A stretch of DNA of 64,000 nucleotides from Bacilli bacterium (lineage in GTDB: Bacteria > Bacillota_I > Bacilli_A > RFN20 > CAG-826), in NCBI GenBank assembly GCA_045615545.1, contig JAZLFA010000067.1, forward strand, positions 279 to 64,278, in the 5' to 3' direction. Both the position numbers and the translations under genes were made by a program. The notes below the pieces were generated by a model. The model did no database searches. It had not been told where the DNA came from and saw nothing but the letters and a program-made list of their open reading frames with translations. Shown one piece after another: positions 1 through 64,000 of this stretch. Position 1 is the first letter of the stretch. The number at the start of each line of letters is the position of its first letter.

Positions 1-40
1 GATACATTCATATGGATTAATAACTGTAGGTAAAGAACTA

Positions 41-69
41 TTGACATAATATTAATAGTTACCTACAAT
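41..69 (+). promoter_or_regulatory. Sigma70-like promoter: TTGACA (41-46), 17 bp, TACAAT (64-69). The ATG at 76 lies about 7 nt downstream, so the transcript may be leaderless
   Basis: Hexamers and 17-bp spacing read directly; no Shine-Dalgarno before ATG 76. Confidence 0.4.
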
Positions 70-75
70 ATAATC

Positions 76-420
76 ATGAAAGTGTTTGATGAATTCATGC
101 TTACTATAGATAGTGAAGTAGTCTGTAAAAAAGATTATATTTCTTTGTTAAGTAAAAAACTTAATGAATTAGGTGAAATTTATGGTTCTTTGAGCGTTAC
201 TACTAGAAACAATAACAAATATTATTATTTAAAAAGAAAAGTAAATAATAGACTTATTTCTATGTATATTGGTAAAGATTTATCTAATGAAGAAATTAAT
301 TCTTATTTAGCTATAAATCATCAAATAAAGTTATTAAAGAAGAAAAAGAAACTGGAAGAAAATAAGTTGTCAGTACTCTTAGAAATGCAAAAGAAATATA
401 GGAGGATTTTGGTAATATGA
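76..420 (+). CDS. Hypothetical 114-aa protein translationally coupled (ATGA overlap) to the downstream Fic-like gene; possible partner or antitoxin
   Basis: ORF track; stop overlaps the start of the next ORF (ATGA at 417-420); Lys-rich, no recognisable domain. Confidence 0.45.
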   Translation: MKVFDEFMLTIDSEVVCKKDYISLLSKKLNELGEIYGSLSVTTRNNNKYYYLKRKVNNRLISMYIGKDLSNEEINSYLAINHQIKLLKKKKKLEENKLSVLLEMQKKYRRILVI

Positions 421-1082
421 TAGAAGATAAAATCCCACTTACATTTGAAGAAGAAAAAACACTCATTAACCGCTATTTGGTTGATGAAATCTTTAACGCT
501 GCAAAAGTAGAAGGAATTCCTACTACATATCTAGATACTGAAAATTTAGTATATAACAACATTAATCCTTCGCTTGATGAATATAACTTAGCAAAACTTA
601 AAAATCTAAAAGATGCATATAAGTGTTTACTTGATGAAGAATTTTTATCTAAAGATGTATCATTAGAAACACTTTGCCATTTAAATTTAATCATTAACGG
701 AAGAGGAATAGTGGCACATCCAGGAGAGTTACGAATTGATAGTGTTTCAATCCACGGAACAACATATAAACCTCCTTTACCTGATCCATATCAAATAAAT
801 AACTACATAATTGATATGTTTAATTCCGACGTATCAAAAACTGAACTAGCACTTCATTTATATTGTTATATTATGAGAAGCCAACCATATATTGATGGAA
901 ATAAAAGAACAGGTAATTTATTTGCGAATTTTATATTGGCTAAATTTGGTCAAGGTTTGGTTAGCATCCCCTCTAACAAAAGAAAAACATTCTTTTCTTT
1001 GCTTGTGAAATATTATGAAAGTAATGATGATAGCAAATTAATTAGGTTTTTTGTTGATCATTGCCTATTCTACGCTAAATAG
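417..1082 (+). CDS. Fic/Doc (Fido) family protein with a degenerate active-site motif (QPYIDGNKRTGN instead of HPFxDGNGRxxR)
   Basis: Motif ...SQPYIDGNKRTGNLFANFIL... matches the Fic/Doc core xPFx(D)GNKR with His replaced by Gln and Phe by Tyr. Confidence 0.6.
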   Translation: MIEDKIPLTFEEEKTLINRYLVDEIFNAAKVEGIPTTYLDTENLVYNNINPSLDEYNLAKLKNLKDAYKCLLDEEFLSKDVSLETLCHLNLIINGRGIVAHPGELRIDSVSIHGTTYKPPLPDPYQINNYIIDMFNSDVSKTELALHLYCYIMRSQPYIDGNKRTGNLFANFILAKFGQGLVSIPSNKRKTFFSLLVKYYESNDDSKLIRFFVDHCLFYAK

Positions 1083-1091
1083 TATTTCTAT

Positions 1092-1985
1092 TTAATCATC
1101 ACTTCGATAATCTTGAAGGAATCTAAAAGATAGTTGCATAGCTTTTTTCGCAATCGGAGGAAGCTTTTTTGTTTTATGTGATAAAACATGTAATGGTCTA
1201 ATTATTTCAATATCTGTTTCGATTTTTCTTATCGTACCTTTTTCTATATATGGTTCTCCTACTCCCATAGGAACAAATGCTACTCCTTCATTAGCCTCAA
1301 CCATCTTCATAATTGCGTTATTACTAATAGATTCCATCTTAGGAATATATTTAATTCCTTTTAACGCTAAATAGTAGTCAGCGAGTTTACGGGGATTAGA
1401 GTTATCTTCTCTTACAAGTAAATCGTAATGAGATAAATCTGCTAATTTAATTTTATCTGGTATAGGATATTCTTTTCCTGCTATTACCCACATATAATCA
1501 TGACCAAAGACTTGACTCTTTAATGAGGTATTATGTTTATCAGGTATACCTTCACTTAATACAAAGTCTAGTTCACCTCTAGTTAACATATCTTCTAGTT
1601 CACTTATCTTATCAATAGTGACTGTGTAATTAATATTAGGGATATTCTTTCTAAGTTCTTTTAAAAGTAGAGGAAGCGCTCGTATACCAAAAGTAACAGA
1701 GGCTCCTATTTTAACTATCGGAGTTTCTATTTCGTTTCTCGCAGTATCTTCAAAGCCTTTAAATGATTCTACCGCTTCTTTTGCTTTTACTAATAATAAT
1801 GTTCCTTCATTAGTAAGAGTGAGTCTTTTATTCGCTCTTATAAATAGGGTGATACGATAATATTCTTCTAGTTCTTTTATCGTTTGAGAGACACTAGGTT
1901 GAGCAACACAAAGCTCTTCTGCTGCTTTAGTAATGCTTCCTAACTCTGCAACCTTAATAAATGTGGTTAAATGTCTTATTGTCAT
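1092..1985 (-). CDS. LysR-family transcriptional regulator
   Basis: N-terminal HTH (TIRHLTTFIKVAELGSITKAAEEL...PSVSQTIKELE) followed by a substrate-binding domain; divergent from the dehydrogenase gene. Confidence 0.8.
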   Translation of the reverse strand: MTIRHLTTFIKVAELGSITKAAEELCVAQPSVSQTIKELEEYYRITLFIRANKRLTLTNEGTLLLVKAKEAVESFKGFEDTARNEIETPIVKIGASVTFGIRALPLLLKELRKNIPNINYTVTIDKISELEDMLTRGELDFVLSEGIPDKHNTSLKSQVFGHDYMWVIAGKEYPIPDKIKLADLSHYDLLVREDNSNPRKLADYYLALKGIKYIPKMESISNNAIMKMVEANEGVAFVPMGVGEPYIEKGTIRKIETDIEIIRPLHVLSHKTKKLPPIAKKAMQLSFRFLQDYRSDD

Positions 1986-2078
1986 ATATAGGTATTTCCT
2001 TATACATATATTATTTATTGTTATTTTACTTATGTCAAAGAATTACTTTACTATATGGGTGTAGAAAGGAAAAGCTAC

Positions 2079-3074
2079 ATGAACAAAAAGAAAAATAAAA
2101 GAATATTATTCTATGATGCGAAAAGTTACACAATCGATAGTTTTAATGAATTAGATCATAAAGGGATCGAGTTTACATATATTGAAACTAAACTTAATGA
2201 AAATAGTGTTAAGTTTGCAAAAGGATATGACGCGATATGTGTCTTTGTTAACGATACAGTAAATAATAAAGTAATTAATAAACTTAAAAGTTATGGGGTT
2301 AAGTTAATATTACTAAGATGTGCTGGATATAATAATGTTGATTTAGTTAGCGCGAATAAAAACGACATCGCTATTTTTAGAGTACCGGCATATTCTCCTT
2401 ATGCGGTTGCGGAACATGCATTCGCCTTACTTAACACCATTAATCGTCGTACACATAAAGCATATATAAGAACTAGAGAGTATAATTTCTCTTTAGAAAA
2501 TCTAACTGGTATGGATCTATATAACAAAACCATTGGAATAGTGGGTACTGGTAAGATTGGTAAAGTAATGATTGATATCGCGAAAGGATATGGGATGAAT
2601 ATATTAGCGTATGATCCATTTCCTGATAAGAATTTAGATGTTAACTACGTTAATTTAGAAACATTATTTAAAAGTAGTGATATTATTTCTCTTCATTGTC
2701 CTTTGTTAAAGGAAAATAAACATATGATTAATGCTGAATCCATTAAGAAAATGAAAAAGGGAGTAATTATTATTAATACTTCTAGAGGCGCATTAATTAA
2801 CGCGAAAGATCTTTATGAAGGATTATTCCTTCGTCATGTTGGAGCGGCGTGTTTAGATGTATATGAAGAAGAAGCAGATGTATTTTATGAGAATAGAAGT
2901 AATCACATATTAGATGATGTAACTTTATCAATGTTAATTTCATTACCAAATGTAATAGTGACTTCTCATCAAGCCTTCTTAACTAAGGAAGCTTTGTCCG
3001 CTATTGCAATGACTACATTAGAAAATGCGATTAGCTTCTTTAAAGGAAAAGAAAATGAAACTAATAGATTATAG
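2079..3074 (+). CDS. ldhA: D-isomer-specific 2-hydroxyacid dehydrogenase (D-lactate dehydrogenase-like)
   Basis: NAD-binding GTGKIGK motif and fold-typical catalytic region; start taken at ATG 2079 after an AAAGGAAAAG RBS (ORF track started at 2055). Confidence 0.75.
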   Translation: MNKKKNKRILFYDAKSYTIDSFNELDHKGIEFTYIETKLNENSVKFAKGYDAICVFVNDTVNNKVINKLKSYGVKLILLRCAGYNNVDLVSANKNDIAIFRVPAYSPYAVAEHAFALLNTINRRTHKAYIRTREYNFSLENLTGMDLYNKTIGIVGTGKIGKVMIDIAKGYGMNILAYDPFPDKNLDVNYVNLETLFKSSDIISLHCPLLKENKHMINAESIKKMKKGVIIINTSRGALINAKDLYEGLFLRHVGAACLDVYEEEADVFYENRSNHILDDVTLSMLISLPNVIVTSHQAFLTKEALSAIAMTTLENAISFFKGKENETNRL

Positions 3075-3091
3075 AAAGGAAAGTATTATTT

Positions 3092-3571
3092 ATGAATAAA
3101 ACAATTTATGACTTCGTAATTAATGATTATTTAGGTAATCCGGTTAATTTTAACAAATTTAAAGGAAAGGTATTACTTATTGTAAATACCGCGACTAAGT
3201 GTGGATTTACCAATCAATATAATGATTTAGATGCACTATATGAAAAATATAAAAGTAAAGGATTAGAGATTTTGGATTTTCCATGTAACCAATTCTTATT
3301 TCAAGCACCAGGAACTTCTAAGGAATATCATGATGCTTGTAGGCTTAAGTTTATGGTGGATTTCTATCAATTTAATAAGATAGATGTTAATGGTAAAAAT
3401 GAACATCCTTTATATCGTTATTTAAAAGATCATAGTGACTCTAAAAGAATTAGATGGAATTTTACCAAGTTCCTCGTTGATCGAAAGGGTAATGTTAGAT
3501 ACCGCTTTGAACCAGAAAATAAACCATTATCTTTCGAAAGTACAATAGTGAAGTTACTTCAAGAAGAGTAA
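3092..3571 (+). CDS. gpx: Glutathione peroxidase
   Basis: Active-site Cys (KCGFT) and the NQF and WNFTKFL motifs. Confidence 0.85.
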   Translation: MNKTIYDFVINDYLGNPVNFNKFKGKVLLIVNTATKCGFTNQYNDLDALYEKYKSKGLEILDFPCNQFLFQAPGTSKEYHDACRLKFMVDFYQFNKIDVNGKNEHPLYRYLKDHSDSKRIRWNFTKFLVDRKGNVRYRFEPENKPLSFESTIVKLLQEE

Positions 3572-3599
3572 TATAACTAAGGCTCCTAACTTCACATTA

Positions 3600-3628
3600 G
3601 AGACTTCTAGTACTGGGAGTCTCTTTTC
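3600..3628 (+). terminator. Rho-independent terminator (GAGACT...AGTCTC hairpin followed by TTTT)
   Basis: Perfect 6-bp GC-containing stem and T-run immediately after gpx. Confidence 0.6.
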
Positions 3629-3687
3629 AATGAGAAAAAGCTATTTTTTTGATCAATAAAATATTATTAAATAAGTATAGTAAAAAT

Positions 3688-3744
3688 TTGATAAAATAAT
3701 ATCAAAAACATTGAAAATATAAGATAAAATGATATAATATTATC
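3688..3744 (+). promoter_or_regulatory. hipBA promoter (TTGAAA 3711-3716, extended -10 TGaTATAAT 3730-3738) with two palindromic candidate operators (TTGATAAAATAATATCAA 3688-3705; GATATAATATTATC 3731-3744)
   Basis: Hexamers and inverted repeats read directly; the operator role is inferred from HipB/XRE autoregulation. Confidence 0.45.
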
Positions 3745-3746
3745 AA

Positions 3747-4025
3747 ATGAACGATAAATTAGAATGGAAAACTAATAAAGAAAGGCAATTAGAGATTGCA
3801 AATCGCTTGAAGCGTCAACGTAAAGCGCTTAAACTATCACGAGAAAAATTATCCCTTTTATCAAATGTTCCTTCTCCGACAATTAGAAGATTTGAAGATA
3901 GTGGTGATATTTCCTTAGGGAGTCTTGTGGCTATTTTAGTTGCCCTAAATCATGAAGAGGACCTTTCTTTTATTGTGAGAGACATAAATTATTTAGATAT
4001 TAAGGATGCTTTCAAAAATGATTAA
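3747..4025 (+). CDS. hipB: HipB-like XRE-family HTH antitoxin
   Basis: 92 aa, HTH (LKLSREKLSLLSNVPSPTIRRFE); overlaps the downstream hipA-like gene by 20 nt. Confidence 0.7.
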   Translation: MNDKLEWKTNKERQLEIANRLKRQRKALKLSREKLSLLSNVPSPTIRRFEDSGDISLGSLVAILVALNHEEDLSFIVRDINYLDIKDAFKND

Positions 4026-5127
4026 GTATTTAGATGTATTTTTTAATAATTATTTAGTGGGCACGTTGGGCTTATTTAATAATAGAATTATTTTCTCTTA
4101 TAGCGATTCTTGGATTAAGGATGGTTTTTCTATTTCTCCTTTTTATCTTCCGTTAAAAAAAGAAACATTTACATGTAATCATAATAAGTTTAGTGGCTTA
4201 TTTGGTGTATTTAATGATTCGTATGTTGATAGTTGGGGTGAGTTACTTATAAACCGTTATCTATCTTCTAAGGGGATTAAATATAATGAATTATCCATCT
4301 TAGATAAACTCTCCATTATTGGTAATGTTACTATGGGCGGCTTGACTTACAAGCCTTCTAGCGATATAAAAATGTATCCAAATAATATTTCTTATGATGA
4401 ACTATATGAGGATATTTGCAATATTATTGAAAGCAAAAAGGCCAACAATATTGATGATTTATTTTCTCTTGGTGGTAGCTCTGGGGGTACAAGGCCAAAG
4501 ATTTTAACTAGGATTAATAATAGGGATGTAATTGTTAAGTTTAGAGCTAAAATAGATCCGCTTGATATAGCTAAAAAAGAATATCTCTATTTTAAATACG
4601 CACAAAAATTAGGTATTAATGTTCCTAATTTCGACTTAATTCATGGAAAGAAAAGTGACTATTTTGTCATAGAAAGATTTGATAAACAAGATGATATTAG
4701 AAAGTTTGTTATTTCCGCTTCTGGTCTTCTTGAGTGTGATTATAATATCCCTAGTTTAGATTATTTAGATTTATTTAAATTAACTAGTATATTGTCTATT
4801 GATGATAAAAAAGAAATATTAGAGTTATTTCGACGTATGGTGTTTAATGTCGTTTTTGAAAATATGGATGATCATGCGAAAAATTTCTCTTATATCTATA
4901 ACCCAAACAATAAACATTATGAACTTTCTCCCGCTTATGATTTGACCCCTTCAACAACTTATTTTGGCGAACACACAACTAGCGTTAATCATAAAGGTAA
5001 AGATATTCTTGATAGTGATTTACTTGCTGTTGCTACTACATATGGAATAACAAAACAAGTAGCAACTGATATAATTATTCTGGCTAGGAAATTAAAAGAA
5101 CAATATGATAGAGAAATAGATCTATAA
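4006..5127 (+). CDS. hipA: HipA-family serine/threonine kinase toxin
   Basis: HipA N-terminal domain signature, SLGGSSGGTRPKIL loop and catalytic motif ENMDDHAKNFS (D-x-H-x-KN). Confidence 0.75.
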   Translation: MLSKMIKYLDVFFNNYLVGTLGLFNNRIIFSYSDSWIKDGFSISPFYLPLKKETFTCNHNKFSGLFGVFNDSYVDSWGELLINRYLSSKGIKYNELSILDKLSIIGNVTMGGLTYKPSSDIKMYPNNISYDELYEDICNIIESKKANNIDDLFSLGGSSGGTRPKILTRINNRDVIVKFRAKIDPLDIAKKEYLYFKYAQKLGINVPNFDLIHGKKSDYFVIERFDKQDDIRKFVISASGLLECDYNIPSLDYLDLFKLTSILSIDDKKEILELFRRMVFNVVFENMDDHAKNFSYIYNPNNKHYELSPAYDLTPSTTYFGEHTTSVNHKGKDILDSDLLAVATTYGITKQVATDIIILARKLKEQYDREIDL

Positions 5128-5295
5128 ATTTCCTCTATAGTTATAATGTAAAGAATTTTTGTAATTGGTGGTTTTATATTTCTATCTATTGGAGTTGAAG
5201 CAGTTTGTAATATTGCTAATTTGGAAGTTAAAGATGGCGCGAGTATTAATTATGATCCTTTTAATCAACTTTTATAATAATAAGGGATAAATAGT

Positions 5296-6432
5296 ATGGC
5301 AAAAAAGAAAACTAAACAATATAACAAAACAAAAAAGCAAGTTAAGAAATTAGCAAAAAGTAATCCTAAAATTTTTGCTATATTTATTTGTCTACTTTTG
5401 GTAGTAGGAACAGTAGGAGGAGTTATCTATTTTCTAAATAACAATAAAGGAAATGATAAATCTTCTAGTAGTATTATCCCTGTTTCTACTGGTATATCAT
5501 TCCATTTTATGGAACTTGGTAATAAATATACTGGTGACTCGATATATATTAAAGCAGGAGAAACTGATATTTTAATTGATGCTGGTAGTAGACAATCTAG
5601 TGCCTCCGCGATTAAAAGCTATGTTAATCAATATTGCTTAGATAATAAGCTTGAATATGTTATCGCTACTCACGCGGATCAAGATCATATTTCTGGCTTT
5701 GTAGGCACTAAAAGTGAGCCAGGTATTTTTGATAGCTATAAGATAGATACATTGATTGATTTTTCTAAATCTAATAAGGATACATCTATTTATAATAGCT
5801 ATATATCATTAAGAGACTCTAAAGTCAGTAGTGGAGATATAACTAATCACTATACTGCTCAAGACTGTATAAGTGGTAATAAATCCGCGAAAAAGATCTA
5901 TACCTTAGCGGAAGGTATCACTATGGAAGTGCTTGATCAAAAATTCTATCGTGAATCAACTGGTGATGAGAATGATTATTCTGTATGTCTACTATTCACC
6001 CAAGGAAGTTCCCATTATCTATTTACTGGTGATTTAGAAAAGAAAGGTGAAGAGTCATTAATAAGCTTAAATAACTTACCAACTGTTGAATTATTTAAAG
6101 CGGGACATCATGGTAGTTATACCGCTAGTAACGATAACTTATTAAGCGTAATTAAACCTAAAGTCGTAGTGGTTACCTGTGTAGCGGGATCAACTGAATA
6201 TACTAGTGTTAAAGAAAATACATTCCCATCTCAAGCTATGATTGATAGGGTAAGTAAATATACTAGAGAGATATATGTCACCACAATGAGCAATAATACC
6301 GATAAAGGATATGAATCATTTAATGGTAATATCGTATACAGCAGTAGTGATGGTGTTACTCACATAGTTAATTGTTCAAACAATAACACCTTCTTAAAAG
6401 ATAGTGATTGGTTTAAGGCTAATCGCCATTAA
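5296..6432 (+). CDS. Membrane-anchored MBL-fold metallo-hydrolase (ComEC C-terminal-domain-like), predicted extracytoplasmic
   Basis: Basic N-terminus followed by one TM helix; HxHxDH motif (ATHADQDHISG); additional His/Asp ligands downstream. Confidence 0.65.
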   Translation: MAKKKTKQYNKTKKQVKKLAKSNPKIFAIFICLLLVVGTVGGVIYFLNNNKGNDKSSSSIIPVSTGISFHFMELGNKYTGDSIYIKAGETDILIDAGSRQSSASAIKSYVNQYCLDNKLEYVIATHADQDHISGFVGTKSEPGIFDSYKIDTLIDFSKSNKDTSIYNSYISLRDSKVSSGDITNHYTAQDCISGNKSAKKIYTLAEGITMEVLDQKFYRESTGDENDYSVCLLFTQGSSHYLFTGDLEKKGEESLISLNNLPTVELFKAGHHGSYTASNDNLLSVIKPKVVVVTCVAGSTEYTSVKENTFPSQAMIDRVSKYTREIYVTTMSNNTDKGYESFNGNIVYSSSDGVTHIVNCSNNNTFLKDSDWFKANRH

Positions 6433-6444
6433 TAGATTTAATTG

Positions 6445-6480
6445 AAAAAATGCAAGATATGGTTAATCCTGCATTTTTTT
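6445..6480. terminator. Bidirectional A/T-rich hairpin terminator between the convergent MBL gene and surface-protein gene A
   Basis: AAAAAATGCA...TGCATTTTTT inverted repeat with T/A runs on both sides. Confidence 0.45.
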
Positions 6481-6502
6481 ATTTGTGATAGTGGACTAAA
6501 TA

Positions 6503-8953
6503 TTAATCTTTAGTATGTTTCTTTTTCTTTAATAACAAAGTTAATGCTGCAGCCGATAGCGTTAATAAGCTTGCTGATGCAATAACAACAATTAATACAG
6601 TTTGATCTTCTGATTCAGATATTTTCCAACCTTTGTTAATGTTTTGTTGCAGTTTTACAGGATTTCTCCCGGCAAAATCTGTTAAAGAATATGCAGTTGC
6701 ATTCATCATGTATACATAGTCATATTTTGCTGCAAATTCGCCATACGTAGCATCAACAGCAGTTGCATTTGTTAATATTCCTTGAGCTTCGTTTGATAGC
6801 AAATCCCAGTGGAAATTAACGGTTTTACCTGCTGGTACTTCAGCTTCGCTATCGCCTAATGATTCCCAAATACCACTTAAAACATGAGAATCGCCATCAA
6901 CCTTACGTTGGCATTCACACGCAATCAATTTGTTAAATTCATTAGCGAAATTATTAGCTTCATCTTCATATCCTAAGAATATTGATACCTCGTTCCAATA
7001 TTGCCCATCATTTGAACATAGATAGAAAGTATATGTTACAGTACCTGTTTCGTTACATATTAAACCTTCTGTTTCATTATAGATCCAATTTGTTCTTGCT
7101 GAACCTACCCTTAATCTTGGAGCGTACTTACTTATTTCTGAAGAATTTTGAAAATATATTTTGAGCTTATCGCCTTTTGACATTTGGAATGTTGCTTTAT
7201 ATTCTTTGTGCTCAGATAAACCATCCCATTCAGTTCCTTTATGAAGGTCTGATTTTGCGTCTTGTCCATTAACCATGAAATAGAAACCATTGCTTGGCAT
7301 AGAAGGAACCGCTAGATGGTATTCATGTTTAGTGCTAGAAGATTCAAAATAAATATCAAATGTTTGAGAAGAAACGCCAGCTTTTGAATCGATATTAATT
7401 TGGCAATTTAGACCACTCAAAATTGTTCCCTTAAAATATGGGTGAGACCATGAAACATTAACTGTTTCTTCGCCACCTGATTCTCCATACCATTTCACAT
7501 TTCCTGAACTGTCAACGAAATAAATCTTACACTCTGCATTATTTTCAAAAGTTAAACCTTTTACAACATATTCATTTCCGTCTAGTTTATCTGGATTTTT
7601 TATTAGATTGTATTTTCCATCTCTAGTCCATCCCGCTTCTCCATAAGTTCCTGTAAAATCCCCAGCTAGATAAGTTCCACTATTTATTTGCCAATGAGCA
7701 TATAAAGTTGTGGGTTCGGTAAAATCACTGTTTTTTGCACTAGTTCCATCTGCGTTATAATACTGGGTTCCTCCAGAAGATGCTGTAAAGTAACCTAAAA
7801 ATACGCAGTTTGTTTTGATAGGAAGTTCACCGCTTTGCAATACTGGCATCGGTTGATCATATCTTGCAGTAATGTTTACTTTTTCGGATGTTCCGCCTGC
7901 AAAATTAAATGTTATTGTTACATCTTGACTGACTTCTTCCCAATAAGGATATAAGGTCTTATTGTTGTTTTCAGAAAATGCCCCTTTTAAAGCATAATCA
8001 CATGTTGTTCCGCTAGAATTTGTTGACCATCCTGATTGAATATATCCCAATCTTGTAAAAATTTTATCTTTTAACGTAATGTCAAAACCCTGGTCTTTAG
8101 TATCGCTAGCATCTGAACCAGTGCCATGTGTGCCCTTTTTATATGAAATTGTATATTGAGACAATGAGAACCTATATGACATGTTGTTAGTATCAGTTAT
8201 GTAATATGCTTTTAGAATATAGGTGTTTGGTTTTTGTACATAGGCCTTCCAATCGCCACCTTTATTAAAGTCAGCATTCTCGCTTGCCCCATGCCCAGTA
8301 TCATTGTTAACATCGTTTGCATAATGGTCTGTGCGCACGCCGTTTGAATATGCTGTAACTAAAATACCACTCCAGCTACTAGTTGTTGTAATAGTAGCTT
8401 GTTGACCATTATCAATTGATGTCATTTTTACCATATCAGGATTAGATCCTGTTACGTACCAGCCATCATCATAATATTTTGACCATGTTCCATCGCATTT
8501 TCCTCCGCCGCCTGACCATGTTGCAGTAGAAGTTGTTATTGTAAAAAAATCATTTCCAGCATTACCGTCTTTAGGTATTGTTAAGTCTTTGGTTTGTGCT
8601 CCCCAATCGCTAACCGCACCTGTGCCGCCATTAACTCTAACAAAAATTACATTTGAATAATCCTTTGGTAAATCATACTTCCAAACATTCCCGGAGACAA
8701 AAGTCATTCTAACACCAGGCCAACTAGCATTTTTATCGTCACCAGTATAACAATATGCCGCTATTGCTGCACTGTTTTCTGTCCACCAACTATATTCCAT
8801 TTTGCAATAAATTGTTGCAGGACATTCATTCACAGCTTCTGCTTTTTCCACAGCTTTATTTCCAAATGAAATTCCAGTAAGAACACCAATAGATGTTAGT
8901 AAGGAAATTCCTAGCAAAGATAATAACTTAAAATGTGATCTTTTTTTGAACAT
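6503..8953 (-). CDS. Large surface protein A (816 aa): N-terminal signal/TM, CBM25/26-like module (WPGVRMT), Flg_new (Listeria-Bacteroides) repeats, conserved C-terminal module plus TM anchor plus KKKK tail
   Basis: Signal-like N-terminus; W..WPG..M motif; repeats ending ...TLYPYW / ...TLYAHW; C-terminal SESEDQTVLIVVIASASLLTLSAAALTLLLKKKK; paralog of the 9862..12948 protein. Confidence 0.7.
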   Translation of the reverse strand: MFKKRSHFKLLSLLGISLLTSIGVLTGISFGNKAVEKAEAVNECPATIYCKMEYSWWTENSAAIAAYCYTGDDKNASWPGVRMTFVSGNVWKYDLPKDYSNVIFVRVNGGTGAVSDWGAQTKDLTIPKDGNAGNDFFTITTSTATWSGGGGKCDGTWSKYYDDGWYVTGSNPDMVKMTSIDNGQQATITTTSSWSGILVTAYSNGVRTDHYANDVNNDTGHGASENADFNKGGDWKAYVQKPNTYILKAYYITDTNNMSYRFSLSQYTISYKKGTHGTGSDASDTKDQGFDITLKDKIFTRLGYIQSGWSTNSSGTTCDYALKGAFSENNNKTLYPYWEEVSQDVTITFNFAGGTSEKVNITARYDQPMPVLQSGELPIKTNCVFLGYFTASSGGTQYYNADGTSAKNSDFTEPTTLYAHWQINSGTYLAGDFTGTYGEAGWTRDGKYNLIKNPDKLDGNEYVVKGLTFENNAECKIYFVDSSGNVKWYGESGGEETVNVSWSHPYFKGTILSGLNCQINIDSKAGVSSQTFDIYFESSSTKHEYHLAVPSMPSNGFYFMVNGQDAKSDLHKGTEWDGLSEHKEYKATFQMSKGDKLKIYFQNSSEISKYAPRLRVGSARTNWIYNETEGLICNETGTVTYTFYLCSNDGQYWNEVSIFLGYEDEANNFANEFNKLIACECQRKVDGDSHVLSGIWESLGDSEAEVPAGKTVNFHWDLLSNEAQGILTNATAVDATYGEFAAKYDYVYMMNATAYSLTDFAGRNPVKLQQNINKGWKISESEDQTVLIVVIASASLLTLSAAALTLLLKKKKHTKD

Positions 8954-8987
8954 AAAATAAATCCACCTTTTTCTATAAAATTATCGC

Positions 8988-9003
8988 CACATTATTAATG
9001 GCC
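8988..9003. repeat. IR-L, CACATTATTAATGGCC: inverted-repeat partner of 9815..9830 (14 of 16 matching)
   Basis: Reverse complement GGCCATTAATAATGTG versus GGCCATTAAAATTGTG at 9815-9830; GGCC is rare in this AT-rich sequence. Confidence 0.6.
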
Positions 9004-9021
9004 GAAAAATATGTCATTATT

Positions 9022-9050
9022 TATATATAATATATAAAGCGTACTGTCAA
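9022..9050 (-). promoter_or_regulatory. Strong sigma70-like promoter on the minus strand (TTGACA, 17 bp, TATATA) facing surface-protein gene A; lies inside the IR-bounded segment
   Basis: Reverse complement of 9045-9050 is TTGACA; 17-nt spacer; TATATA at 9022-9027. Confidence 0.5.
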
Positions 9051-9135
9051 GTGTGTATAATGTGCGTATACACATATATACTATGTATATAAAATTGATC
9101 AAAAAAAATATTCATTTTTGTAAATTCGCACAATT

Positions 9136-9750
9136 TCACGTATTGGTGGCATTTTGACTTTGTTCTTTTCTTAAGTAACGATATAAGGTGTTTGGATGCA
9201 CTCCAATTCTTCGTGCAATTTTACGAACACTCACTCCTTTTGAAAGAAGATAATGTATGCGTTTATCATGCCGTTCACAAAGCAAAGAAACGTTCTTACT
9301 CCCTTTAGGTCTACCGAGAGTTACTCCACTTTTACGTAAGCGAGATAATGCCTCTTTTGTACGCTGAGAAATAAGCTGTCTTTCAATCTCTGCACTTAAT
9401 GAAAATGCAAATGCAATAACTTTAGATTCTATATTATCTCCAAGAATAAAGTTATCTTTTATAGTGATCACTTTTACACCTTTATTCATGCAGATATTTA
9501 ATATCTCCATAATCATATAAAAACTTCGACCTAATCTAGATAGTTCACTCGCTATTAAAATATCATTTTCTTTTAGGTTTTTAAGCAATATTCCAAGCCT
9601 TCTTTTTTGATATTTTTTCTTACCACTTATAGTCTCCTCAATGTATCTTGAGATTATTAGATTGTGTACTTCACAATATCTATTAATTTCATACTTTTGA
9701 TTTTCTACTGATTGAGTGTCTGTACTCACCCTTATGTATACGTATACCAT
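9136..9750 (-). CDS. Serine site-specific recombinase, Hin/Gin invertase or resolvase family
   Basis: N-terminal MVYVYIRVSTDTQ catalytic Ser motif, SRLGRS and GRPKG motifs, C-terminal HTH (VRKIARRIGVHPNTLYRYL); 204 aa. Confidence 0.85.
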   Translation of the reverse strand: MVYVYIRVSTDTQSVENQKYEINRYCEVHNLIISRYIEETISGKKKYQKRRLGILLKNLKENDILIASELSRLGRSFYMIMEILNICMNKGVKVITIKDNFILGDNIESKVIAFAFSLSAEIERQLISQRTKEALSRLRKSGVTLGRPKGSKNVSLLCERHDKRIHYLLSKGVSVRKIARRIGVHPNTLYRYLRKEQSQNATNT

Positions 9751-9814
9751 ATATCAAATATTAATATCCTCCTAAATTGATTATAGAGAATATAAAAGGA
9801 TTCACTAAATAATT

Positions 9815-9830
9815 GGCCATTAAAATTGTG
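9815..9830. repeat. IR-R, GGCCATTAAAATTGTG: inverted-repeat partner of 8988..9003; overlaps a weak -35-like TTGGCC upstream of gene B
   Basis: See IR-L; lies 32 nt upstream of the gene B start codon. Confidence 0.6.
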
Positions 9831-9861
9831 GCAGTATTACTATCCGATTGGAGACACTATT

Positions 9862-12800
9862 ATGAAACACTTATTTTCTCGTTCAAAAACATTCGCATTA
9901 ATTGCATTATCTTTACTTACTGGTATTGGTGTTTTTAGTGGTGTGGCAGTTAGTAATGGAAATATTGAACAGGCAGAAGCTCAAGATAATGCAACAATAT
10001 ATTTCAAAGACCAATCATGGTGGAACGCAGATGGTGCTCATACCTACGTTCATTACTGGGGGGGTACTTCATCAACAACATGGCCTGGCACAAGTACAAC
10101 GGATAAAGGTAATGGTTATTGGGAAGCAACAATCCCAGCTAATTCAAGTGGTTTTCAATTTGTTAGAGTAAGTAGCTCGGGTGTCGACTGGGGTGCTAAA
10201 ACTGTTAATCTTTCTTTAGATTCTGAAGGAAAAAACCTATACACTCTTAGTAATACAGCAGTGTGGGGCGGTAATGGTGCGAGTGCTACCGCTTCGTATT
10301 ATAATAATGAATCAATAACTTATTATTTTGCAGGAAGTGAATGGGGTTGGGGTGATATTAATACTATGCCAACTTTCTCCAAAAAAGATAACATTGAATA
10401 TGAATTGTTAAATGTTGTTGTCAGAAGCGATAATGCAACTTTTAAAGGCTTCTTTACTCATGGTTGGCAGGCCGATTATATAAATCCAAATCAAACTGAA
10501 TCCGGACCTCAATCTGGTGATTATAAAATTGAGTTTGATGGTAATGCAAATGGTGTGATTAAAAAAGCTGGTACATACAATATCTATTTAACACCAAGCA
10601 ATGGAAAAATGTGGCTAAATGTTCAGAAATATGATGTTACATATAACGTCAACGGAGCTACTTCTGGTTCTAATTCAACTCAGACTGGTTTTATTGATCA
10701 AACATTTACAACAAGAGCATCGATAGGAATATCTAAAACAGGATATACATTCCAAGGTTGGAACACTAAATCTGATGGTACAGGCACAACATATGCCGCA
10801 AATACAGCAGTAAATTTAGGATTAAACGCTGGTGATTCATTAACCTTATATGCTAAATGGTCTCCAAATACTAACACACCATATACGGTTCAACATAGAT
10901 TACAAAATACAACTCGTTCTAGTTATGTAGTTGATTCCGAACGCACAGAAGAATTACTAGGCACAACAGGTGCGCAAACAAATGCGCAAGCGCTAACAAT
11001 TGAAGGTTTTACCGCTAAAACAATAACTCAACAAACAATCGCTGGAGACGGCTCAACAATCGTAAATGTTGATTATGATAGAAAACCATACACATTAACT
11101 TTTAATGCAGATGGTGGCACTTGTAGCGAATCAACAAGAACCGTTTATTATGGCTGTCAATTTGGCACTCTTCCAACACCAACAAAAACCGATGGAAGTG
11201 AATTTGGTGGATGGTATACCGGAAGTGGAGGAACTGGAACATTAATTTCTTCTTCTACCTTAGCGACTGGTAATTTGACAGTTTATGCTAAGTGGGTAGC
11301 TGCAATTATAAAACACAATGTTACACTTACTGCTGGAACTGGAATGACCGGAGCGGATCAAACAACTGAAGTTGCAGAAGGCTCAACTTTTACAATTCCT
11401 TCCACAAATCCTTTTGCCTTAAATGGTGGTTATGTTTTTAAGGAATGGACAGATGGTACTAACACATATGCACCTGGTGCCACTATTACAATGGGTACTA
11501 GTGATATAACATTAACTTCTAACGCTAGAATTCAATATGATCTAAAAATCACACATCAAGGTTCAACATCTACTATTCCGTTTACCTATGGTTCAAGTAA
11601 ATTTACTATTGCTGAAATCTCTGTTATAAAAGGAGATATCGTAGAGCTATATGATTATTCTACTAGTATAGCTGGTACAAAAGTACATGCTGGTATTGAT
11701 GGAGCGTCCGATGGTTGTTGGAGAGATAATGGCACAACCATTACTAGCGATGAAGAAAGTACACAAACATTCTCAATTGAAATAAAACCAGGTGATGAAA
11801 ATAGAGATAAGTATTTACTTACAAAATATACTGGCACAGTTGATACTGAGTATTCAGTTTATGTTGGTGGCACACGTTATGTAATGGAACAAACTGATGA
11901 TACTCCTACAGGATTTACCGCTCAATATAAAGCAACTACTTCTGGGGCACTTAAAGATGACAAAGTAACTTTTAAAAGCAACAAAGGTCAAATGGATTTT
12001 GCTGTATCTAGAGACGCTACATCAAATACCTATATTGGTGAAGATGGAAAGCAACACATAAAAGCAGGAAATGACGGTGTACTAGATATTTATCTTAAAA
12101 TTAAAGAAAACGGCGGCTCTACAACATATAGTTCATTTGTAAGTGGATTAAGATCGGAAAAATCAGGATATAGATTGATTATACGAAACAACACCGCCAA
12201 TACTGTTCGAACAGTAGATTTAGCTAATGGTACAGATAGCTCAGGTAATACACAATACGAAGCAATGAATATCCATGTTGAAAAAGACGAATATATATAC
12301 TTATATAAAAACGAAAATGATGTGGATAGAAGTTTCAGCGAAGGTGTTGTTCAACCAGATGGTTCCGTTCCTAATAGTTTTGAAAAAAGCAACGGCAATG
12401 CACTGTGTAAAACAACTGGAGATTATAATTTCTATGTAAAATCTACAGACTTCTTATGGAATGTCAACTCAATATGGATTGCAAAGGGTGGGAATCCAGA
12501 AACTGATGCAATCGCCTTTGCACAAGGTTTTAACTCCGCTATTGGAGCCGAGTGTTATGATCAGGGTGGCCATAAGGATACGCTAAAAAGTGCATGGGAT
12601 GCGCAAGCTAGTTTATTTGCTACTCTTTCCGACCAAGCAAAAGCTTATTTTAATGGTAGTTCAACATCAAGCGATACAAACATTATTAATTGTTTAGCTA
12701 AATATGATTATGTCTTCATTAAATACTGGGGGGTTTTATTTACCGAAACTTCTGATGATTTTATGGCAAGACATAGAAATTCAAATGGCGATATCAAATA

Positions 12801-12948
12801 CCCGCAAAGCGCTAATCGTAGCTGGAAAATATCTGACTCTGAAGATCAAACTATATTAATTGTTGTTATTGCTTCTGCAAGTTTATTATTGTTATCAGCT
12901 ACAGCCTTAACATTATTATTAAAGAAAAAGAAACGCTTAGATAAATAA
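9862..12948 (+). CDS. Large surface protein B (about 1028 aa): N-terminal signal/TM, CBM25/26-like module, multiple Flg_new repeats, conserved C-terminal module plus TM plus KKKKR tail; paralog of gene A
   Basis: Start moved to ATG 9862 with GGAGA RBS (ORF track 9826); WPGTSTT motif; repeats GYTFQGWNTKSDGTG...LTLYAKW and EFGGWYTGSGGTG...LTVYAKW; C-terminal SDSEDQTILIVVIASASLLLLSATALTLLLKKKK. Confidence 0.7.
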   Translation: MKHLFSRSKTFALIALSLLTGIGVFSGVAVSNGNIEQAEAQDNATIYFKDQSWWNADGAHTYVHYWGGTSSTTWPGTSTTDKGNGYWEATIPANSSGFQFVRVSSSGVDWGAKTVNLSLDSEGKNLYTLSNTAVWGGNGASATASYYNNESITYYFAGSEWGWGDINTMPTFSKKDNIEYELLNVVVRSDNATFKGFFTHGWQADYINPNQTESGPQSGDYKIEFDGNANGVIKKAGTYNIYLTPSNGKMWLNVQKYDVTYNVNGATSGSNSTQTGFIDQTFTTRASIGISKTGYTFQGWNTKSDGTGTTYAANTAVNLGLNAGDSLTLYAKWSPNTNTPYTVQHRLQNTTRSSYVVDSERTEELLGTTGAQTNAQALTIEGFTAKTITQQTIAGDGSTIVNVDYDRKPYTLTFNADGGTCSESTRTVYYGCQFGTLPTPTKTDGSEFGGWYTGSGGTGTLISSSTLATGNLTVYAKWVAAIIKHNVTLTAGTGMTGADQTTEVAEGSTFTIPSTNPFALNGGYVFKEWTDGTNTYAPGATITMGTSDITLTSNARIQYDLKITHQGSTSTIPFTYGSSKFTIAEISVIKGDIVELYDYSTSIAGTKVHAGIDGASDGCWRDNGTTITSDEESTQTFSIEIKPGDENRDKYLLTKYTGTVDTEYSVYVGGTRYVMEQTDDTPTGFTAQYKATTSGALKDDKVTFKSNKGQMDFAVSRDATSNTYIGEDGKQHIKAGNDGVLDIYLKIKENGGSTTYSSFVSGLRSEKSGYRLIIRNNTANTVRTVDLANGTDSSGNTQYEAMNIHVEKDEYIYLYKNENDVDRSFSEGVVQPDGSVPNSFEKSNGNALCKTTGDYNFYVKSTDFLWNVNSIWIAKGGNPETDAIAFAQGFNSAIGAECYDQGGHKDTLKSAWDAQASLFATLSDQAKAYFNGSSTSSDTNIINCLAKYDYVFIKYWGVLFTETSDDFMARHRNSNGDIKYPQSANRSWKISDSEDQTILIVVIASASLLLLSATALTLLLKKKKRLDK

Positions 12949-12961
12949 GAATAAATACATG

Positions 12962-12994
12962 AAAAAGTGACTTACATATGTAGGCCACTTTTCA
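12962..12994. terminator. Hairpin terminator after surface-protein gene B (AAAAAGTG..TACATATGTA..CACTTTTT)
   Basis: Inverted repeat with inner perfect palindrome TACATATGTA, flanked by A and T runs. Confidence 0.55.
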
Positions 12995-13084
12995 TAATGG
13001 TTGATATTAATGATTAAAGACAGATCTATAGTACTTACAATAATGATAATTGTCATTTAATGTATTATTATTAATTAAGGAATT

Positions 13085-13267
13085 ATGCTTAAACAAATAT
13101 CAGCAATTATTGATAAAAACATGCCTTTAGTGTCTAATCTTGCTAATGTAGTAGCAATATTAAAAGATATGAAGGATATTAATTGGTGTGGTTTTTATCT
13201 TGCTAAGGATGATACTCTGTATTTAGGAAACGAGTGGGAATCCTTGGTTATTCAATTGCCGAGATGA
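13085..13267 (+). pseudogene. Truncated N-terminal fragment (60 aa) of a GAF-domain protein (YtsP/MsrC-like free methionine-R-sulfoxide reductase family)
   Basis: ...INWCGFYLAKDDTLYLGNEWE... matches the family N-terminus (about 160 aa when full length); the ORF stops right at the 18-bp direct repeat preceding the TnpB-like element. Confidence 0.5.
13246..13263 (+). repeat. Direct repeat copy 1, GGTTATTCAATTGCCGAG; copy 2 at 14737..14754 (GGTAATTCAATTGCCGAG)
   Basis: 17 of 18 identical, 1491 bp apart, bracketing the TnpB-like gene; weaker similarity continues about 20 nt further (GCGAGCAAAAGTA versus ACGACAAAAGTA). Confidence 0.7.
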
Positions 13268-13294
13268 AAGCGAGCAAAAGTAATTTCTTAAAAG

Positions 13295-13343
13295 TTATTT
13301 TCTTTGAAAATAAATTCCAAATTTCGTGTTAATATGATATAAT
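13295..13343 (+). promoter_or_regulatory. Hairpin TTATTTTC-TTT-GAAAATAA (13295-13313; possible IS left-end structure) plus extended -10 promoter TGATATAAT (13335-13343) for the TnpB-like gene
   Basis: Read directly from sequence. Confidence 0.4.
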
Positions 13344-13359
13344 AAAACTAAGAAATAAT

Positions 13360-14757
13360 ATGCTGTTAACAAAGAAATTTATTCTCAAACCAACTAGAAC
13401 TCAATGTATTATATTGGGGCATTTTACTTATGCTGCTAGCAAACTATTCAATGTTGGTAACTACGAAAGAAAAGAATATAAAAATCTTGGTTTTGATAAA
13501 GAGCCAGATTGGTATGAACAAAAGAAAAGGTTAAAGGACAATATTTGGTATAAATCTTTACCTAGTCAAACTGCTCAAGATGTCCTTAAAAATCTTGATG
13601 AAAGTTGGAAAAGTTATCATACGCTTAAATATAAATTTGACCATGGAAAGAAATTGTCTGGTGAACCAAAATCCCCTTATTATAAAAAAGATGGTAGCCA
13701 TACAAATATCACATTTTTAAGTAATGGATTTAAAGTTGTTGGAAATAAAATAAGACTAACGATTCCTAAAGCAATGAAAGAACATCTTTTAAATAAATAT
13801 GGAATACATGATAATTTTATTTATCTAAATATAAAAGAACCAATTGATGGAATGATCAAAGAAATATCTTTTTCCTATAGAAATGATGAAGAATATGATG
13901 TTTATATTAATTATGAAACATTTGTTAAACCAATTAAAAACGATAACGGAAGACATATTTCTATTGATCTAGGTATTAATAATCTAGCAACTATATATGA
14001 TAATAAGGGACATTCTTTTATTATTTCCGGCAACAGCTATTTAAACACTTTATATTATTACAATAAAAGAATATCTTATTATCAATCTATTAATGACCAA
14101 GCTCATAAAAAAGATATAGATAATAAAAATCATATTTATACAACTAATAGAATCAATAAATTATATGAGAAGAAAAATAAGATTATAAATTATATTATCC
14201 ATAAAACCACTAAAACAATCGTGGATTATTGTGTTCATAACAACATCACTAAAGTAATTATTGGTGATGTTTCTGGTATAGATAATATTAAGTCAAATAA
14301 AATAGGTAAACAAAAGAAGGAATTTAATCAAAAATTACATAGTTTACCATTTGATAAAATTTATCATTGTCTTGAATATAAATTAATAAGGAAAGGAGTA
14401 ACTTTAATAAAACAAAATGAGGCATTTACAAGTCAATGTTCTCCAACTTCAAAAGAAGTTTCTAAAGAATATGCGGACAAAAACAAACGTATCTATCGTG
14501 GACTATTTAAAAGTGGTAACGATATTTACAACGCAGATTCTGTTGGCGCTTTTAACATATTAAGAAAATATTACCAGGAGAACAATACAAGTAGAAATTT
14601 AAATTACAAATGCCTTTCTAATCCAACAAAAATAAGTATCTCTGTAACTTCTAGTCCTTATAAGGAAGAAGTAGGAGTATTGGGTGGGAACCACCCTGAT
14701 ATCTATGCACTTAAACGTGCCTTAGATTCGATGCTCGGTAATTCAATTGCCGAGTAA
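13360..14757 (+). CDS. tnpB: TnpB-like protein (IS200/IS605 OrfB / IS1341 family) with apparently degenerate RuvC-II and zinc finger
   Basis: RuvC-I HISIDLGINNLAT; TSQ motif; RuvC-III NADSVGAFNIL; RuvC-II region reads VIIGDVSGI (Glu to Gly by eye); zinc finger reads CSPT...KSGN (1 of 4 Cys kept); no tnpA nearby. Confidence 0.8.
   Translation: MLLTKKFILKPTRTQCIILGHFTYAASKLFNVGNYERKEYKNLGFDKEPDWYEQKKRLKDNIWYKSLPSQTAQDVLKNLDESWKSYHTLKYKFDHGKKLSGEPKSPYYKKDGSHTNITFLSNGFKVVGNKIRLTIPKAMKEHLLNKYGIHDNFIYLNIKEPIDGMIKEISFSYRNDEEYDVYINYETFVKPIKNDNGRHISIDLGINNLATIYDNKGHSFIISGNSYLNTLYYYNKRISYYQSINDQAHKKDIDNKNHIYTTNRINKLYEKKNKIINYIIHKTTKTIVDYCVHNNITKVIIGDVSGIDNIKSNKIGKQKKEFNQKLHSLPFDKIYHCLEYKLIRKGVTLIKQNEAFTSQCSPTSKEVSKEYADKNKRIYRGLFKSGNDIYNADSVGAFNILRKYYQENNTSRNLNYKCLSNPTKISISVTSSPYKEEVGVLGGNHPDIYALKRALDSMLGNSIAE
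14737..14754 (+). repeat. Direct repeat copy 2 (GGTAATTCAATTGCCGAG), covering the last codons of the TnpB-like ORF
   Basis: See copy 1. Confidence 0.7.
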
Positions 14758-14812
14758 TTCACGACAAAAGTATATGTTAACTTTGTTGCGTAAAGATAAA
14801 AAGAATAAATTT

Positions 14813-14858
14813 CCCCAATTATCAAAGGCAAGAAAATGATATTGGGGATTTTTTGTTA
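14813..14858 (+). terminator. Hairpin CCCCAAT...ATTGGGG followed by ATTTTTTGTT; terminator or structured 3' end downstream of the TnpB-like gene
   Basis: 7-bp GC-containing stem, 21-nt loop, T-run. Confidence 0.55.
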
Positions 14859-14884
14859 CCTTATATTTTGTATGTAATCTAACA

Positions 14885-16339
14885 ATGCAATATCTGCATT
14901 GCTGTGGTACACTAAAATATATGGCCGAAGAAAATAAAGATAAAAGCGTTAAGGAAACGACAGAAGAAAAAAAGAGAAGCAATTCCCGTTTTAAATATAT
15001 TGTTAACATTTCATTGGTTCTTATTATCACTGTTGTAGCAATAGTGGTTTCAATGTCCTCTAACTTCAGCGAAGTTATGAGAGAACTTGGAAACTCTGAT
15101 TGGCGTTGGATATTAATGATTGTAGGAATTATGGCGCTTGTTATATTTATTCGTGCTTTGATTCTTTTTTGCTTCGCGCGCTTATACTCACACGATTATA
15201 AATATCACCAAGCATTAGCGGTTGAACAAATCGGTACTTTCTATAGTGGAGTCACTCCAGGGGCAACTGGTGGACAATTTATGGAAGCCTACATCTTTAA
15301 AAAGCAAGGCATTCATATTTCTAGCGCCGTTAGTATGCTAGCAATGTATTCTATTCTTTATCAGATTGGTTTAATTGTTTTTGGTCTCATATCATTCCTA
15401 GTTAAATATGATTTCATCATGGAACTTGGATCTATTCCATTTAACATTGGTGGATGGAGTTTTTCTATTCCTATTTGGCCGTTAACAATTATTGGTTTTA
15501 TCCTTAATGTCGGAGTTATTGTTTTGCTCTTGTTAATGAGTTATTGGAAAGGATTCCATCATTTTATTTCTGGACCTTGTGTTGGTTTGTTAGCAAAGCT
15601 TCGCATTGTTAAAAACCCTGACAAAACACGTGAATCTTTAAGGGTTTCTGTTGAAAACTTTAAAATTGAATTGCGTCGATTAATAACAAATATTCCGTTT
15701 ACCATTCTTACTTTGGTGTTCTTTACAATTTACTTTATTTTAAGATTCTCACTTCCATTTTTCTGCGGATTAGCGCTTCATAATCAAACAGCAGTGACGC
15801 CAGAATTATTCTGGGATGCAGTGTTTTTAAGTAACTACCATCAAATGGTTACTGGACTTATTCCTCTCCCTGGTAGTGCTGGTATTAGTGAATATTTCTT
15901 TATTAAGTTATTCGTTAATGAAGCAAACCCTGCAAGTGGCTTCTTCTATATCGCTGGAGCTACGCTTGAAGAGTCTCGTTCATTATCTACTTCTTTATGT
16001 ACTGCAGCCTTACTTATTTGGCGTACATTCTCATTCACACTTCCTTTATTGATAGCAGGATTTGTGACAGCCTTTTATCGCGCTGCCCCACATAATGTTA
16101 CTGCGACTGATGAAATGCCTAGTAGAGATACCTATATTGAAATGCAGAAGCAAACTCTTGTTACACGAAAAGAGCAATTAGAAAGTACAATACATTCTGG
16201 AATATTGTCTAAAGATGCAATTATGAAGCGACTAAAGGCACTTAATTGGCAAGAAAAGAAAAAAAAGAATAAGAAAGAGCCAGTAAACAATGATGAGTTT
16301 ATTGATATTGATATCAAGAATGATGAAGAGGAAGAGTAA
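14885..16339 (+). CDS. Flippase-like / lysylphosphatidylglycerol-synthase TM-domain family membrane protein (YbhN / UPF0104-like)
   Basis: Multi-TM protein with a Lys/Glu-rich C-terminal tail; the start could instead be ATG 14921. Confidence 0.6.
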   Translation: MQYLHCCGTLKYMAEENKDKSVKETTEEKKRSNSRFKYIVNISLVLIITVVAIVVSMSSNFSEVMRELGNSDWRWILMIVGIMALVIFIRALILFCFARLYSHDYKYHQALAVEQIGTFYSGVTPGATGGQFMEAYIFKKQGIHISSAVSMLAMYSILYQIGLIVFGLISFLVKYDFIMELGSIPFNIGGWSFSIPIWPLTIIGFILNVGVIVLLLLMSYWKGFHHFISGPCVGLLAKLRIVKNPDKTRESLRVSVENFKIELRRLITNIPFTILTLVFFTIYFILRFSLPFFCGLALHNQTAVTPELFWDAVFLSNYHQMVTGLIPLPGSAGISEYFFIKLFVNEANPASGFFYIAGATLEESRSLSTSLCTAALLIWRTFSFTLPLLIAGFVTAFYRAAPHNVTATDEMPSRDTYIEMQKQTLVTRKEQLESTIHSGILSKDAIMKRLKALNWQEKKKKNKKEPVNNDEFIDIDIKNDEEEE

Positions 16340-17514
16340 TGAATATTGCTATATTTACTGATACATACCCCCCTTTTATCAATGGTGTTTCTACTTCTTG
16401 TTATAACCTATGCCAAGTGCTTAAAAAACACGGACATAATGTTACTGTAGTGACGCCTAGATCAGATGATGGACCACTTGAATATAAAGATGGAATAATT
16501 TATCTTCCAGGTTTTGCGCTTAAAAAACTTTATGATTATCGTGTCCCTAATTTATTTCCACGCAAGGCTTTTAAAATACTAAAAACTTTGAATATTGATA
16601 TCATCCATAATCAAACTGATTTTTCTGTTGGTATATTTGCTAGAAAAGCAGCAAAGAAATTGAATGTGCCAATTGTATATACTTATCACACAAATTACGA
16701 AGACTATACATATATCGTTACCCATGGTGTTTTAGATCGAGCAGCAAAAAAAGTTGTTCGTATTTACAGTAATGGTGTTGCCCATAATGCAACCGAATTT
16801 ATTACACCAAGTGATAAAACAAAAACATTTATGCGCTTAGCAGGTAATGACTTATATATTAACTGTATTCCTACTGGTATTGATTTCTCCATTTTTGAAG
16901 ATAAATATTTTGATTTAGAAAAAGCCAGAGCTTTTAAACAAGAGCATGGCATCGCTGAAAAAACAAAAGTGGTACTAATTTTAGGAAGACTTGCTAAAGA
17001 AAAGAGCATGGATGTTTCTATTCGTGGGTACGCTGCTTATTTAGCTAAATATCCTGATAGCGACACAAAGATGATTGTGGTGGGGGATGGTCCCGCAAGA
17101 AGCGAGCTCGAATTACTTACTCATGAACTCCACATTTCTAAATATGTTGATTTTATTGGAAAGAAGTCAGCTGAAGAAGTGCCATTTTATTATCATTTAG
17201 CTGATGTATATACTAGTGCTTCATTAACCGAAACACAGGGACTAACATTTATGGAAGCAATGGCGGCAGGCACAACTGTATTAGCAAGATATGATGATAA
17301 CTTATCAGGCACAATTATTGATGGGAAAAGTGGATACTTCTTCACCGATGAAAATAGCTTTGTTAATCAGTTAAATCGTATATTTAATTCTACTGATATG
17401 GAAAAAGAAAATATCCGTAAAGGCGCTTTTGAGATATTGGATTTCTATTCAATCGAAAGATTTTATAACAATATTATTGAGGTTTATTACCGTGCTATCA
17501 AAAAATACTGGTAA
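16339..17514 (+). CDS. GT4-family glycosyltransferase, diacylglycerol glucosyltransferase-like (membrane glycolipid synthase)
   Basis: N-terminal IFTDTYPPFINGVSTS (GT4 Rossmann fold) and a C-terminal EX7E-like region; overlaps the stop of the upstream gene (ATGA). Confidence 0.75.
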   Translation: MNIAIFTDTYPPFINGVSTSCYNLCQVLKKHGHNVTVVTPRSDDGPLEYKDGIIYLPGFALKKLYDYRVPNLFPRKAFKILKTLNIDIIHNQTDFSVGIFARKAAKKLNVPIVYTYHTNYEDYTYIVTHGVLDRAAKKVVRIYSNGVAHNATEFITPSDKTKTFMRLAGNDLYINCIPTGIDFSIFEDKYFDLEKARAFKQEHGIAEKTKVVLILGRLAKEKSMDVSIRGYAAYLAKYPDSDTKMIVVGDGPARSELELLTHELHISKYVDFIGKKSAEEVPFYYHLADVYTSASLTETQGLTFMEAMAAGTTVLARYDDNLSGTIIDGKSGYFFTDENSFVNQLNRIFNSTDMEKENIRKGAFEILDFYSIERFYNNIIEVYYRAIKKYW

Positions 17515-18271
17515 AGTTATTACTAAAATTAAAAACAACAAGAGCAATATAACCATTTATTTTGGTAAAGAAAAATTGACTGTTGATAACGATACTTTCG
17601 CAAGCTTTTACTTATACCAAGGCAAAATACTATCTGATAAAGAATTAGATGAAATTAGAAAAGTAAGTGATGCGAGCAAGTATTTCCGTTATGCATTATC
17701 GCTTTTATCAAAAAGAATTTATACCGAATTGAATATGCGAGAAAAGTTATATGCAAAGGGAGCGAATAAAGGACAAGTTGATCGTTTGATTATTGTATTA
17801 AAGAAAAACGATCTCATCTCGGATAAAGCTTTTATTGAAGATTACATCGAATACGCTAACGAGAAAGGATATGGCAAAAATAAGATTATTGCTAATTTAA
17901 CCCGTAAAGGAATATTTAAAAGCGACATTGCTAAAATATCATTCCCACTAGCTAAAGAGCGTAGCAAGGCTAAAAATACCCTTCCTCGTTTAGAAAAACA
18001 ATATGATAAATATAACGAAGCCTCTAAAAGAGAACATATCAAGGCAGCGTTAATTAGACAAGGTTTTGATATTGAAGTAGCTAATGAAGTTGTTGGTTAT
18101 ATTAAACCTAACAACAAAAGCGATGAAATATCTAAACTAAAGAAAGATATTAAGGCGACAAAAACTAGATTAGCGAGAAAATATCAAGGACGTGAATTAA
18201 AAGAAAAATGTATACAATGCTTAATCCGTAAGGGTTATCACTTAAACGATATTATTAAAGAAATGGAGTAA
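17492..18271 (+). CDS. recX: RecX-like regulatory protein
   Basis: Three-repeat helical RecX-like sequence; start reassigned to GTG 17492 after a GAGG RBS because the ORF-track start lies inside the GT4 gene. Confidence 0.55.
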   Translation: MLSKNTGKVITKIKNNKSNITIYFGKEKLTVDNDTFASFYLYQGKILSDKELDEIRKVSDASKYFRYALSLLSKRIYTELNMREKLYAKGANKGQVDRLIIVLKKNDLISDKAFIEDYIEYANEKGYGKNKIIANLTRKGIFKSDIAKISFPLAKERSKAKNTLPRLEKQYDKYNEASKREHIKAALIRQGFDIEVANEVVGYIKPNNKSDEISKLKKDIKATKTRLARKYQGRELKEKCIQCLIRKGYHLNDIIKEME

Positions 18272-18277
18272 AAATAT

Positions 18278-19210
18278 ATGAAACTAGTAAAAGAATTTGT
18301 TGAAGGAGATTCACTCGTTACTCAATTATTGGTGAACAATGTTAGTAAAGGAGTAAACGCTACTGGATCAAGCTATCTTAATGTTGAGCTTAGAGATGCG
18401 AGTGGTGTAATTCAAGCTAAGAAGTGGGAAGTAGTTGAAGGTGACGAAAATATTTTTGTTGCAGGCAATGTTATTGAAGTAGGGCTTGAAATTATCATGT
18501 ATCGCACATCCTTACAAGGTAAGATTATTAATGCAAAATTAGTGCCACTTGATAGTATTGATGTAGCGAAATTTGTTAAACAAGCTCCAATTAGTAAAGA
18601 TGAACTTAAAAAGCAATTACTCGCCCATGTTAATTCTATTAAAAATGAAGAATGTAACAAGATTGTTAATTACTTTATTAAAAAGTTTGAAAAACAAATT
18701 TATGATCATCCAGCCGCTAGCTCAATCCATCATGAATATAATAGTGGTTTATTAATGCACACTGTCAGCATGGCAAATATTGCAGTAAATGTGGAAAATA
18801 TGTATCCAGAAATTAATCATGATTTACTTCTCTCTGGAATCATTCTTCATGATATTGGTAAGATTATCGAACTTGAAGGACCGGTTGTATATAAATATTC
18901 TATTGAAGGTAAATTAATCGGCCATATTTCAATTATGGTTAGTGAAATACGTAAAGCTGCTGATGAATTAAAAATTAGTGATGAAATTAGAGTATTGCTT
19001 GAACATATGGTTTTATCACATCACGGACAACTTGAATATGGTTCACCAGTTTTACCACAAACTAGAGAGGCTTTATTAATTTCATTAATTGATAATCTTG
19101 ATAGCAAAATGACTATTGTTGATAAAGCATTAGAAGGAATAGAAAAGGGCGAATGGTCCCAGAAGGTATACGCCCTTGATTCTCGTTGCTTCTATAAGCA
19201 CGGTTTATAA
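18278..19210 (+). CDS. yhaM: 3'-5' exoribonuclease YhaM (OB-fold plus HD domain)
   Basis: N-terminal OB fold and HD motif (ILHDIGK...HH). Confidence 0.8.
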   Translation: MKLVKEFVEGDSLVTQLLVNNVSKGVNATGSSYLNVELRDASGVIQAKKWEVVEGDENIFVAGNVIEVGLEIIMYRTSLQGKIINAKLVPLDSIDVAKFVKQAPISKDELKKQLLAHVNSIKNEECNKIVNYFIKKFEKQIYDHPAASSIHHEYNSGLLMHTVSMANIAVNVENMYPEINHDLLLSGIILHDIGKIIELEGPVVYKYSIEGKLIGHISIMVSEIRKAADELKISDEIRVLLEHMVLSHHGQLEYGSPVLPQTREALLISLIDNLDSKMTIVDKALEGIEKGEWSQKVYALDSRCFYKHGL

Positions 19211-19621
19211 TTATAAAGATTTCTTTATTTCGTCTTTCAACGCTGGTAGGTTTATGCCTGCGGCGTTTTCTTTAAATTCAATCTTTAATGCGTCATTAGC
19301 ATCAAAACGTGGAATAACGTGGACATGAAAGTGTTTAACTGTTTGTCCCGCAGCTTCGTAGCAATTGGTTAATATATTTACCCCGTTAGCGTGTAATGAT
19401 GTGATTTGTGCTTGCCCAATGCGTTGAGCAACATCCATTACCTTATGCATAAGTTCTTTTGGAACTGATAAAAAATTATCATAATGTTTTTTAGGGATAA
19501 CAAGGGTATGGCCTTTAGTTACTTGACTTATATCAAGAAACGCCATAATTTCATCATCCTCATAAACAATATGAGCAGGGATTTCTCCATCTACAATTTT
19601 GCAAAATACATCTTTTTCCAT
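19211..19621 (-). CDS. HIT-family (Hint) nucleotide hydrolase
   Basis: Histidine triad HFHVHVIP. Confidence 0.85.
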   Translation of the reverse strand: MEKDVFCKIVDGEIPAHIVYEDDEIMAFLDISQVTKGHTLVIPKKHYDNFLSVPKELMHKVMDVAQRIGQAQITSLHANGVNILTNCYEAAGQTVKHFHVHVIPRFDANDALKIEFKENAAGINLPALKDEIKKSL

Positions 19622-19630
19622 TTTTTCCTC

Positions 19631-20248
19631 CTAAAATAATTCTTCCTTTAATTTAATTGAATCTGCTTCGGTTATTTTTCTTATTGGTTTACATGGATTG
19701 CCATAGGCTAAATAATTATCAGGTATGTCTTTACTGACAACACTTCCCGCACCTATTACTACTCCATTACCGATATTAACTCCTGGTAGAATAGTGACGT
19801 TTCCCGCAATCCAACAATTATTTCCAATTGTAACTGGTTTACCATATTCTTTATCAGTTAGTTTGTTTAGTTTATTATCAAAATATTTATTCCTCTCTTG
19901 ATACATCAAGGGATGTAAAGGAGTATATATTGATACATTTGGTCCAAAGAAACAATCATCTCCGATTATAACTGGGCATACATCTAATATCGTTAATCCA
20001 TTATTTGCGTAAAAGTTTTTGCCAATTTTGGTATGGATTCCATAATCGACGTATAGATTTCCTTGAATATAGATTCCTTCTTTATGATTTGGAAAAATTT
20101 CATCTAATAATTTCATCTTTTTTGGATTGGAATCATAACAAGCATTAAAATCTTTTACTTTATCGTGTGCGTTATGCGCGATAGAAACACTATATGCTGA
20201 ACCATCAACATATATTTTTCCCGCTAGCATCTTCTTATATTCTTCCAT
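19631..20248 (-). CDS. maa: Maltose/galactoside O-acetyltransferase (hexapeptide-repeat family)
   Basis: Left-handed beta-helix hexapeptide repeats (IGNNCWIAGNVTILPGVNIGNGVVIGAGSVV). Confidence 0.8.
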   Translation of the reverse strand: MEEYKKMLAGKIYVDGSAYSVSIAHNAHDKVKDFNACYDSNPKKMKLLDEIFPNHKEGIYIQGNLYVDYGIHTKIGKNFYANNGLTILDVCPVIIGDDCFFGPNVSIYTPLHPLMYQERNKYFDNKLNKLTDKEYGKPVTIGNNCWIAGNVTILPGVNIGNGVVIGAGSVVSKDIPDNYLAYGNPCKPIRKITEADSIKLKEELF

Positions 20249-20289
20249 AAACCTACCATATCTATTTTAAAACAAAATAGGGTAAAGAA

Positions 20290-20316
20290 AAAGAACCGCA
20301 TTTGATTGCGGTTCTT
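20290..20316 (-). terminator. Terminator hairpin GAACCGCA-TTTGAT-TGCGGTTC with a T-rich tail on the minus strand
   Basis: Perfect 8-bp stem downstream of the lipoprotein gene pair. Confidence 0.7.
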
Positions 20317-20329
20317 GTTTGATTATTAA

Positions 20330-22132
20330 TTATTCAAATAATTCTGGATAGTTGCTCTTGAAGTAATCGTAAACAGCTTGATCATGATATTTGATTTCCA
20401 TCTTTTCAAGATAGTATTTAGTAGCAAGTGTGCCATATGATTCACTTACACCAACAATCTTTGTGATTTCGTTAATCATTTCTTCCATTGCTTCTGCACC
20501 ACGTGTGTTACGGTATGAGTTGGCGCTTGTCTTAGAAAGTTTTGAGGAAGAACAAGCTTCTTCAATTTGAACAACATAATATGTTTTACTTGAAGAATCG
20601 TAATGTAAGATGTCTTTTGTTGGATCATCATCAACACCGATACGGCTACTTGTCTTTAAGTAGTTCTTACCGTTGATTCTTGCAACATAAGCATTTTCAT
20701 CTTCTGGAACGATATAGTCATAACTTCCATCAATTAATTGCCAACGATCAACTTCTTTTCTTTCTTCAGCAGTTTCTTTTACACCATTAGCAACACCGAT
20801 ATTGAATAATCTACTTCTAATAGAATCTGGTAATTGTGTTAAGCCACCATTTTTAATGAACCAACCAGTTGTGGTGTGGTCTTTAAGTTTGAGTTCTCTT
20901 TCTTTGATTTCTCTTCCAACTTCAATTGGATATGAGTTACTACCAGTAAATTCGCTTTCAGCAGATGTATCTGTTAATGCTGGGTTAACTTTGATGGATT
21001 CATACTTCTTCATCATGTCACCATATTCGGTTCCAAGATAAACTGTATCACCAATAACTTCATCATCAAGTTTGAAGACGTTACCGTTTGATTTTTCTTG
21101 GATGTCTGCAATGATTGCTTTTTGTTCATCTGTTAATCCAGGTGCACCAACTAAGATGTTGGAGTAATCTTTAAAGACATCAAGTGTGATTTCGTCTTCG
21201 CTTGGTAAAGCGTTGATTCTTTCAACTAAGTGGTTTGCGACATAGTCAGCAACCATTGGGTATTCACTATTATTAGCAATAGTAATGATATTCACTTTAC
21301 GAGCGTAGCTACGTCCGAGAGTGTTATATGTTTCATCTAATAGATATTGCTCAGTCAATAATTGAGTAGAGATATCTGGGATGAGCTTCTTTTCTACATA
21401 GTGATAGGTATCACCAGTGAAGTATTCTTTATGTAAGAAGGCTTCGAAGACTTGTTCTGGTTCATAATCAGGTGTTAATAAACCTTCATATAATTCCCCA
21501 GCAAAGCCTGAAACTAATGGATCAGCAACATCTTCCATAGCACCTTTTAAAGCGACTAAGAATTTCTTTTCTGAGAAGATGCTTCTATCGCTATAAGAGC
21601 CAGATGAGATTTTATCGTACATAGTTGTAGCGATACGATCTTGGATGGTGCTCCATTTTGCCCAGACACGGATGAGTTCTGATTTACACGCATCAGCGTC
21701 TTCGCTAACTTCTTTAATATCTTCTGGATTATCATCGTTAACACGTTTTCCATCATCGTTAACTGTCCAGTAAGCTTTGTGTGTTTTGACAAATGAATTT
21801 GTCTTTGGTGTTGTTGCTGCATTCATTTCAGCAAAACATTCTTCTAATGTGATGTCTTCGGCACTAGGTGCTGGAGTAACATTTCTAGAATAGAAACCAA
21901 TGACTGATTGAGAATAACGATATAAAACTTCGTTAAGGACATCGTCACCGACACCGCCATCTCTAATTGCGTCATAAACAACACTTGCGACGTTGTTATA
22001 AACTTCTTCGTCAAATTCTACTAATTTAGAATCATAATCGGTTGGCTTTGCAATGATTTCATCACAAGCTGTTAATCCTAATAATCCGATAGCAGAGAGG
22101 ACTAATACTTTAGCAATCTTTTTACTTAACAT
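20330..22132 (-). CDS. Large lipoprotein (about 600 aa), paralog of the upstream lipoprotein
   Basis: Start set at ATG 22132 (AGGAGG RBS) giving MLSKKIAKVLVLSAIGLLGLTAC lipobox; overlaps the upstream gene by 11 nt. Confidence 0.6.
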   Translation of the reverse strand: MLSKKIAKVLVLSAIGLLGLTACDEIIAKPTDYDSKLVEFDEEVYNNVASVVYDAIRDGGVGDDVLNEVLYRYSQSVIGFYSRNVTPAPSAEDITLEECFAEMNAATTPKTNSFVKTHKAYWTVNDDGKRVNDDNPEDIKEVSEDADACKSELIRVWAKWSTIQDRIATTMYDKISSGSYSDRSIFSEKKFLVALKGAMEDVADPLVSGFAGELYEGLLTPDYEPEQVFEAFLHKEYFTGDTYHYVEKKLIPDISTQLLTEQYLLDETYNTLGRSYARKVNIITIANNSEYPMVADYVANHLVERINALPSEDEITLDVFKDYSNILVGAPGLTDEQKAIIADIQEKSNGNVFKLDDEVIGDTVYLGTEYGDMMKKYESIKVNPALTDTSAESEFTGSNSYPIEVGREIKERELKLKDHTTTGWFIKNGGLTQLPDSIRSRLFNIGVANGVKETAEERKEVDRWQLIDGSYDYIVPEDENAYVARINGKNYLKTSSRIGVDDDPTKDILHYDSSSKTYYVVQIEEACSSSKLSKTSANSYRNTRGAEAMEEMINEITKIVGVSESYGTLATKYYLEKMEIKYHDQAVYDYFKSNYPELFE

Positions 22133-23954
22133 AGTAACAAGCTCCTCCTGGGACAACCCAATCATTATTAATGCCAGCGATAATACGTTCTGTTTCTGTC
22201 ATCTTAAATCCGATAACACAACGTGTTGGGATTAAACGATAATCAGTAGTTGCATCAACGTATTCAACACGGTTAGCATTTTGTAATTCGATTAATTCGG
22301 CATATGTTCTCCAAGCCTTATTTAAAGTTTCTTTAGCAGAGTTGGAGTTTGTATATCTTGTAGCAGTGATATATTCAGTGATCTTTTTGCCTAAATCTAT
22401 ACCATCAGTGTTATTGAATCTTAGACCGACTGAATATTTTTCGTATAAACGATAATCGTAAGTGGAATCAAATGACTTAATAGCAGATTTAATTTCGCTT
22501 GCACGTGTTTCGTATACGGATTTATCTGTTGAATAGATGTAGTTGACATATGTGTTCTTGTCTTTTCCATCTGGATCAACTGGATATTTTTCATCACCTG
22601 GAACTGTGTTGGTGTAATATTCTTCTAATGAAACATCATATGAATCTTTTCCACCTTCACAGAAATCATAGATTGATTTTTGTAAAATCATGAAGTGAAT
22701 ACCATGTTCACTACGAACGCCAATAATAACATTACCGTTTTCATCAGTTAAGACTGATTTGCCAGTACTAGCATCAATGAGTTTGAATCTAGGATTTAAT
22801 AGTGTTTCGTCATCAACAACGAGTGGGAAGTTGATTGCATCACCAATATTATCTTCATCAAGAACCTCATTTGTAATAACAAATGGGTTATGGAAGTTTA
22901 AGTATTTGTTCCAAAGAACATTTCTTGGATAGTAGTGTGAGTTGTTACCATTAACTTCACGACCTTGTTTATCAGCAACATCTTCTGCAACTTCACCAAT
23001 TTTTAAGAATGCTCCGTAAGGAACTTCTTGTAAGCCAAGATTTGTAAAGAAGTCTTTAGCAGTGATTGCATCACTTACTTCAGCATTTAATCCTAAACCT
23101 TCTTCAATCGCACTGTTGCTTGCTTCACTAATAGCTTCATAAGCATAAATACCTAATTTAAATTCGTTAACGAATGAAGTGGTTGTGGTCATAATACCAA
23201 GGTCACCACCTTTTTCAGCACTACCAGTATCTTCTGAGATCTTTGTAGCAACTTCTGAGAAAACGAATGATGTGTCAGTTAAATACTTAATTGATTCGCT
23301 TAAGTTTTTAGCTTCGCCTTCGGAAATAGTGCCATCATAGAAACTAGATGCACCTTCTGCGACTTTTACTAAAACGTGACGAACGTGGAATGGATACGAA
23401 CTCTTAATAGAGCCTTGTGTTTGTACGGCTTCACCTTGATCATCAACACCAATATATTCCTTTGTTAAGGTTTCCTTGTTGTCGACGAAGTATTTGTCTT
23501 CGATTTCTTCCTTTTCGATTTCATATTTGAAGTATTCTAATAATTCATCTGCGTCTTCACAGCCGTGTGAATCAAGAATTTTTTGCCATTCTTCATCATA
23601 TGTTGTTCCGTTGGTTTTACGGTTTTGTTCAGCTTCTTGCTGAGCGCCAGTAACATTACCTTTTGCTTCGGATAGAATCTTTTCTTTTGATTTCTTGTAA
23701 ATTGTTGTACTTGAAGAATCGAATTCATGACGGATGATTGATTCCAGAATTGCATTGTAGAATTTGGAAATTCCATCAGATGATTCACGATACTTGTCAT
23801 AGATATCATTGGTTAAGACGGTAACTTCTTTTCCAGCGCTATCTTTGAATGTAACGATAGCTTTTTCTTTAGTTGTAACTTCGTTACATGCGGCAAGTGC
23901 GAGTACTGCAATGAGGGAAGAAACTAAACCGATTGATAGTTTTTTCTTGTTCAT
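22122..23954 (-). CDS. prsA: Large lipoprotein with a parvulin-type PPIase domain (PrsA-like foldase, extended)
   Basis: Lipobox LAACNE; parvulin motifs VRHVLVKV and GGDLG...EFK. Confidence 0.6.
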   Translation of the reverse strand: MNKKKLSIGLVSSLIAVLALAACNEVTTKEKAIVTFKDSAGKEVTVLTNDIYDKYRESSDGISKFYNAILESIIRHEFDSSSTTIYKKSKEKILSEAKGNVTGAQQEAEQNRKTNGTTYDEEWQKILDSHGCEDADELLEYFKYEIEKEEIEDKYFVDNKETLTKEYIGVDDQGEAVQTQGSIKSSYPFHVRHVLVKVAEGASSFYDGTISEGEAKNLSESIKYLTDTSFVFSEVATKISEDTGSAEKGGDLGIMTTTTSFVNEFKLGIYAYEAISEASNSAIEEGLGLNAEVSDAITAKDFFTNLGLQEVPYGAFLKIGEVAEDVADKQGREVNGNNSHYYPRNVLWNKYLNFHNPFVITNEVLDEDNIGDAINFPLVVDDETLLNPRFKLIDASTGKSVLTDENGNVIIGVRSEHGIHFMILQKSIYDFCEGGKDSYDVSLEEYYTNTVPGDEKYPVDPDGKDKNTYVNYIYSTDKSVYETRASEIKSAIKSFDSTYDYRLYEKYSVGLRFNNTDGIDLGKKITEYITATRYTNSNSAKETLNKAWRTYAELIELQNANRVEYVDATTDYRLIPTRCVIGFKMTETERIIAGINNDWVVPGGACYYVK

Positions 23955-24155
23955 TTTAACTCTCCTTTTCTGAATGTATAGCGGTTATATTATATATAAT
24001 TGGTATTTTTCTTTGCAACAACTATTTTTAATAGTAAGGATAATAGAGTCAAAACTAACCAAGAAATAACCATACAAGTATGACAAAAAAATTATTATAT
24101 CGTTTGAATGTTTCCTATTACTTTTATAAAATATGTGCGATTTGAGGTAAATGGT

Positions 24156-24974
24156 ATGAGCAAACTGGAAATCAAAAATTTACATGTTAATGTCGACCAA
24201 AAAGAAATACTGAAGGGTGTTGATTTAGTTATAACGAGCGGTGAAACTGTCGCACTTCTTGGTCCAAATGGACATGGAAAATCTACATTATTAAATGTAA
24301 TCATGGGTCATCCAAAATATAAAATCACCAAAGGTGAAGTTATATTTGATGGCAAAAAACTTAATGAACTTACTACTGATCAACGCGCAAAACTTGGTCT
24401 ATTTTTAGGCTTCCAAAATCCAGCCGAAGTTCCTGGTGTAAACAATAGCGATTTTTTAAGAGCCGCTGTTAATGCTCATAGTGATAAACCAATCTCAACA
24501 TATAATTTTTATAAGATATTAGACAAAGCTACAAAAGAAGTAAAAATACCTTTTGATTTTGCTAATCGTAGTTTGAATGAAGGGTTTTCTGGTGGCGAAA
24601 AGAAAAGAAACGAAATTCTTCAACTTTTATTATTGAATCCATCATTAGCTATGCTTGATGAGATTGATTCAGGTTTAGATGTTGACGCAATCAATGTTGT
24701 AGCAGAAGTTATCAATAAGATAAAAGATGAACAAAAAAGCTTTTTAGTCATCTCCCATTATGCTCGATTGTTTGACTTAATTAAACCAACAAGAACCATT
24801 GTAATGATTAATGGAAAAATAGTTCTTGATGGTGGTGTAGATATTATTAAAAGAATAGATGAAACAGGCTATGAGTTTATTAAAACAGAACTCGGAATTG
24901 AAATAGCAAAAGATGAAGCTGAAATGAACACAGTTTCTATTGGAACATGTGCTGTTAAGGAAGCAATAAAATGA
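24156..24974 (+). CDS. sufC: Fe-S cluster assembly ATPase SufC
   Basis: Walker A GPNGHGKST and ABC signature FSGGEKKR; start at ATG 24156 after GAGGT. Confidence 0.9.
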   Translation: MSKLEIKNLHVNVDQKEILKGVDLVITSGETVALLGPNGHGKSTLLNVIMGHPKYKITKGEVIFDGKKLNELTTDQRAKLGLFLGFQNPAEVPGVNNSDFLRAAVNAHSDKPISTYNFYKILDKATKEVKIPFDFANRSLNEGFSGGEKKRNEILQLLLLNPSLAMLDEIDSGLDVDAINVVAEVINKIKDEQKSFLVISHYARLFDLIKPTRTIVMINGKIVLDGGVDIIKRIDETGYEFIKTELGIEIAKDEAEMNTVSIGTCAVKEAIK

Positions 24975-25774
24975 GTTTGATTTTGCCTTTTGAAAAGATA
25001 AACGAAAACGTTAGTTATAATGAAGTACCAACGTATCTTTTTGATGGTAAAAATAATGATAAAAATTTATTTGAAATTGATATAAAAAATGACTGCAAAA
25101 TTATACTAGTAAATATTAATAATGTTTTTCGTGTTCATGCGCGTGTTAGCCCATCAAAAAATGTTACTTTTTCTTTCTTCTCAATCAATAAAATTTCTAC
25201 CGTTGAAATGGAGTTTGATTTATTAGAAAATTCTAACTTAATTGCCTATTTTGCAGATTTTATTTCTAGCGATTGCAAAATGAATGTAAAAGTTAACTTA
25301 AATGGATCAAATTCTTCATGTATTTGGAACTTGGCTTCCTTATCAAAAAATGAAGAGCATAAATATGCTGATGTATCTGTCATTCACAATTCACCAAATA
25401 CGTTCTGCAAGATCAATAATTTTGGTGTTTCAAAAGATCATTCCAAATTAGTATTCTCTGGTATCTGTCATATCAAAAATGGTTCGCACAATTCAAAAGC
25501 ACATCAAAATGCAAAAATCATGGTATTTGATGATTGCTGTGATTCGGTTGCAAAACCGATTTTAAAAATCGATGACAATTCAATTGAGGCAAGCCACGCA
25601 GCTGTTGTTGGGAAGATTAGTGATGATCAATTATTTTATTTAACAAGTCGTGGACTATCTGTTGAACAAGCTCGTGAGTTAATTACATTTGGTTATCTAA
25701 AGCCAATCTTGCTTGGTTTTGAAGATGACAAAATTAAAGAAATGATTACTAAAAGAATAGAGGGGGAATTTTAA
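24971..25774 (+). CDS. sufD: Fe-S cluster assembly protein SufD (short form)
   Basis: Position between sufC and sufS and SufB/D-family C-terminus. Confidence 0.7.
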   Translation: MSLILPFEKINENVSYNEVPTYLFDGKNNDKNLFEIDIKNDCKIILVNINNVFRVHARVSPSKNVTFSFFSINKISTVEMEFDLLENSNLIAYFADFISSDCKMNVKVNLNGSNSSCIWNLASLSKNEEHKYADVSVIHNSPNTFCKINNFGVSKDHSKLVFSGICHIKNGSHNSKAHQNAKIMVFDDCCDSVAKPILKIDDNSIEASHAAVVGKISDDQLFYLTSRGLSVEQARELITFGYLKPILLGFEDDKIKEMITKRIEGEF

Positions 25775-25775
25775 A

Positions 25776-27008
25776 ATGTACGATGTATATGAAATTAGAA
25801 AACAATTCCCAATGTTAAATGGAGAAAAAAAGATGCAAGGAAAGCCATTGATTTTTCTTGACAATTCATCTACTACATTTAAACCACAATGCGTTATTGA
25901 TGCTATTACTAATTATTATTCAAATATGACAAGCAATTCTCATCGCGGCGACTATGATTTAGCCTATAATCTTGACTGTGAAGTTGACGAAACTCGTAAA
26001 GTTGTAGCGAAGTTTGTAAATTGCGATATAAACGAGGTTGTTTTTACCAGCGGAGCTACTATGTCTTCTAATATTATTGCCTATGGTTATGGTGATAAAT
26101 TTATTAAATCTGGTGATGAGATATTGATCGAAGAAACTGGACATGCTTCAAATGTGCTCCCTTATTATCAACTTGCCAAAAGAACTGGTGCTGTCATTAA
26201 GTATATTGAATTAGATAAAGATGGCAGAATTACAACAAAAAACTTGCAAAAAGCTCTCAATTCTAAAACAAAAATAGTAGCTCTTGCGATGATTACAAAT
26301 ACTTTAGGTTATGAAATTGACATTAAAGAATTTGCAAAAATAATTCATAAAAATGGTTCAATTTTTGTTGTAGATGGTGCTCAAGCCGTACCACATACAA
26401 AGATTGATTTTAAAGATAGTGATATCGACTTTATATTCTTTTCCGCTCACAAGATGTGTGGCCCTACTGGAATAGGTTGTTTGATTGGCAAATATTCCTT
26501 GCTTGATAAGATGGATACATTTTTAACTGGTGGAGGAATGAATGAAACATTTATGAAGGTTGATGAATTAATTCCATTTAACCCACCTCGTAAGTTTGAA
26601 GCTGGTACTTTGAATCTAGCTGGTATCATAGGAATGAAAGCTGCAATAAACTTTATTACTAATATTGGTATTGATAATATTCGTAAACATGATATTGAGC
26701 TTCATCGATATGCCGTTCAACAATTAGAAAAGTGTGAAAATGTTATTATTTATAATAAAAATGTTGATACTGCAATTTTATTATTTAATATAAAAGGTGT
26801 TTTTCCTCAAGATGAAGCAACTTTATTTAATTATAAAGGTATAGCAATTAGAAGTGGGGAACACTGTGCAAAATTGTTGGGTGAATATATTGGATGTAAA
26901 GCTACATGTAGAATGTCCACATATTTATATACAACAAAAGAAGAAATTGATGCATTTGTTGATGCCATCAAAAATGGAGGAGATATTTTAGATGCCTACT
27001 TTAACTAA
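25776..27008 (+). CDS. sufS: Cysteine desulfurase SufS
   Basis: Class V aminotransferase fold, PLP lysine region SAHKMCGPTGIG, catalytic Cys near the C-terminus. Confidence 0.9.
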   Translation: MYDVYEIRKQFPMLNGEKKMQGKPLIFLDNSSTTFKPQCVIDAITNYYSNMTSNSHRGDYDLAYNLDCEVDETRKVVAKFVNCDINEVVFTSGATMSSNIIAYGYGDKFIKSGDEILIEETGHASNVLPYYQLAKRTGAVIKYIELDKDGRITTKNLQKALNSKTKIVALAMITNTLGYEIDIKEFAKIIHKNGSIFVVDGAQAVPHTKIDFKDSDIDFIFFSAHKMCGPTGIGCLIGKYSLLDKMDTFLTGGGMNETFMKVDELIPFNPPRKFEAGTLNLAGIIGMKAAINFITNIGIDNIRKHDIELHRYAVQQLEKCENVIIYNKNVDTAILLFNIKGVFPQDEATLFNYKGIAIRSGEHCAKLLGEYIGCKATCRMSTYLYTTKEEIDAFVDAIKNGGDILDAYFN

Positions 27009-27423
27009 TGAGATGATGCGTCAAATCATCATGGATCACTATTCAAATCCAATTCATAAAGGCCAACCAAAAACAGATGGTTACCTAAAAACCCATATGC
27101 ACTCTGATAACTGTATTGATGATTTAGATATTTTTCTATTAATAGAAAATGATATAGTAAAGGATGCGTGTTTTGATGGTGTTGGTTGCACCATTTCAAC
27201 TTCATCAACAGATATTATGTGTGAACTATTAATTGGTAAAACAAAGGAACAAGCTTTTTATATTATTGAGCAATATCATCATATGATTCATGAAGAGCCA
27301 TTTGATGGTGATTCTTTAGAAGAAGCAATTGCGTTTATTAATACATCTAAACAAGCATCAAGAATTAGATGCGCAACTATAGGTTGGACAGCAGCGGATA
27401 ATATTTTAAAGGAATCAAAATGA
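26992..27423 (+). CDS. sufU: Zinc-dependent sulfurtransferase SufU (IscU-like)
   Basis: NifU/IscU-like Cys and Asp ligands (NCIDD...GCTIS). Confidence 0.85.
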
Positions 27424-28823
27424 AGAAGGAAAATATAAAATTCCAAGAAAATACAACTGAGGTTGACTTTAAAGATGAAGATGTCAGCGTTTTTAAAACT
27501 GGCAAAGGTTTATCTGAAGATGTTGTTAGAGAAATTTCTAGATTAAAAGGTGAACCTGATTGGATGCTTAACTATCGTTTAAAAGCGTTAGAAGCATTTA
27601 CTAAGATGGCTTTACCAAAATTTGGTCCTGATTTATCTTCTTTAGATTTTCAATCTTTTACATACTTTACAAGACCAAGTGATAAAGAAGTTAAGGATTG
27701 GAATCAAGTTCCTGAAACAATTAAAAATACATTTACAAAATTAGGCATTCCTGAGGCTGAACAAAAATATCTAGCTGGTGTTTCTACTCAATATGAGTCT
27801 GAAGTTGTTTATCATAATATGTTAAAAGAAGTGGAAGAAAAAGGTGTTATTTTCCTTTCAACTGATATGGCATTAAAAGTATGTCCTGAAATTGTAAAAA
27901 AATATTTCGGTACAGTTGTGCATTTTGCTGATAACAAATTCTCCGCTTTAAATAGCGCTGTTTGGTCTGGCGGCTCATTTATTTATGTTCCAAAAGGCGT
28001 TCATCTTGAAAAGCCACTTCAAAGCTATTTCCGTATTAATAATGAAAAAAGTGGACAATTTGAACGTACACTTATCATTGTGGAAGAAGGTGCTGATGTA
28101 CATTACGTAGAAGGGTGCACCGCACCTACTTATTCAAAAGAATCATTGCATGCAGCTGTAGTGGAAATTTTTGTTCATAAAAATGGCAAATGTCGTTATT
28201 CAACTGTGCAAAACTGGTCAACAAATATTGTTAATTTAGTGACTAAAAGAGCTATATGTTACGAAGGTGCTCAAATGGAGTGGATTGATGGCAATATTGG
28301 CTCGCAAGTTAATATGAAATATCCTGCTTGTATTTTAGCTGGTGAAGGAGCGAAAGGAACCTGTATTTCTATTGCTGTTGCTGGCAAAGGACAATACCAA
28401 GATGCAGGGGCTAGAATGATTCATCGAGCAAGCAACACATCTAGCACAATTATTTCAAAATCTATTGTAAAATGCGGGGGAATTGCTAATTATCGTGGTA
28501 CAGTAAGACATGAACATGGCGCTAAAAATTGCCGTAGTCATGTTGAATGTGACACCTTAATATTGGACGATATTTCAAAGAGCGATACCATTCCAACAAA
28601 TGAAGTAAGAAACAACACTTCTTATGTCGAACATGAAGCCACTGTAAGTAAGATTAACGAAGAACAATTGTTCTATCTTATGAGCCGTGGATTAAGCGAA
28701 AAAGAAGCTACTCAAATGATAATTATGGGCTTTATTGAACCATTCTCAAAAGAGCTACCAATGGAATATGCGGTTGAATTAAATCAACTTATCAAATTAG
28801 ATATGGAAGGTAGTGTTGGTTAA
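27420..28823 (+). CDS. sufB: Fe-S cluster assembly scaffold SufB
   Basis: Typical SufB length and conserved C-terminal region. Confidence 0.9.
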
Positions 28824-28824
28824 T

Positions 28825-30696
28825 ATGGATTATTCGGTTATCGTTGTTGGTGGTGGACATGCTGGCTTAGAAGCCGCTTTTGCTAGTGCTCACATGGGCG
28901 AGGAAACATTATTAATTTCGATTAATATTAAGAAAATGGGTAATATGCCATGTAACCCATCTATTGGCGGCAGCGCTAAAGGGATAGTAGTAAGAGAAAT
29001 TGATGCTCTTGGAGGCATGATGGGCAAAGCTGCCGATCATCATTATCTTCAAATGAAAATGCTTAATACTGGTAAAGGTCCTGGCGTTCAATGTTTAAGA
29101 GCCCAACAGGATAAATTAGAATACCCTGATTATTTACAATCATTAGCGTTAAAAACTCAACATTTAACTGTAGTTGAAGGAATAGTAAATTCTTTATTAT
29201 ATAAAGATAATGTTGTATATGGTGTTAATTTAGAGGATGGAAGAAGTTTTACTAGTAACGCTGTTATTTTAACAACGGGTACATATATGGAAGCGGAGAT
29301 ATTCCGTGGACACGTAAAAAAGAGCGAGGGACCTGACGGAGAAAAACCATCTAAAGGTTTGTCACCATTTTTAAAATCGATGGGTATCGATATTTATAGA
29401 TTAAAAACTGGTACTCCTCCAAGAATAAAAAAAGACTCAATTGACTTTTCTAAAGCAAGCATTCAACCAGGCACAAAAGGGAGATTAGCTTTCTCTTACG
29501 AAACAAAAGAATTTATTCCTGTTGAAGAACAAATACCTTGTTACTTAATTTATACAAATGAAAAAACTCACCAAATTATCAGAGACAATCTTGATGAAAC
29601 AGCATTATATAGTGGACTTGTTACAGGCGTTGGGCCTAGATATTGCCCTTCTATTGAATCTAAAGTAATGACTTTTAAGGATAAAGAACGACACCAATTA
29701 TTTTTGGAGCCTGAAAGTAGATATACTGATTCAATATATTTACAAGGTTTTTCTACTTCAATGTCAGAAGAAATCCAAGAGTTAATGGTTAGAAGTTTGC
29801 CTGGATTTGAAAATGCTGTCTTTTTAAAATATGCATACGCTATTGAATATGATGCTATCCAAACTCATGAATATGGTGTTACTCTTGAAGCTAAAAAATA
29901 CCAAGGATTATATTTTGCTGGTCAAATCTGTGGAACAAGCGGTTATGAAGAGGCGGCTGGTTTGGGGCTTCTTGCTGGTATCAATGCTGTTTTAAAAATT
30001 AGAAAACAAGAACCACTTATTTTAAGAAGAGATCAAAGTTATATTGGTGTTATGATTGATGACTTAGTTACTAAAGGCACCCAAGAACCTTATCGATTAT
30101 TATCTTCAAGAGCAGAATTTAGACTATTGATGCGTCACGATAACGCAGATTTAAGATTGACTGAAATTGGTCATCGTATAGGACTTATTAATGAAGAAAG
30201 ATACTGTTCATTTATAAAGAAAAAAGAAAATATTGAAAAGGCTATTTCGATATTAAATTCGACTTACCTTGGAAAGAAAAAACCTATTGAGGATTATTTA
30301 ATGTCTCTTGGATTCAATGAATTAAAAGGTGGTTTTTTAGCTAGTGAAATTTTAAAAAGACCAGGAGTAAGTTATAGCAAAATTAAGGAATTTATACCAG
30401 AATTGCAAGAAATTTCGCTTGATGACGATGGAATTGAAGAACTTGAAGTAATGGTAAAATACGAAGGTTATATCGCAAAGCAAATCCGAGAAGCAGATAA
30501 TATGAGAAAATTAGAAGAGATGAAAATTCCTACTGATTTTGACTATTTAAATATGAATGGTCTTCGCCTTGAAGCGCGTCAAAAACTTGATAGGGTTAGA
30601 CCTCTTACAATAGGGCAAGCATCGCGTGTTTCTGGAGTTAATCCTAGTGATGTTTCAATACTTATTTTAAACATTAGGAAAAAACATAATGGATAA
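28825..30696 (+). CDS. mnmG: tRNA uridine-5-carboxymethylaminomethyl modification enzyme MnmG (GidA)
   Basis: FAD motif VIVVGGGHAG; start at ATG 28825 just after the sufB stop. Confidence 0.9.
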   Translation: MDYSVIVVGGGHAGLEAAFASAHMGEETLLISINIKKMGNMPCNPSIGGSAKGIVVREIDALGGMMGKAADHHYLQMKMLNTGKGPGVQCLRAQQDKLEYPDYLQSLALKTQHLTVVEGIVNSLLYKDNVVYGVNLEDGRSFTSNAVILTTGTYMEAEIFRGHVKKSEGPDGEKPSKGLSPFLKSMGIDIYRLKTGTPPRIKKDSIDFSKASIQPGTKGRLAFSYETKEFIPVEEQIPCYLIYTNEKTHQIIRDNLDETALYSGLVTGVGPRYCPSIESKVMTFKDKERHQLFLEPESRYTDSIYLQGFSTSMSEEIQELMVRSLPGFENAVFLKYAYAIEYDAIQTHEYGVTLEAKKYQGLYFAGQICGTSGYEEAAGLGLLAGINAVLKIRKQEPLILRRDQSYIGVMIDDLVTKGTQEPYRLLSSRAEFRLLMRHDNADLRLTEIGHRIGLINEERYCSFIKKKENIEKAISILNSTYLGKKKPIEDYLMSLGFNELKGGFLASEILKRPGVSYSKIKEFIPELQEISLDDDGIEELEVMVKYEGYIAKQIREADNMRKLEEMKIPTDFDYLNMNGLRLEARQKLDRVRPLTIGQASRVSGVNPSDVSILILNIRKKHNG

Positions 30697-31375
30697 CAAA
30701 GAATTGGTTTCATTACTTAATCTTTCTGGGATAAATGTTGATTTAGCCCATGTTTTAAAATTAGAAAAATATACAGATTATATTCTCAAAAAAAATGAAG
30801 AAATAAATTTAACTGCTATAAAAGATAAAGATGCATTTTATGAGAAGATGCTTTTTGATAGTGCCCTTCCTTTATTATTAACTGATTTTAAAGGTAAAAA
30901 GATTATTGATGTTGGGACAGGTGCTGGATTTCCTGGTATGGTTATCTCTCTACTTTTAGATACTGATGTTGATTTATTAGATTCGACAAATAAAAAACTT
31001 AATGTCATTAATGATTTTGGAAACGAATTGGTGCACACCATTAATGAGCGAGTGGAAGAATATTCTAAGAAACATCGTGAAAATTATGACGTTGTTATTG
31101 CGCGTGCAGTTGCACCTTTAAATATATTAAGTGAATTATGTTTACCTCTGGTAAAGGTTGGTGGATATTTTATTGCGATGAAGGGTAGCGATGGTGAAGC
31201 AGAACTTGATTTAGCAAGTAAAGCCATTGATAAATTAGGCGGTAAGTTAGTTAAAACAGATAAACATTCTTTACCAAATGGGGATATTAGAATAAACTTT
31301 CTTATAAGAAAAGATAAAGTAACTAACGAGAAATATCCTCGAAGTTTTGGTGAAATAAAAAATAAACCATTATGA
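30689..31375 (+). CDS. rsmG: 16S rRNA (guanine527-N7)-methyltransferase RsmG (GidB)
   Basis: SAM motif IIDVGTGAGFPG; immediately follows mnmG. Confidence 0.85.
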   Translation: MDNKELVSLLNLSGINVDLAHVLKLEKYTDYILKKNEEINLTAIKDKDAFYEKMLFDSALPLLLTDFKGKKIIDVGTGAGFPGMVISLLLDTDVDLLDSTNKKLNVINDFGNELVHTINERVEEYSKKHRENYDVVIARAVAPLNILSELCLPLVKVGGYFIAMKGSDGEAELDLASKAIDKLGGKLVKTDKHSLPNGDIRINFLIRKDKVTNEKYPRSFGEIKNKPL

Positions 31376-32121
31376 AAATAATTACGATTGCAAACCATAA
31401 AGGCGGTGTTGGTAAAAGTAATACCGCGATTAATCTTGGCGCTTGTTTAGCGCAATTTAATCATCGTGTATTAATTATTGATATGGACCCACAAGGAAAC
31501 ACATCTAGAGGATTTGGTATTGATACCTCTTTGGTGAAGAAAACAATATTTGATGTTTTAATTGATAGATTTGATATTAATAAAACGATTCAGAATACAT
31601 GTGTTGAAAATTGTTATATTATTCCTTCACAATTAATTGTTTCTGCTAGCGAAGAAAAGCCTGACGATCGTTATTATTTATTAAAAGATTCAATTGCTCT
31701 TCTCAGAAGAGATTATGATTATATTATTATTGATTGCCCACCAAGCCTTGGATTTTTAACGACGAATTGCTTAGTTGCAACTGATTCAGTAATCATTCCG
31801 ATTCAGTGTGAATATTTTGCTTTAAACGCTGTTACTCAAATACTTGCAAAAATATCTACCGTTCAATCTAAATATAATCCCGATCTTCATATTGAGGGTG
31901 TTCTTCTTACAATGTTTGATCCGAATGATGAACTAGCAGTAACTCTTTCAAAAGAAATACAAAATATTTTTAGTGAAAACGTATATGGCTCACGTATTCC
32001 ACGCTCTCATTCTATCCCTGAAAGTAATATACGTGGAATTCCAGTTGTTGTGTATCGCCCAACTTCTCGCGCTTCTATTGCATACACTTCTTTAGCGAAA
32101 GAAGTTTTAAATGCTGAGTAA
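31372..32121 (+). CDS. parA: ParA/Soj-family chromosome partitioning ATPase
   Basis: Deviant Walker A KGGVGKS; no parB follows. Confidence 0.85.
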   Translation: MKIITIANHKGGVGKSNTAINLGACLAQFNHRVLIIDMDPQGNTSRGFGIDTSLVKKTIFDVLIDRFDINKTIQNTCVENCYIIPSQLIVSASEEKPDDRYYLLKDSIALLRRDYDYIIIDCPPSLGFLTTNCLVATDSVIIPIQCEYFALNAVTQILAKISTVQSKYNPDLHIEGVLLTMFDPNDELAVTLSKEIQNIFSENVYGSRIPRSHSIPESNIRGIPVVVYRPTSRASIAYTSLAKEVLNAE

Positions 32122-32123
32122 AG

Positions 32124-32271
32124 TGATATAATAAACTTACTTCAGGGCAGCGAAAAGCGACCGGCGGTAAACCCCGCGAGCCGAAAAGGCATGAACTTGT
32201 GTGATTCAAGTGGCGACAGTAAAGTCTGGATGAAAGAAGAATATTTTTACGCCCTGATTGGGCATTTTTTT
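32124..32271 (+). ncRNA. FMN riboswitch (RFN element) with its own extended -10 promoter (TGATATAAT 32124-32132); P1 stem UCAGGGC (32142-32148) / GCCCUGA (32251-32257)
   Basis: Conserved RFN blocks GACCGGCGGUAAA, CCCGCGAGC, GAUUCA and GCGACAGUAAAGUCUGGAUGAAAGAAG; sits upstream of an ECF S-component gene as in Bacillus ypaA/ribU. Confidence 0.85.
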
Positions 32272-32967
32272 ATGGATTCATTATCACTTACTAGATTAAT
32301 TATTGGATTAGCATTTTCTTTATTTGCTGTCGTATTTTTTCTTAATAATGTTTTTCTAAAAAATAAACAAATTTCTGTTAAATTCATAAGCAGAACTGCC
32401 GTATTTGCGGCTATTTCGATTATTTTGTATACAGTTCCATATTTAAAATTTCCAGTATTTTTCTTCCCATCTTTTTTAGAAATTCACTTCGATGAAGTTC
32501 CTGCATTTATTGCTGGATTTGCTTATGGTCCTCTTTCTGCATTTATCATCATAGCAATTAAAACGATAATCAAACTTCCTCTTACCACTTCATTATGCGT
32601 TGGAGAAATTGCTGATTTCATTTATAGTATAGCTTTTGTTATTCCCGCATCTATCCTATACAAAAAAAGCCGCAACTTCAAAGGAGCGGTTATTGGTTTA
32701 GGGCTGGGACTAGTTTTTCAAATAGTGGTTTCATCCTTATTCACGTCGTTTGTAATGCTTGATTTTTATATGAATGTTATGGGCTTAAGTAAGGAAGCGA
32801 TTTTAAAAATGTGTCAAGTTGCTAACCCTGCAGTTAACGACTTAGGTTGGACGTTCCTTCTTTTAGTAGCATTACCATTTAACTGTTTTAAAGATGCGCT
32901 GGTAATTTTACTAACATTCTTATTATATAAGAAGTTACACAAATTAATTGATAGAATTAAAGCATGA
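32272..32967 (+). CDS. ribU: ECF-transporter substrate-specific (S) component, riboflavin transporter RibU-like
   Basis: Small multi-TM protein directly downstream of an FMN riboswitch; the ORF-track start at 32191 lies inside the riboswitch, so the start was moved to ATG 32272. Confidence 0.6.
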   Translation: MDSLSLTRLIIGLAFSLFAVVFFLNNVFLKNKQISVKFISRTAVFAAISIILYTVPYLKFPVFFFPSFLEIHFDEVPAFIAGFAYGPLSAFIIIAIKTIIKLPLTTSLCVGEIADFIYSIAFVIPASILYKKSRNFKGAVIGLGLGLVFQIVVSSLFTSFVMLDFYMNVMGLSKEAILKMCQVANPAVNDLGWTFLLLVALPFNCFKDALVILLTFLLYKKLHKLIDRIKA

Positions 32968-33008
32968 AAAAACCGGTTATTCAATTGTGGAATAAACCGG
33001 TTTTTCGA
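32966..33008. terminator. Bidirectional terminator AAACCGGTTTATTC-AATTGTG-GAATAAACCGGTTT between convergent ribU and the ferredoxin gene
   Basis: 14-bp near-perfect inverted repeat with A and T runs on both sides. Confidence 0.75.
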
Positions 33009-33014
33009 ATATCT

Positions 33015-33193
33015 TATTCCTTTTCGGAAATTGCACCAAATGGGCAGATACTAATGACTTCTTCTTCAGCTTCACCAGTGATAGGTTCTGCAACACCACT
33101 GTCGCCGATCTTGACGTCTTCTGGATAACTTGCTGCACAAGCACCACAACCCATACAAACGCTTGGATCAATTTTAATTTTCTTTTTAGCCAT
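33015..33193 (-). CDS. fer: Small 4Fe-4S ferredoxin (59 aa), absent from the ORF track
   Basis: Reverse-strand translation MAKKKIKIDPSVCMGCGACAASYPEDVKIGDSGVAEPITGEAEEEVISICPFGAISEKE with CxxCxxC...C ligands; the listed 64-aa ORF 32977..33171 is the wrong frame. Confidence 0.8.
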
Positions 33194-33300
33194 CGATTTT
33201 TTCTCCTTGGTTTATGTAAAAATTATATTCATTACATTAAATTATTTCAATAATAATAATTTTATTTTTTTTCTCTTCTAATTATATTAGAATATGTTTA

Positions 33301-33567
33301 ATGGAAACTCGGGTACAAAAATTTAAAAATTATCGTGCTTCTTTCGTTAAAGAAGATACCAATGTTACCCGTAGTGACTATAAGCGTTACACAACAAATA
33401 CTTTGCCTCTCGATGAAGTGATGAATACGGCAAGCACTCATCAAAATGATGTTGATTTAGTAAACAAAAAGAAAAAAGAGTTTGTTCTTAAAGTGGTAGG
33501 TATTGTTTGTTTATGCATTATTGCCATTGCCGCTATAGTTACTTGTGGTGTTCTTTTATTTAGGTGA
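33301..33567 (+). CDS. Hypothetical small C-tail-anchored membrane protein
   Basis: ORF with a single C-terminal TM segment; precedes cmk. Confidence 0.35.
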   Translation: METRVQKFKNYRASFVKEDTNVTRSDYKRYTTNTLPLDEVMNTASTHQNDVDLVNKKKKEFVLKVVGIVCLCIIAIAAIVTCGVLLFR

Positions 33568-33575
33568 TTAATATG

Positions 33576-34235
33576 AAAAAAGTTGTCGTTGCAATTGATG
33601 GTCCAGCTGCTGCTGGAAAAAGCACAATCGCTAAAAAGGTTGCGCTTATTAAGGGTTATACTTACATTGATACAGGCGCAATGTACCGTGCTTTTACTTG
33701 GTATTGCTTAAATAAAGGTGTTGATTGCCAAAATGAAAAAGCATGTTGCGCTTTAATCCCAGAAGTAAAAATTGAATTAAAACCTGATAATGTAGTGTTA
33801 TGTAACAACATTGATGTCACTTCTTCTATCAGACAAACAGATGTTTCTGGAAATGTATCCTATATAGCGAGCTATAAAGATATTAGGTTGGCATTAGTGG
33901 ACTTACAACGTCAAATGGCAAAAAATACTTCAGTAATCATGGACGGAAGAGATATTGGTACTTATGTTTTGCCTGATGCTGATGTAAAGATTTTTCAAAT
34001 CGCTAATGTTGAAACTAGAGCACGACGTAGATTTATTGAAAATCAAGAAAAGGGCATTGTCTGCACATACGAAGACATTGTTAAAGATGTAGAAAAGCGT
34101 GATTATATTGATTCGCATCGTGATTTTGCTCCTTTAAGAAAAGCAAATGACGCAATTGAATTAGATACTTCTAATTTAACAATCGATGAGGTTGTTGAAA
34201 AGGTAATTGAGATTATTGATGACATGGTAAAATAA
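33576..34235 (+). CDS. cmk: Cytidylate kinase
   Basis: P-loop IDGPAAAGKST and cmk-typical NMP-binding region. Confidence 0.9.
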   Translation, partial: KKVVVAIDGPAAAGKSTIAKKVALIKGYTYIDTGAMYRAFTWYCLNKGVDCQNEKACCALIPEVKIELKPDNVVLCNNIDVTSSIRQTDVSGNVSYIASYKDIRLALVDLQRQMAKNTSVIMDGRDIGTYVLPDADVKIFQIANVETRARRRFIENQEKGIVCTYEDIVKDVEKRDYIDSHRDFAPLRKANDAIELDTSNLTIDEVVEKVIEIIDDMVK

Positions 34236-34236
34236 A

Positions 34237-35556
34237 ATGGCAAATCCTATTGTAGCAGTTGTTGGATCACCTAACGTTGGAAAATCAACGATTTTTAATC
34301 GTTTAATTGGTGATCGTCATGCGATTGTGGATGATGAAGCTGGTATTACTAGAGATAGATTATATGGTGTTGTTTCGTGGCTAAATCATAAATTCACTAT
34401 TGTTGATACAGGTGGAATTGAAATGGCCAATAGACCATTCCAAGAACAGATTCGTATGCAAGCAAATATTGCTATCGAGGAAGCGGATTTAATCGTATTT
34501 GTTTGTGATGGTCAAGTTGGAGTTACTAGTGACGATATGATGGTTGCGCGCATTTTGCGTAAAGTGAATAAACCAATAATTTTAGCCATCAATAAAATTG
34601 ATGAAGGCATTCACGCTGGCGATGTAAATGACTTTTATTCGCTTGGACTAGGTGAGCCACTTCCTATTAGTGGTGCACATGGTGTTGGTATAGGTGATTT
34701 GTTGAATAAAATAACAAATGAACTTCCAGAATGGGAAGACGAAGTTGATGAAGAAGTGATTACTTTTTCTCTTATTGGTAGACCGAATGTCGGAAAATCT
34801 TCCTTAGCAAACGCTCTTTTGAATGAAGAGAGAGTAATAGTGTCGAATATTTCAGGTACTACAAGAGATTCAATTGATACACCTTTCACAAAAGATGGTC
34901 AAAAATATGTTGTCATAGATACAGCAGGTTTAAAGAAAAAAGGAAAAATCTACGAAGCGATAGATAAGTATTCTGCTATTCGGGCACTAAAGGCAATTGA
35001 ACGCAGTGAAATTGTATGCTTAGTAATTGATGGAATTGAAGGAATAACTGACCAAGATAAGCATGTTATTAGCTATGCTATTGATTTACATAAAGCTATT
35101 ATTATCGTTGTTAATAAATGGGATGGTATTGATAAATCAACTAATACCATGAGTGATATATCTAAGATTATTCGTCAAGAATATAAATTCTTAGACTATG
35201 CCCCTATCGTTTTTGTCTCAGCATTAAAGAAACAAAGATTAGATACTTTATTTGATACATTAAAAAATGTACATGCAGCATATCATACTCATATTAAGAC
35301 TTCAGTTTTAAATGAAATGTTGCAAGATGCACAAGTTCTTAATCAAGCCCCTGATTTTAATGGTGGAAGAATTAAAATTTATTATGGATCACAAGTTACA
35401 AGTGCTCCACCTACTATTGTGTTATTTGTTAATAACCCTGAATTCATGCATTTCTCTTACGAGAGATATATTGATAATAGACTAAGAGAGACATTTAATT
35501 TTGATGGAACTCCAGTTCATTTAATTTTAAGAGCGAGGAAACAAAACAATGAGTAA
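34237..35556 (+). CDS. der: Ribosome biogenesis GTPase Der (EngA), double GTPase plus KH-like domain
   Basis: Two G domains (GSPNVGKST, GRPNVGKSS). Confidence 0.9.
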   Translation: MANPIVAVVGSPNVGKSTIFNRLIGDRHAIVDDEAGITRDRLYGVVSWLNHKFTIVDTGGIEMANRPFQEQIRMQANIAIEEADLIVFVCDGQVGVTSDDMMVARILRKVNKPIILAINKIDEGIHAGDVNDFYSLGLGEPLPISGAHGVGIGDLLNKITNELPEWEDEVDEEVITFSLIGRPNVGKSSLANALLNEERVIVSNISGTTRDSIDTPFTKDGQKYVVIDTAGLKKKGKIYEAIDKYSAIRALKAIERSEIVCLVIDGIEGITDQDKHVISYAIDLHKAIIIVVNKWDGIDKSTNTMSDISKIIRQEYKFLDYAPIVFVSALKKQRLDTLFDTLKNVHAAYHTHIKTSVLNEMLQDAQVLNQAPDFNGGRIKIYYGSQVTSAPPTIVLFVNNPEFMHFSYERYIDNRLRETFNFDGTPVHLILRARKQNNE

Positions 35557-36556
35557 AATAGCGATTATTGGTTCCGGTACATGGGGAACAGCATTAGCCC
35601 AAACACTTAATGATAACGGACACGATGTTTATTTATTTGGTAATAAACAAGAACAAATCGATGATATTAACATCAATCATAAAAATAGCTTCTATTTTGG
35701 TGATGATATAATCCTAGATTCTAAATTAAAGGCATCTACTTCTCTAGAAGAGGTAGTTAAAGGGCGTGATATTATTTTGCTAAGTGTACCAACTGCCGCT
35801 ATGAGAAGTGTACTAAATCAACTAGTTCCATTATTAGATAAAAAAGTGATTTTAATTAATACTGCCAAAGGTTTTGATTTAGATAAAAATTTAAGAATCT
35901 CAGAATGCATTAAAGAAGTGGTTCCAGAAGAATTACGTTATCCAATTGTTTCTTTAATTGGGCCAAGTCATGCAGAAGAAGTTATTGTGCGTGACTTAAC
36001 ATGTGTTTGTGCGGTATGTGAAGATGAAGACATTGCAATGAAAGTTGCTAAACTATTCTCTAATGAGTATTTCCGCGTTTACACCAATAATGATGTTGTT
36101 GGCAGTGAAATAGGCGTCGCAATGAAAAACGCAATTGCTATTGCTAGTGGTATTCTTGAAGGCCTTAATTATGGAGATAATGCTAGAGCTGCTTTATGTA
36201 CAAGAGGCTTGGCTGAAATTGTTAGATATGGTGTGGCTAATGGCGCTGATCCAAAAACATATTTAGGACTTGCTGGAATTGGTGATTTAGTTGTCACTTG
36301 TTACTCATTCCATTCACGTAACTTTAGTGCTGGATTAGAAATAGGAAAAGCGGATTCTGCCCTAGATTTTCTTAAAAATAACATAAAAACCGTCGAAGGA
36401 ATCAGAACAATAAAAGTCATTTATGAGAATGCAAAAAAACTTAATTTAGATTTACCTATTATTAAAGCTTTATACGAAATTTTATACGAAGAAAAAAATC
36501 CTAGTGTAATTATTAAACAGTTAATGAATCGTCCACTAAAAACTGAACTTTTATAG
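35549..36556 (+). CDS. gpsA: NAD(P)H-dependent glycerol-3-phosphate dehydrogenase
   Basis: N-terminal Rossmann GSGTWGTALA and GpsA catalytic region. Confidence 0.9.
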   Translation: MSKIAIIGSGTWGTALAQTLNDNGHDVYLFGNKQEQIDDININHKNSFYFGDDIILDSKLKASTSLEEVVKGRDIILLSVPTAAMRSVLNQLVPLLDKKVILINTAKGFDLDKNLRISECIKEVVPEELRYPIVSLIGPSHAEEVIVRDLTCVCAVCEDEDIAMKVAKLFSNEYFRVYTNNDVVGSEIGVAMKNAIAIASGILEGLNYGDNARAALCTRGLAEIVRYGVANGADPKTYLGLAGIGDLVVTCYSFHSRNFSAGLEIGKADSALDFLKNNIKTVEGIRTIKVIYENAKKLNLDLPIIKALYEILYEEKNPSVIIKQLMNRPLKTELL

Positions 36557-36568
36557 GAGGCTCAAGAC

Positions 36569-36847
36569 ATGGACAAATTAAATAAAAACGAACTTATCGA
36601 GATTGTAGCAGAAAAGGCATTTTTGTCTAAACGCGACGCAAGAGAAGCCCTTGATGTAGCGTTTGACGAAATTCAAAAAGCCCTTCTTGATAATCGTGAA
36701 GTTAACATTACTAACTTCGGTTCATTCGTACCAATTACTCGTCAAGCTAGAATTGGCACCGATCCAAAAACGCATCAAAAGATTCAACTTAAGGAAAAGA
36801 AGTCAGTTGCGTTTAGAGCTTGTAAAACATTTAAAGAAAAACTTTAA
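36569..36847 (+). CDS. hup: DNA-binding protein HU
   Basis: Typical HU sequence (MDKLNKNELIEIVAEKA...GRNPKT-like arm). Confidence 0.9.
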   Translation: MDKLNKNELIEIVAEKAFLSKRDAREALDVAFDEIQKALLDNREVNITNFGSFVPITRQARIGTDPKTHQKIQLKEKKSVAFRACKTFKEKL

Positions 36848-36849
36848 TC

Positions 36850-37527
36850 ATGAGAGAAAAATTAGAAGCGTACTTACGTTTATCGAAAGTTTTTTCGACT
36901 CACCAATTTCATTTATATCTGGTTGGTGGGTGTGTTCGTGATACTCTTTTAAAAAAAGAATTTACGGATGTTGATTTAGCTACTGATGCAACACCTGAGG
37001 AAATTAGTAAATTTTTCCCTGATGTTGACCTTACTTTTAGTAAGTATGGATCTACTCGTTTAATTTTCGATGAACAAAAATTTGAAATAACAACATTAAG
37101 AATTGAAAAAGGGTATGGTGATTCAAGGCATCCAACTTCAATCAAGTTTACAAAAGATCTTAAAAAAGATGTTGTTAGAAGAGATTTTACAATCAACGGT
37201 TTATATTTTGATGATCGTTTTATATTGTATGATTACGTAAAAGGTCAAAAAGATATTGAAAAACACTTAATAAGAGCGATAGGAAAACCAACAAAACGAT
37301 TTATTGAAGATCCTTTAAGGATTATTAGAGCGGTTCGTTTTGCGTTAACGCTTGATTTTGAAATTGAGAATAAAACTTCGAAAGCAATGATTAAATGCGC
37401 TCCCTTATTAATAAAACTTAAACCAGAAAAGATTAAAGAAGAAGTTAGTAAAATCACATGTGATGACATTACTAAGCGTCAGGCAATGTTTGATAAATAT
37501 AATATTTCTCAATTTATTAATATGTGA
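36850..37527 (+). CDS. tRNA nucleotidyltransferase / poly(A) polymerase head-domain protein (short, 225 aa)
   Basis: LVGGCVRDTLL and TDVDLATDA nucleotidyltransferase motifs; lacks the usual C-terminal body domains. Confidence 0.6.
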   Translation: MREKLEAYLRLSKVFSTHQFHLYLVGGCVRDTLLKKEFTDVDLATDATPEEISKFFPDVDLTFSKYGSTRLIFDEQKFEITTLRIEKGYGDSRHPTSIKFTKDLKKDVVRRDFTINGLYFDDRFILYDYVKGQKDIEKHLIRAIGKPTKRFIEDPLRIIRAVRFALTLDFEIENKTSKAMIKCAPLLIKLKPEKIKEEVSKITCDDITKRQAMFDKYNISQFINM

Positions 37528-37543
37528 TAGAATAGGCAACACT

Positions 37544-38188
37544 ATGGTAAGCGAAGCAATAGATTTTAGATATCTCTTATTAGAGAATTATAAAAAATTA
37601 AAAATAAGTGAGAATGAACTTGTTACTATTTTAATGATTGATCATCTTATTGGTGAAGGTAATCCTTTTGTGACATCTGATTTATTGTCTCTTAAGATGA
37701 GTCTTGATGTTCGTGAAATAGATAAAATCTTAGCCTCTTTACTTAAAAAGAAAATGCTCGAGTTTGTTACTAAAGGCAAAAAGACATACACAACTTTAGA
37801 ACCATTAAAGCAAAAACTTTACCAAGAATTCCAACTATTTCTTTCCAAAGAAAGCGAACAAAATACTTCCCGACGTGTTAAAGAAGAATTAGAAAATATT
37901 TATGCCTCTTTTGAAAAGCTTCTTGGAAGAACTTTATCACCTGTTGAAATTTCAAAAATACGCGAATGGGTATCCTATGGATATAGTGATGAAATGATAA
38001 TTAACGCTCTTAAAGACGCTCTTAATAGTGGTAAAAAGAGTTTAAGGTCTGTTGATAAGATTCTTTTGAACTATCAAATGAAAGAAGATATTCAAAGCGA
38101 CGGACGCACAACATTAAATTCTGAATGGGATAAAAATCTTGAAGAGACAATCAAGATTGCAAAAACTCCTTGGTTAGATGAAGAATAA
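37544..38188 (+). CDS. dnaD: DnaD-domain replication initiation/membrane attachment protein
   Basis: DnaD C-terminal domain motif ISKIREWVSYGYSDEMIINALKDA; dnaD-nth adjacency as in Bacillus. Confidence 0.6.
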   Translation: MVSEAIDFRYLLLENYKKLKISENELVTILMIDHLIGEGNPFVTSDLLSLKMSLDVREIDKILASLLKKKMLEFVTKGKKTYTTLEPLKQKLYQEFQLFLSKESEQNTSRRVKEELENIYASFEKLLGRTLSPVEISKIREWVSYGYSDEMIINALKDALNSGKKSLRSVDKILLNYQMKEDIQSDGRTTLNSEWDKNLEETIKIAKTPWLDEE

Positions 38189-38801
38189 TATTGCTATTAT
38201 TTGTGAATATTTAGATGAGCTCCTTCCAAATGTTGGTTGTGAGCTTATTTATTCTAATGATTATGAACTTTTGTTAGCGGTTATGCTTTCTGCTCAAACA
38301 ACTGATAAAGCGGTGAATGGAGTGACCAGTATTTTGTTTTCAAAATATAAAACTCTCAATGAACTTGATAATGCATCTTTTGAAGAAGTAGAGGCAATCA
38401 TCCATCCATTAGGTTTATCAAAAAATAAAGCAAAAAATCTTAAGGCAATTGTACACGAACTACTTATTAAGTTTAATGGTGTAGTCCCAAATAACCGGAT
38501 AGATTTAATGAGCTTACCAGGTGTTGGTCATAAGACTGCTGGCGTAGTTTTAGCAGAATATTTTAAGAAACCAGAATTCCCAGTTGATACACATGTAGCT
38601 AGAATATCTAAAAGATTAAAACTCGCGAAAGAAAACGATGAACCAATTGAGATTGAAAATAAGTTAAAAAAAGCTTTTCCAGAAACATCTTGGATAAAGC
38701 TCCATCATCAGTTTATTCACTTTGGCAGATATTATTGTTTAGCTAAATCTCCAAAGTGTAAATCTTGCAAATTAGTAGGGATTTGTAAGGAAAATCGTTA
38801 A
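38178..38801 (+). CDS. nth: Endonuclease III
   Basis: HhH-GPD motif (LPGVGHKTAGVV) and C-terminal 4Cys Fe-S cluster loop. Confidence 0.85.
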   Translation: MKNNIAIICEYLDELLPNVGCELIYSNDYELLLAVMLSAQTTDKAVNGVTSILFSKYKTLNELDNASFEEVEAIIHPLGLSKNKAKNLKAIVHELLIKFNGVVPNNRIDLMSLPGVGHKTAGVVLAEYFKKPEFPVDTHVARISKRLKLAKENDEPIEIENKLKKAFPETSWIKLHHQFIHFGRYYCLAKSPKCKSCKLVGICKENR

Positions 38802-39388
38802 TTTTTGAAGTATTTTTCGTTAATTGCGTCAATATAATATAACCTAGGAAGAAGGCCTTGTTTAATTAGCACGCCTTCTTTTTTAATTACATCATAAGGA
38901 ATGCTTTTTCTTGCCCCGTTTTTATAATAATCAATAACATAACTCGCATCTAATAAGTAGACTTCAGCGTAGGCTTCAAATTCAATCACAAAGAATGCGA
39001 TTCCTCCATGGTGGAGTACTCCTTCAAGATGTTCGATTTGATGCGCTGAAATATTCGCTAACGGAAAAGAAGTTTTTGATTTAGTATTCTTTGCTTCAAA
39101 ATCAATATATCTTCCTTTATATACTCCGTTATAGTCGGTGGTAGATTGTTTTTCAAAATAGGCGTTAGTGATAATTGCGCCTCTTGAATAATCAACTTTC
39201 ACTACATTGATTGGTGTCGGCCTTTTGGTGACTAAACATATCCCTTTTTCTTTATAATATTCATTTGAAAGATTAATATCTTCCTCGAGGTTCATTCCTC
39301 TATTGCCCGCTGTTAAAATGGCTTTGCCAGCTTTTTTATTATTTTTTTTCTCTTCTTGTTTATATTCTTGTCCGTTAGGATATTTCAT
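38798..39388 (-). CDS. recU: Holliday junction resolvase RecU
   Basis: Strong match to the Bacillus RecU core (QSTTDYNGVYKGRYIDFEAKNTKSKTSFPL). Confidence 0.85.
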   Translation of the reverse strand: MKYPNGQEYKQEEKKNNKKAGKAILTAGNRGMNLEEDINLSNEYYKEKGICLVTKRPTPINVVKVDYSRGAIITNAYFEKQSTTDYNGVYKGRYIDFEAKNTKSKTSFPLANISAHQIEHLEGVLHHGGIAFFVIEFEAYAEVYLLDASYVIDYYKNGARKSIPYDVIKKEGVLIKQGLLPRLYYIDAINEKYFKN

Positions 39389-40113
39389 CAGTCTAAATAC
39401 TTTCTTGCGTTATATGAAAATTCATTTGCTGTAACGTCTTCTCCATTAGCAAGTTTCTTTACTGCTGCTTGTATAGGCGCAGGCAAATGATTTGTTCTAG
39501 ATAATGTTTTTAAATAATCTTCTAAAACAATTGCTTTATTATCTAAGAATGCTTGGTATAAATGAGCTAAGTTAATAGCGTCGACTTCTGGATCGTGAGC
39601 ATTTCCAGCTTCTTGAAGATTGAAGTGTTTAATATAGTTAACAAGTGAATATGGATTGTTTCCCTCATCTTTTATAAATTCAGATATAAATGAAAGATAA
39701 TCCACATAGTTTTTTTGCATTTGTGAAACAATTTCTCTTGGAGTATCTAGGTTATATGATAGTGAAGAAGAAAGAATCTTCATATCATGATTACCAAAGG
39801 TAATAAATGAAGCTTTTTTAAAAGAAATCCCACAATATTTTTTAAATGCAAATAGAGCTTGAGCAAAACTGACTCCTTCTTTTTGAAGTTTATCATCAGT
39901 AATACCAGTTAGATTTGTTACTACTTTTCCCACTCTATTTTTTGATTTAACAAGTAATTTAAAAGGTTCTTTGTATTTTTTAATATTTCCGTTTTTATCA
40001 ATTATTGTTAGGACCGCACCTATTGCAATCATTTCATGTGAAAACTGTGTTCCTTCAAAATCCATGAACACTAAACATTTATGGCCTTTAAATTGATTGA
40101 GCATTTTTTTCAT
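39388..40113 (-). CDS. DEDD-family 3'-5' exonuclease (KapD-like)
   Basis: Exo I-like motif FMDFEGTQ and overall DnaQ-like layout. Confidence 0.55.
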   Translation of the reverse strand: MKKMLNQFKGHKCLVFMDFEGTQFSHEMIAIGAVLTIIDKNGNIKKYKEPFKLLVKSKNRVGKVVTNLTGITDDKLQKEGVSFAQALFAFKKYCGISFKKASFITFGNHDMKILSSSLSYNLDTPREIVSQMQKNYVDYLSFISEFIKDEGNNPYSLVNYIKHFNLQEAGNAHDPEVDAINLAHLYQAFLDNKAIVLEDYLKTLSRTNHLPAPIQAAVKKLANGEDVTANEFSYNARKYLD

Positions 40114-40204
40114 ACAAACGTGTAAATTATAACATTATTGGCTCTTTTTTCAATGAAAAAAGATTGAAATAAACGAACTGTTATTATATTATAATGAGCA
40201 GGTT

Positions 40205-40567
40205 ATGGAAGTAAAATTATTATTAACTAGCAGAGAAATTTTAGAAAAGGAATTTAGAGCGGTTCCTCGTGGATACGACGCTTTAGAAGTTGATCAATTT
40301 CTTGATAAAGTTTTATCTGATTATCATAAAATTGAGGAAAACTCTCTAGTTGATAGAAAAGAGATTGATTCTTTGAAAGCCGAAATTGCTTCATTGAAGG
40401 TCGAGAAACATGATCTTGAAATTGAATTAGGCAAATTTAAGTCAAGAGTTTCTAACATTAGAGAAACCGACAATGTTAATACTTCCAATATTGAACTCAT
40501 TAAAAAGATTAATAGGTACGAAAAGTTTCTATATAATCATGGGTTTCAACCTGAAAACATTAAATAA
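40205..40567 (+). CDS. gpsB: Cell-cycle protein GpsB (DivIVA domain)
   Basis: LTSREILEKEFRAVPRGYDALEVDQFLD matches the GpsB/DivIVA N-terminal domain; followed by rnpB as in Bacillus. Confidence 0.8.
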   Translation: MEVKLLLTSREILEKEFRAVPRGYDALEVDQFLDKVLSDYHKIEENSLVDRKEIDSLKAEIASLKVEKHDLEIELGKFKSRVSNIRETDNVNTSNIELIKKINRYEKFLYNHGFQPENIK

Positions 40568-40902
40568 CATTCGATCTGGATAATTGCTGACGTAGTCAGA
40601 GGAAAGTCCATGCTCGCACAGGCTGCGATGCCTGTAGTGATTGCGCTAGCGGAAAAGATAACGCTAGGTATGTAGGAGTGCATAACGGCGACAGATAACC
40701 TAAGGGCAACTATGGTTAGAAGTCTGAAAGTGCCACAGTGACGTAGTTTATTGGAAACAATAAAGTGGAACGCGGTAAACCCCACAAGCGAGAAACCCAA
40801 ATTTGGTAGGGGAGGTCAAAAGCGAGAATTGAATCGCTAAGGCAAGCATTGCTTAGATAAATAATTATCCACGACAAAACATGGCTTACAGGATCGAATA
40901 CT
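40568..40902 (+). ncRNA. rnpB: RNase P RNA, bacterial type B
   Basis: GAGGAAAGUCCAUGCUCGCAC, GAAAGUGCCACAGUGACG, GUGGAACGCGGUAAACCCC, AGCGAGAAACCCAAAUUUGGUAGGGGA, ACAAAACAUGGCUUACAG; P1 pairs 40569-40579 with 40889-40899. Confidence 0.92.
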
Positions 40903-40919
40903 CACTATAAGGAGAAAAT

Positions 40920-41573
40920 ATGAATCTTCCAACAAAAATTACATTTTCAAGAATTATCGCAATAGCGATGATGGTTATTGCTTTATTTGCACTATACTGT
41001 GTAAAGATAGCCAACCCATCATTTCAAACCTTTGTTTTAGGCAATAGTGGTATCAACGTTGTATTTCTTGTTCTATGTATTTTCTTTTTAATTGCAAGTT
41101 ACACAGATCATCTTGATGGACACTTAGCAAGAAAAAATAATCAAGTCACAGCGCTTGGTAAATTTTTAGATCCTGTTGCTGATAAATTACTTATTAACAC
41201 AATGGTTATTTTCTTAGCTGCTCCAAGTGTTTTTGCAAGTTATATTCCTGATGCAAATACAGTCGCAAAATTTTCGGTTTGGTGCGCAATTATCTTGGTT
41301 GCAAGAGACATAGTTGTTGATGCGTTAAGATTTATTGCTGCTGAAAAAGGAGTGGTTATTGCAGCGAATATCTTTGGCAAAATGAAGACGGTTTTAGAAA
41401 TGGTGGCCATTGTTTTGGTCTTATTAAATGGTTGGCCATTTTATTATTTTGATAAAGATTGGCCAGTAAGAATTGTTGATATTTTCGTATATTTAGCAAC
41501 ATTTGTTAGCTTGCTTAGCGGAATTATTTACGTCGTTCAAAATCGTAAAGTTTTTATTGAAGAAAAGAAATAA
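40920..41573 (+). CDS. pgsA: CDP-diacylglycerol--glycerol-3-phosphate 3-phosphatidyltransferase
   Basis: CDP-alcohol phosphatidyltransferase motif DHLDGHLAR...G...DPVADK. Confidence 0.8.
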   Translation: MNLPTKITFSRIIAIAMMVIALFALYCVKIANPSFQTFVLGNSGINVVFLVLCIFFLIASYTDHLDGHLARKNNQVTALGKFLDPVADKLLINTMVIFLAAPSVFASYIPDANTVAKFSVWCAIILVARDIVVDALRFIAAEKGVVIAANIFGKMKTVLEMVAIVLVLLNGWPFYYFDKDWPVRIVDIFVYLATFVSLLSGIIYVVQNRKVFIEEKK

Positions 41574-41575
41574 AT

Positions 41576-42046
41576 ATGACAGCTGTCGAATTACACGAAC
41601 TTTTTAAAAATAGTGGTAGAACTCTTGGTTCAGTTGAGTCATTTACAGGCGGTAAATTTGCTGCTTCAATAACAGCTATTGCTGGTGCTTCAACTTTCTT
41701 TAAAGGTGGTATGGTTACTTATGCGACAGAAGAAAAAGAAAGATTGCTATCTATTGATCCAAATCGCATTGACGCTTATGGAGTTGTTTCTCAAGAAATC
41801 GCCGGAGACATGGCGATGCACGCAAAGTTCTTACTTAATGTAGATTACTGCATCTCTTTTACTGGTAATGCAGGGCCTAGCGCGATGGAAAATAAACCAG
41901 TGGGAGAAATATATATTGGTGTTAGTGCTTATAACACAACGCAAGTTTTTAAATACCAATTAAATGGAACACGTGATCAAATTATTGATCAAGCACTTGA
42001 TATTGGCTATCAACATTTAGCAAAAATGTTAAATTCGTTCAAATAA
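41576..42046 (+). CDS. cinA: CinA C-terminal domain protein (NMN amidohydrolase PncC-like)
   Basis: CinA C-terminal signature (SVESFTGGKFAASITAIAGAS); pgsA-cinA-recA synteny. Confidence 0.85.
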   Translation: MTAVELHELFKNSGRTLGSVESFTGGKFAASITAIAGASTFFKGGMVTYATEEKERLLSIDPNRIDAYGVVSQEIAGDMAMHAKFLLNVDYCISFTGNAGPSAMENKPVGEIYIGVSAYNTTQVFKYQLNGTRDQIIDQALDIGYQHLAKMLNSFK

Positions 42047-42094
42047 TTTATAAAAAATGAAAATAAATGTGTATTAAATAATAGAGGTGCATTT

Positions 42095-43084
42095 ATGAAA
42101 AATGATGAAGAACAAAAACAATTACTAGAAACTCTTAAAGAAATTGAAAGAGTGTATGGAAAAGGAGCAGTTATTCGTTTAGGAGATCGTCCTGCAGTTG
42201 ATGTAGACGTAATTCCAAGTGGATCATTACTTCTTGATGAGGCATTAGGTGTAGGTGGTTACCCTAAAGGAAGAATTATCGAAATATTCGGTCCTGAAAG
42301 TAGTGGTAAAACCACATTAGCATTGCATGCTATTGCTGAATGTCAAAAGGCTGGTGGACAAGCAGCGTTTATTGATGCGGAACATGCAATTGATCCTGTC
42401 TATGCTAAAAACTTAGGTGTTAACATTGAAGAATTAGTTTTATCACAACCTGATAGTGGTGAACAAGCATTAGAAATTACAGAAATGTTAGCAGGTAGCG
42501 GTGCTATTTCACTTATCGTTGTGGATAGTGTTGCGGCATTAGTGCCACAAGCTGAACTTGATGGTGAAATGGGAGATAATTCTGTTGGTCTACAGGCGCG
42601 CTTAATGAGCAAGGCAATGCGTAAAATCGCTGGCGTGCTTAATAAAAAGGAATGCGCAGTTATCTTTATTAATCAACTTAGAGAAAAAGTTGGTGTTATG
42701 TACGGTAATCCTGAAACCACTTCCGGAGGAAGAGCGTTAAAGTTCTATGCTTCAATTCGAATTGATATTCGTAGAAGTGAAGCGCTTAAAGCTGGCCCTG
42801 ATATTTATGGAAACACATGTAAAGTTAAGATTGTTAAAAATAAAGTTGCTGCCCCATTTAAACAATGTGAAATTGATATCATTTATGGTCAAGGCATATC
42901 TAAAGAAGGAGAAGTCATTGATCGCGCAGTTAGCTTAGGCATTGTTAAAAAGAGTGGTGCTTGGTATGAATATCAAGGTGAAAAGATTGCTCAAGGAAGA
43001 GATAGCGCTAAAAAGTTATTAAAAGAAAATAAAGCATTAATGAGTGAACTACTAAATAAGATAAATAGTGGTGTAATTCAATAA
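42095..43084 (+). CDS. recA: Recombinase RecA
   Basis: Walker [10 protein letters not shown] and RecA L1/L2 regions. Confidence 0.95.
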
Positions 43085-43098
43085 TTCAATGTATAGTA

Positions 43099-43123
43099 CG
43101 CGCCCCTGCTGGCGCGTTTTTTC
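43099..43123 (+). terminator. Rho-independent terminator CGCGCC-CCTGCT-GGCGCG followed by TTTTTT
   Basis: GC-rich 6-bp stem plus T-run directly after recA. Confidence 0.85.
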
Positions 43124-43315
43124 TTGTCTAAAAATATTACTTTTTATATAATTGGTTTGTATCCTCGTAAGATACTAACTATAGATTCTCAATCGAGAAA
43201 CTTTATTATCGGGCTCATGCCTGTCTACATATATTAAAATCATATTCATAATTTGGTTTTAAAAATTATTATAGTTATTTTATTTTTTCGTAAACGAAAA
43301 GAAAGGACTTAGTAT

Positions 43316-44887
43316 ATGATATATACTATTGAAGGTTTAGATTGGCTTTGGTTTGCGTTAGTAGGACTAGTTTTATTTCTTATTGGCGCCGCTATTGTTA
43401 TGTTTATTCCTGTTTTTAAGAAACGACGTGCAGATATAAAGGCCGACAAAATTATTCGTGATGCCGAAATTAAAGCTGAACACATTGCAAAAAATGCACA
43501 ACTTGATGGCAAACAAACCATTCAAGAAATGAAAAACGAAGCAGAAAAAGAAATCCGTGAAAGAAAGAATGAAATCGCCGTTCAAGAAAACAAACTCTTA
43601 TTAAGAGAACAAAATATTGATCGTCGTGATTCTCAATTAACTCAAAAAGAAGCTGCGTTAGATGAAAAGAATGAAGTTCTTTCTCGTCGAATCAAAGATT
43701 GTGATAGGAAAGAAGCAGCGTTACAAGAGAAAATTGATTCTATCATCGTTGAATTAGAAAAGGTTGCAAAAATGACGACCCAAGAAGCAAAAGATGAGCT
43801 TTTTGCAAAAGTGGAAAGCAAGATGTCTACTGAAATTGCTCTTTTCATGAAGAACCAAGAAGAAGAAGCAAAAGAAACTGCTGCTGCTAAAGCACAAGAA
43901 CTTTTAGGCTTAGCCTTATCTAAGTATGCACAAGATGTTACAACTGAAAGAACTGTCTCAGTTGTCGCGTTACCTAACGATGAGATGAAAGGTCGTATTA
44001 TTGGACGTGAAGGAAGAAATATTCGTTCATTAGAACAATTGCTCGGTGTTGATTTAATTATTGATGACACTCCAGAAGTAATTACTGTTTCTTGCTTTGA
44101 TCCAATTAGAAGAGAAATTGCTAGACGTTCTCTTGAAGCATTAATCAAAGATGGCCGTATTCAACCAGGAAGAATTGAAGAAATTGTTGAGAAATGTAAA
44201 CAAGAAGTACAAGAATCTGTTCATAAGACTGGACAAGATGTTGCCTTTAAACTTGGTCTACCAAGAATCAACAAAGAACTATTAGACTATGTTGGTAGAT
44301 TAAAATATCGTACTTCATATGGTCAAAATGCATTAGATCACTCAATTGAAGTTGCTTACCTTTCAGGTATTATGGCGGCAGAATTAGGTTTAGATGAATC
44401 CTTAGCAAAACGTGCTGGATTATTACATGATATTGGTAAATCATGCGACTTTGAAAGCGATGGTAGCCACGTTGAAGTTGGTTCTAGACTTGCTAAAAAA
44501 TATGGAGAACCAGATGTGGTATTAAACGCTATTGAATCACACCATGGTGACACTGAAGCTAAATATGTTATCTCAAATATTGTTCAAGCCGCTGATACAT
44601 TAAGCGCTGCTAGACCAGGTGCTAGAAGTGAAATTCTTGAAAATTATATTAAGAGAATTGAAAAGCTTGAAGAGATTTGTAAATCATATGATGGTGTTTA
44701 TCAATCCTATGCTTTACAATCTGGCCGTGAATTACGTGTTATGGTAATTCCAGAACAAATTGATGATATCGCTGCTTATAAATTAGCTCGTGAAATAAAA
44801 GATCGTATTGAAAATGAAATGACTTATCCAGGTCAAATTAAAGTTTCTGTCATCCGCGAATACCGCGCTGTCGAAACTGCGAAGTAA
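43316..44887 (+). CDS. rny: Ribonuclease Y
   Basis: N-terminal TM, coiled coil, KH domain ([12 protein letters not shown]) and HD domain (LHDIGK). Confidence 0.95.
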
Positions 44888-44910
44888 TTACTTCATAGAA
44901 AGAAACTAAA

Positions 44911-45690
44911 TTGAAAATTCTATTTATTGGTGACATTGTCGGCCGTGTTGGAAGACGAATGGTAAAGGAATATCTTCCTAACTATATCAAAAAGTATAGT
45001 ATTGATTTTGTTATTGCTAATGGCGAAAACGCTACCCATGGTAAGGGATTAATCCAAAAGCATTATGAAGAACTTCTTGATGCTGGAGTTGATTGCATTA
45101 CTTTAGGGAATCATTACAATTCTAAAAATGAAATCAATCGCTACATTGATTCCGCTGATCGTTTGGTAAGACCTGTTAATTTGTTAAATGGTTTTCGTGG
45201 CGATGGCAGTGTAGTGTTCGATCTAGATGGTATTTCCATAAGGGTTACTAATCTTCTTGGTACAGCATTTATGGAAGAAGAAGTTAACAATCCTTATTAC
45301 GCGATGCTTGAAGTTTTAGAACATGAACCTTGTAATATTCATATTGTTGATTTTCATGCCGAAGCAACAGGTGAAAAACAATCTCTTGGTTATGTTTTAG
45401 ATGGAAAAGTAAGCGCAGTTGTTGGGACTCATACACATGTTCAAACTAATGATTTTAGGATTTTTGAAAATGGAACTGCTTTCATTTCTGATGTTGGTAT
45501 GACTGGGTTTAATGATGGCATTCTTGGATGCAGTAAAGAAAGTGTAATTAGGAAAACTTTCTTTGGTGAATTAACAAAGTTCGAACCACCAATGGAAGGT
45601 AAAGGTATCCTTTCTGCTGTTGTGTTAGATATTGATGAAAATACTGGTAAAACCCAGCAAATATTCCCTATTTTTTATAAAGAAGCATAA
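44911..45690 (+). CDS. ymdB: YmdB-family metallophosphoesterase (TIGR00282), TTG start
   Basis: MKILFIGDIVGRVGR... GENATHGKG motif; follows rny as in Bacillus. Confidence 0.85.
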   Translation: MKILFIGDIVGRVGRRMVKEYLPNYIKKYSIDFVIANGENATHGKGLIQKHYEELLDAGVDCITLGNHYNSKNEINRYIDSADRLVRPVNLLNGFRGDGSVVFDLDGISIRVTNLLGTAFMEEEVNNPYYAMLEVLEHEPCNIHIVDFHAEATGEKQSLGYVLDGKVSAVVGTHTHVQTNDFRIFENGTAFISDVGMTGFNDGILGCSKESVIRKTFFGELTKFEPPMEGKGILSAVVLDIDENTGKTQQIFPIFYKEA

Positions 45691-45692
45691 TT

Positions 45693-47129
45693 ATGAAAAC
45701 AAAAATTATTAATGAACCAGATTTAAGAAAAGCCTCTAATAGAAGTCAAAAAGAGACAGTCTTTTATCATGCTGAAGTTGATGCTTCAAGTAATGTTATT
45801 TCATTATTAAAAAATAAAAAATATTTCATTAAAACTTATGGCTGTCAAGCAAACGTTAGGGATGAAGAAACGATGCGTGGTTTGCTTGAATCAGCCGGTA
45901 TGATTCGTAGTGAACAAGTTGACGATTCTGATGTAATTATTATCAACACTTGCGCTGTTAGAGAAAACGCTGAAGATAAGGTATATGGCGAGATTGGCAA
46001 CTTGAAACACTTGGTTCGTAAGGGTGATAAGGTTTTAGCTATATGTGGATGTATGGTTGAACAGCCAGAGATCTTAAAAAGAATTTTAGACACATATAAA
46101 GAAGTTAACTTATTTTTTGGTACGCACGAAATATATCAATTACTTAATTTAATTTATGAAGTTCTTACCACTAAACAAAGAATTGTATCTATTGAAAGCA
46201 AAGCTGGTGAGGTGGTAGAGAATTTACCTTCTTGTCGTAATAATAAATTCAAAGCCTTCGTAAATATTATGTACGGATGTGATAAATTCTGTACTTATTG
46301 TATTGTTCCATATACACGTGGAAAAGAACGCAGTCGTAAATTTAATGATGTAATGAACGAAGTTAATGAATTAAAAACTCTAGGTTATCAAGAAGTTACA
46401 TTCCTTGGACAAAACGTTAATGCTTATGGCAAAGATTTAAATGAAGGATATGATTTTGCTGATTTACTTGAAGCTGCCGCTAAAACAGGTATTCCACGTA
46501 TTAGATTTACAACATCTCATCCTTGGGATTTTTCAGTTAAGATGATTGATGTTATTGCTAAATATCCAAATATTATGAAATTTATTCACCTTCCAGTGCA
46601 ATCTGGTAATAGCGAGATACTAAAGTTAATGGGCAGAAGATATTCTCGTGAAGATTATTTAGCATTAGTAAAGCAAATGAAAGAAAGAATTCCGGGGTTA
46701 GGATTATCAACTGACATAATCGTTGGTTTCCCTAATGAAACAGAAGACCAATTTAATGATACCTTATCTTTGGTAGATGAAGTTAAATATGATTCAGCAT
46801 TTACTTTTATTTATTCTCCTCGAAGAGGGACCCCCGCTGCGAGGATGAAAGATGATGCAACTTATGAAATTAAGTCTCGTCATTTCAAAGAACTTGTTAA
46901 GCATCTTGAAGTTAGCATATCCGCCAGTTCGTTAGCGATGGTAGGAAAGACTTATAAGATACTTGTTGATGGCCCTAGTAAAACAGATGAGCAAATGTAT
47001 TCTGGTTATACAGAAAGTAATAAATTAGTTCATTTTAAGGGTAACGAAACTCTTGTAGGAAAAATAATTGATGTCAAAATTACTGACTCCCATACATACT
47101 CTTTGATTGGAGAAATTGTGAATGGATAA
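45693..47129 (+). CDS. miaB: tRNA-i6A37 methylthiotransferase MiaB
   Basis: MTTase N-terminal Cys triad, radical-SAM CxxxCxxC (CDKFCTYC) and TRAM domain. Confidence 0.9.
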   Translation: MKTKIINEPDLRKASNRSQKETVFYHAEVDASSNVISLLKNKKYFIKTYGCQANVRDEETMRGLLESAGMIRSEQVDDSDVIIINTCAVRENAEDKVYGEIGNLKHLVRKGDKVLAICGCMVEQPEILKRILDTYKEVNLFFGTHEIYQLLNLIYEVLTTKQRIVSIESKAGEVVENLPSCRNNKFKAFVNIMYGCDKFCTYCIVPYTRGKERSRKFNDVMNEVNELKTLGYQEVTFLGQNVNAYGKDLNEGYDFADLLEAAAKTGIPRIRFTTSHPWDFSVKMIDVIAKYPNIMKFIHLPVQSGNSEILKLMGRRYSREDYLALVKQMKERIPGLGLSTDIIVGFPNETEDQFNDTLSLVDEVKYDSAFTFIYSPRRGTPAARMKDDATYEIKSRHFKELVKHLEVSISASSLAMVGKTYKILVDGPSKTDEQMYSGYTESNKLVHFKGNETLVGKIIDVKITDSHTYSLIGEIVNG

Positions 47130-47391
47130 AGTTATTGAATTGACCAATGAACTCAAGGAAGAAATTACACTTCTACCTGAATATAAAGAATTCATAAAAA
47201 TTAAAGAATTGTTGCAAAAAAGCAAAGAATTGCAGGAAATTCAGGCAAAATTAAATGATAAAAAGATTACTCAAGTAGAAAAAGAGAAGTTGGAAAAAGA
47301 ATATAAAAATCATCCGTTGGTAATAAACTATATCACAAGTAGAGATGAATTAATTTCTATCTTAAATAATGTTAAAAATATTTTGAATTAA
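47122..47391 (+). CDS. Small YmcA/YlbF (RicA)-like coiled-coil protein
   Basis: Position after miaB as in Bacillus; weak sequence similarity; 89 aa. Confidence 0.4.
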   Translation: MDKVIELTNELKEEITLLPEYKEFIKIKELLQKSKELQEIQAKLNDKKITQVEKEKLEKEYKNHPLVINYITSRDELISILNNVKNILN

Positions 47392-47392
47392 T

Positions 47393-48256
47393 ATGATTTA
47401 CGTAATTGTTGGTCCAACCGCTTCAGGAAAAACTAGCGCCGCTAACCGATTAGCGGAATTTCTTGATGCGCCAATTATTAATGGCGATGCCTTTCAAATC
47501 TATAATGATATGAACATTGGTACTAATAAGATAAGCGAAGATGATCCGTGTTTTAATCGTTATAAACTTTTAAATATAGTTAATCCTAATGATAATTTTT
47601 CTGTTAAAGAATACCAAGATGAGTTTAGAAAAATCGACATATCCAAGTATGATAATGTTGTAATTGTTGGTGGAACAGGACTATATATTCGTGCCGCCTT
47701 ATTTGATTATGTATTCCCTGATACAAATGTTAAAGATGAAGAATATATAGAGAAAACTAATGATGAATTATATCGAATGCTTTTATCTTTAGATAAAAAG
47801 GCAGCTGAGAACATTCACCCAAATAATCGCAAAAGAATAGTAAGAGCTATTAACTTAATTAATCAATCAGGCAAAACTAAAAGCGAAATTATTGATGCGC
47901 AAGAGCATAAACTTATATATCCTAATGTTCGATTCTTATTCATAAATCCTTCAAGGGATAAACTTTACTTAAACATAAATGAACGTGTTGAAGAAATGTT
48001 TGAAAATGGCTTAGTGGATGAAGTTAAAACATTATTATCAAAATATCAATTATCTCAAACTGCGTCACAAGGTATTGGTTATAAGGAAGTAATTGAATAT
48101 CTTGATAATAAAATGAGTTTATTGGATTGTAAGGAACTAATAAAAAAACGCACCAGAAATTACGCAAAAAGACAGGTGACATATTTTAAACATCAGTTTG
48201 ATTGTGTTGAATATTCTTCATTTGAAGAACTGCTTAAAGGAGAAATTCATGAGTAA
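47393..48256 (+). CDS. miaA: tRNA dimethylallyltransferase MiaA
   Basis: P-loop GPTASGKT and MiaA-typical regions. Confidence 0.9.
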   Translation: MIYVIVGPTASGKTSAANRLAEFLDAPIINGDAFQIYNDMNIGTNKISEDDPCFNRYKLLNIVNPNDNFSVKEYQDEFRKIDISKYDNVVIVGGTGLYIRAALFDYVFPDTNVKDEEYIEKTNDELYRMLLSLDKKAAENIHPNNRKRIVRAINLINQSGKTKSEIIDAQEHKLIYPNVRFLFINPSRDKLYLNINERVEEMFENGLVDEVKTLLSKYQLSQTASQGIGYKEVIEYLDNKMSLLDCKELIKKRTRNYAKRQVTYFKHQFDCVEYSSFEELLKGEIHE

Positions 48257-48935
48257 TCAGTTTGATCGTACTATTGGTTTAATTGGAGAAAGAAGTTTCT
48301 CTTCTATTCAATCTAAAACCATTTTAATTGCCGGTATTGGTGGAGTAGGCAGGACTTGTTTTGAAGCCCTTTTACGAACAGGATTTAAACATTTTATCAT
48401 AATAGATAAAGATGATGTTGATATCTCAAATTTGAATAGGCAAGTATTATTCATTAATAAAGATGTTGGAGCTTCTAAGGTTGAAGCTGCAAAAGAAAAG
48501 GCTTTATCAATAAATAAAGATATCGATATTATTTGCCATAAAACAAAAATTGATAATAATTTTTCTAAATTGATTAGTGTAAAAGTAGATTTTATTGTTG
48601 ATTGCGTTGATGATATTAATGCGAAAAAAGCATTAGTTAGCTATGCAAATGAAAATAATATTCCTGTGATTTCATCTTTGGGGATGGCGAATAAGTTGGA
48701 ACCTTCATTAATCAAGGTAGGATTATTAAATAAAGCAACTGTTGATCCACTTGGAAAAAAGTTTAGATATGAACTTAAGCAAAGTGGTATTGATTTTTCA
48801 AAGTTGATGGTAGTGTATTCTACCGAAATTCCTCATAAGAATGGAACTAAATTGAATTCAATTATTACCGTTACTTCTACTGCCGGATTATACATATGTA
48901 ATTATGTAGTTTCTTATTTCATTAATATGGAATAA
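48249..48935 (+). CDS. tcdA: tRNA threonylcarbamoyladenosine dehydratase TcdA (ThiF/MoeB E1-like)
   Basis: Rossmann GIGGVG motif and DxD-I-S-N-LNRQ motif; start at ATG 48249 after an AAAGGAG RBS. Confidence 0.75.
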   Translation: MSNQFDRTIGLIGERSFSSIQSKTILIAGIGGVGRTCFEALLRTGFKHFIIIDKDDVDISNLNRQVLFINKDVGASKVEAAKEKALSINKDIDIICHKTKIDNNFSKLISVKVDFIVDCVDDINAKKALVSYANENNIPVISSLGMANKLEPSLIKVGLLNKATVDPLGKKFRYELKQSGIDFSKLMVVYSTEIPHKNGTKLNSIITVTSTAGLYICNYVVSYFINME

Positions 48936-48962
48936 GATATAGATAATTAAGGAGATTTTCTT

Positions 48963-50573
48963 ATGTTAAATATTTATGATATTGCTAAAAAAGCTGGAAT
49001 TGATTCTAACTACATTATTCCTTATGGAAATGATAAAGCTAAGATCGATTTAAAAATTAATGAAACACTTAATGAAAAAAAAGATGGTAAGTTAGTTTTA
49101 GTTACTGCTATTACACCAACAAAAGCTGGTGAAGGCAAAACAACAACTTCTATTGCTCTTACTGATGGTTTTAACGCTATTGGCGTGCCTTCATTAATTT
49201 GTTTACGAGAACCTTCTCTTGGTCCTGTATTTGGAATTAAAGGTGGGGCAACTGGTGGAGGAAAAGCATCTGTTATTCCTAGCGAAGATATCAATCTTCA
49301 TTTCACTGGTGATATGCACGCCCTAACTAGTTCAATCAATTTAATTAGTGCTGTTATTGATAATCATATATTCCAAGGCAATGAATTACGCATTGATCCA
49401 AACCGTGTTGTTTGGAAACGTGCCCTTGATATGAATGATAGAGCTCTTAGAACTGTTACAGTTTCTCAAGGTGAAAAGAAATGCGGTCCTAGAAATGATG
49501 AATTTGTTATTACCGTTGCTTCAGAAATGATGGCTATCCTTTGTTTATCAAAGGATCAAGAAGATTTTAAAAATAGAATTAATCAAATTATTGTTGCATA
49601 TAATTATGATGGTGAACCTGTTAGACTAGCTGACCTAAGAATTAGCCACGCTGTTACTAAATTAATGAAAGCAGCATTTAATCCAAATCTAGTTCAAACT
49701 ATGGAAGGTAATCCATGTATTATTCACGGTGGACCATTTGCGAATATAGCACACGGATGCAACTCTATCATTGCAACTAAATTAGCTCTTAAGTTAGCTC
49801 CTGTTGTTGTTACCGAGGCTGGCTTCGGCGCTGATCTTGGAGCTGAAAAATTCTTAGATATTAAGTGCCGTGTTGGTGAAATTAAACCGGACGCCGTTGT
49901 TATGGTTGCCACAATTAGAGCGTTAAAAATGCACGGTGGACAAGCATTTGAAGAGTTAACCACTGAAAATGTTCCTGCTTTATTAGCTGGTATTGATAAC
50001 TTAAAACATCACGTTGAAAATATTGCTAAATATGGTCTCCCATTTGTTATCTGCATTAATCACTTCGAAAGCGATACTGATGCGGAAACAAAAGCTCTTA
50101 GAGAGTGGTGTGAAAAACAAGGTTATGATGTTGCCTTCTGTGATGCATTCACTAATGGCGCTAAAGGAGCAGTTGAATTGGCAAAGAAGGTTAAACATGT
50201 TTTAGAAACAAAAGAATCTAACTTCCATTGCTTATATGACACAAATAAATCGATTTATGAGAAAATTGAAACCATTTGCAAGGAAATTTACCGTGCTGGA
50301 GATGTTGTTTATACCGATTTGGCAAAACAACAAATTGAAGAATACATTAAGCTCGGGTATGGTAAAACACCTATTTGCATTGCAAAGACCCCACAATCAT
50401 TTACAGATGATCCGAAAGTACTTGGAGCTCCAACCGGATTTACAATTACAATTCGTGAAGTTAGGTTGTCTGCAGGAGCAGGGTTTATTGTTCCTCTAAC
50501 GGGGGCCATTATGACCATGCCTGGATTACCTAAAATTCCAGCCGCTGTAAAGATGGAAGATATAGAAATATAA
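48963..50573 (+). CDS. fhs: Formate--tetrahydrofolate ligase
   Basis: Full-length FTHFS with ATP-binding PTKAGEGKTT motif. Confidence 0.95.
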   Translation: MLNIYDIAKKAGIDSNYIIPYGNDKAKIDLKINETLNEKKDGKLVLVTAITPTKAGEGKTTTSIALTDGFNAIGVPSLICLREPSLGPVFGIKGGATGGGKASVIPSEDINLHFTGDMHALTSSINLISAVIDNHIFQGNELRIDPNRVVWKRALDMNDRALRTVTVSQGEKKCGPRNDEFVITVASEMMAILCLSKDQEDFKNRINQIIVAYNYDGEPVRLADLRISHAVTKLMKAAFNPNLVQTMEGNPCIIHGGPFANIAHGCNSIIATKLALKLAPVVVTEAGFGADLGAEKFLDIKCRVGEIKPDAVVMVATIRALKMHGGQAFEELTTENVPALLAGIDNLKHHVENIAKYGLPFVICINHFESDTDAETKALREWCEKQGYDVAFCDAFTNGAKGAVELAKKVKHVLETKESNFHCLYDTNKSIYEKIETICKEIYRAGDVVYTDLAKQQIEEYIKLGYGKTPICIAKTPQSFTDDPKVLGAPTGFTITIREVRLSAGAGFIVPLTGAIMTMPGLPKIPAAVKMEDIEI

Positions 50574-50630
50574 AAATATTTTTTAAAAAATTCAATTTAA
50601 AAGTGTCCTTATAAATAGGGGCATTTTTTT

Positions 50631-52706
50631 ATGGTATTATTAGAAATTAACAATTTAGAAAGAAAATTCCAAATCAATAAAGAGAAGGGTGTGACTGTAA
50701 TTAATAAGATTACATATTCTTTTCCAAATGTCGGTTTGGTATGTATTACAGGGCCATCTGGGTGCGGCAAATCAACTCTATTGAATATATTGGGCTTGCT
50801 AGACTTGGAATACGATGGAGATTATTACATTAATGGACAACAAGTTAAAAAAATAAAAAAGGAGCAATTAAGAAAATTTATAACCAATAATATTGGTATC
50901 GTTTTTCAACATTATCATTTGCTGGAAGAACAAACCGTTCTATCGAATATAATGCTTCCTTCATTAATGATAGGAAATAGTAGGAAAGAAGCAAAAGTTA
51001 AAGCAATTAATTTATTGCAATCAATTGGATATGACAAAACTCTATACTATCAAAAAGTCAAAAATCTATCTGGCGGAGAAAAACAAAGAATATCAATATT
51101 AAGGGCTTTAATTAATAACCCGAATATCATTCTTGCTGATGAACCAACTGGAGCGCTTGACAGTGATAATACAAAAGCGGTAATGGATATTTTTAAAAAT
51201 ACTAGCAAAAAGAAATTAGTTATTTTAGTAACCCATAATCCTGATATTGTTAATGATTACGCTGATCAAGTTATTGAAATGAAAGATGGCAATATCATAA
51301 ATAAGAAAAGAATAAACGAATTAAACGAATCAAACGGACTTTCTTTAAATAAAAATAAATTATCTTCATCGTGGACTGATTCAATTTCGTTATGTAATTT
51401 TAAACGAAGATTTAAACGAGATTTGGTTTCTATATTAACAGCAAATATAGCTTTATTAGCGAGTTTTTTGACAATTTCTTTTGTTATTGATATTCCGAAT
51501 TTAACAAAAAAAGAAGGGGAAAAACATTTTGATTATGGTGTTGCTACAGTGAGTAAAGAAATAAAAACTTCCGCCGGTAACGGACTTGTGTCATTAGTTA
51601 ATTCAATTCGTCCCAGTGATCAAGAAATTAAGGAAATTAAATCTGAAAATGACGATTTTTATTTTGAATTAAATTATGATGCTATTTTTCCTTCTTGTGT
51701 TGATATTAGCTTTAATGGAAATTTGCTTAAAGAAGCACAAGTTAAACCAATATATTCGTTTGACCAAAAATATGTTGACGCGTCTTTAATTACTTATGGA
51801 CATTTTCCAAAAGATTCGTTTTATGATGTTGTTGTTAATAAAGCATTGTTTAACCTAATGAACAATGAACTATCAAGTTTACTTAATGTTAAAAATAAAT
51901 ATAACTATTCATACTACACCTACGATTCAGATGGTACGATTATTATCGATTCATTCATTTTCGATAAAGCATTTCGTGTTGTTGGTGTTGTTGATGAACA
52001 ACAATTTTTAACAACACCAACACTATATTATTCCTTTACTGCCTTTGATGCGTACATAGCTAATTATTTTTTAAATAATCTATCTGAATATTATGGATAC
52101 TCAATCTCTTGGAAAGATGTTATTTCTTCTATCAATGATAGCGATGAATTGTCATCTTATTCTTATAGAATGTTTTTAAAAGACATTAACAACAAAATAG
52201 CTTTAACAAATATTATTAATAATATTAATGAACCATATTCTGTGTCGAGTAATGCGTTTATTATTAATGATGCTTTCACCAAGCTTATTGATGGTATTAC
52301 TTATGGTCTTTGGGCTTTTATAGTTATAAGTATCATTGGAACAATTCTTATTGTAGGGATAATCGCATATTCATCATACTGTGAGGATCATAAAAGGATA
52401 GCTTCACTTAAAGCGATGGGCGCTAGTAGTGATAACATTTTGGACATTTATATAACCGAGAATTTATTTATTGCTATCTTATCCATTGGCCTATCAATCC
52501 TTTTATTTATTCCAATCCAAAACATAAGTTATAAAGTAATTGAACGATTTACAGGTATTGAATTAACATACGGCTTTGTTAATGGGTCATTTATACCATT
52601 TTTATTAATATCTTTGATAATGGTTTTATCATCAATATTATCAGTCGTATTCCCCGTAATATTTTGTAAGAAAATACCAATAGCAAAGGAGCTAAAAGAC
52701 GAATGA
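50631..52706 (+). CDS. Fused ABC transporter ATP-binding / FtsX-like permease protein (MacB-like)
   Basis: Walker A GPSGCGKST, signature LSGGEKQR, followed by TM segments with an extracytoplasmic domain. Confidence 0.8.
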   Translation: MVLLEINNLERKFQINKEKGVTVINKITYSFPNVGLVCITGPSGCGKSTLLNILGLLDLEYDGDYYINGQQVKKIKKEQLRKFITNNIGIVFQHYHLLEEQTVLSNIMLPSLMIGNSRKEAKVKAINLLQSIGYDKTLYYQKVKNLSGGEKQRISILRALINNPNIILADEPTGALDSDNTKAVMDIFKNTSKKKLVILVTHNPDIVNDYADQVIEMKDGNIINKKRINELNESNGLSLNKNKLSSSWTDSISLCNFKRRFKRDLVSILTANIALLASFLTISFVIDIPNLTKKEGEKHFDYGVATVSKEIKTSAGNGLVSLVNSIRPSDQEIKEIKSENDDFYFELNYDAIFPSCVDISFNGNLLKEAQVKPIYSFDQKYVDASLITYGHFPKDSFYDVVVNKALFNLMNNELSSLLNVKNKYNYSYYTYDSDGTIIIDSFIFDKAFRVVGVVDEQQFLTTPTLYYSFTAFDAYIANYFLNNLSEYYGYSISWKDVISSINDSDELSSYSYRMFLKDINNKIALTNIINNINEPYSVSSNAFIINDAFTKLIDGITYGLWAFIVISIIGTILIVGIIAYSSYCEDHKRIASLKAMGASSDNILDIYITENLFIAILSIGLSILLFIPIQNISYKVIERFTGIELTYGFVNGSFIPFLLISLIMVLSSILSVVFPVIFCKKIPIAKELKDE

Positions 52707-55504
52707 TTGAAATACAACACTTATCTAAAACATACGACTCTCGAAAAGTTCTTGATGATATTTGTTTAAAATTTCCAAGAACAGGACTAGTTGTAATATA
52801 TGGTCCATCAGGATGCGGAAAAACAACACTTTTTAATTGTATTGCCGGTCTACTTGATTTTGAGGGAAGTTTATCAATTGATGGGACCAATATCGAAATA
52901 TTAGGTGAAAAAAGAAGAACCATTTTAAGACTTAAAAATATTGGTTTTATCTTTCAAGATTTTAAACTTTTTAATAACGATACAGTTTATAACAATGTAG
53001 CCTTTCCTTTAGATGTTAATAATGGATCTTCTCTATTTAAACGAAAAAGAAAAGTTAAAGATCTTTTGTCTTTGGTTGGGATATCAAATTTATCAAAAAC
53101 ACCAGTAAAAAATCTTTCAGGTGGGGAGAAACAAAGAGTGGCAATAGCTAGGTCAATAAGCAATGACCCAAAAATAATTTTAGCAGATGAACCAACAGGT
53201 GCTCTTGATGAGAAAAATGGTGAAATTATTATGGATTTGCTTAGGAAAATAAGTAAAAAGTCTTTAATAATTGTTGTTTCTCATAGTAGGGAGTTAACAG
53301 AAAAATATGCTGATGAAGTGATAGAAATGAAAGACGGAAAAGTAATTAATCATTACTATAAACAACATGAGGAAAAACAGCCTAATCTCCCTCTTGTTAT
53401 AAATGAATTCTCAAATAAGAAACCTGGCTTACCAACTGGCTTTTTACTTAAACATACTATAGGTGCGATAAAAGAAAGAAAATGGCGAACATTATTTTGT
53501 AACTTTGCTACATCGTTAGGGCTTATAGGTGTTGGTTTAGCTATTACTCTATCTTCGAGTATTTCTAACAATATAAAAGAAGCTTACACAAATATGATTG
53601 GTGATTCAAAAGTTGTAGTATCGAGTAAAGATGAAATGAATAAGCAAATTACTTTTGAAGGTGGATCATATATTGAGGCGATTGAAGTTTCTAAAAAGTA
53701 TTCTGAATATATTGTTGATGTGGGTGCTATTTATAAGACTGATTTTGACCAACATTTCAAGACTTCGAATGATTTCTTTTTAGCTTCAAATGGCAGGATA
53801 GCATATTTAGATAAATTTAGTGCTGACCAAATAAACGAATTTAAGTGGTTAGATAATGTAAATATAGATGTATATCCATTTTTTCCTAAATATTTAAACG
53901 ATGATGAGATAATTTTGGGTTTAAATTTATCGCAGATTCAATCAATATGTTTTTCGCTTCAGATAATTAGGACTGTAGAGTCATTGTCTGATTATTTGTT
54001 AACTAACGATATCTATATTGTTTTTGAAGGTGAAAATTACGATTGGGGTTATGAAGATGAACAAATGTTTTTGCTTAAGGGTTTTACTTTAGAAATTGAT
54101 CCCTGTATTTATTCATATAATCATCTTTGGAACGAGTTCGTATTTGAAAACCAAATGCGTTTCACCTCCTCAACCTCATTGTACCGTCAAGAAAAGTTGC
54201 CTTGGACTTTAAAGAAATTATTTTATTTTCAACTAAAAGGTGATGTTGATGAATTATTATCTTTAATCCATCATGATATCAACTTTGAAGAATATATTTT
54301 CGAAATAGCTGATAGAAATTATTTTCCAAATACTTATGATTATGACTTTGATTATGTGATGGCGGACAAGTTAATTTTTTATCTCAATCCCGGTGTCGGA
54401 ATTAACCCAAAAGTATCTGACTACATAATTGAAGCGAATGAAAATATTACAAATCCACTGTTTGGTACATCGGGTTCATATTTCATTATGCCAAGCGCTC
54501 TAATGATGGGGTTTTCAAACTATTTATACTTATCTTTTGATGAGGAATTATTATTTCAAAATGTTGATGTTTATAGCACATTAACTTATGAAGAAAATAT
54601 TGCAGTTGTTCCCCCAAGAGAAATAGCGATTGGACATTATTCAAAATCATTACAAAATGGAGTTAATTTTATCCCTATTGATAATTTAAATTATTCTTTT
54701 GATTCCTATGATAATATCTATGTTTCGCAAGGATTTTTAGATCAAATCGGTTATATTTCTAATCCAATAGATGCGCATTTATATTTGGCATATCAAGTAA
54801 AAGAAACGCAATATGGATCGAATAATTTTGTGCGTGAATATTCTTATCATTCCGTAGTGATTAAAGGTGTTATTAATTCACCTAAAATTGCTATATACCA
54901 AAATAGTGATTGGTTACTAACTTTCTTTCAAACTAGATTTGGTATTTCAGCATTTAATCTACTTGTTTCATCTATTGCTTTTGATGTTTCAGATAGAAAT
55001 AGAGTTGATGACATTGTTTTATCGTTAAAAAGAGATTTTCCTGAATACGAAATATGTAATCCAATGTTAAGTATTAACCAAAGTGTTGACGATGTTTGTA
55101 ATAAACTTGAATTAGCAGTTTCTTTATTTTCGGTAATAGCAACGATTGTATCAACCATATTGCTAGCAGTATGTAATTATCTTCATATTTTAGAAATGAA
55201 GCAAGACATTGGATTAGCGCGGTGTATAGGAATTGATAAAATTGAATCGATTAAATTCTTACTAACACATAGTGTTATTATGTGCTTGATTTCATTTATA
55301 TTATCAACCTTTGAGATATTGTTGATTTCAATTGTGACTTCTTCGTCTATTGCAACAGCATTGAACTCATCTTTTAATTTTACTTTTGAACCGTTTAGTT
55401 TATTGGCGATGTTTGCCCTAGCTTTTTTCCTCTCGATTATCACATGCATCATCGTAGCAATTCCATTTTTAAAAATGACTCCTCTAGAAGAATTAAAACA
55501 TTAA
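52703..55504 (+). CDS. Fused ABC transporter ATP-binding / FtsX-like permease protein with a very large extracytoplasmic domain (933 aa)
   Basis: Walker A GPSGCGKTT, signature LSGGEKQR, about 500-aa central domain, C-terminal FtsX-type 3-TM bundle; overlaps the upstream paralog (ATGA). Confidence 0.8.
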   Translation: MIEIQHLSKTYDSRKVLDDICLKFPRTGLVVIYGPSGCGKTTLFNCIAGLLDFEGSLSIDGTNIEILGEKRRTILRLKNIGFIFQDFKLFNNDTVYNNVAFPLDVNNGSSLFKRKRKVKDLLSLVGISNLSKTPVKNLSGGEKQRVAIARSISNDPKIILADEPTGALDEKNGEIIMDLLRKISKKSLIIVVSHSRELTEKYADEVIEMKDGKVINHYYKQHEEKQPNLPLVINEFSNKKPGLPTGFLLKHTIGAIKERKWRTLFCNFATSLGLIGVGLAITLSSSISNNIKEAYTNMIGDSKVVVSSKDEMNKQITFEGGSYIEAIEVSKKYSEYIVDVGAIYKTDFDQHFKTSNDFFLASNGRIAYLDKFSADQINEFKWLDNVNIDVYPFFPKYLNDDEIILGLNLSQIQSICFSLQIIRTVESLSDYLLTNDIYIVFEGENYDWGYEDEQMFLLKGFTLEIDPCIYSYNHLWNEFVFENQMRFTSSTSLYRQEKLPWTLKKLFYFQLKGDVDELLSLIHHDINFEEYIFEIADRNYFPNTYDYDFDYVMADKLIFYLNPGVGINPKVSDYIIEANENITNPLFGTSGSYFIMPSALMMGFSNYLYLSFDEELLFQNVDVYSTLTYEENIAVVPPREIAIGHYSKSLQNGVNFIPIDNLNYSFDSYDNIYVSQGFLDQIGYISNPIDAHLYLAYQVKETQYGSNNFVREYSYHSVVIKGVINSPKIAIYQNSDWLLTFFQTRFGISAFNLLVSSIAFDVSDRNRVDDIVLSLKRDFPEYEICNPMLSINQSVDDVCNKLELAVSLFSVIATIVSTILLAVCNYLHILEMKQDIGLARCIGIDKIESIKFLLTHSVIMCLISFILSTFEILLISIVTSSSIATALNSSFNFTFEPFSLLAMFALAFFLSIITCIIVAIPFLKMTPLEELKH

Positions 55505-55561
55505 GTATTGTTTAATCATATTAAAACCAATATAATATGTTGGTTGAAGTGAGGTAGTGTC

Positions 55562-56674
55562 ATGGGATTAAAAGCAGGTATCGTTGGTCTTCCAAATGTT
55601 GGTAAATCTACTTTATTTAATGCGATTACAAATTCACACGTCGAAGCCGCTAATTATCCTTTTGCAACAATTAATCCTAATACTGGCGTAGTTAATGTTC
55701 CTGATGAGAGACTAGATTTTTTATCTAACCTTTTTAAACCTGAACGCACAATTCCTGCTACTGTAGAATTTTATGATATTGCTGGTTTAGTCAGGGGCGC
55801 TAGTAAAGGCGAAGGTTTAGGAAACCAATTTTTAGCGCATATTAGAGAATGTGACGCTATCGTCGAAGTTGTTAGATGTTTTGAAAACGCTGACATCATT
55901 CACGTCGAGGGCGGTGTTGATCCGATTAGAGATATTGAAGTTATTAACCTTGAATTAGTGATGGCTGATTTAGATACAGTTGTTAATCGTATAGGTAAAA
56001 TTGAAAATAAAGCCCGTATCCTTAAGGATAAAGAATCGGTTTCCGAAATGAACACGCTTCTTCCTATTAAAGAAGCTCTTGAACATGGCAAAGCCGCAAG
56101 AACAGTAAGTTTAACCGAAGAACAAGAGCTTATTTGTGGCAATTATCATTTGCTCACAAAGAAACCAATTATTTATGTTGCCAATGTTAGTGAAGCTGAC
56201 TTGAATAATTTAAATGGCTCTGCTCACTTTAATAATGTTGTTGAATACGCTAAAAAAGAAGGCAGTGAAGTAATTCCTGTTTCATGCGAGATTGAAAGCG
56301 AATTGTCTGAATTAACAAAAGAAGAAAGAACCGAATACTTAACAGAACTTGGTGTTACAGAAAGTGGTTTAACCAAGGTTATCAAGGCGACATATAAATT
56401 GCTTAATCTATCAACATTTTTCACTGTTGGTCCTGATGAATGTCGTGCTTGGACATTTATTAATGGCATGAGCGCACCTAACTGCGCAGGTATTATCCAT
56501 ACAGATTTTGAACGTGGATTTATATGTGCCGAAGTATATTCTTATTCTTCCATAAAAGAATTGGGTAGTGAATTAGCTGTTAAAGAAGCAGGAAAATTAA
56601 GAACTGAAGGAAAAGGTTATATTCCTAAAGATGGGGATATTATGTTCTTCAAATTTAATGTAACAAAGAAGTAA
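55562..56674 (+). CDS. ychF: Ribosome-binding ATPase YchF
   Basis: G1 GLPNVGKST and C-terminal TGS domain. Confidence 0.95.
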   Translation: MGLKAGIVGLPNVGKSTLFNAITNSHVEAANYPFATINPNTGVVNVPDERLDFLSNLFKPERTIPATVEFYDIAGLVRGASKGEGLGNQFLAHIRECDAIVEVVRCFENADIIHVEGGVDPIRDIEVINLELVMADLDTVVNRIGKIENKARILKDKESVSEMNTLLPIKEALEHGKAARTVSLTEEQELICGNYHLLTKKPIIYVANVSEADLNNLNGSAHFNNVVEYAKKEGSEVIPVSCEIESELSELTKEERTEYLTELGVTESGLTKVIKATYKLLNLSTFFTVGPDECRAWTFINGMSAPNCAGIIHTDFERGFICAEVYSYSSIKELGSELAVKEAGKLRTEGKGYIPKDGDIMFFKFNVTKK

Positions 56675-56676
56675 TT

Positions 56677-57153
56677 ATGTTTAGAGTTGGTTTTAGTAAA
56701 GATATTCATAAATTGGTGCCTGGCCGTAAATTAATTTTGGCCGGTGTTATTATTCCTTTTGATAAAGGTGAATTGGCCCATTCTGATGGCGATGTTGTTT
56801 ATCACGCAGTCGGAGAATCAATTTTAGGCGCTCTGGCTTTGGGGGATTTAGGAAAACATTTTCCTGATACTGATCCAAAGTATAAAGATATTAATAGTTT
56901 ACTATTAATAAAAGAAATTGTTTCGATGATGAAAAAAGAAGGATATGTTGTTAATAACATTGATGTCTTTATTTCTTTAGAAAAACCAAAACTAAAAGAT
57001 TACATCGAACAAATGAGAATTAATCTCTCATTATTGCTCGAAGTTGATATTAAGAATGTTTCGATTAAAGCTGGAACAAATGAAGGCATGGGTCCAGTTG
57101 GCACATTAGAGGCCGTTGAAGCATATTCTTATGTATCTTTAATCAAAAATTAA
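56677..57153 (+). CDS. ispF: 2-C-methyl-D-erythritol 2,4-cyclodiphosphate synthase
   Basis: IspF metal-binding motifs (DIHKL...HSDGDV). Confidence 0.85.
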   Translation: MFRVGFSKDIHKLVPGRKLILAGVIIPFDKGELAHSDGDVVYHAVGESILGALALGDLGKHFPDTDPKYKDINSLLLIKEIVSMMKKEGYVVNNIDVFISLEKPKLKDYIEQMRINLSLLLEVDIKNVSIKAGTNEGMGPVGTLEAVEAYSYVSLIKN

Positions 57154-57167
57154 TATAATTAAAGCCT

Positions 57168-58787
57168 ATGGATAATGTTGAAATTTTAAAACTTAATATT
57201 GTAGAAGCCTTTAGTAAACTAGGGGTCGAACTTTCTATTGATCAAATTGTAATAGAAAAAAGTAAGGATCCTGCCCATGGAGACTATGCGACTAATGCCG
57301 TAATGAAATTTTCTCGTTTAGTTGGGAGAAATCCAATTGAAACCGCAAAATCTCTTATCGAAGTGTTGAAGAGTGATGTAGTTTCTAAAGTGGAAATTGC
57401 TGGGCCTGGTTTTATCAACTTCTTTATGAAGGAAGATAGCCTTCAATCAATTGTTAGCAAAATTATTAATGAAAAAGATGACTATGGTCGCGGAGAAAAC
57501 AAAAAGATAAAAATCGATTTAGAATTTGTTTCCGCTAACCCAACTGGTGATTTACACGTTGGACACGCTAGAGGTGCCGCTATCGGAGATTCATTGTGTC
57601 GTATTTTATCTTTTGCTGGTTATGATGTTGATCGTGAATATTATATAAACGATGCAGGTAATCAAATCTACAATTTGGCCTTATCTATTCAAGCAAGGTA
57701 CCGTGAAATTTTAGGTCTTGATTTTGTTCTTCCAGAAGATGGTTATCATGGTAAGGATATCATTGAAATCGCACAATCAATTGTTGACGAAATTGGTGAT
57801 AAAGGATTAACAATGGACGATCCAATTTCATACTTTAAAAATGTTGGTATACAAAAAGAAATGAATAAAATTAAGGCAGTTTTGCATGATTTTAACGTTG
57901 AATTTGATATATATACAAGCGAATTGGTTGTAAGAAGTAATAACGCTGTTGAGAAAGAAATTGCTTTCTTAGATAAACACATCGAACATAAAGATGGTGC
58001 TTTAGTTTTAAAGACAACTAACTTTCTTGATGATAAAGATAGAGTCATTGTTAAAAGTAATGGTGAATATACATACTTCTTGCCTGATATCGTTTATCAT
58101 GTAAATAAACTCTCTCGTGGATATGATCGTCTTATTGATTTATTTGGTGCAGATCACCATGGTTATATCAATCGTATGAAGAGTGCTCTTATGATGCACG
58201 GTTATAATAGTGATGTTTTAGATATTGAGTTAATCCAAATGGTTAGATTTATTCAAAATGGTGTCGAAAAGAAAGCTAGTAAACGTGCTGGTGACGCCTA
58301 TACTGTAAGAGAATTAATTGAAGATGTCGGAACTGATGCAGCAAGATATTTCTTTGCTATGAGAGCTCCTTCAAGCCATCAAGATTTTGATTTAACTCTT
58401 GCTGTTGAACAAAGTTCTAACAACCCTGTCTATTATTCACAATATGCTCACGCAAGGCTTTGCTCTTTGTTAACTTTAGGAGAAGAAATTGGAATCGATG
58501 CCAATTGCCCATTGTTAACAACAGAAAAAGAAAAAGCTATTTTAAAACAATTAGCTTCTTTCCCTCAAATTGTTGATAGTAGTGCTAAAGAATTAGCACC
58601 TTATCATATTACCAACTATGTGCATGATTTAGCTGAATTGGTTCATGCTTGGTATAACGAATCAAAGATTGTTGATAAAGATAATATCGAGCTTTCTAGA
58701 TCTCGTCTCGCTTTATGTGAAGCGACAAAACAAGTTATTAAAAACGCTCTCAGTCTAGTGGGCGTTAGTGCCCCTATACGTATGTAG
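57168..58787 (+). CDS. argS: Arginine--tRNA ligase
   Basis: Class I HIGH region (ANPTGDLHVGH) and an imperfect MSK-type motif. Confidence 0.95.
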   Translation: MDNVEILKLNIVEAFSKLGVELSIDQIVIEKSKDPAHGDYATNAVMKFSRLVGRNPIETAKSLIEVLKSDVVSKVEIAGPGFINFFMKEDSLQSIVSKIINEKDDYGRGENKKIKIDLEFVSANPTGDLHVGHARGAAIGDSLCRILSFAGYDVDREYYINDAGNQIYNLALSIQARYREILGLDFVLPEDGYHGKDIIEIAQSIVDEIGDKGLTMDDPISYFKNVGIQKEMNKIKAVLHDFNVEFDIYTSELVVRSNNAVEKEIAFLDKHIEHKDGALVLKTTNFLDDKDRVIVKSNGEYTYFLPDIVYHVNKLSRGYDRLIDLFGADHHGYINRMKSALMMHGYNSDVLDIELIQMVRFIQNGVEKKASKRAGDAYTVRELIEDVGTDAARYFFAMRAPSSHQDFDLTLAVEQSSNNPVYYSQYAHARLCSLLTLGEEIGIDANCPLLTTEKEKAILKQLASFPQIVDSSAKELAPYHITNYVHDLAELVHAWYNESKIVDKDNIELSRSRLALCEATKQVIKNALSLVGVSAPIRM

Positions 58788-58803
58788 GGCAAAGGAGAAT
58801 ATT

Positions 58804-59217
58804 ATGACTGAAAAAACTTTTTTAGAAATCGCGTATGATTTCGTATCAAACTCATCTAAACCAGTTTCATTCAAAGAAATTTGGGAAACAGTTGTTAGTG
58901 AAAAAGGATTAGATGAATCTGTTGCCAATTCAAAAGTTGGTCAATTCTACACAACATTGATGCTTGATGGTAGATTTGTTACTCTTGGCGAAAATATGTG
59001 GGACTTAAGATCACGTCACACATTTGACAAAGTTCATATTGATATGAAAGATGTTTATAGCGATGTTGAAACAACTGATGAAGATGTTGAAGAAGCTATG
59101 GAACAAAAAGAATACGAAGAAGCTTATCAAGAAAAGGTTGTTGATAGCAAAGACTTCGGTGAAGAACCTGATGTTGGTGAAGAAACAACATCTCCTGATA
59201 ATAGCGATAATTATTAA
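58804..59217 (+). CDS. rpoE: DNA-directed RNA polymerase delta subunit
   Basis: N-terminal HARE-HTH-like domain plus an acidic Asp/Glu-rich C-terminal tail; start at ATG 58804 after an AAAGGAG RBS. Confidence 0.75.
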   Translation: MTEKTFLEIAYDFVSNSSKPVSFKEIWETVVSEKGLDESVANSKVGQFYTTLMLDGRFVTLGENMWDLRSRHTFDKVHIDMKDVYSDVETTDEDVEEAMEQKEYEEAYQEKVVDSKDFGEEPDVGEETTSPDNSDNY

Positions 59218-59240
59218 TTGAGATAGGATAACCTACTTTT

Positions 59241-60017
59241 ATGTGGGAAAAAGAATTAGAAGCAGCGATTACAGCAGGATTATTAGCCAAAGACAAGGTA
59301 TTGGAAATATACAATACAAACTTTTCTGTTGAAATTAAAGATGATTTATCTCCTGTAACTCTCGCTGATAAAAGTTCTGATAAAATCATTATCGATTATT
59401 TGACGAATCTTTTTCCTGATTACGCTTTTTTAACAGAAGAAAGTCCAGACGATTTTTCAAGATTAAACAAGGATTTTGTTTGGATTATTGATCCTTTAGA
59501 TGGAACAAAAGATTTCGTTGCTAAAGATGATGAATTCACAATCAATATTGCTTTATGCCACAAACATGAAATTGTTGTAGGTGTAATAATTATTCCTGTA
59601 ACTGGCGATATTTATTATGCGACAAAGGATGGCGGGTCATATCATCGTTTGGGGAATGTAGAACAACAAATTCATGTTAATGATAAAGTAACAAACTTAA
59701 CCTGCTTTACATCCGTTTTCCATATGAATGATAAAGAGAAAAGTATGATTGAAAAACATGCCGGTGTAATAAGGAAATGTGAAAAATTAGGCTCCTCTAT
59801 TAAGATGTGCTACATCGCGGAAGGTAAAGGCGAAATATCTTATCGCATGTCTCCAAACACTAAAGAATGGGATACAGCACCAGGACAATTAATATTAGAA
59901 GAAGCCGGTGGAGTATTGGTGGAACCAAACGGCAAACGAATAACTTATAATCGAAAAGATGTATATAATCGTAATGGTTATATAATTGCCAATAGAATAG
60001 AAAACATACTGATATAA
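59241..60017 (+). CDS. Inositol-monophosphatase / CysQ-family 3'(2'),5'-bisphosphate nucleotidase-like phosphatase
   Basis: IMPase motifs (FLTEES..., WIIDPLDGTKDF). Confidence 0.75.
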   Translation: MWEKELEAAITAGLLAKDKVLEIYNTNFSVEIKDDLSPVTLADKSSDKIIIDYLTNLFPDYAFLTEESPDDFSRLNKDFVWIIDPLDGTKDFVAKDDEFTINIALCHKHEIVVGVIIIPVTGDIYYATKDGGSYHRLGNVEQQIHVNDKVTNLTCFTSVFHMNDKEKSMIEKHAGVIRKCEKLGSSIKMCYIAEGKGEISYRMSPNTKEWDTAPGQLILEEAGGVLVEPNGKRITYNRKDVYNRNGYIIANRIENILI

Positions 60018-60021
60018 AAAA

Positions 60022-60046
60022 TGCTTCCATTTTGGAAGCTTTTTAA
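60022..60046. terminator. Terminator hairpin GCTTCCA-TTT-TGGAAGC followed by TTTTT
   Basis: Perfect 7-bp stem plus T-run, between the phosphatase gene and the tRNA. Confidence 0.75.
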
Positions 60047-60121
60047 TGGCTGGGGTACCTGGGATCGAACCAGGGAATGTCGGAGTCAGAGGCCGATGCC
60101 TTACCGCTTGGCTATACCCCA
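60047..60121 (-). tRNA. tRNA-Gln, anticodon CUG
   Basis: Reverse complement TGGGGTATAGCCAAGCGGTAAGGCATCGGCCTCTGACTCCGACATTCCCTGGTTCGATCCCAGGTACCCCAGCCA folds as a cloverleaf; closely resembles Bacillus tRNA-Gln; encoded CCA. Confidence 0.85.
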
Positions 60122-60125
60122 TTTA

Positions 60126-60371
60126 CTAATTGTGGGATTCACCTTCAGCTAATCTAACTTCTAAAACACCAGGGACTTCTTCCTGCAAAATTACTTCAAC
60201 TAACTGTTTGATATCGTTATAGGCAAATGAACAGCCTTCACAAGCACCTTTCATTTTTACGTATACAATGCCATCTTTAAAAGATACAAATTCACAGTCT
60301 CCTCCATCTTTCTGTAAGAAGTGGCGAATTTTATCTAATGTTGCAATGATTTGTTGTTCAGTATTTTCCAT
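60126..60371 (-). CDS. NifU/Nfu-like Fe-S cluster assembly protein (C-terminal NifU domain)
   Basis: CEGC motif in the NifU C-terminal domain; the start could be ATG 60371 or 60401. Confidence 0.7.
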   Translation of the reverse strand: MENTEQQIIATLDKIRHFLQKDGGDCEFVSFKDGIVYVKMKGACEGCSFAYNDIKQLVEVILQEEVPGVLEVRLAEGESHN

Positions 60372-60499
60372 AGTTGCGAATATGATAATAGCACATTCCA
60401 AATAAAATGGTTATTGTTTTACGAAAATATATTTAAAAAAGTAAAGACTCTATATAAATTATTAGAGCCTTTTTACTTTTTAGTGATAGAATAAACGAG

Positions 60500-60949
60500 A
60501 TGAAAACAACAGGGATTAAGATAATTGCCCAAAATAAAAAGGCCTCATTTAATTATTTTCTAAGTGATTTTACGGAATGTGGAATTGCTCTTTTGGGAAC
60601 GGAAATTAAATCATTACGTAGTAAAGGAGCATCATTAATTGATGCATATGTGGTTATTCGTAACCAAGAGGCAGAAGTTGTCAATATGCACATCCCTGAA
60701 TATGACAAAGGTAATTTATTTAATCATGAACCTCTTAGAACAAGAAAGCTTTTATTACATAAAAAAGAAATTCGTTGGTTTTTAGCTCAAACAAAAACTG
60801 GTGGGTTTACAATTGTTCCAACTAAGTTATATTTTTCTAAAGGAAAAGCAAAAATTGAAATTGCTTTAGCAAAAGGTAAAAAGAATTATGATAAACGCGA
60901 AACAATAAAAAAACGCGATCTTCAAAGGGAAATTGACAAAGGTTTCTAG
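60500..60949 (+). CDS. smpB: SsrA-binding protein SmpB
   Basis: Full-length SmpB sequence. Confidence 0.95.
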   Translation: MKTTGIKIIAQNKKASFNYFLSDFTECGIALLGTEIKSLRSKGASLIDAYVVIRNQEAEVVNMHIPEYDKGNLFNHEPLRTRKLLLHKKEIRWFLAQTKTGGFTIVPTKLYFSKGKAKIEIALAKGKKNYDKRETIKKRDLQREIDKGF

Positions 60950-60950
60950 T

Positions 60951-62192
60951 ATGAAATTCGAAGGATTGGATGCCAAAGGAAGAGAAAGTTATCAAAGGGA
61001 TGATTTTGATGCGTTTTTAAAGTCTGTTAAGTTTTCTTTTAATTTGCCTGCTATTCATATTGCGGGCACAAATGGTAAAGGTAGTACAGCTATATATTTA
61101 GCTTCTATTTATCAAAAAGCTGGCTATAAAGTGGGATTATTTACTTCTCCTGCTTTAATTAAGAATAATGAAATGATTTCAATTAATTCAGTGAACATTA
61201 CCGACGAGGAAGCAGAAGAAATTATTGCCCCTGTTAAAGATAAAATAATTAAGTATAAACTTTCAGAATTTGAGATTGAAACATATATTGCTTTTACATA
61301 TTTTCTAAAAGAAAAATGTGATGTTTCTATCATAGAATGTGGAATGGGTGGCTTAATTGATGCAACAAATGTATTCACCCCTATTCTTTCAATTATTACA
61401 TCTGTTTCATTAGAACATACTGATTTTTTGGGTCATTCATTTAATGAGGTTGCAAATCACAAAGCTGGAATAATCAAAAAAGAAGTCCCGGTATTAATTG
61501 GAAAACTTAATGAAGAAAGTGAAATGACTATTTCAGAAGTTGCTGTTGCTAACAAAAGTAAACTATTTAAGACTAGGGAATTTAATCATATTAAAGTAAC
61601 ATCAAGTGGCATTGTTTTTTCTTATGCATTATTTAACGATATTAAACTTAACTCAAACGCTTATTACGAAGCTAAAAATGCGGCATTGGCATTAGAAGCC
61701 TCTTTAATACTTAAAGATAAACTTCCTTACGATGAATCAATCATTAGTAACTGTTTTGTTGATACTAGAGTTCAAGCACGTTTAGAAGAGTTTAAGAAAT
61801 GTTCTACCGTTGTTATTGATGGCGCTCATAATCCTGAAGCAATTGATGCTTTAGTTGATTCAATGTTTAAAAAATACCAAGGTATTCCTATTCATATTAT
61901 TTTTGCTAATTTCATCGATAAAAATATGACAATTATGTTGCCTAAACTCTCGGTATTGTCTAAAGACTTAACATTAACAACTTTTGATAATCCTCGCGCA
62001 AGAAAGGAAGAAGATTATTTTATCTTTTTAGATGACTTCCCATTTGAACAAGATTATAAGAAATTGATCAAAGAAAAAATGGCAATGTATCCAAATGACA
62101 TTATCTTAGTAACTGGGTGTTTGGCTTTTGCAGGTATAGTTTCAGAACAATTTAAGAAAGGGGAATATGATGATGTTTGCCCCGCTTCTTAA
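60951..62192 (+). CDS. folC: Folylpolyglutamate synthase / dihydrofolate synthase (Mur ligase family)
   Basis: ATP-binding HIAGTNGKGST and Mur-ligase central domain. Confidence 0.8.
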   Translation: MKFEGLDAKGRESYQRDDFDAFLKSVKFSFNLPAIHIAGTNGKGSTAIYLASIYQKAGYKVGLFTSPALIKNNEMISINSVNITDEEAEEIIAPVKDKIIKYKLSEFEIETYIAFTYFLKEKCDVSIIECGMGGLIDATNVFTPILSIITSVSLEHTDFLGHSFNEVANHKAGIIKKEVPVLIGKLNEESEMTISEVAVANKSKLFKTREFNHIKVTSSGIVFSYALFNDIKLNSNAYYEAKNAALALEASLILKDKLPYDESIISNCFVDTRVQARLEEFKKCSTVVIDGAHNPEAIDALVDSMFKKYQGIPIHIIFANFIDKNMTIMLPKLSVLSKDLTLTTFDNPRARKEEDYFIFLDDFPFEQDYKKLIKEKMAMYPNDIILVTGCLAFAGIVSEQFKKGEYDDVCPAS

Positions 62193-62955
62193 ACACAATT
62201 TTTCATTAGTGCAAAAGATATGCTTTGCAGGCCTTTTAATCGCTATTGCAACTATCTTACAAAAAGTTGTCGCAATCAACTACATTTCTGTTGTTCCATT
62301 TTTAAGAGTTTCTTTAGGTGGACCTGCCACAATTATCTTTGCCTCGATCTTTTTAGGACCATGGTTTGGCTTGCTTATTGGAGCTGCCTCTGATATCTTG
62401 GGATATTTCATTTTTGATCCGAAAACTATGGGTTTTTTCCCGCAAATCACGGCTATTTATGCTGTTTTAGGATTTGTTAGTTACTTTATTTTTAAATTAA
62501 TAATGCTTGTGAAAAACAAAAATCATATGCGCATTATTGAGTATATTTCTATTGCGTTAGTTGTTATAGGAACCTCTTTATTTATGGGTTTAAATAATCA
62601 GGTGACTTTATATGGCACAACATACAACATTGAACTATGGCAAAAGATACTTATTCCTAGTCTTGGTGGCGCACTTTTTATTGTTTTAATTGTTGTTACT
62701 GAACTAACAAGTAAATTATTTGAAAAAAAGAACGATCCACGACTCGTTGCGAATCCACATCAAATATCATTTTCTTGCTTTCTCATTGAGATACTTGTCA
62801 TGTTGTTATTTGGCACATTGATGAAAGCGTGCGCATTTGGCTTTGCTACTTTTGGTGTGATCGTTATCTGCCAATTAATTGTTATGGTGATTAATGTACC
62901 TTTAAATACATTTATCATTTCTTATATTATGCTTTTAACAAAGGGGCTTAAATAA
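62167..62955 (+). CDS. folT: ECF-transporter S component, folate-family-like (FolT-like)
   Basis: Multi-TM ECF S-type protein (LGGPATIIFASIFLGPWFGLLIGAASDILG) overlapping and co-directional with folC. Confidence 0.55.
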   Translation: MMMFAPLLKHNFSLVQKICFAGLLIAIATILQKVVAINYISVVPFLRVSLGGPATIIFASIFLGPWFGLLIGAASDILGYFIFDPKTMGFFPQITAIYAVLGFVSYFIFKLIMLVKNKNHMRIIEYISIALVVIGTSLFMGLNNQVTLYGTTYNIELWQKILIPSLGGALFIVLIVVTELTSKLFEKKNDPRLVANPHQISFSCFLIEILVMLLFGTLMKACAFGFATFGVIVICQLIVMVINVPLNTFIISYIMLLTKGLK

Positions 62956-62956
62956 A

Positions 62957-63145
62957 ATGGAAGAAGAAAAAAATGTAACGGAAACAAATGAAGAACATAC
63001 TGAAGCTGAAATACCTGAAGGAAAAGATGACTCAAAGATATCATTTCCTTGGGTAGGACTTATTATTACAGGTGTTCTTGTTATTGCTGCAATTATTTGT
63101 ATAGTGGTTATTTTCCAATTTGGTGGGCCAGTAAATCCAAAATGA
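62957..63145 (+). CDS. Hypothetical small membrane protein (62 aa, acidic N-terminus plus one TM)
   Basis: ORF track only. Confidence 0.3.
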   Translation: MEEEKNVTETNEEHTEAEIPEGKDDSKISFPWVGLIITGVLVIAAIICIVVIFQFGGPVNPK

Positions 63146-63864
63146 TTAAGAAATTATTTTTATCATTTTTAATTGCATTAGGAATTGGTAGTCCTCTTTT
63201 TAATTTTGATAAAACCTATGCATTGTTTAGTTATGATAATTATGTTTTAGAAGAAAAAGAAAATGGAAACAAGAAACTAGTTTCACTAAAAGATACATCT
63301 TCTCCTTTTTATTACATATATGAAAATAGCAAGATAGATGAAATTGGTCCTAATGCCTTTGCTAACGCTACTAATTCTTATAGTGTGATGATTTCTAACT
63401 ACGTAAAAATTATTGATCAATCAGCTTTTTCTAATAAATTAAGTACAATTTATTTTACTGGCAGCGAACAAGAGTGGAATGATATTAATTATTCAACTAG
63501 CAAAAATGTGAATTTTTATGCATGTGATGAAGGATTTATTAACTATTGGAACACCTATATTCGCCCTAATAAAGATACTAATATTTGTGAAACAGATCGT
63601 TTAGTGTATGGTGAAATGAAAATGCTTTATGGTTCACTTAGTGAAGAACATAAAGTTAATGTCGATTGTTATGTTGATTTAAGCGGTTCTACAATTAAAG
63701 ATTCAATTACGTATTTAGACGAATATTTTTCTAAACCAGTTAACCCAAATGTCGGTTATCTTCCAAAAGACAAAACCATCTCAATTATTATCGCTGTTTC
63801 TGTTATTGGAATGACTGCGATTGCAGGCTTATATTTACTCAAAAAGAAAAATATAATCGACTAA
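63142..63864 (+). CDS. Surface-anchored protein with N-terminal signal peptide and C-terminal TM plus KKK tail (240 aa)
   Basis: Start moved to ATG 63142 (MIKKLFLSFLIALGIGSPLF); C-terminal ISIIIAVSVIGMTAIAGLYLLKKKN. Confidence 0.45.
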   Translation: MIKKLFLSFLIALGIGSPLFNFDKTYALFSYDNYVLEEKENGNKKLVSLKDTSSPFYYIYENSKIDEIGPNAFANATNSYSVMISNYVKIIDQSAFSNKLSTIYFTGSEQEWNDINYSTSKNVNFYACDEGFINYWNTYIRPNKDTNICETDRLVYGEMKMLYGSLSEEHKVNVDCYVDLSGSTIKDSITYLDEYFSKPVNPNVGYLPKDKTISIIIAVSVIGMTAIAGLYLLKKKNIID

Positions 63865-63941
63865 GAAACAAAAAATAGTATTTACATCTATCCTATTCAG
63901 TGATAGATTAGTAAAAGCAAAATTATGATAGGGAGGCTAAG

Positions 63942-64000
63942 ATGAGAGAAAAAGTTCTTTTGATTTGCTCCGAGTGCCTTTCTAGAAATTACGCGACAAC
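63942..64000 (+). CDS. rpmG: 50S ribosomal protein L33, 5' partial at the window edge
   Basis: GGGAGG RBS then MREKVLLICSECLSRNYATT, the L33 zinc-ribbon N-terminus. Confidence 0.7.
   Translation, partial: MREKVLLICSECLSRNYAT

Follow-up and report, generated by a model that had tools for sequence, protein, structure and literature searches.

A candidate invertible promoter segment between the genes of two paralogous CBM26-type surface proteins in an uncultured gut Bacilli bacterium

Introduction

Why does a DNA invertase gene lie between two divergently oriented genes for paralogous surface proteins? This question is raised by positions 6503-12948 of a 64-kb stretch of DNA (hereafter the window) that is most closely related to MAGs of uncultured 'Bacilli' from rumen and hindgut. 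An initial annotation of the same span dealt with the two large proteins and their C-terminal ends; the recombinase gene between them, although located inside the span, is absent from that description. In Bacteroidales, invertible promoters of capsules, fimbriae, and SusC/D-type proteins are well documented, as they are in a few Firmicutes. Among the literature titles and abstracts searched, we found none that connects such promoters with CBM26 starch-binding proteins or with this uncultured Bacilli lineage.

Results

The two proteins, A and B (Table 1), are about 25-27% identical overall and recover each other in BLASTP searches (E 3e-22 and 1e-14), in agreement with their initial description as large paralogs. 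For gene B, the ORF list begins at a TTG codon (9826), and an ATG at 9862 is preceded by GGAGA. Because the database copy of B has 1028 amino acids, which fits the ATG, we assigned the gene to 9862-12948. Each protein carries an N-terminal signal peptide, where a signal or TM segment had been annotated, and export of both is supported. No amylase gene was found near A or B within the 64-kb window. A TnpB/IS605 gene is located directly downstream of B. A Mur-ligase-like ORF (60933-62192) is FolC-sized and was not counted as evidence for a cell wall.

Table 1. Features of the locus (positions in the window)
Feature	Position	Strand	Description
Gene A	6503..8953	-	816-aa surface protein (ORF list, Pfam), same sequence as database protein P0001; signal peptide, CBM26-like module, 2 Flg_new repeats, beta-rich region without assigned domain, C-terminal anchor module
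C-terminal module of A	6503..7036	-	Conserved domain, linker, SEDQT, TM helix (6530-6601), KKKKHTKD tail
Flg_new region of A	7691..8155	-	About aa 267-421; PF09479 E 2.5e-10, best stretch 267-335
CBM26-like module of A	8459..8824	-	About aa 44-165; SWPGVRMT, IFVRVN, WGAQTKDL
Inverted repeat 1	8986..9003	-	Putative recombination site; GGCCATTAATAATGTGGC read toward A, 32 nt before the A ATG
P_out	9022..9050	-	Candidate outward promoter toward A; TTGACA (9050-9045), 17 nt, TATATA (9027-9022); consensus match
Serine recombinase	9136..9750	-	204 aa; YIRVSTDTQ active-site motif, C-terminal HTH; Mpi-family DNA invertase
Candidate -10 box of the recombinase promoter	9780..9785	-	TATAAT, inside the segment; inferred from sequence
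Inverted repeat 2	9815..9832	+	Putative recombination site; GGCCATTAAAATTGTGGC read toward B, 29 nt before the B ATG
Gene B	9862..12948	+	1028-aa paralog of A (ORF list, Pfam), identical to P0002; signal peptide, CBM26-like module, Flg_new repeats, long region without assigned domain, C-terminal anchor module
CBM26-like module of B	about 9982-10356	+	Pfam CBM26, 21.6 bits
Flg_new repeats of B	about 10696-11295	+	Pfam E 1.2e-24
C-terminal module of B	12409-12948	+	TM helix 12850-12921
3' coding block of B	12823..12934	+	112-nt, 88% inverted repeat with 6517-6628

The initial annotation had assigned a CBM25/26-like module to both proteins, based on the motifs WPGVRMT in A and WPGTSTT in B, and our results support its assignment to CBM26. 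Against the Pfam CBM26 model (PF16738; gathering score 28.1 bits), the full-length proteins score just below the threshold (A, 25.8 bits; B, 21.6 bits), whereas the isolated module of A exceeds it (29.9 bits). CBM26 was matched at E<0.01 by 7 of 12 homologous modules. A profile built from these 12 modules retrieved two CBM26 regions of Ruminococcus bromii Amy16 (9qf9; 1.1e-10) and Sas6 (7uwu; 1.9e-5) from the PDB, with the alignment covering the W..WPG..M..IF core. The AF2 model of the A module reached a pLDDT of 79 (core >90; single-sequence prediction only 33), and in a Foldseek search with this model ranks 1-24 were all occupied by alpha-glucan CBMs (Sas6; families 20, 25, 26, and 41), with weak E-values (5e-3 to 0.2) and TM values of 0.31-0.48. 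A word-index homology search with the same module gave a single match. One relative of A (P0152), which shares with it both the N-terminal module and the C-terminal anchor, is encoded in a starch-utilisation cluster next to alpha-amylase, GH77, CBM48, CBM26, and Flg_new genes. The N-terminal modules of A and B probably bind alpha-glucan or starch, and it is this gene context that supports binding as such.

The Listeria-Bacteroides (Flg_new) repeats described for both proteins were recovered with significant HMM scores (PF09479: A, 40.8 bits; B, 86.6 bits; cutoff 27), and B additionally matched TIGR02543 (40.6 against a cutoff of 20.95; E 2.3e-10). In A, the repeats form two stretches, the extent of the second being judged from the sequence. 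The repeat ending LTLYAKW applies to B (...LTLYAKW and ...LTVYAKW), whereas A has ...TLYPYW and ...TLYAHW instead.

Both proteins terminate, as described, in AKYDYV ... WKIS[ED]SEDQT[VI]LIVVIASASLL...LTLLLKKKK, and the corresponding 112-nt inverted repeat in the DNA represents the shared coding sequence of the juxtamembrane part, TM helix, and tail. Recent gene conversion was rejected as the origin of this repeat, since synonymous differences are frequent: the last 46 codons of A and B differ at 10 synonymous and 11 non-synonymous positions. Within the window, the SEDQT-TM-KKKK ending occurs in two copies only, those of A and B. A word-index search with the C-terminus of A found no match, which reflects a limit of the word index, and a scan of genome contigs based on the aligned C-termini of A and B yielded no relatives, its patterns being too specific. 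In contrast to a module unique to two paralogs, which in a genome lacking a processing enzyme would have been read as a simple TM anchor in the initial annotation, an exhaustive representative search recovered it family-wide, in 156 representative proteins and without exception at the extreme C-terminus. Alignments define a conserved domain (A..FA..FN...C...W...KYDYV...DF.GR), and 148 of 150 family members end in a 20-29-aa TM helix followed by four to five K/R residues. Family-wide conservation is limited to the juxtamembrane domain of ~100 aa, the helix, and the K/R tail; no entry in Pfam, NCBIfam, or the PDB matched the module.

Could this ending be a new sortase- or exosortase-like signal that is cleaved by a dedicated enzyme, as initially proposed? 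Its tripartite layout is that of the LPXTG/sortase, PEP-CTERM/exosortase, and GlyGly-CTERM/rhombosortase systems, which share the C-terminal order of polar stretch, hydrophobic helix, and basic tail. Moreover, the amino acids of the juxtamembrane and TM parts are unusually conserved despite the synonymous divergence and are nearly identical in P0005, P0008, and P0010 from other metagenomes, which suggests a specific interaction. Unlike the three known systems, however, the A/B family has no signature motif, no model match, and no cognate enzyme in the window. No short motif with constant spacing to the TM helix is common to the family. SEDQT is limited to the closest subfamily (about 13 of 150 members), and LP.T[GAS], NP.TG, or P.TG within 12 aa of the helix occurs in 0 of 148 family C-termini, which confirms the reported lack of LPXTG. 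Among the NCBIfam sorting-domain models none reached its cutoff, the sole match being PEP_CTERM for B (11.4 against 16 bits; E 0.47), and Gram_pos_anchor was hit in 1 of 20 members, at an E-value of only 0.031. Window ORFs of at least 150 aa contained no Pfam match to sortase, exosortase, or rhomboid families, and thus no candidate for the sortase, exosortase, or rhombosortase-like protease that had been suggested. A TM helix with a positively charged tail is the generic stop-transfer anchor. We therefore regard a processed sorting signal as quite improbable; on sequence grounds, the best reading of the module is a type I membrane anchor.

Most informative at this locus are the invertase gene and the inverted repeats that surround it. 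The recombinase passes the Mpi-family equivalog model of NCBIfam (NF009949; 276.6 bits against a cutoff of 272, residues 1-200), and its Pfam domains are Resolvase (2.5e-31) and HTH_7 plus HTH_38 (164-195). No transposase adjoins it. The two 18-nt repeats pair at 16 of 18 positions, a length that was reached by 3 of 1000 shuffles, and their pattern matches twice within the window against 0.08 matches expected. The copies differ at two central positions, which could hinder crossover by a serine recombinase, depending on the position of the 2-bp overlap. Between them lie roughly 811 bp (9004-9814) that hold the recombinase gene and P_out, a layout of the Hin type in which short inverted repeats bound a segment with an invertase gene and a candidate outward promoter. 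We saw no comparable promoter upstream of B. All promoters were called by consensus matching in AT-rich DNA, where a promoter scan gave no excess over shuffled sequences. The Rfam search of the region between the genes yielded no credible RNA family. Since divergent A and B genes flank an invertase gene and an outward promoter enclosed by short inverted repeats, a promoter flip is probable.

A smaller invertible unit would also be conceivable, namely a ~60-bp promoter cassette (8995-9054) bounded by repeat 1 and the partial half-site ATAATGTGCG (9055-9064), which would switch A alone ON or OFF in the manner of the 70-bp inverton described below. The partial inverted match CGC(C)ACATTAT / ATAATGTGCG does bracket P_out, and invertons of 70-80 bp are present in related loci. 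This match, however, comprises about 10 nt only and includes an indel, has no clear equivalent in L004 or L093, and leaves repeat 2 in front of B unexplained, so that we consider such a cassette very improbable.

Three related loci (L004, L005, and L093) share the layout gene, inverted repeat, recombinase, TTGACA-type promoter (TTGCAT in L005), inverted repeat, gene, with recombinases 68-74% identical to that of the window. The position homologous to repeat 1 is occupied in L004 and L093, and L005 has a longer repeat there. L003 and L004 have a TTGACA-17-TATA(A/T)A block at the place of P_out, and similar blocks are present in L005 (TTGCAT-17-TATAAA) and L093 (TTGACA-16-TATATA). The dyad symmetry of the repeat is kept while its letters change, from GCCAY-N7-RTGGC in the window to GGACA-N7-TGTTC in ERZ1767638. 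Inversion itself was observed elsewhere: a recombinase 67% identical to ours (P0166) is encoded about 1.7 kb from a 70-bp promoter segment with perfect 15-bp inverted repeats, located between divergent CBM26 and SusF-like genes, and the orientation of this segment in L078 is opposite to that in L076 and L077 (metagenomes). Inversion is thereby seen directly at this segment; for the recombinase of the window, it is indirect evidence that the enzyme may catalyse promoter inversion. L006 has the same type of inverted repeat as L076; the P0185 loci (L006-L012) are all alike, with no second orientation. Contigs with P0165 belong to an unrelated, higher-GC organism and were discarded as relatives' loci. 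A scan of JGI metagenomes with the recombinase gave matches of at most 61% identity that lack the layout. Short recombinase-only contigs were rejected as a sign of heterogeneity, most contigs of the collections being short anyway.

For the A/B locus itself only one orientation was found, and inversion is unobserved because a single contig represents the species in the collections; exact look-ups of A and of the recombinase brought up no contig, and hence no second assembly. This agrees with a static arrangement, in which A and B have their own promoters and are constitutive or regulated, GGCCATTAA-N3-TGTGGC is a conserved element passed on with the gene family (an operator, part of a promoter, or a 5'-UTR hairpin), and the recombinase acts elsewhere as a resolvase or invertase or is the remnant of a mobile element. 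In ERZ1767638, an equivalent element precedes every family gene, including those without an adjoining recombinase (L001; third gene of L004), so that it is possibly a conserved 5'-UTR or operator element. The element has the potential for a hairpin of 5 bp and was marked as resembling a terminator. The TnpB/IS605 gene next to B would fit a mobile remnant. A static element does not account as well for other observations. The sole consensus -35 box (TTGACA) lies within the bounded segment, on one side, in four loci. In L093, the repeat is a ~20-nt island within otherwise unrelated 5' UTRs. The recombinase passes the equivalog model of Mpi invertases and adjoins no transposase, and its homolog P0166 resides beside a demonstrably inverted segment. 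We therefore consider static paralogs unlikely.

Discussion

Taken together, we moderately favor a Hin-like toggle in which one promoter is flipped between two surface protein genes. According to this model, an uncultured Bacilli bacterium of the herbivore gut would present A and B as alternative proteins on its cell surface. Each would be exported by its signal peptide and held by the C-terminal TM helix, with the KKKK tail in the cytoplasm (predicted type I topology), and would display a CBM26-type module, which probably binds alpha-glucan or starch, together with Flg_new repeats and further beta-rich domains without assignment. The segment carries the Mpi-family invertase gene, with a candidate promoter of its own, and one outward promoter predicted to be strong, and the invertase would flip it at the 18-bp repeats, which precede both start codons by about 30 nt. 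Transcription from this one promoter would then run either into A, as in the orientation of the window, or into B, so that the two variants of a starch-adherence protein would be expressed reversibly, one excluding the other.

In the H-segment of Salmonella, which underlies flagellar phase variation (reviewed in PMC11868660), the serine invertase Hin is encoded inside a segment bounded by short inverted repeats. Our locus resembles it in the segment length of just under 1 kb, the short inverted repeats, the small gene for a serine invertase, and a terminal outward promoter that would drive a gene outside the segment. Here, however, a gene lies on either side, and a flip, which we propose from sequence, would exchange paralogs directly, whereas Hin acts through a repressor (fljA); moreover, our recombinase is of the Mpi family and its sites are unrelated to hix. 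Inversion systems for surface proteins are also known from the Campylobacter fetus S-layer (sap) and from Mycoplasma (vsa, vsp, vpma). They share with our locus the movement of one promoter between oppositely oriented paralogous surface genes, as proposed here, and paralogs with conserved 5' ends. Those systems are RecA-dependent or use tyrosine recombinases, with long or intragenic sites, whereas here a serine invertase is encoded inside the segment, with short sites that precede the RBS.

By family, the recombinase is related to Mpi of Bacteroides fragilis, and the repeat sequence of our locus differs from the consensus in that species. The window recombinase passes the Mpi-family model, and surface molecules are under the control of short invertible promoters in the related loci L076 and L006. 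On the other hand, our host belongs to the Bacilli instead of the Bacteroidales, the targets are proteins instead of polysaccharide loci, and only two sites occur in 64 kb, flanking the recombinase gene, which points to local instead of global control. Mpi of B. fragilis is referred to, in a passage of PMC4747536 citing Coyne et al. 2003, as a master serine invertase of capsule promoters.

With regard to the surface proteins, the best comparison is Sas6 and the amylosome CBM26 proteins of R. bromii (bioRxiv 10.1101/2022.11.20.514607; PDB 7uwu, 9qf9). Common features are the CBM26-type N-terminal sequence and fold in a non-catalytic surface protein, and the starch-utilisation cluster around the relative P0152. 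A and B are attached by a C-terminal TM helix, in contrast to dockerin-cohesin attachment in R. bromii; they contain Flg_new repeats and lack CBM74, and their binding is predicted from sequence.

It is possible, and we suggest it tentatively, that gut Bacilli of a lineage not yet described (MAGs from rumen, horse, and reindeer) use self-contained cassettes of an Mpi-family invertase and a promoter to switch between alternative starch-adherence proteins, with related small invertons acting likewise, and that the conservation of the C-terminal domain could reflect a dedicated display or processing partner. If true, polysaccharide capture in gut bacteria of the Gram-positive lineage would be under phase-variable control; confirmation would mean that single cells of these herbivore-gut bacteria hedge their bets in starch adherence, for which substrate variety, phage pressure, or host immunity are possible reasons. 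The locus would then provide a genetic switch of about 850 bp that is compact, self-contained, and works in both directions. The reading of the C-terminus as a novel sorting signal should not spread without evidence. Its juxtamembrane part and TM anchor constitute a previously unannotated domain family, which is a candidate addition to domain databases.

Inverted repeats around a recombinase gene

The region in which the initial annotation had placed two paralogous surface proteins contains three genes rather than two according to the ORF listing: the divergent genes A and B and, between them, a gene for a 204-aa protein. This protein belongs to the small serine recombinases (Pfam Resolvase, 2.5e-31), has a C-terminal HTH, and exceeds the cutoff of the NCBIfam equivalog model "master DNA invertase Mpi family" (276.6 bits, cutoff 272). 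According to PMC4747536, Mpi of B. fragilis inverts 13 promoter regions governing surface molecules.

The two intergenic regions have one 18-nt inverted repeat in common. Its pattern is found nowhere else in the 64 kb (0.08 matches expected), and when the two spacers were shuffled 1000 times, an inverted repeat of such length arose in 3 cases. The segment between the repeats measures 811 bp (9004-9814). All promoter calls at this locus are consensus matches only; this reading of the sequence yielded a putative outward promoter, termed P_out, but nothing comparable for B. Just past the TTGACA box of P_out, the outer half of repeat 1 (CGCCACATTAT, 8984-8994) recurs in inverted orientation as a partial copy (ATAATGTGCG, 9055-9064). 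This copy could bound a promoter-only invertible unit of ∼60 bp. Alternatively, it may belong to a conserved stretch that lies upstream of the promoter and is also present in the database loci L003 and L004.

Features of the A/B locus and of related 3' inverted repeats
Feature	Position	Strand or direction	Remarks
Gene A	6503-8953	minus	ORF, 816 aa
Repeat 1	9003-8986	read toward A	GGCCATTAATAATGTGGC; 32 nt from A start codon
P_out (putative)	TTGACA 9050-9045, TATATA 9027-9022	toward A	perfect TTGACA; 17-nt spacer; between recombinase stop codon and repeat 1
Recombinase gene	9136-9750	minus	ORF, 204 aa; inside 811-bp segment
TATAAT box (candidate)	9785-9780		upstream of recombinase, inside segment; read from sequence
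Repeat 2	9815-9832	read toward B	GGCCATTAAAATTGTGGC; 29 nt from B start codon
Gene B	ATG 9862	plus	upstream GGAGA; ORF listed from TTG 9826; database copy of 1028 aa fits ATG 9862
3' inverted repeat, window	6517-6628 / 12823-12934		88%
3' inverted repeat, L006	3375-3459 / ~5834-5918		92%
3' inverted repeat, L076	~4667-4781 / ~7841-7952		77%

Related loci and a proposed promoter switch

The nearest recombinases are 68-74% identical to the 204-aa protein. Three of the four whose loci we inspected show the same layout. L004 and L002 (ERZ1767638) carry the gene for P0003, a protein sharing the C-terminal module of A and B, in leftward direction, followed by repeat, recombinase, TTGACA-17-TATAAA, repeat, and a 952-aa family gene in rightward direction. 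The repeat of L005 spans at least 75 nt and extends over the RBS and initial codons of a divergent gene pair, with TTGCAT-17-TATAAA inside the bounded segment. In L093, the divergent genes encode proteins with signal peptides, TTGACA-16-TATATA lies inside the segment, and the repeat reads ATGGCCGTTTA...GTTAA. Since this last repeat is an island of ∼20 nt in otherwise unrelated 5' UTRs, we argue that the repeat does not merely reflect promoter similarity between paralogs. Between lineages, the dyad symmetry and position of the site are kept while its sequence changes (GCCAY-N7-RTGGC in the window, GGACA-N7-TGTTC in ERZ1767638). L003 is a variant, in which a SIR2-like gene (SIR2_2 domain, 3344-4795) separates the recombinase from the same outward promoter-plus-site block, upstream of the gene for family member P0007. 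Any inversion of this segment would carry the SIR2 gene along as cargo.

Inversion itself was observed beside a homologous invertase. In L076, L077, and L078, the recombinase P0166 (67% identical to that of the window) comes after a divergent gene pair encoding a CBM26 protein and a SusF-like CBM protein, with alpha-amylase and GH77 genes adjoining. The 228-nt spacer of this pair contains a 70-bp segment between the perfect 15-bp repeats ACACAAAAATCCACC and GGTGGATTTTTGTGT, and locus comparison revealed that its orientation in L078 is opposite to that in L076 and L077. Therefore, invertases of this clade adjoin invertible promoters choosing between starch-binding surface proteins. The same repeat type surrounds an 80-bp segment in L006. 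In the window, the putative invertible unit appears to have grown to take in the invertase itself.

What was observed, namely the assignment of the genes to families, the repeats, their conserved arrangement, and the inversion in a related locus, fits a Hin-like toggle. The invertase would recombine the two 18-bp sites and thereby flip the segment, so that P_out, if it is active as its consensus boxes suggest, would read into A in the present orientation of the assembly and into B after the flip. Expression of A and B would then be mutually exclusive. Recombination at these particular sites is inferred, and some observations speak against the toggle: the two repeats differ at two central positions, an equivalent element also precedes family genes without a neighbouring recombinase (L001 and the third gene of L004), and the window locus is known in one orientation from one contig. 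Some 200 nt upstream of the family gene for P0004, L001 also contains two copies of the tandem motif TTGCGCAGTAGTTGCGCAGTA (1165-1225), which may be a regulator binding site.

The proposed switch varies the themes of Hin and Mpi: a self-contained serine-invertase cassette is set between two alternative adhesin genes. As far as our literature search went, we found no description of phase variation in this Bacilli lineage.

The C-terminal module

A and B are indeed paralogs, although diverged (BLASTP E values of 3e-22 and 1e-14, 25-27% identity), and their similarity spans the N-terminal third and the C-terminal quarter. All motifs quoted in the initial annotation were found in their sequences. 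A profile of the last ∼175 aa, searched against 1.84 billion representatives, matched 156 proteins at E ≤1e-3, 22 of them at ≤1e-10. These are 79-1452 aa long and carry N-terminal signal peptides, and the match almost always reaches the final residues. Conserved among them is a domain of ∼100 aa (A..FA..FN..I...C...(L)..W....L....AK..L.......[KR]YDY[IV]..KY....DF.GR), which is followed by a variable polar linker, a TM helix of 20-29 residues, four to five K/R, and a short tail in 148 of 150 members. Because this domain is widely shared and has no match in Pfam (20 members scanned), NCBIfam, or PDB sequences, the sequence evidence marks the module as a real, unannotated family. A and B are surface proteins of known kinds (CBM26 plus Flg_new) attached C-terminally by an unannotated domain family, and would have type I topology. 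The family is modular: P0003-P0012, the closest members by C-terminus, have the same signal peptide but lack the CBM module, which recurs in the more distant members P0120, P0074, P0127, P0099, and P0129.

The C-terminus had initially been read as a processed sorting signal, which our results do not support. No family member examined contains an LPXTG-like motif, SEDQ is limited to 13 members forming the closest subfamily (P0003-P0012), and no window ORF of at least 150 aa matched a sortase, exosortase, or rhomboid family. Judged by the alignments, the family has in common the domain and a generic stop-transfer anchor rather than a signature motif. In favour of a sorting signal, the juxtamembrane and TM amino acids of the subfamily are conserved despite many synonymous changes: the last 46 codons of A and B differ by 10 synonymous and 11 non-synonymous changes, and subfamily proteins from other metagenomes are near-identical in this part. 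Both findings point to a specific interaction and away from recent gene conversion. Divergent surface-protein pairs in three independent loci have near-identical 3' anchor-coding ends as inverted repeats (see table); since the differences in the window repeat are largely synonymous, the anchor sequence seems to be under purifying selection.

CBM26-like module and starch binding

The proposed CBM25/26-type module is CBM26-like, with support from HMM, PDB profile matches, and fold search. Full-length A and B scored 25.8 and 21.6 bits, just under the Pfam CBM26 threshold of 28.1, whereas the A module scanned alone reached 29.9 bits, and 7 of 12 homologous N-terminal modules matched CBM26. In the PDB, a profile of these modules matched Amy16 (1.1e-10) and Sas6 (1.9e-5), both of R. 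bromii, with the W..WPG..M...IF core aligned. Sas6 binds granular starch (bioRxiv 10.1101/2022.11.20.514607). An AF2 model of the A module, built from a 12-sequence alignment (pLDDT 79), retrieved alpha-glucan CBMs (Sas6, CBM25, CBM26, CBM41, CBM20) at Foldseek ranks 1-24 against the PDB, with weak scores (E at least 5e-3, TM 0.31-0.48). The Flg_new repeats were likewise confirmed by significant Pfam matches in A and B, and by TIGR02543 in B; the central regions gave no family match in the Pfam scan.

A and B would be expected to bind starch. This function is supported by the genomic context of P0152, whose N-terminal module and C-terminal anchor are both as in A/B: in locus L083 of a related bacterium (3603-22448), its gene is part of a large starch-utilisation cluster that also encodes alpha-amylase, GH77, a CBM48 enzyme, and proteins with CBM26 and with Flg_new. 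An ISL3 transposase interrupts this cluster.

Genomic setting

The window is chromosomal DNA with ∼31% GC and genes for MnmG, RsmG, ParA, Der, RecA, RNase Y, MiaA/B, FTHFS, ArgRS, and SUF. The nearest MnmG sequences (74-80% identical) belong to uncultured "Bacilli bacterium" or "Erysipelotrichaceae" MAGs from rumen and from reindeer and horse faeces. A, B, and the recombinase occur once each in a collection of 15 billion proteins, all on a single 82.6-kb NCBI contig.

Upstream of the locus lie genes for a Fic/DOC-domain protein (417-1082, plus) and a HipA-family toxin kinase (HipA_C and Couple_hipA; 4006-5127, plus). A TnpB/IS605 OrfB-type gene (OrfB_IS605 and Cas12f1-like TNB domain; 13360-14757, plus) follows ∼400 nt downstream of B, with no TnpA visible adjoining it. 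Two neighbouring proteins of ∼610 aa (20330-22165 and 22122-23954, both minus) have lipoprotein signal peptides with the lipoboxes LTAC and LAAC; one contains a PPIC-type rotamase (PrsA-like) domain and the other is without Pfam match. Local GC is raised at this pair, as in A and B. Near the window end, an ORF at 63049-63864 (plus) with a weak, sub-threshold match to BspA-type leucine-rich repeats possibly encodes another surface protein.

Follow-up and report, generated by a model that had tools for sequence, protein, structure and literature searches.

The 64-kb stretch of DNA analysed here (the window) carries an 811-bp segment that we consider, with a probability of roughly 0.7, to be the moving part of a two-state DNA-inversion switch that would choose between two surface-protein genes. 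The segment holds the gene of a small serine recombinase and a predicted outward promoter, is bounded by short inverted repeats, and lies between two divergently oriented genes, A and B (Table 1). An invertible cassette of promoter plus invertase had been proposed for this locus in the initial annotation, and after comparison with related loci it is the best-supported reading. It draws on a promoter-and-site module conserved in related loci, on repeats that match within each locus, on a site pattern built from relatives only, and on an inversion in a sister lineage. For the window locus itself, we infer from sequence that the segment inverts, that the promoter is active and that gene B is silent.

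The genomic setting of the locus is chromosomal. The window encodes RNase P class B, RNase Y, MnmG, SufB and ArgS and has a GC content of 32%, indicating a member of the low-GC Bacillota. Neither another recombinase nor a further paralogue of the surface genes was found within the 64 kb, and the recombinase and both surface proteins are singletons from one assembly.

Table 1. Coordinates of the features of the putative switch in the window, with the basis of each assignment.
Feature	Position	Strand	Basis
Gene A, 816-aa surface protein	6503..8953	-	Signal peptide, CBM26-like N-terminus (sub-threshold), Flg_new repeats, C-terminal membrane anchor
Site L (IR-L), putative recombination site	8986..9003	-	Sequence, match to relatives-only pattern, alignment with L011 sites
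Putative invertible core, 811 bp, with recombinase gene and outward promoter	9004..9814		Bounded by sites L and R; same-build cassettes in L011 and L010 bracketed by 51-bp and 89-bp repeats
Outward promoter TTGACA-17-TATATA	9022..9050	-	Sequence; partial conservation in L011, L034, L001 and L010
Conserved CG-containing palindrome ATGTGTATACGCACAT (minus strand)	9060..9075	-	Sequence and alignment with relatives
Mpi-family small serine recombinase, 204 aa, complete	9136..9750	-	NCBIfam NF009949, Pfam PF00239 and HTH
Possible promoter of recombinase gene, TTAGTG-17-TATAAT, poor -35	9780..9808	-	Sequence reading
Site R (IR-R), putative recombination site	9815..9832	+	Sequence, relatives-only pattern, alignment with L011 sites
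Gene B, 1028-aa paralogue of same build	9862..12948	+	Domain search, pairwise comparison with gene A

The two arms of the inverted repeat, GCCACATTATTAATGGCC (8986-9003, plus strand) and GCCACAATTTTAATGGCC (9815-9832, minus strand), match at 16 of 18 positions and enclose 811 bp (9004-9814). The positions given in the initial annotation were all correct, and the 16-bp repeat that it described (14 of 16 positions matching) is present and extends to these 18 bp. Read from the cassette toward the neighboring gene, site L is GGCCATTAATAATGTGGC and ends 32 nt before the start codon of gene A, and site R is GGCCATTAAAATTGTGGC and ends 29 nt before that of gene B; each gene has its own Shine-Dalgarno sequence within this interval. 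When the leaders of genes A and B were aligned, they proved unalignable except for the 18-bp island of identity, and the visible conserved site spans 17 to 18 bp only. Both mismatches between the arms fall in the central part of the site. No further copies of the 18-bp repeat were found in the 64-kb window besides the two arms.

Taken alone, the 18-bp repeat is only modestly beyond chance. An inverted repeat as good or better arose between the two spacers (182 by 111 nt) in 80 of 3,000 dinucleotide shuffles (2.7%) and in 18 of 3,000 random genomic placements. In a wider search of 400 by 500 nt, the repeat tied with the best shuffle and was out-scored by a match of 17 of 19 positions, which reflects the coding sequence ATIY(C/F)K common to the two paralogues. 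The rarity of GGCC in this DNA, to which the initial annotation had appealed, is a weak argument, with 46 copies in the window versus 61 +/- 7.5 expected. The sites of related loci are more informative here. A pattern was built from the sites of L011, L001 and L034, leaving the window out and allowing at most one mismatch, and this relatives-only pattern gave 3 matches in the 64-kb window versus 0.78 expected. Two of the three are sites L and R, each oriented to its own gene, and the chance of both matches landing in these two leaders is about 1e-7, as estimated from the background rate. The repeat might still be a chance match in AT-rich DNA beside an unrelated recombinase, as the shuffles and the presence of 61 inverted pairs of at least 12 nt in the 1.4 kb around the locus would allow. 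Nevertheless, a pattern that knows nothing of the window finds both sites in the right orientation, and the sites are positionally homologous to those of L011, L001 and L034, so that we give coincidence hardly any weight.

Next, the genes on either side of the cassette were compared. Their products are divergent paralogues, as initially annotated, with 25 to 27% identity, Flg_new (Listeria-Bacteroides) repeats above threshold in both, and a C-terminal membrane anchor that hardly differs between them and has a KKKK tail. The further description of the two proteins as CBM-like adhesins stands in part: both are surface proteins with an N-terminal CBM26-like stretch, but the CBM26 scores, 25.8 and 21.6 bits, lie below the Pfam threshold of 28.1. 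A search of the protein database with the N-terminal domain of gene B gave no matches, and no lipobox was apparent in the N-terminal sequences of the surface proteins.

The predicted outward promoter follows the recombinase gene on the minus strand, beyond its stop codon, with the -35 hexamer TTGACA at 9050-9045, a 17-nt spacer and the -10 hexamer TATATA at 9027-9022, and it currently points through site L at gene A. It had initially been called a strong promoter aimed at gene A. The elements TTGACA-17-TATATA are indeed there, but the -10 hexamer is noncanonical, matching the consensus at 4 of 6 positions, and the promoter was not flagged by a consensus promoter scan because the hexamer lacks the final T. 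In an alignment of L011, L034, L001 and L010, the -35 hexamer and a TTTATAT..TATAAA block are conserved. On the other side of the cassette, the consensus scan detected no convincing promoter between the cassette and the ribosome-binding site of gene B; the sole promoter-like match there, at 9 of 12 positions, is at chance level. Gene A is therefore predicted to be on, and gene B off, in the assembled orientation. The palindrome of Table 1 separates the -35 hexamer from the stop codon of the recombinase gene, and its counterpart in L011 was flagged as terminator-like. It may insulate the recombinase transcript from the promoter's transcript, or it may bind an accessory factor. A putative promoter of the recombinase gene itself is placed just inside site R.

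Under the proposed mechanism, the Mpi-family invertase would recombine the two 18-bp sites, and the 811-bp core would flip together with its own gene and the locus's only strong promoter. In the assembled state, the promoter would read through site L into gene A, with transcription predicted to begin some 7 nt downstream of 9022, leaving gene B without a promoter. In the flipped state, it would read through site R into gene B, with nearly equal distances between site and ATG (29 versus 32 nt), and each gene would retain its own ribosome-binding site in either orientation. The inverted state is predicted to have a left junction in which ...GCCACATTATTAATGGCC is joined to AATTATTTAGTGAATCC... 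and a right junction in which ...AAATAATGACATATTTTTC is joined to GGCCATTAAAATTGTGGCAGTATT..., and the two central mismatches may change places on inversion. Within a clone, some cells would then carry on their surface the one membrane-anchored Flg_new protein with its CBM26-like N-terminus, and some the other.

To the enzyme, the initial annotation had assigned the Hin/Gin type, an assignment that does not hold. The best NCBIfam equivalog is Mpi (NF009949, Mpi master DNA invertase), with residues 1-200 aligned to positions 1-200 of the 203 in the profile and a score of 276.6 bits versus a cutoff of 272, a narrow margin. Against solved structures, the protein is equally distant from gamma-delta resolvase, Tn3 resolvase and Gin (E of about 1e-10; 43 bits for Gin, 4m6f), so Gin is no closer than the two resolvases. 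The Pfam Resolvase domain PF00239 covers residues 2-143 with 109 bits, and HTH_7/HTH_38 follows at the C-terminus (residues 164-195). The nucleophile serine lies in an IRVST motif, placed by alignment opposite the RVST of gamma-delta resolvase and Gin. Models for the IS607 transposase (29 bits versus a cutoff of 110), CcrA/B and XisF remained far below their cutoffs. Homologues of the recombinase number in the thousands; scans of genome and metagenome contigs with it gave only relatives of 55 to 61% identity, mostly from Bacteroidales, and a plasmid search only distant Mpi-like genes. The sites of Bacteroides fragilis Mpi have the consensus ARACGTWCGT, which is absent from the 64-kb window.

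The contigs of the closest recombinase relatives were then compared with the window (L011, 73% identity; L034, 71%; L001, 73%; L010, 74%); L011 and L001 come from the metagenome assembly ERZ1767638 and L010 from ERZ27229740. A promoter-plus-site module precedes homologous large Flg_new surface genes in five related metagenome loci, among them L011, L034, L001 and L010. In these four, it consists of TTGACA (TTGCAT in L010), 17 nt, TATAAA, about 18 nt, and then a 16- to 17-nt site, GGMCRWTA..TGT. The cassette is bracketed by an 89-bp inverted repeat in L010 (85 positions identical) and by a 51-bp repeat in L011 (45 identical), and the inner edges of both repeats fall in the same alignment column as the GG of the window's repeat. 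From there, the repeats run outward through the leader and ribosome-binding site, and in L010 also through the first 14 codons of the divergent gene. The repeat sequences match within each locus and differ between loci, as would be expected of sites that have to pair with one another. The ends of the L010 and L011 contigs inside an outer repeat arm were considered as proof of mixed orientation and rejected, since the distances misfit a simple k-mer branch.

A further copy of the site, the third in L011, occupies 3797-3812, between a strong terminator and a second surface gene that it immediately precedes; this gene has no promoter. Gene B and this L011 gene 2 are reciprocal best matches, and gene A begins with 36 residues that L011 gene 1 shares almost without change. 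Genes 1 and 2 stand in tandem in L011, whereas genes A and B lie on opposite sides of the cassette. We infer from these correspondences that the window arrangement is the one that L011 would adopt if the stretch from its first site to its third were inverted.

Insertion sequences, too, can consist of a recombinase gene framed by short inverted repeats, and a TnpB element is found 3.6 kb away; the repeats of the 847-bp unit could accordingly be the termini of an IS-like element, or the unit could be the remnant of a transposon resolvase, in either case inserted by chance. However, the unit has no target-site duplication and is present in a single copy in the window, and both the low score of the IS607 model and the C-terminal position of the HTH domain speak against such an origin. 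Moreover, the relatives' repeats reach into the flanking 5' leaders and first codons, and solo sites precede genes that have no recombinase, suggesting that the sites belong to the genes and are not the ends of an element. In several genomes, the cassette is also placed alike with respect to homologous genes. We regard a mobile element as very improbable.

Not every related locus has a partnered site. On their contigs, no inverted partner of the recombinase-promoter-site module was found in L001, L036 or L037, and the L034 contig is too short to tell; these unpartnered sites could have another role, or their partner could lie elsewhere. Likewise, no flanking repeats were found within 3 kb of the recombinase in L001, L002, L004-L006, L008, L009, L012, L013, L016-L019, L027, L035, L036 or L037. 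The unpartnered sites of L001, L036 and L037 lie just before the ribosome-binding site of a surface gene, as might be expected if the repeat were a 5'-leader or operator motif common to the gene family. In that case, the motif would be inverted in the window only by the divergence of the genes, and the recombinase would act elsewhere or as a DNA-binding regulator, with no inversion. The dyad-like ends of the site in relatives (GGACA-N7-TGTTC), which are only weakly dyad-like in the window, point in the same direction, as does a small hairpin that is possible at the window copy of the site and was flagged as terminator-like by the scan. Nevertheless, gene B and L011 gene 2 have the site without the promoter module, repeat and cassette share a boundary at the repeat's inner edge in three loci, and the RNA fold of the gene A leader is unremarkable (z = -0.46). 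In addition, the recombinase keeps its catalytic-serine motif and a full-length invertase score, and a related enzyme adjoins a proven inverton, as described below. Overall, a shared leader motif seems unlikely to account for the locus, and the inversion switch remains our preferred reading.

Evidence for inversion in this enzyme clade came from L013, L014 and L015, found in three metagenomes, which have an identical recombinase (P0011) with 67% identity to that of the window. Over 2.5 kb, L015 and L013 differ in nothing but a segment of 70 bp, which in one is the exact reverse complement of the other. A 15-bp inverted repeat (ACACAAAAATCCACC / GGTGGATTTTTGTGT) delimits this segment, which sits in the spacer of two divergent surface-protein genes, one of which encodes a bona fide CBM26 (51 bits). 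A weak promoter-like match flips with it. The P0011 recombinase gene lies outside the segment, at a distance of 1.7 kb, and the repeat sequence differs from that of the window. The homologous element has the orientation of L013 in L012, and that of L015 in L027 and L029-L031. The L015 and L029 contigs, from independent samples, both break off at exactly 55 nt beyond the invertible core, which would fit a branch in a k = 55 assembly graph produced by mixed orientations. These results connect the enzyme clade, in nature, with an element that inverts and is placed between two divergent surface genes. Another recombinase, P0010, was also considered for evidence on orientation and set aside, as its four contigs derive from a high-GC organism and are uninformative on this point.

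The switch of the window might also be a former one, now locked with gene A on, either by the central mismatches or by low expression of the recombinase. Serine recombinases require identical crossover bases at the center of the site, and the two mismatches in the 18 bp are both central. The ribosome-binding site of the recombinase gene lies about 17 nt from the start codon, an unusually long spacing, and gene B has strongly diverged from gene A. On the other hand, L011 has mismatches between its partner sites too, likewise two and central (positions 9 and 12), suggesting that such differences are tolerated. The recombinase reading frame, both surface genes and both of their ribosome-binding sites are intact, and a gene B of 1,028 codons that is never expressed would be expected to decay. 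We therefore consider a locked state quite unlikely and retain a switch that still inverts as the probable reading.

Among known systems, the closest in build is the Salmonella H segment. In that system, the gene of the serine invertase Hin and an outward promoter lie inside the invertible segment, and inversion re-aims the promoter. Both loci thus have an invertase gene and an outward promoter, predicted in the present case, between short inverted sites. The enzyme of the window belongs to the Mpi family, however, and no 26-bp site resembling the hix sites of Hin (PMC11868660) is evident. Furthermore, Hin drives a one-sided operon and a repressor handles the alternative flagellin, whereas the window has a paralogous gene on each side.

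Surface-protein genes are exchanged by inversion in several other bacteria. In Campylobacter fetus, a single sapA promoter on an invertible segment between opposed homologous surface genes was reportedly described by Dworkin and Blaser in 1996-97. Inversion of sap is RecA dependent and uses long conserved 5' regions; in contrast, the window repeat has 18 bp amid 5' regions that could not otherwise be aligned, and the segment encodes its own dedicated invertase. In the slp locus of Lactobacillus acidophilus, the promoter is fixed and a segment of about 6 kb with both genes inverts, and we know of no recombinase identified in that segment. In the window, it is the promoter that would invert. As a member of the Bacilli, L. 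acidophilus offers a case in which two opposed surface genes, slpA and slpB, are exchanged at one expression site by chromosomal inversion (PMC3666127). The vpma locus of Mycoplasma agalactiae, with the recombinase Xer1, has one promoter and promoterless paralogous surface genes, and inversions at sites in the 5' untranslated region, before the start codons, swap the expressed gene (PMC2268961). The window resembles it in having two genes, a single promoter module and leader sites that end 32 and 29 nt ahead of the start codons, and the three-site locus L011 is the one most similar to the vpma type. Nevertheless, vpma, like vsp of M. bovis and vsa of M. pulmonis, relies on tyrosine recombinases (Xer1/HvsR) and lipoproteins, whereas the window has a serine recombinase, proteins that combine a signal peptide with a C-terminal anchor, and a promoter that travels with the recombinase gene.

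By NCBIfam, the window enzyme falls in the same protein family as the Mpi of B. fragilis, which flips promoter segments controlling surface structures (PMC4747536, PMC12632263). The gene of the latter lies outside its invertons, and the enzyme works in trans on 13 dispersed regions (PMC4747536). In B. fragilis a locus is turned on or off, whereas the window has only two local sites, which flank the recombinase gene and would choose between two genes. The hosts differ as well, being Bacteroidota in one case and low-GC Bacillota in the other. The initial annotation had considered the locus not to be a described system. We likewise found no description of a self-carried promoter cassette of the Mpi family that toggles two genes, but its logic is already known from vpma/Xer1, sap and slpA/slpB. 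In the literature, no description of such switches was found for this bacterial group, and an inverton survey gave a median of 0 invertons per genome for Bacillus-like Firmicutes (PMC11892184).

The three-site locus L011 suggests a wider, multigene system. We propose tentatively, and at somewhat less than even odds, that in uncultured low-GC Bacillota of the gut and rumen a travelling cassette of Mpi-family invertase and promoter makes nested inversions among promoterless surface genes tagged by 17-bp leader sites, with the window as the two-gene form. Such a system, if real, would be the serine-recombinase counterpart of mycoplasma vpma/vsa. The switch proposed for the window would extend the Mpi-family invertases beyond the Bacteroidota, and from on/off control in trans to a self-carried either/or choice. 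If it works as proposed, the compact cassette would also be a natural, ready-made two-output genetic toggle. For the organism, it would mean a heritable and reversible choice between two large surface proteins of carbohydrate-binding type, made from one 811-bp cassette, by which substrate attachment, phage sensitivity or immune recognition could be affected. Phase variation would then occur in uncultured Bacilli-like bacteria of the gut and rumen, where inverton surveys have found almost nothing.

Contigs from three metagenomes (L013, L014 and L015) share one recombinase, 67% identical to that of the window. Between two divergent CBM-type surface genes lies a 70-bp segment bounded by the 15-bp inverted repeat ACACAAAAATCCACC; the L015 version is the exact reverse complement of that in L013 and L014, and outside the segment the contigs are identical. 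The segment is a natural inverton. The contigs of L015 and L029, a locus with a homologous element, come from independent samples and stop exactly 55 nt outside the inverton's core (positions 1-55 in each), ends that appear to match the k = 55 assembly-graph branch expected with both orientations in those samples.

Coordinates of the features discussed
Feature	Position	Remark
Small inverton	L013 6233-6332; L014 2508-2607; L015 41-140	contig comparison
CG-containing palindrome, TATACGCRYAT-like	window 9060-9075; L011 731-750	conservation
Site and leader copies (n = 3)	L011 36-51 (-); 805-820 (+); 3797-3812 (+)	
Small ORF upstream of HipA-like toxin gene	window 3747-4025	
HipA-like toxin gene	window 4006-5127	
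Secreted MBL-fold (ComEC-like) protein gene	window 5296-6432	
TnpB gene	window 13360-14757	interrupts GAF-domain gene (region 13085-14757)
FMN riboswitch	window 32134-32245	
Class B RNase P RNA	window 40572-40893	

The palindrome follows the recombinase stop codon and precedes the outward promoter's -35 hexamer, and is kept in the window and in L011, L034 and L001, metagenome loci with recombinases 71-73% identical to the window's; the L011 copy was flagged as terminator-like. Because L011 carries three copies of the site, the third downstream of a terminator and upstream of a promoterless second surface gene, its sequence suggests a multi-gene version of the switch, in which inversions would be nested. 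In L001, a SIR2_2-domain gene (3344-4795) overlaps the recombinase gene's 3' end and intervenes between it and the promoter-plus-site module with its surface gene. Directly downstream of the 74%-identical recombinase of L035 lies an ORF (1598-1948) whose N-terminal sequence resembles, on visual inspection, that of a group II intron reverse transcriptase, and this ORF may have displaced the promoter module.

The GAF-domain gene, a syntenic neighbor of the recombinase in L012 (which has the homologous small element) and L013, is reduced in the window to its first ~48 codons (13085-13267; 56% identical to the L012 protein). The sequence TTCAATTGCCGAG is present twice, at 13252-13264 and 14743-14755. 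Alongside gene A, positions 3747-6432 are an accessory-gene neighborhood. The class B RNase P RNA assigns the host to the low-GC Bacillota.

Mpi-family recombinases were also observed in Bacteroidia. In the Bacteroidia contig L003, the recombinase gene is bracketed by a perfect 47-bp inverted repeat (18-64 and 994-1040). In L007, from a Bacteroidales MAG, large ORFs lie on either side of the recombinase as two divergent pairs (980/984 aa plus 495/490 aa), which we read as putative SusC/SusD-like pairs, and a 266-bp inverted repeat, 90% identical (5914-6179 and 7111-7376), spans both large genes' 5' ends. SusC/SusD inversions in B. fragilis have been attributed to a tyrosine recombinase (PMC4747536).
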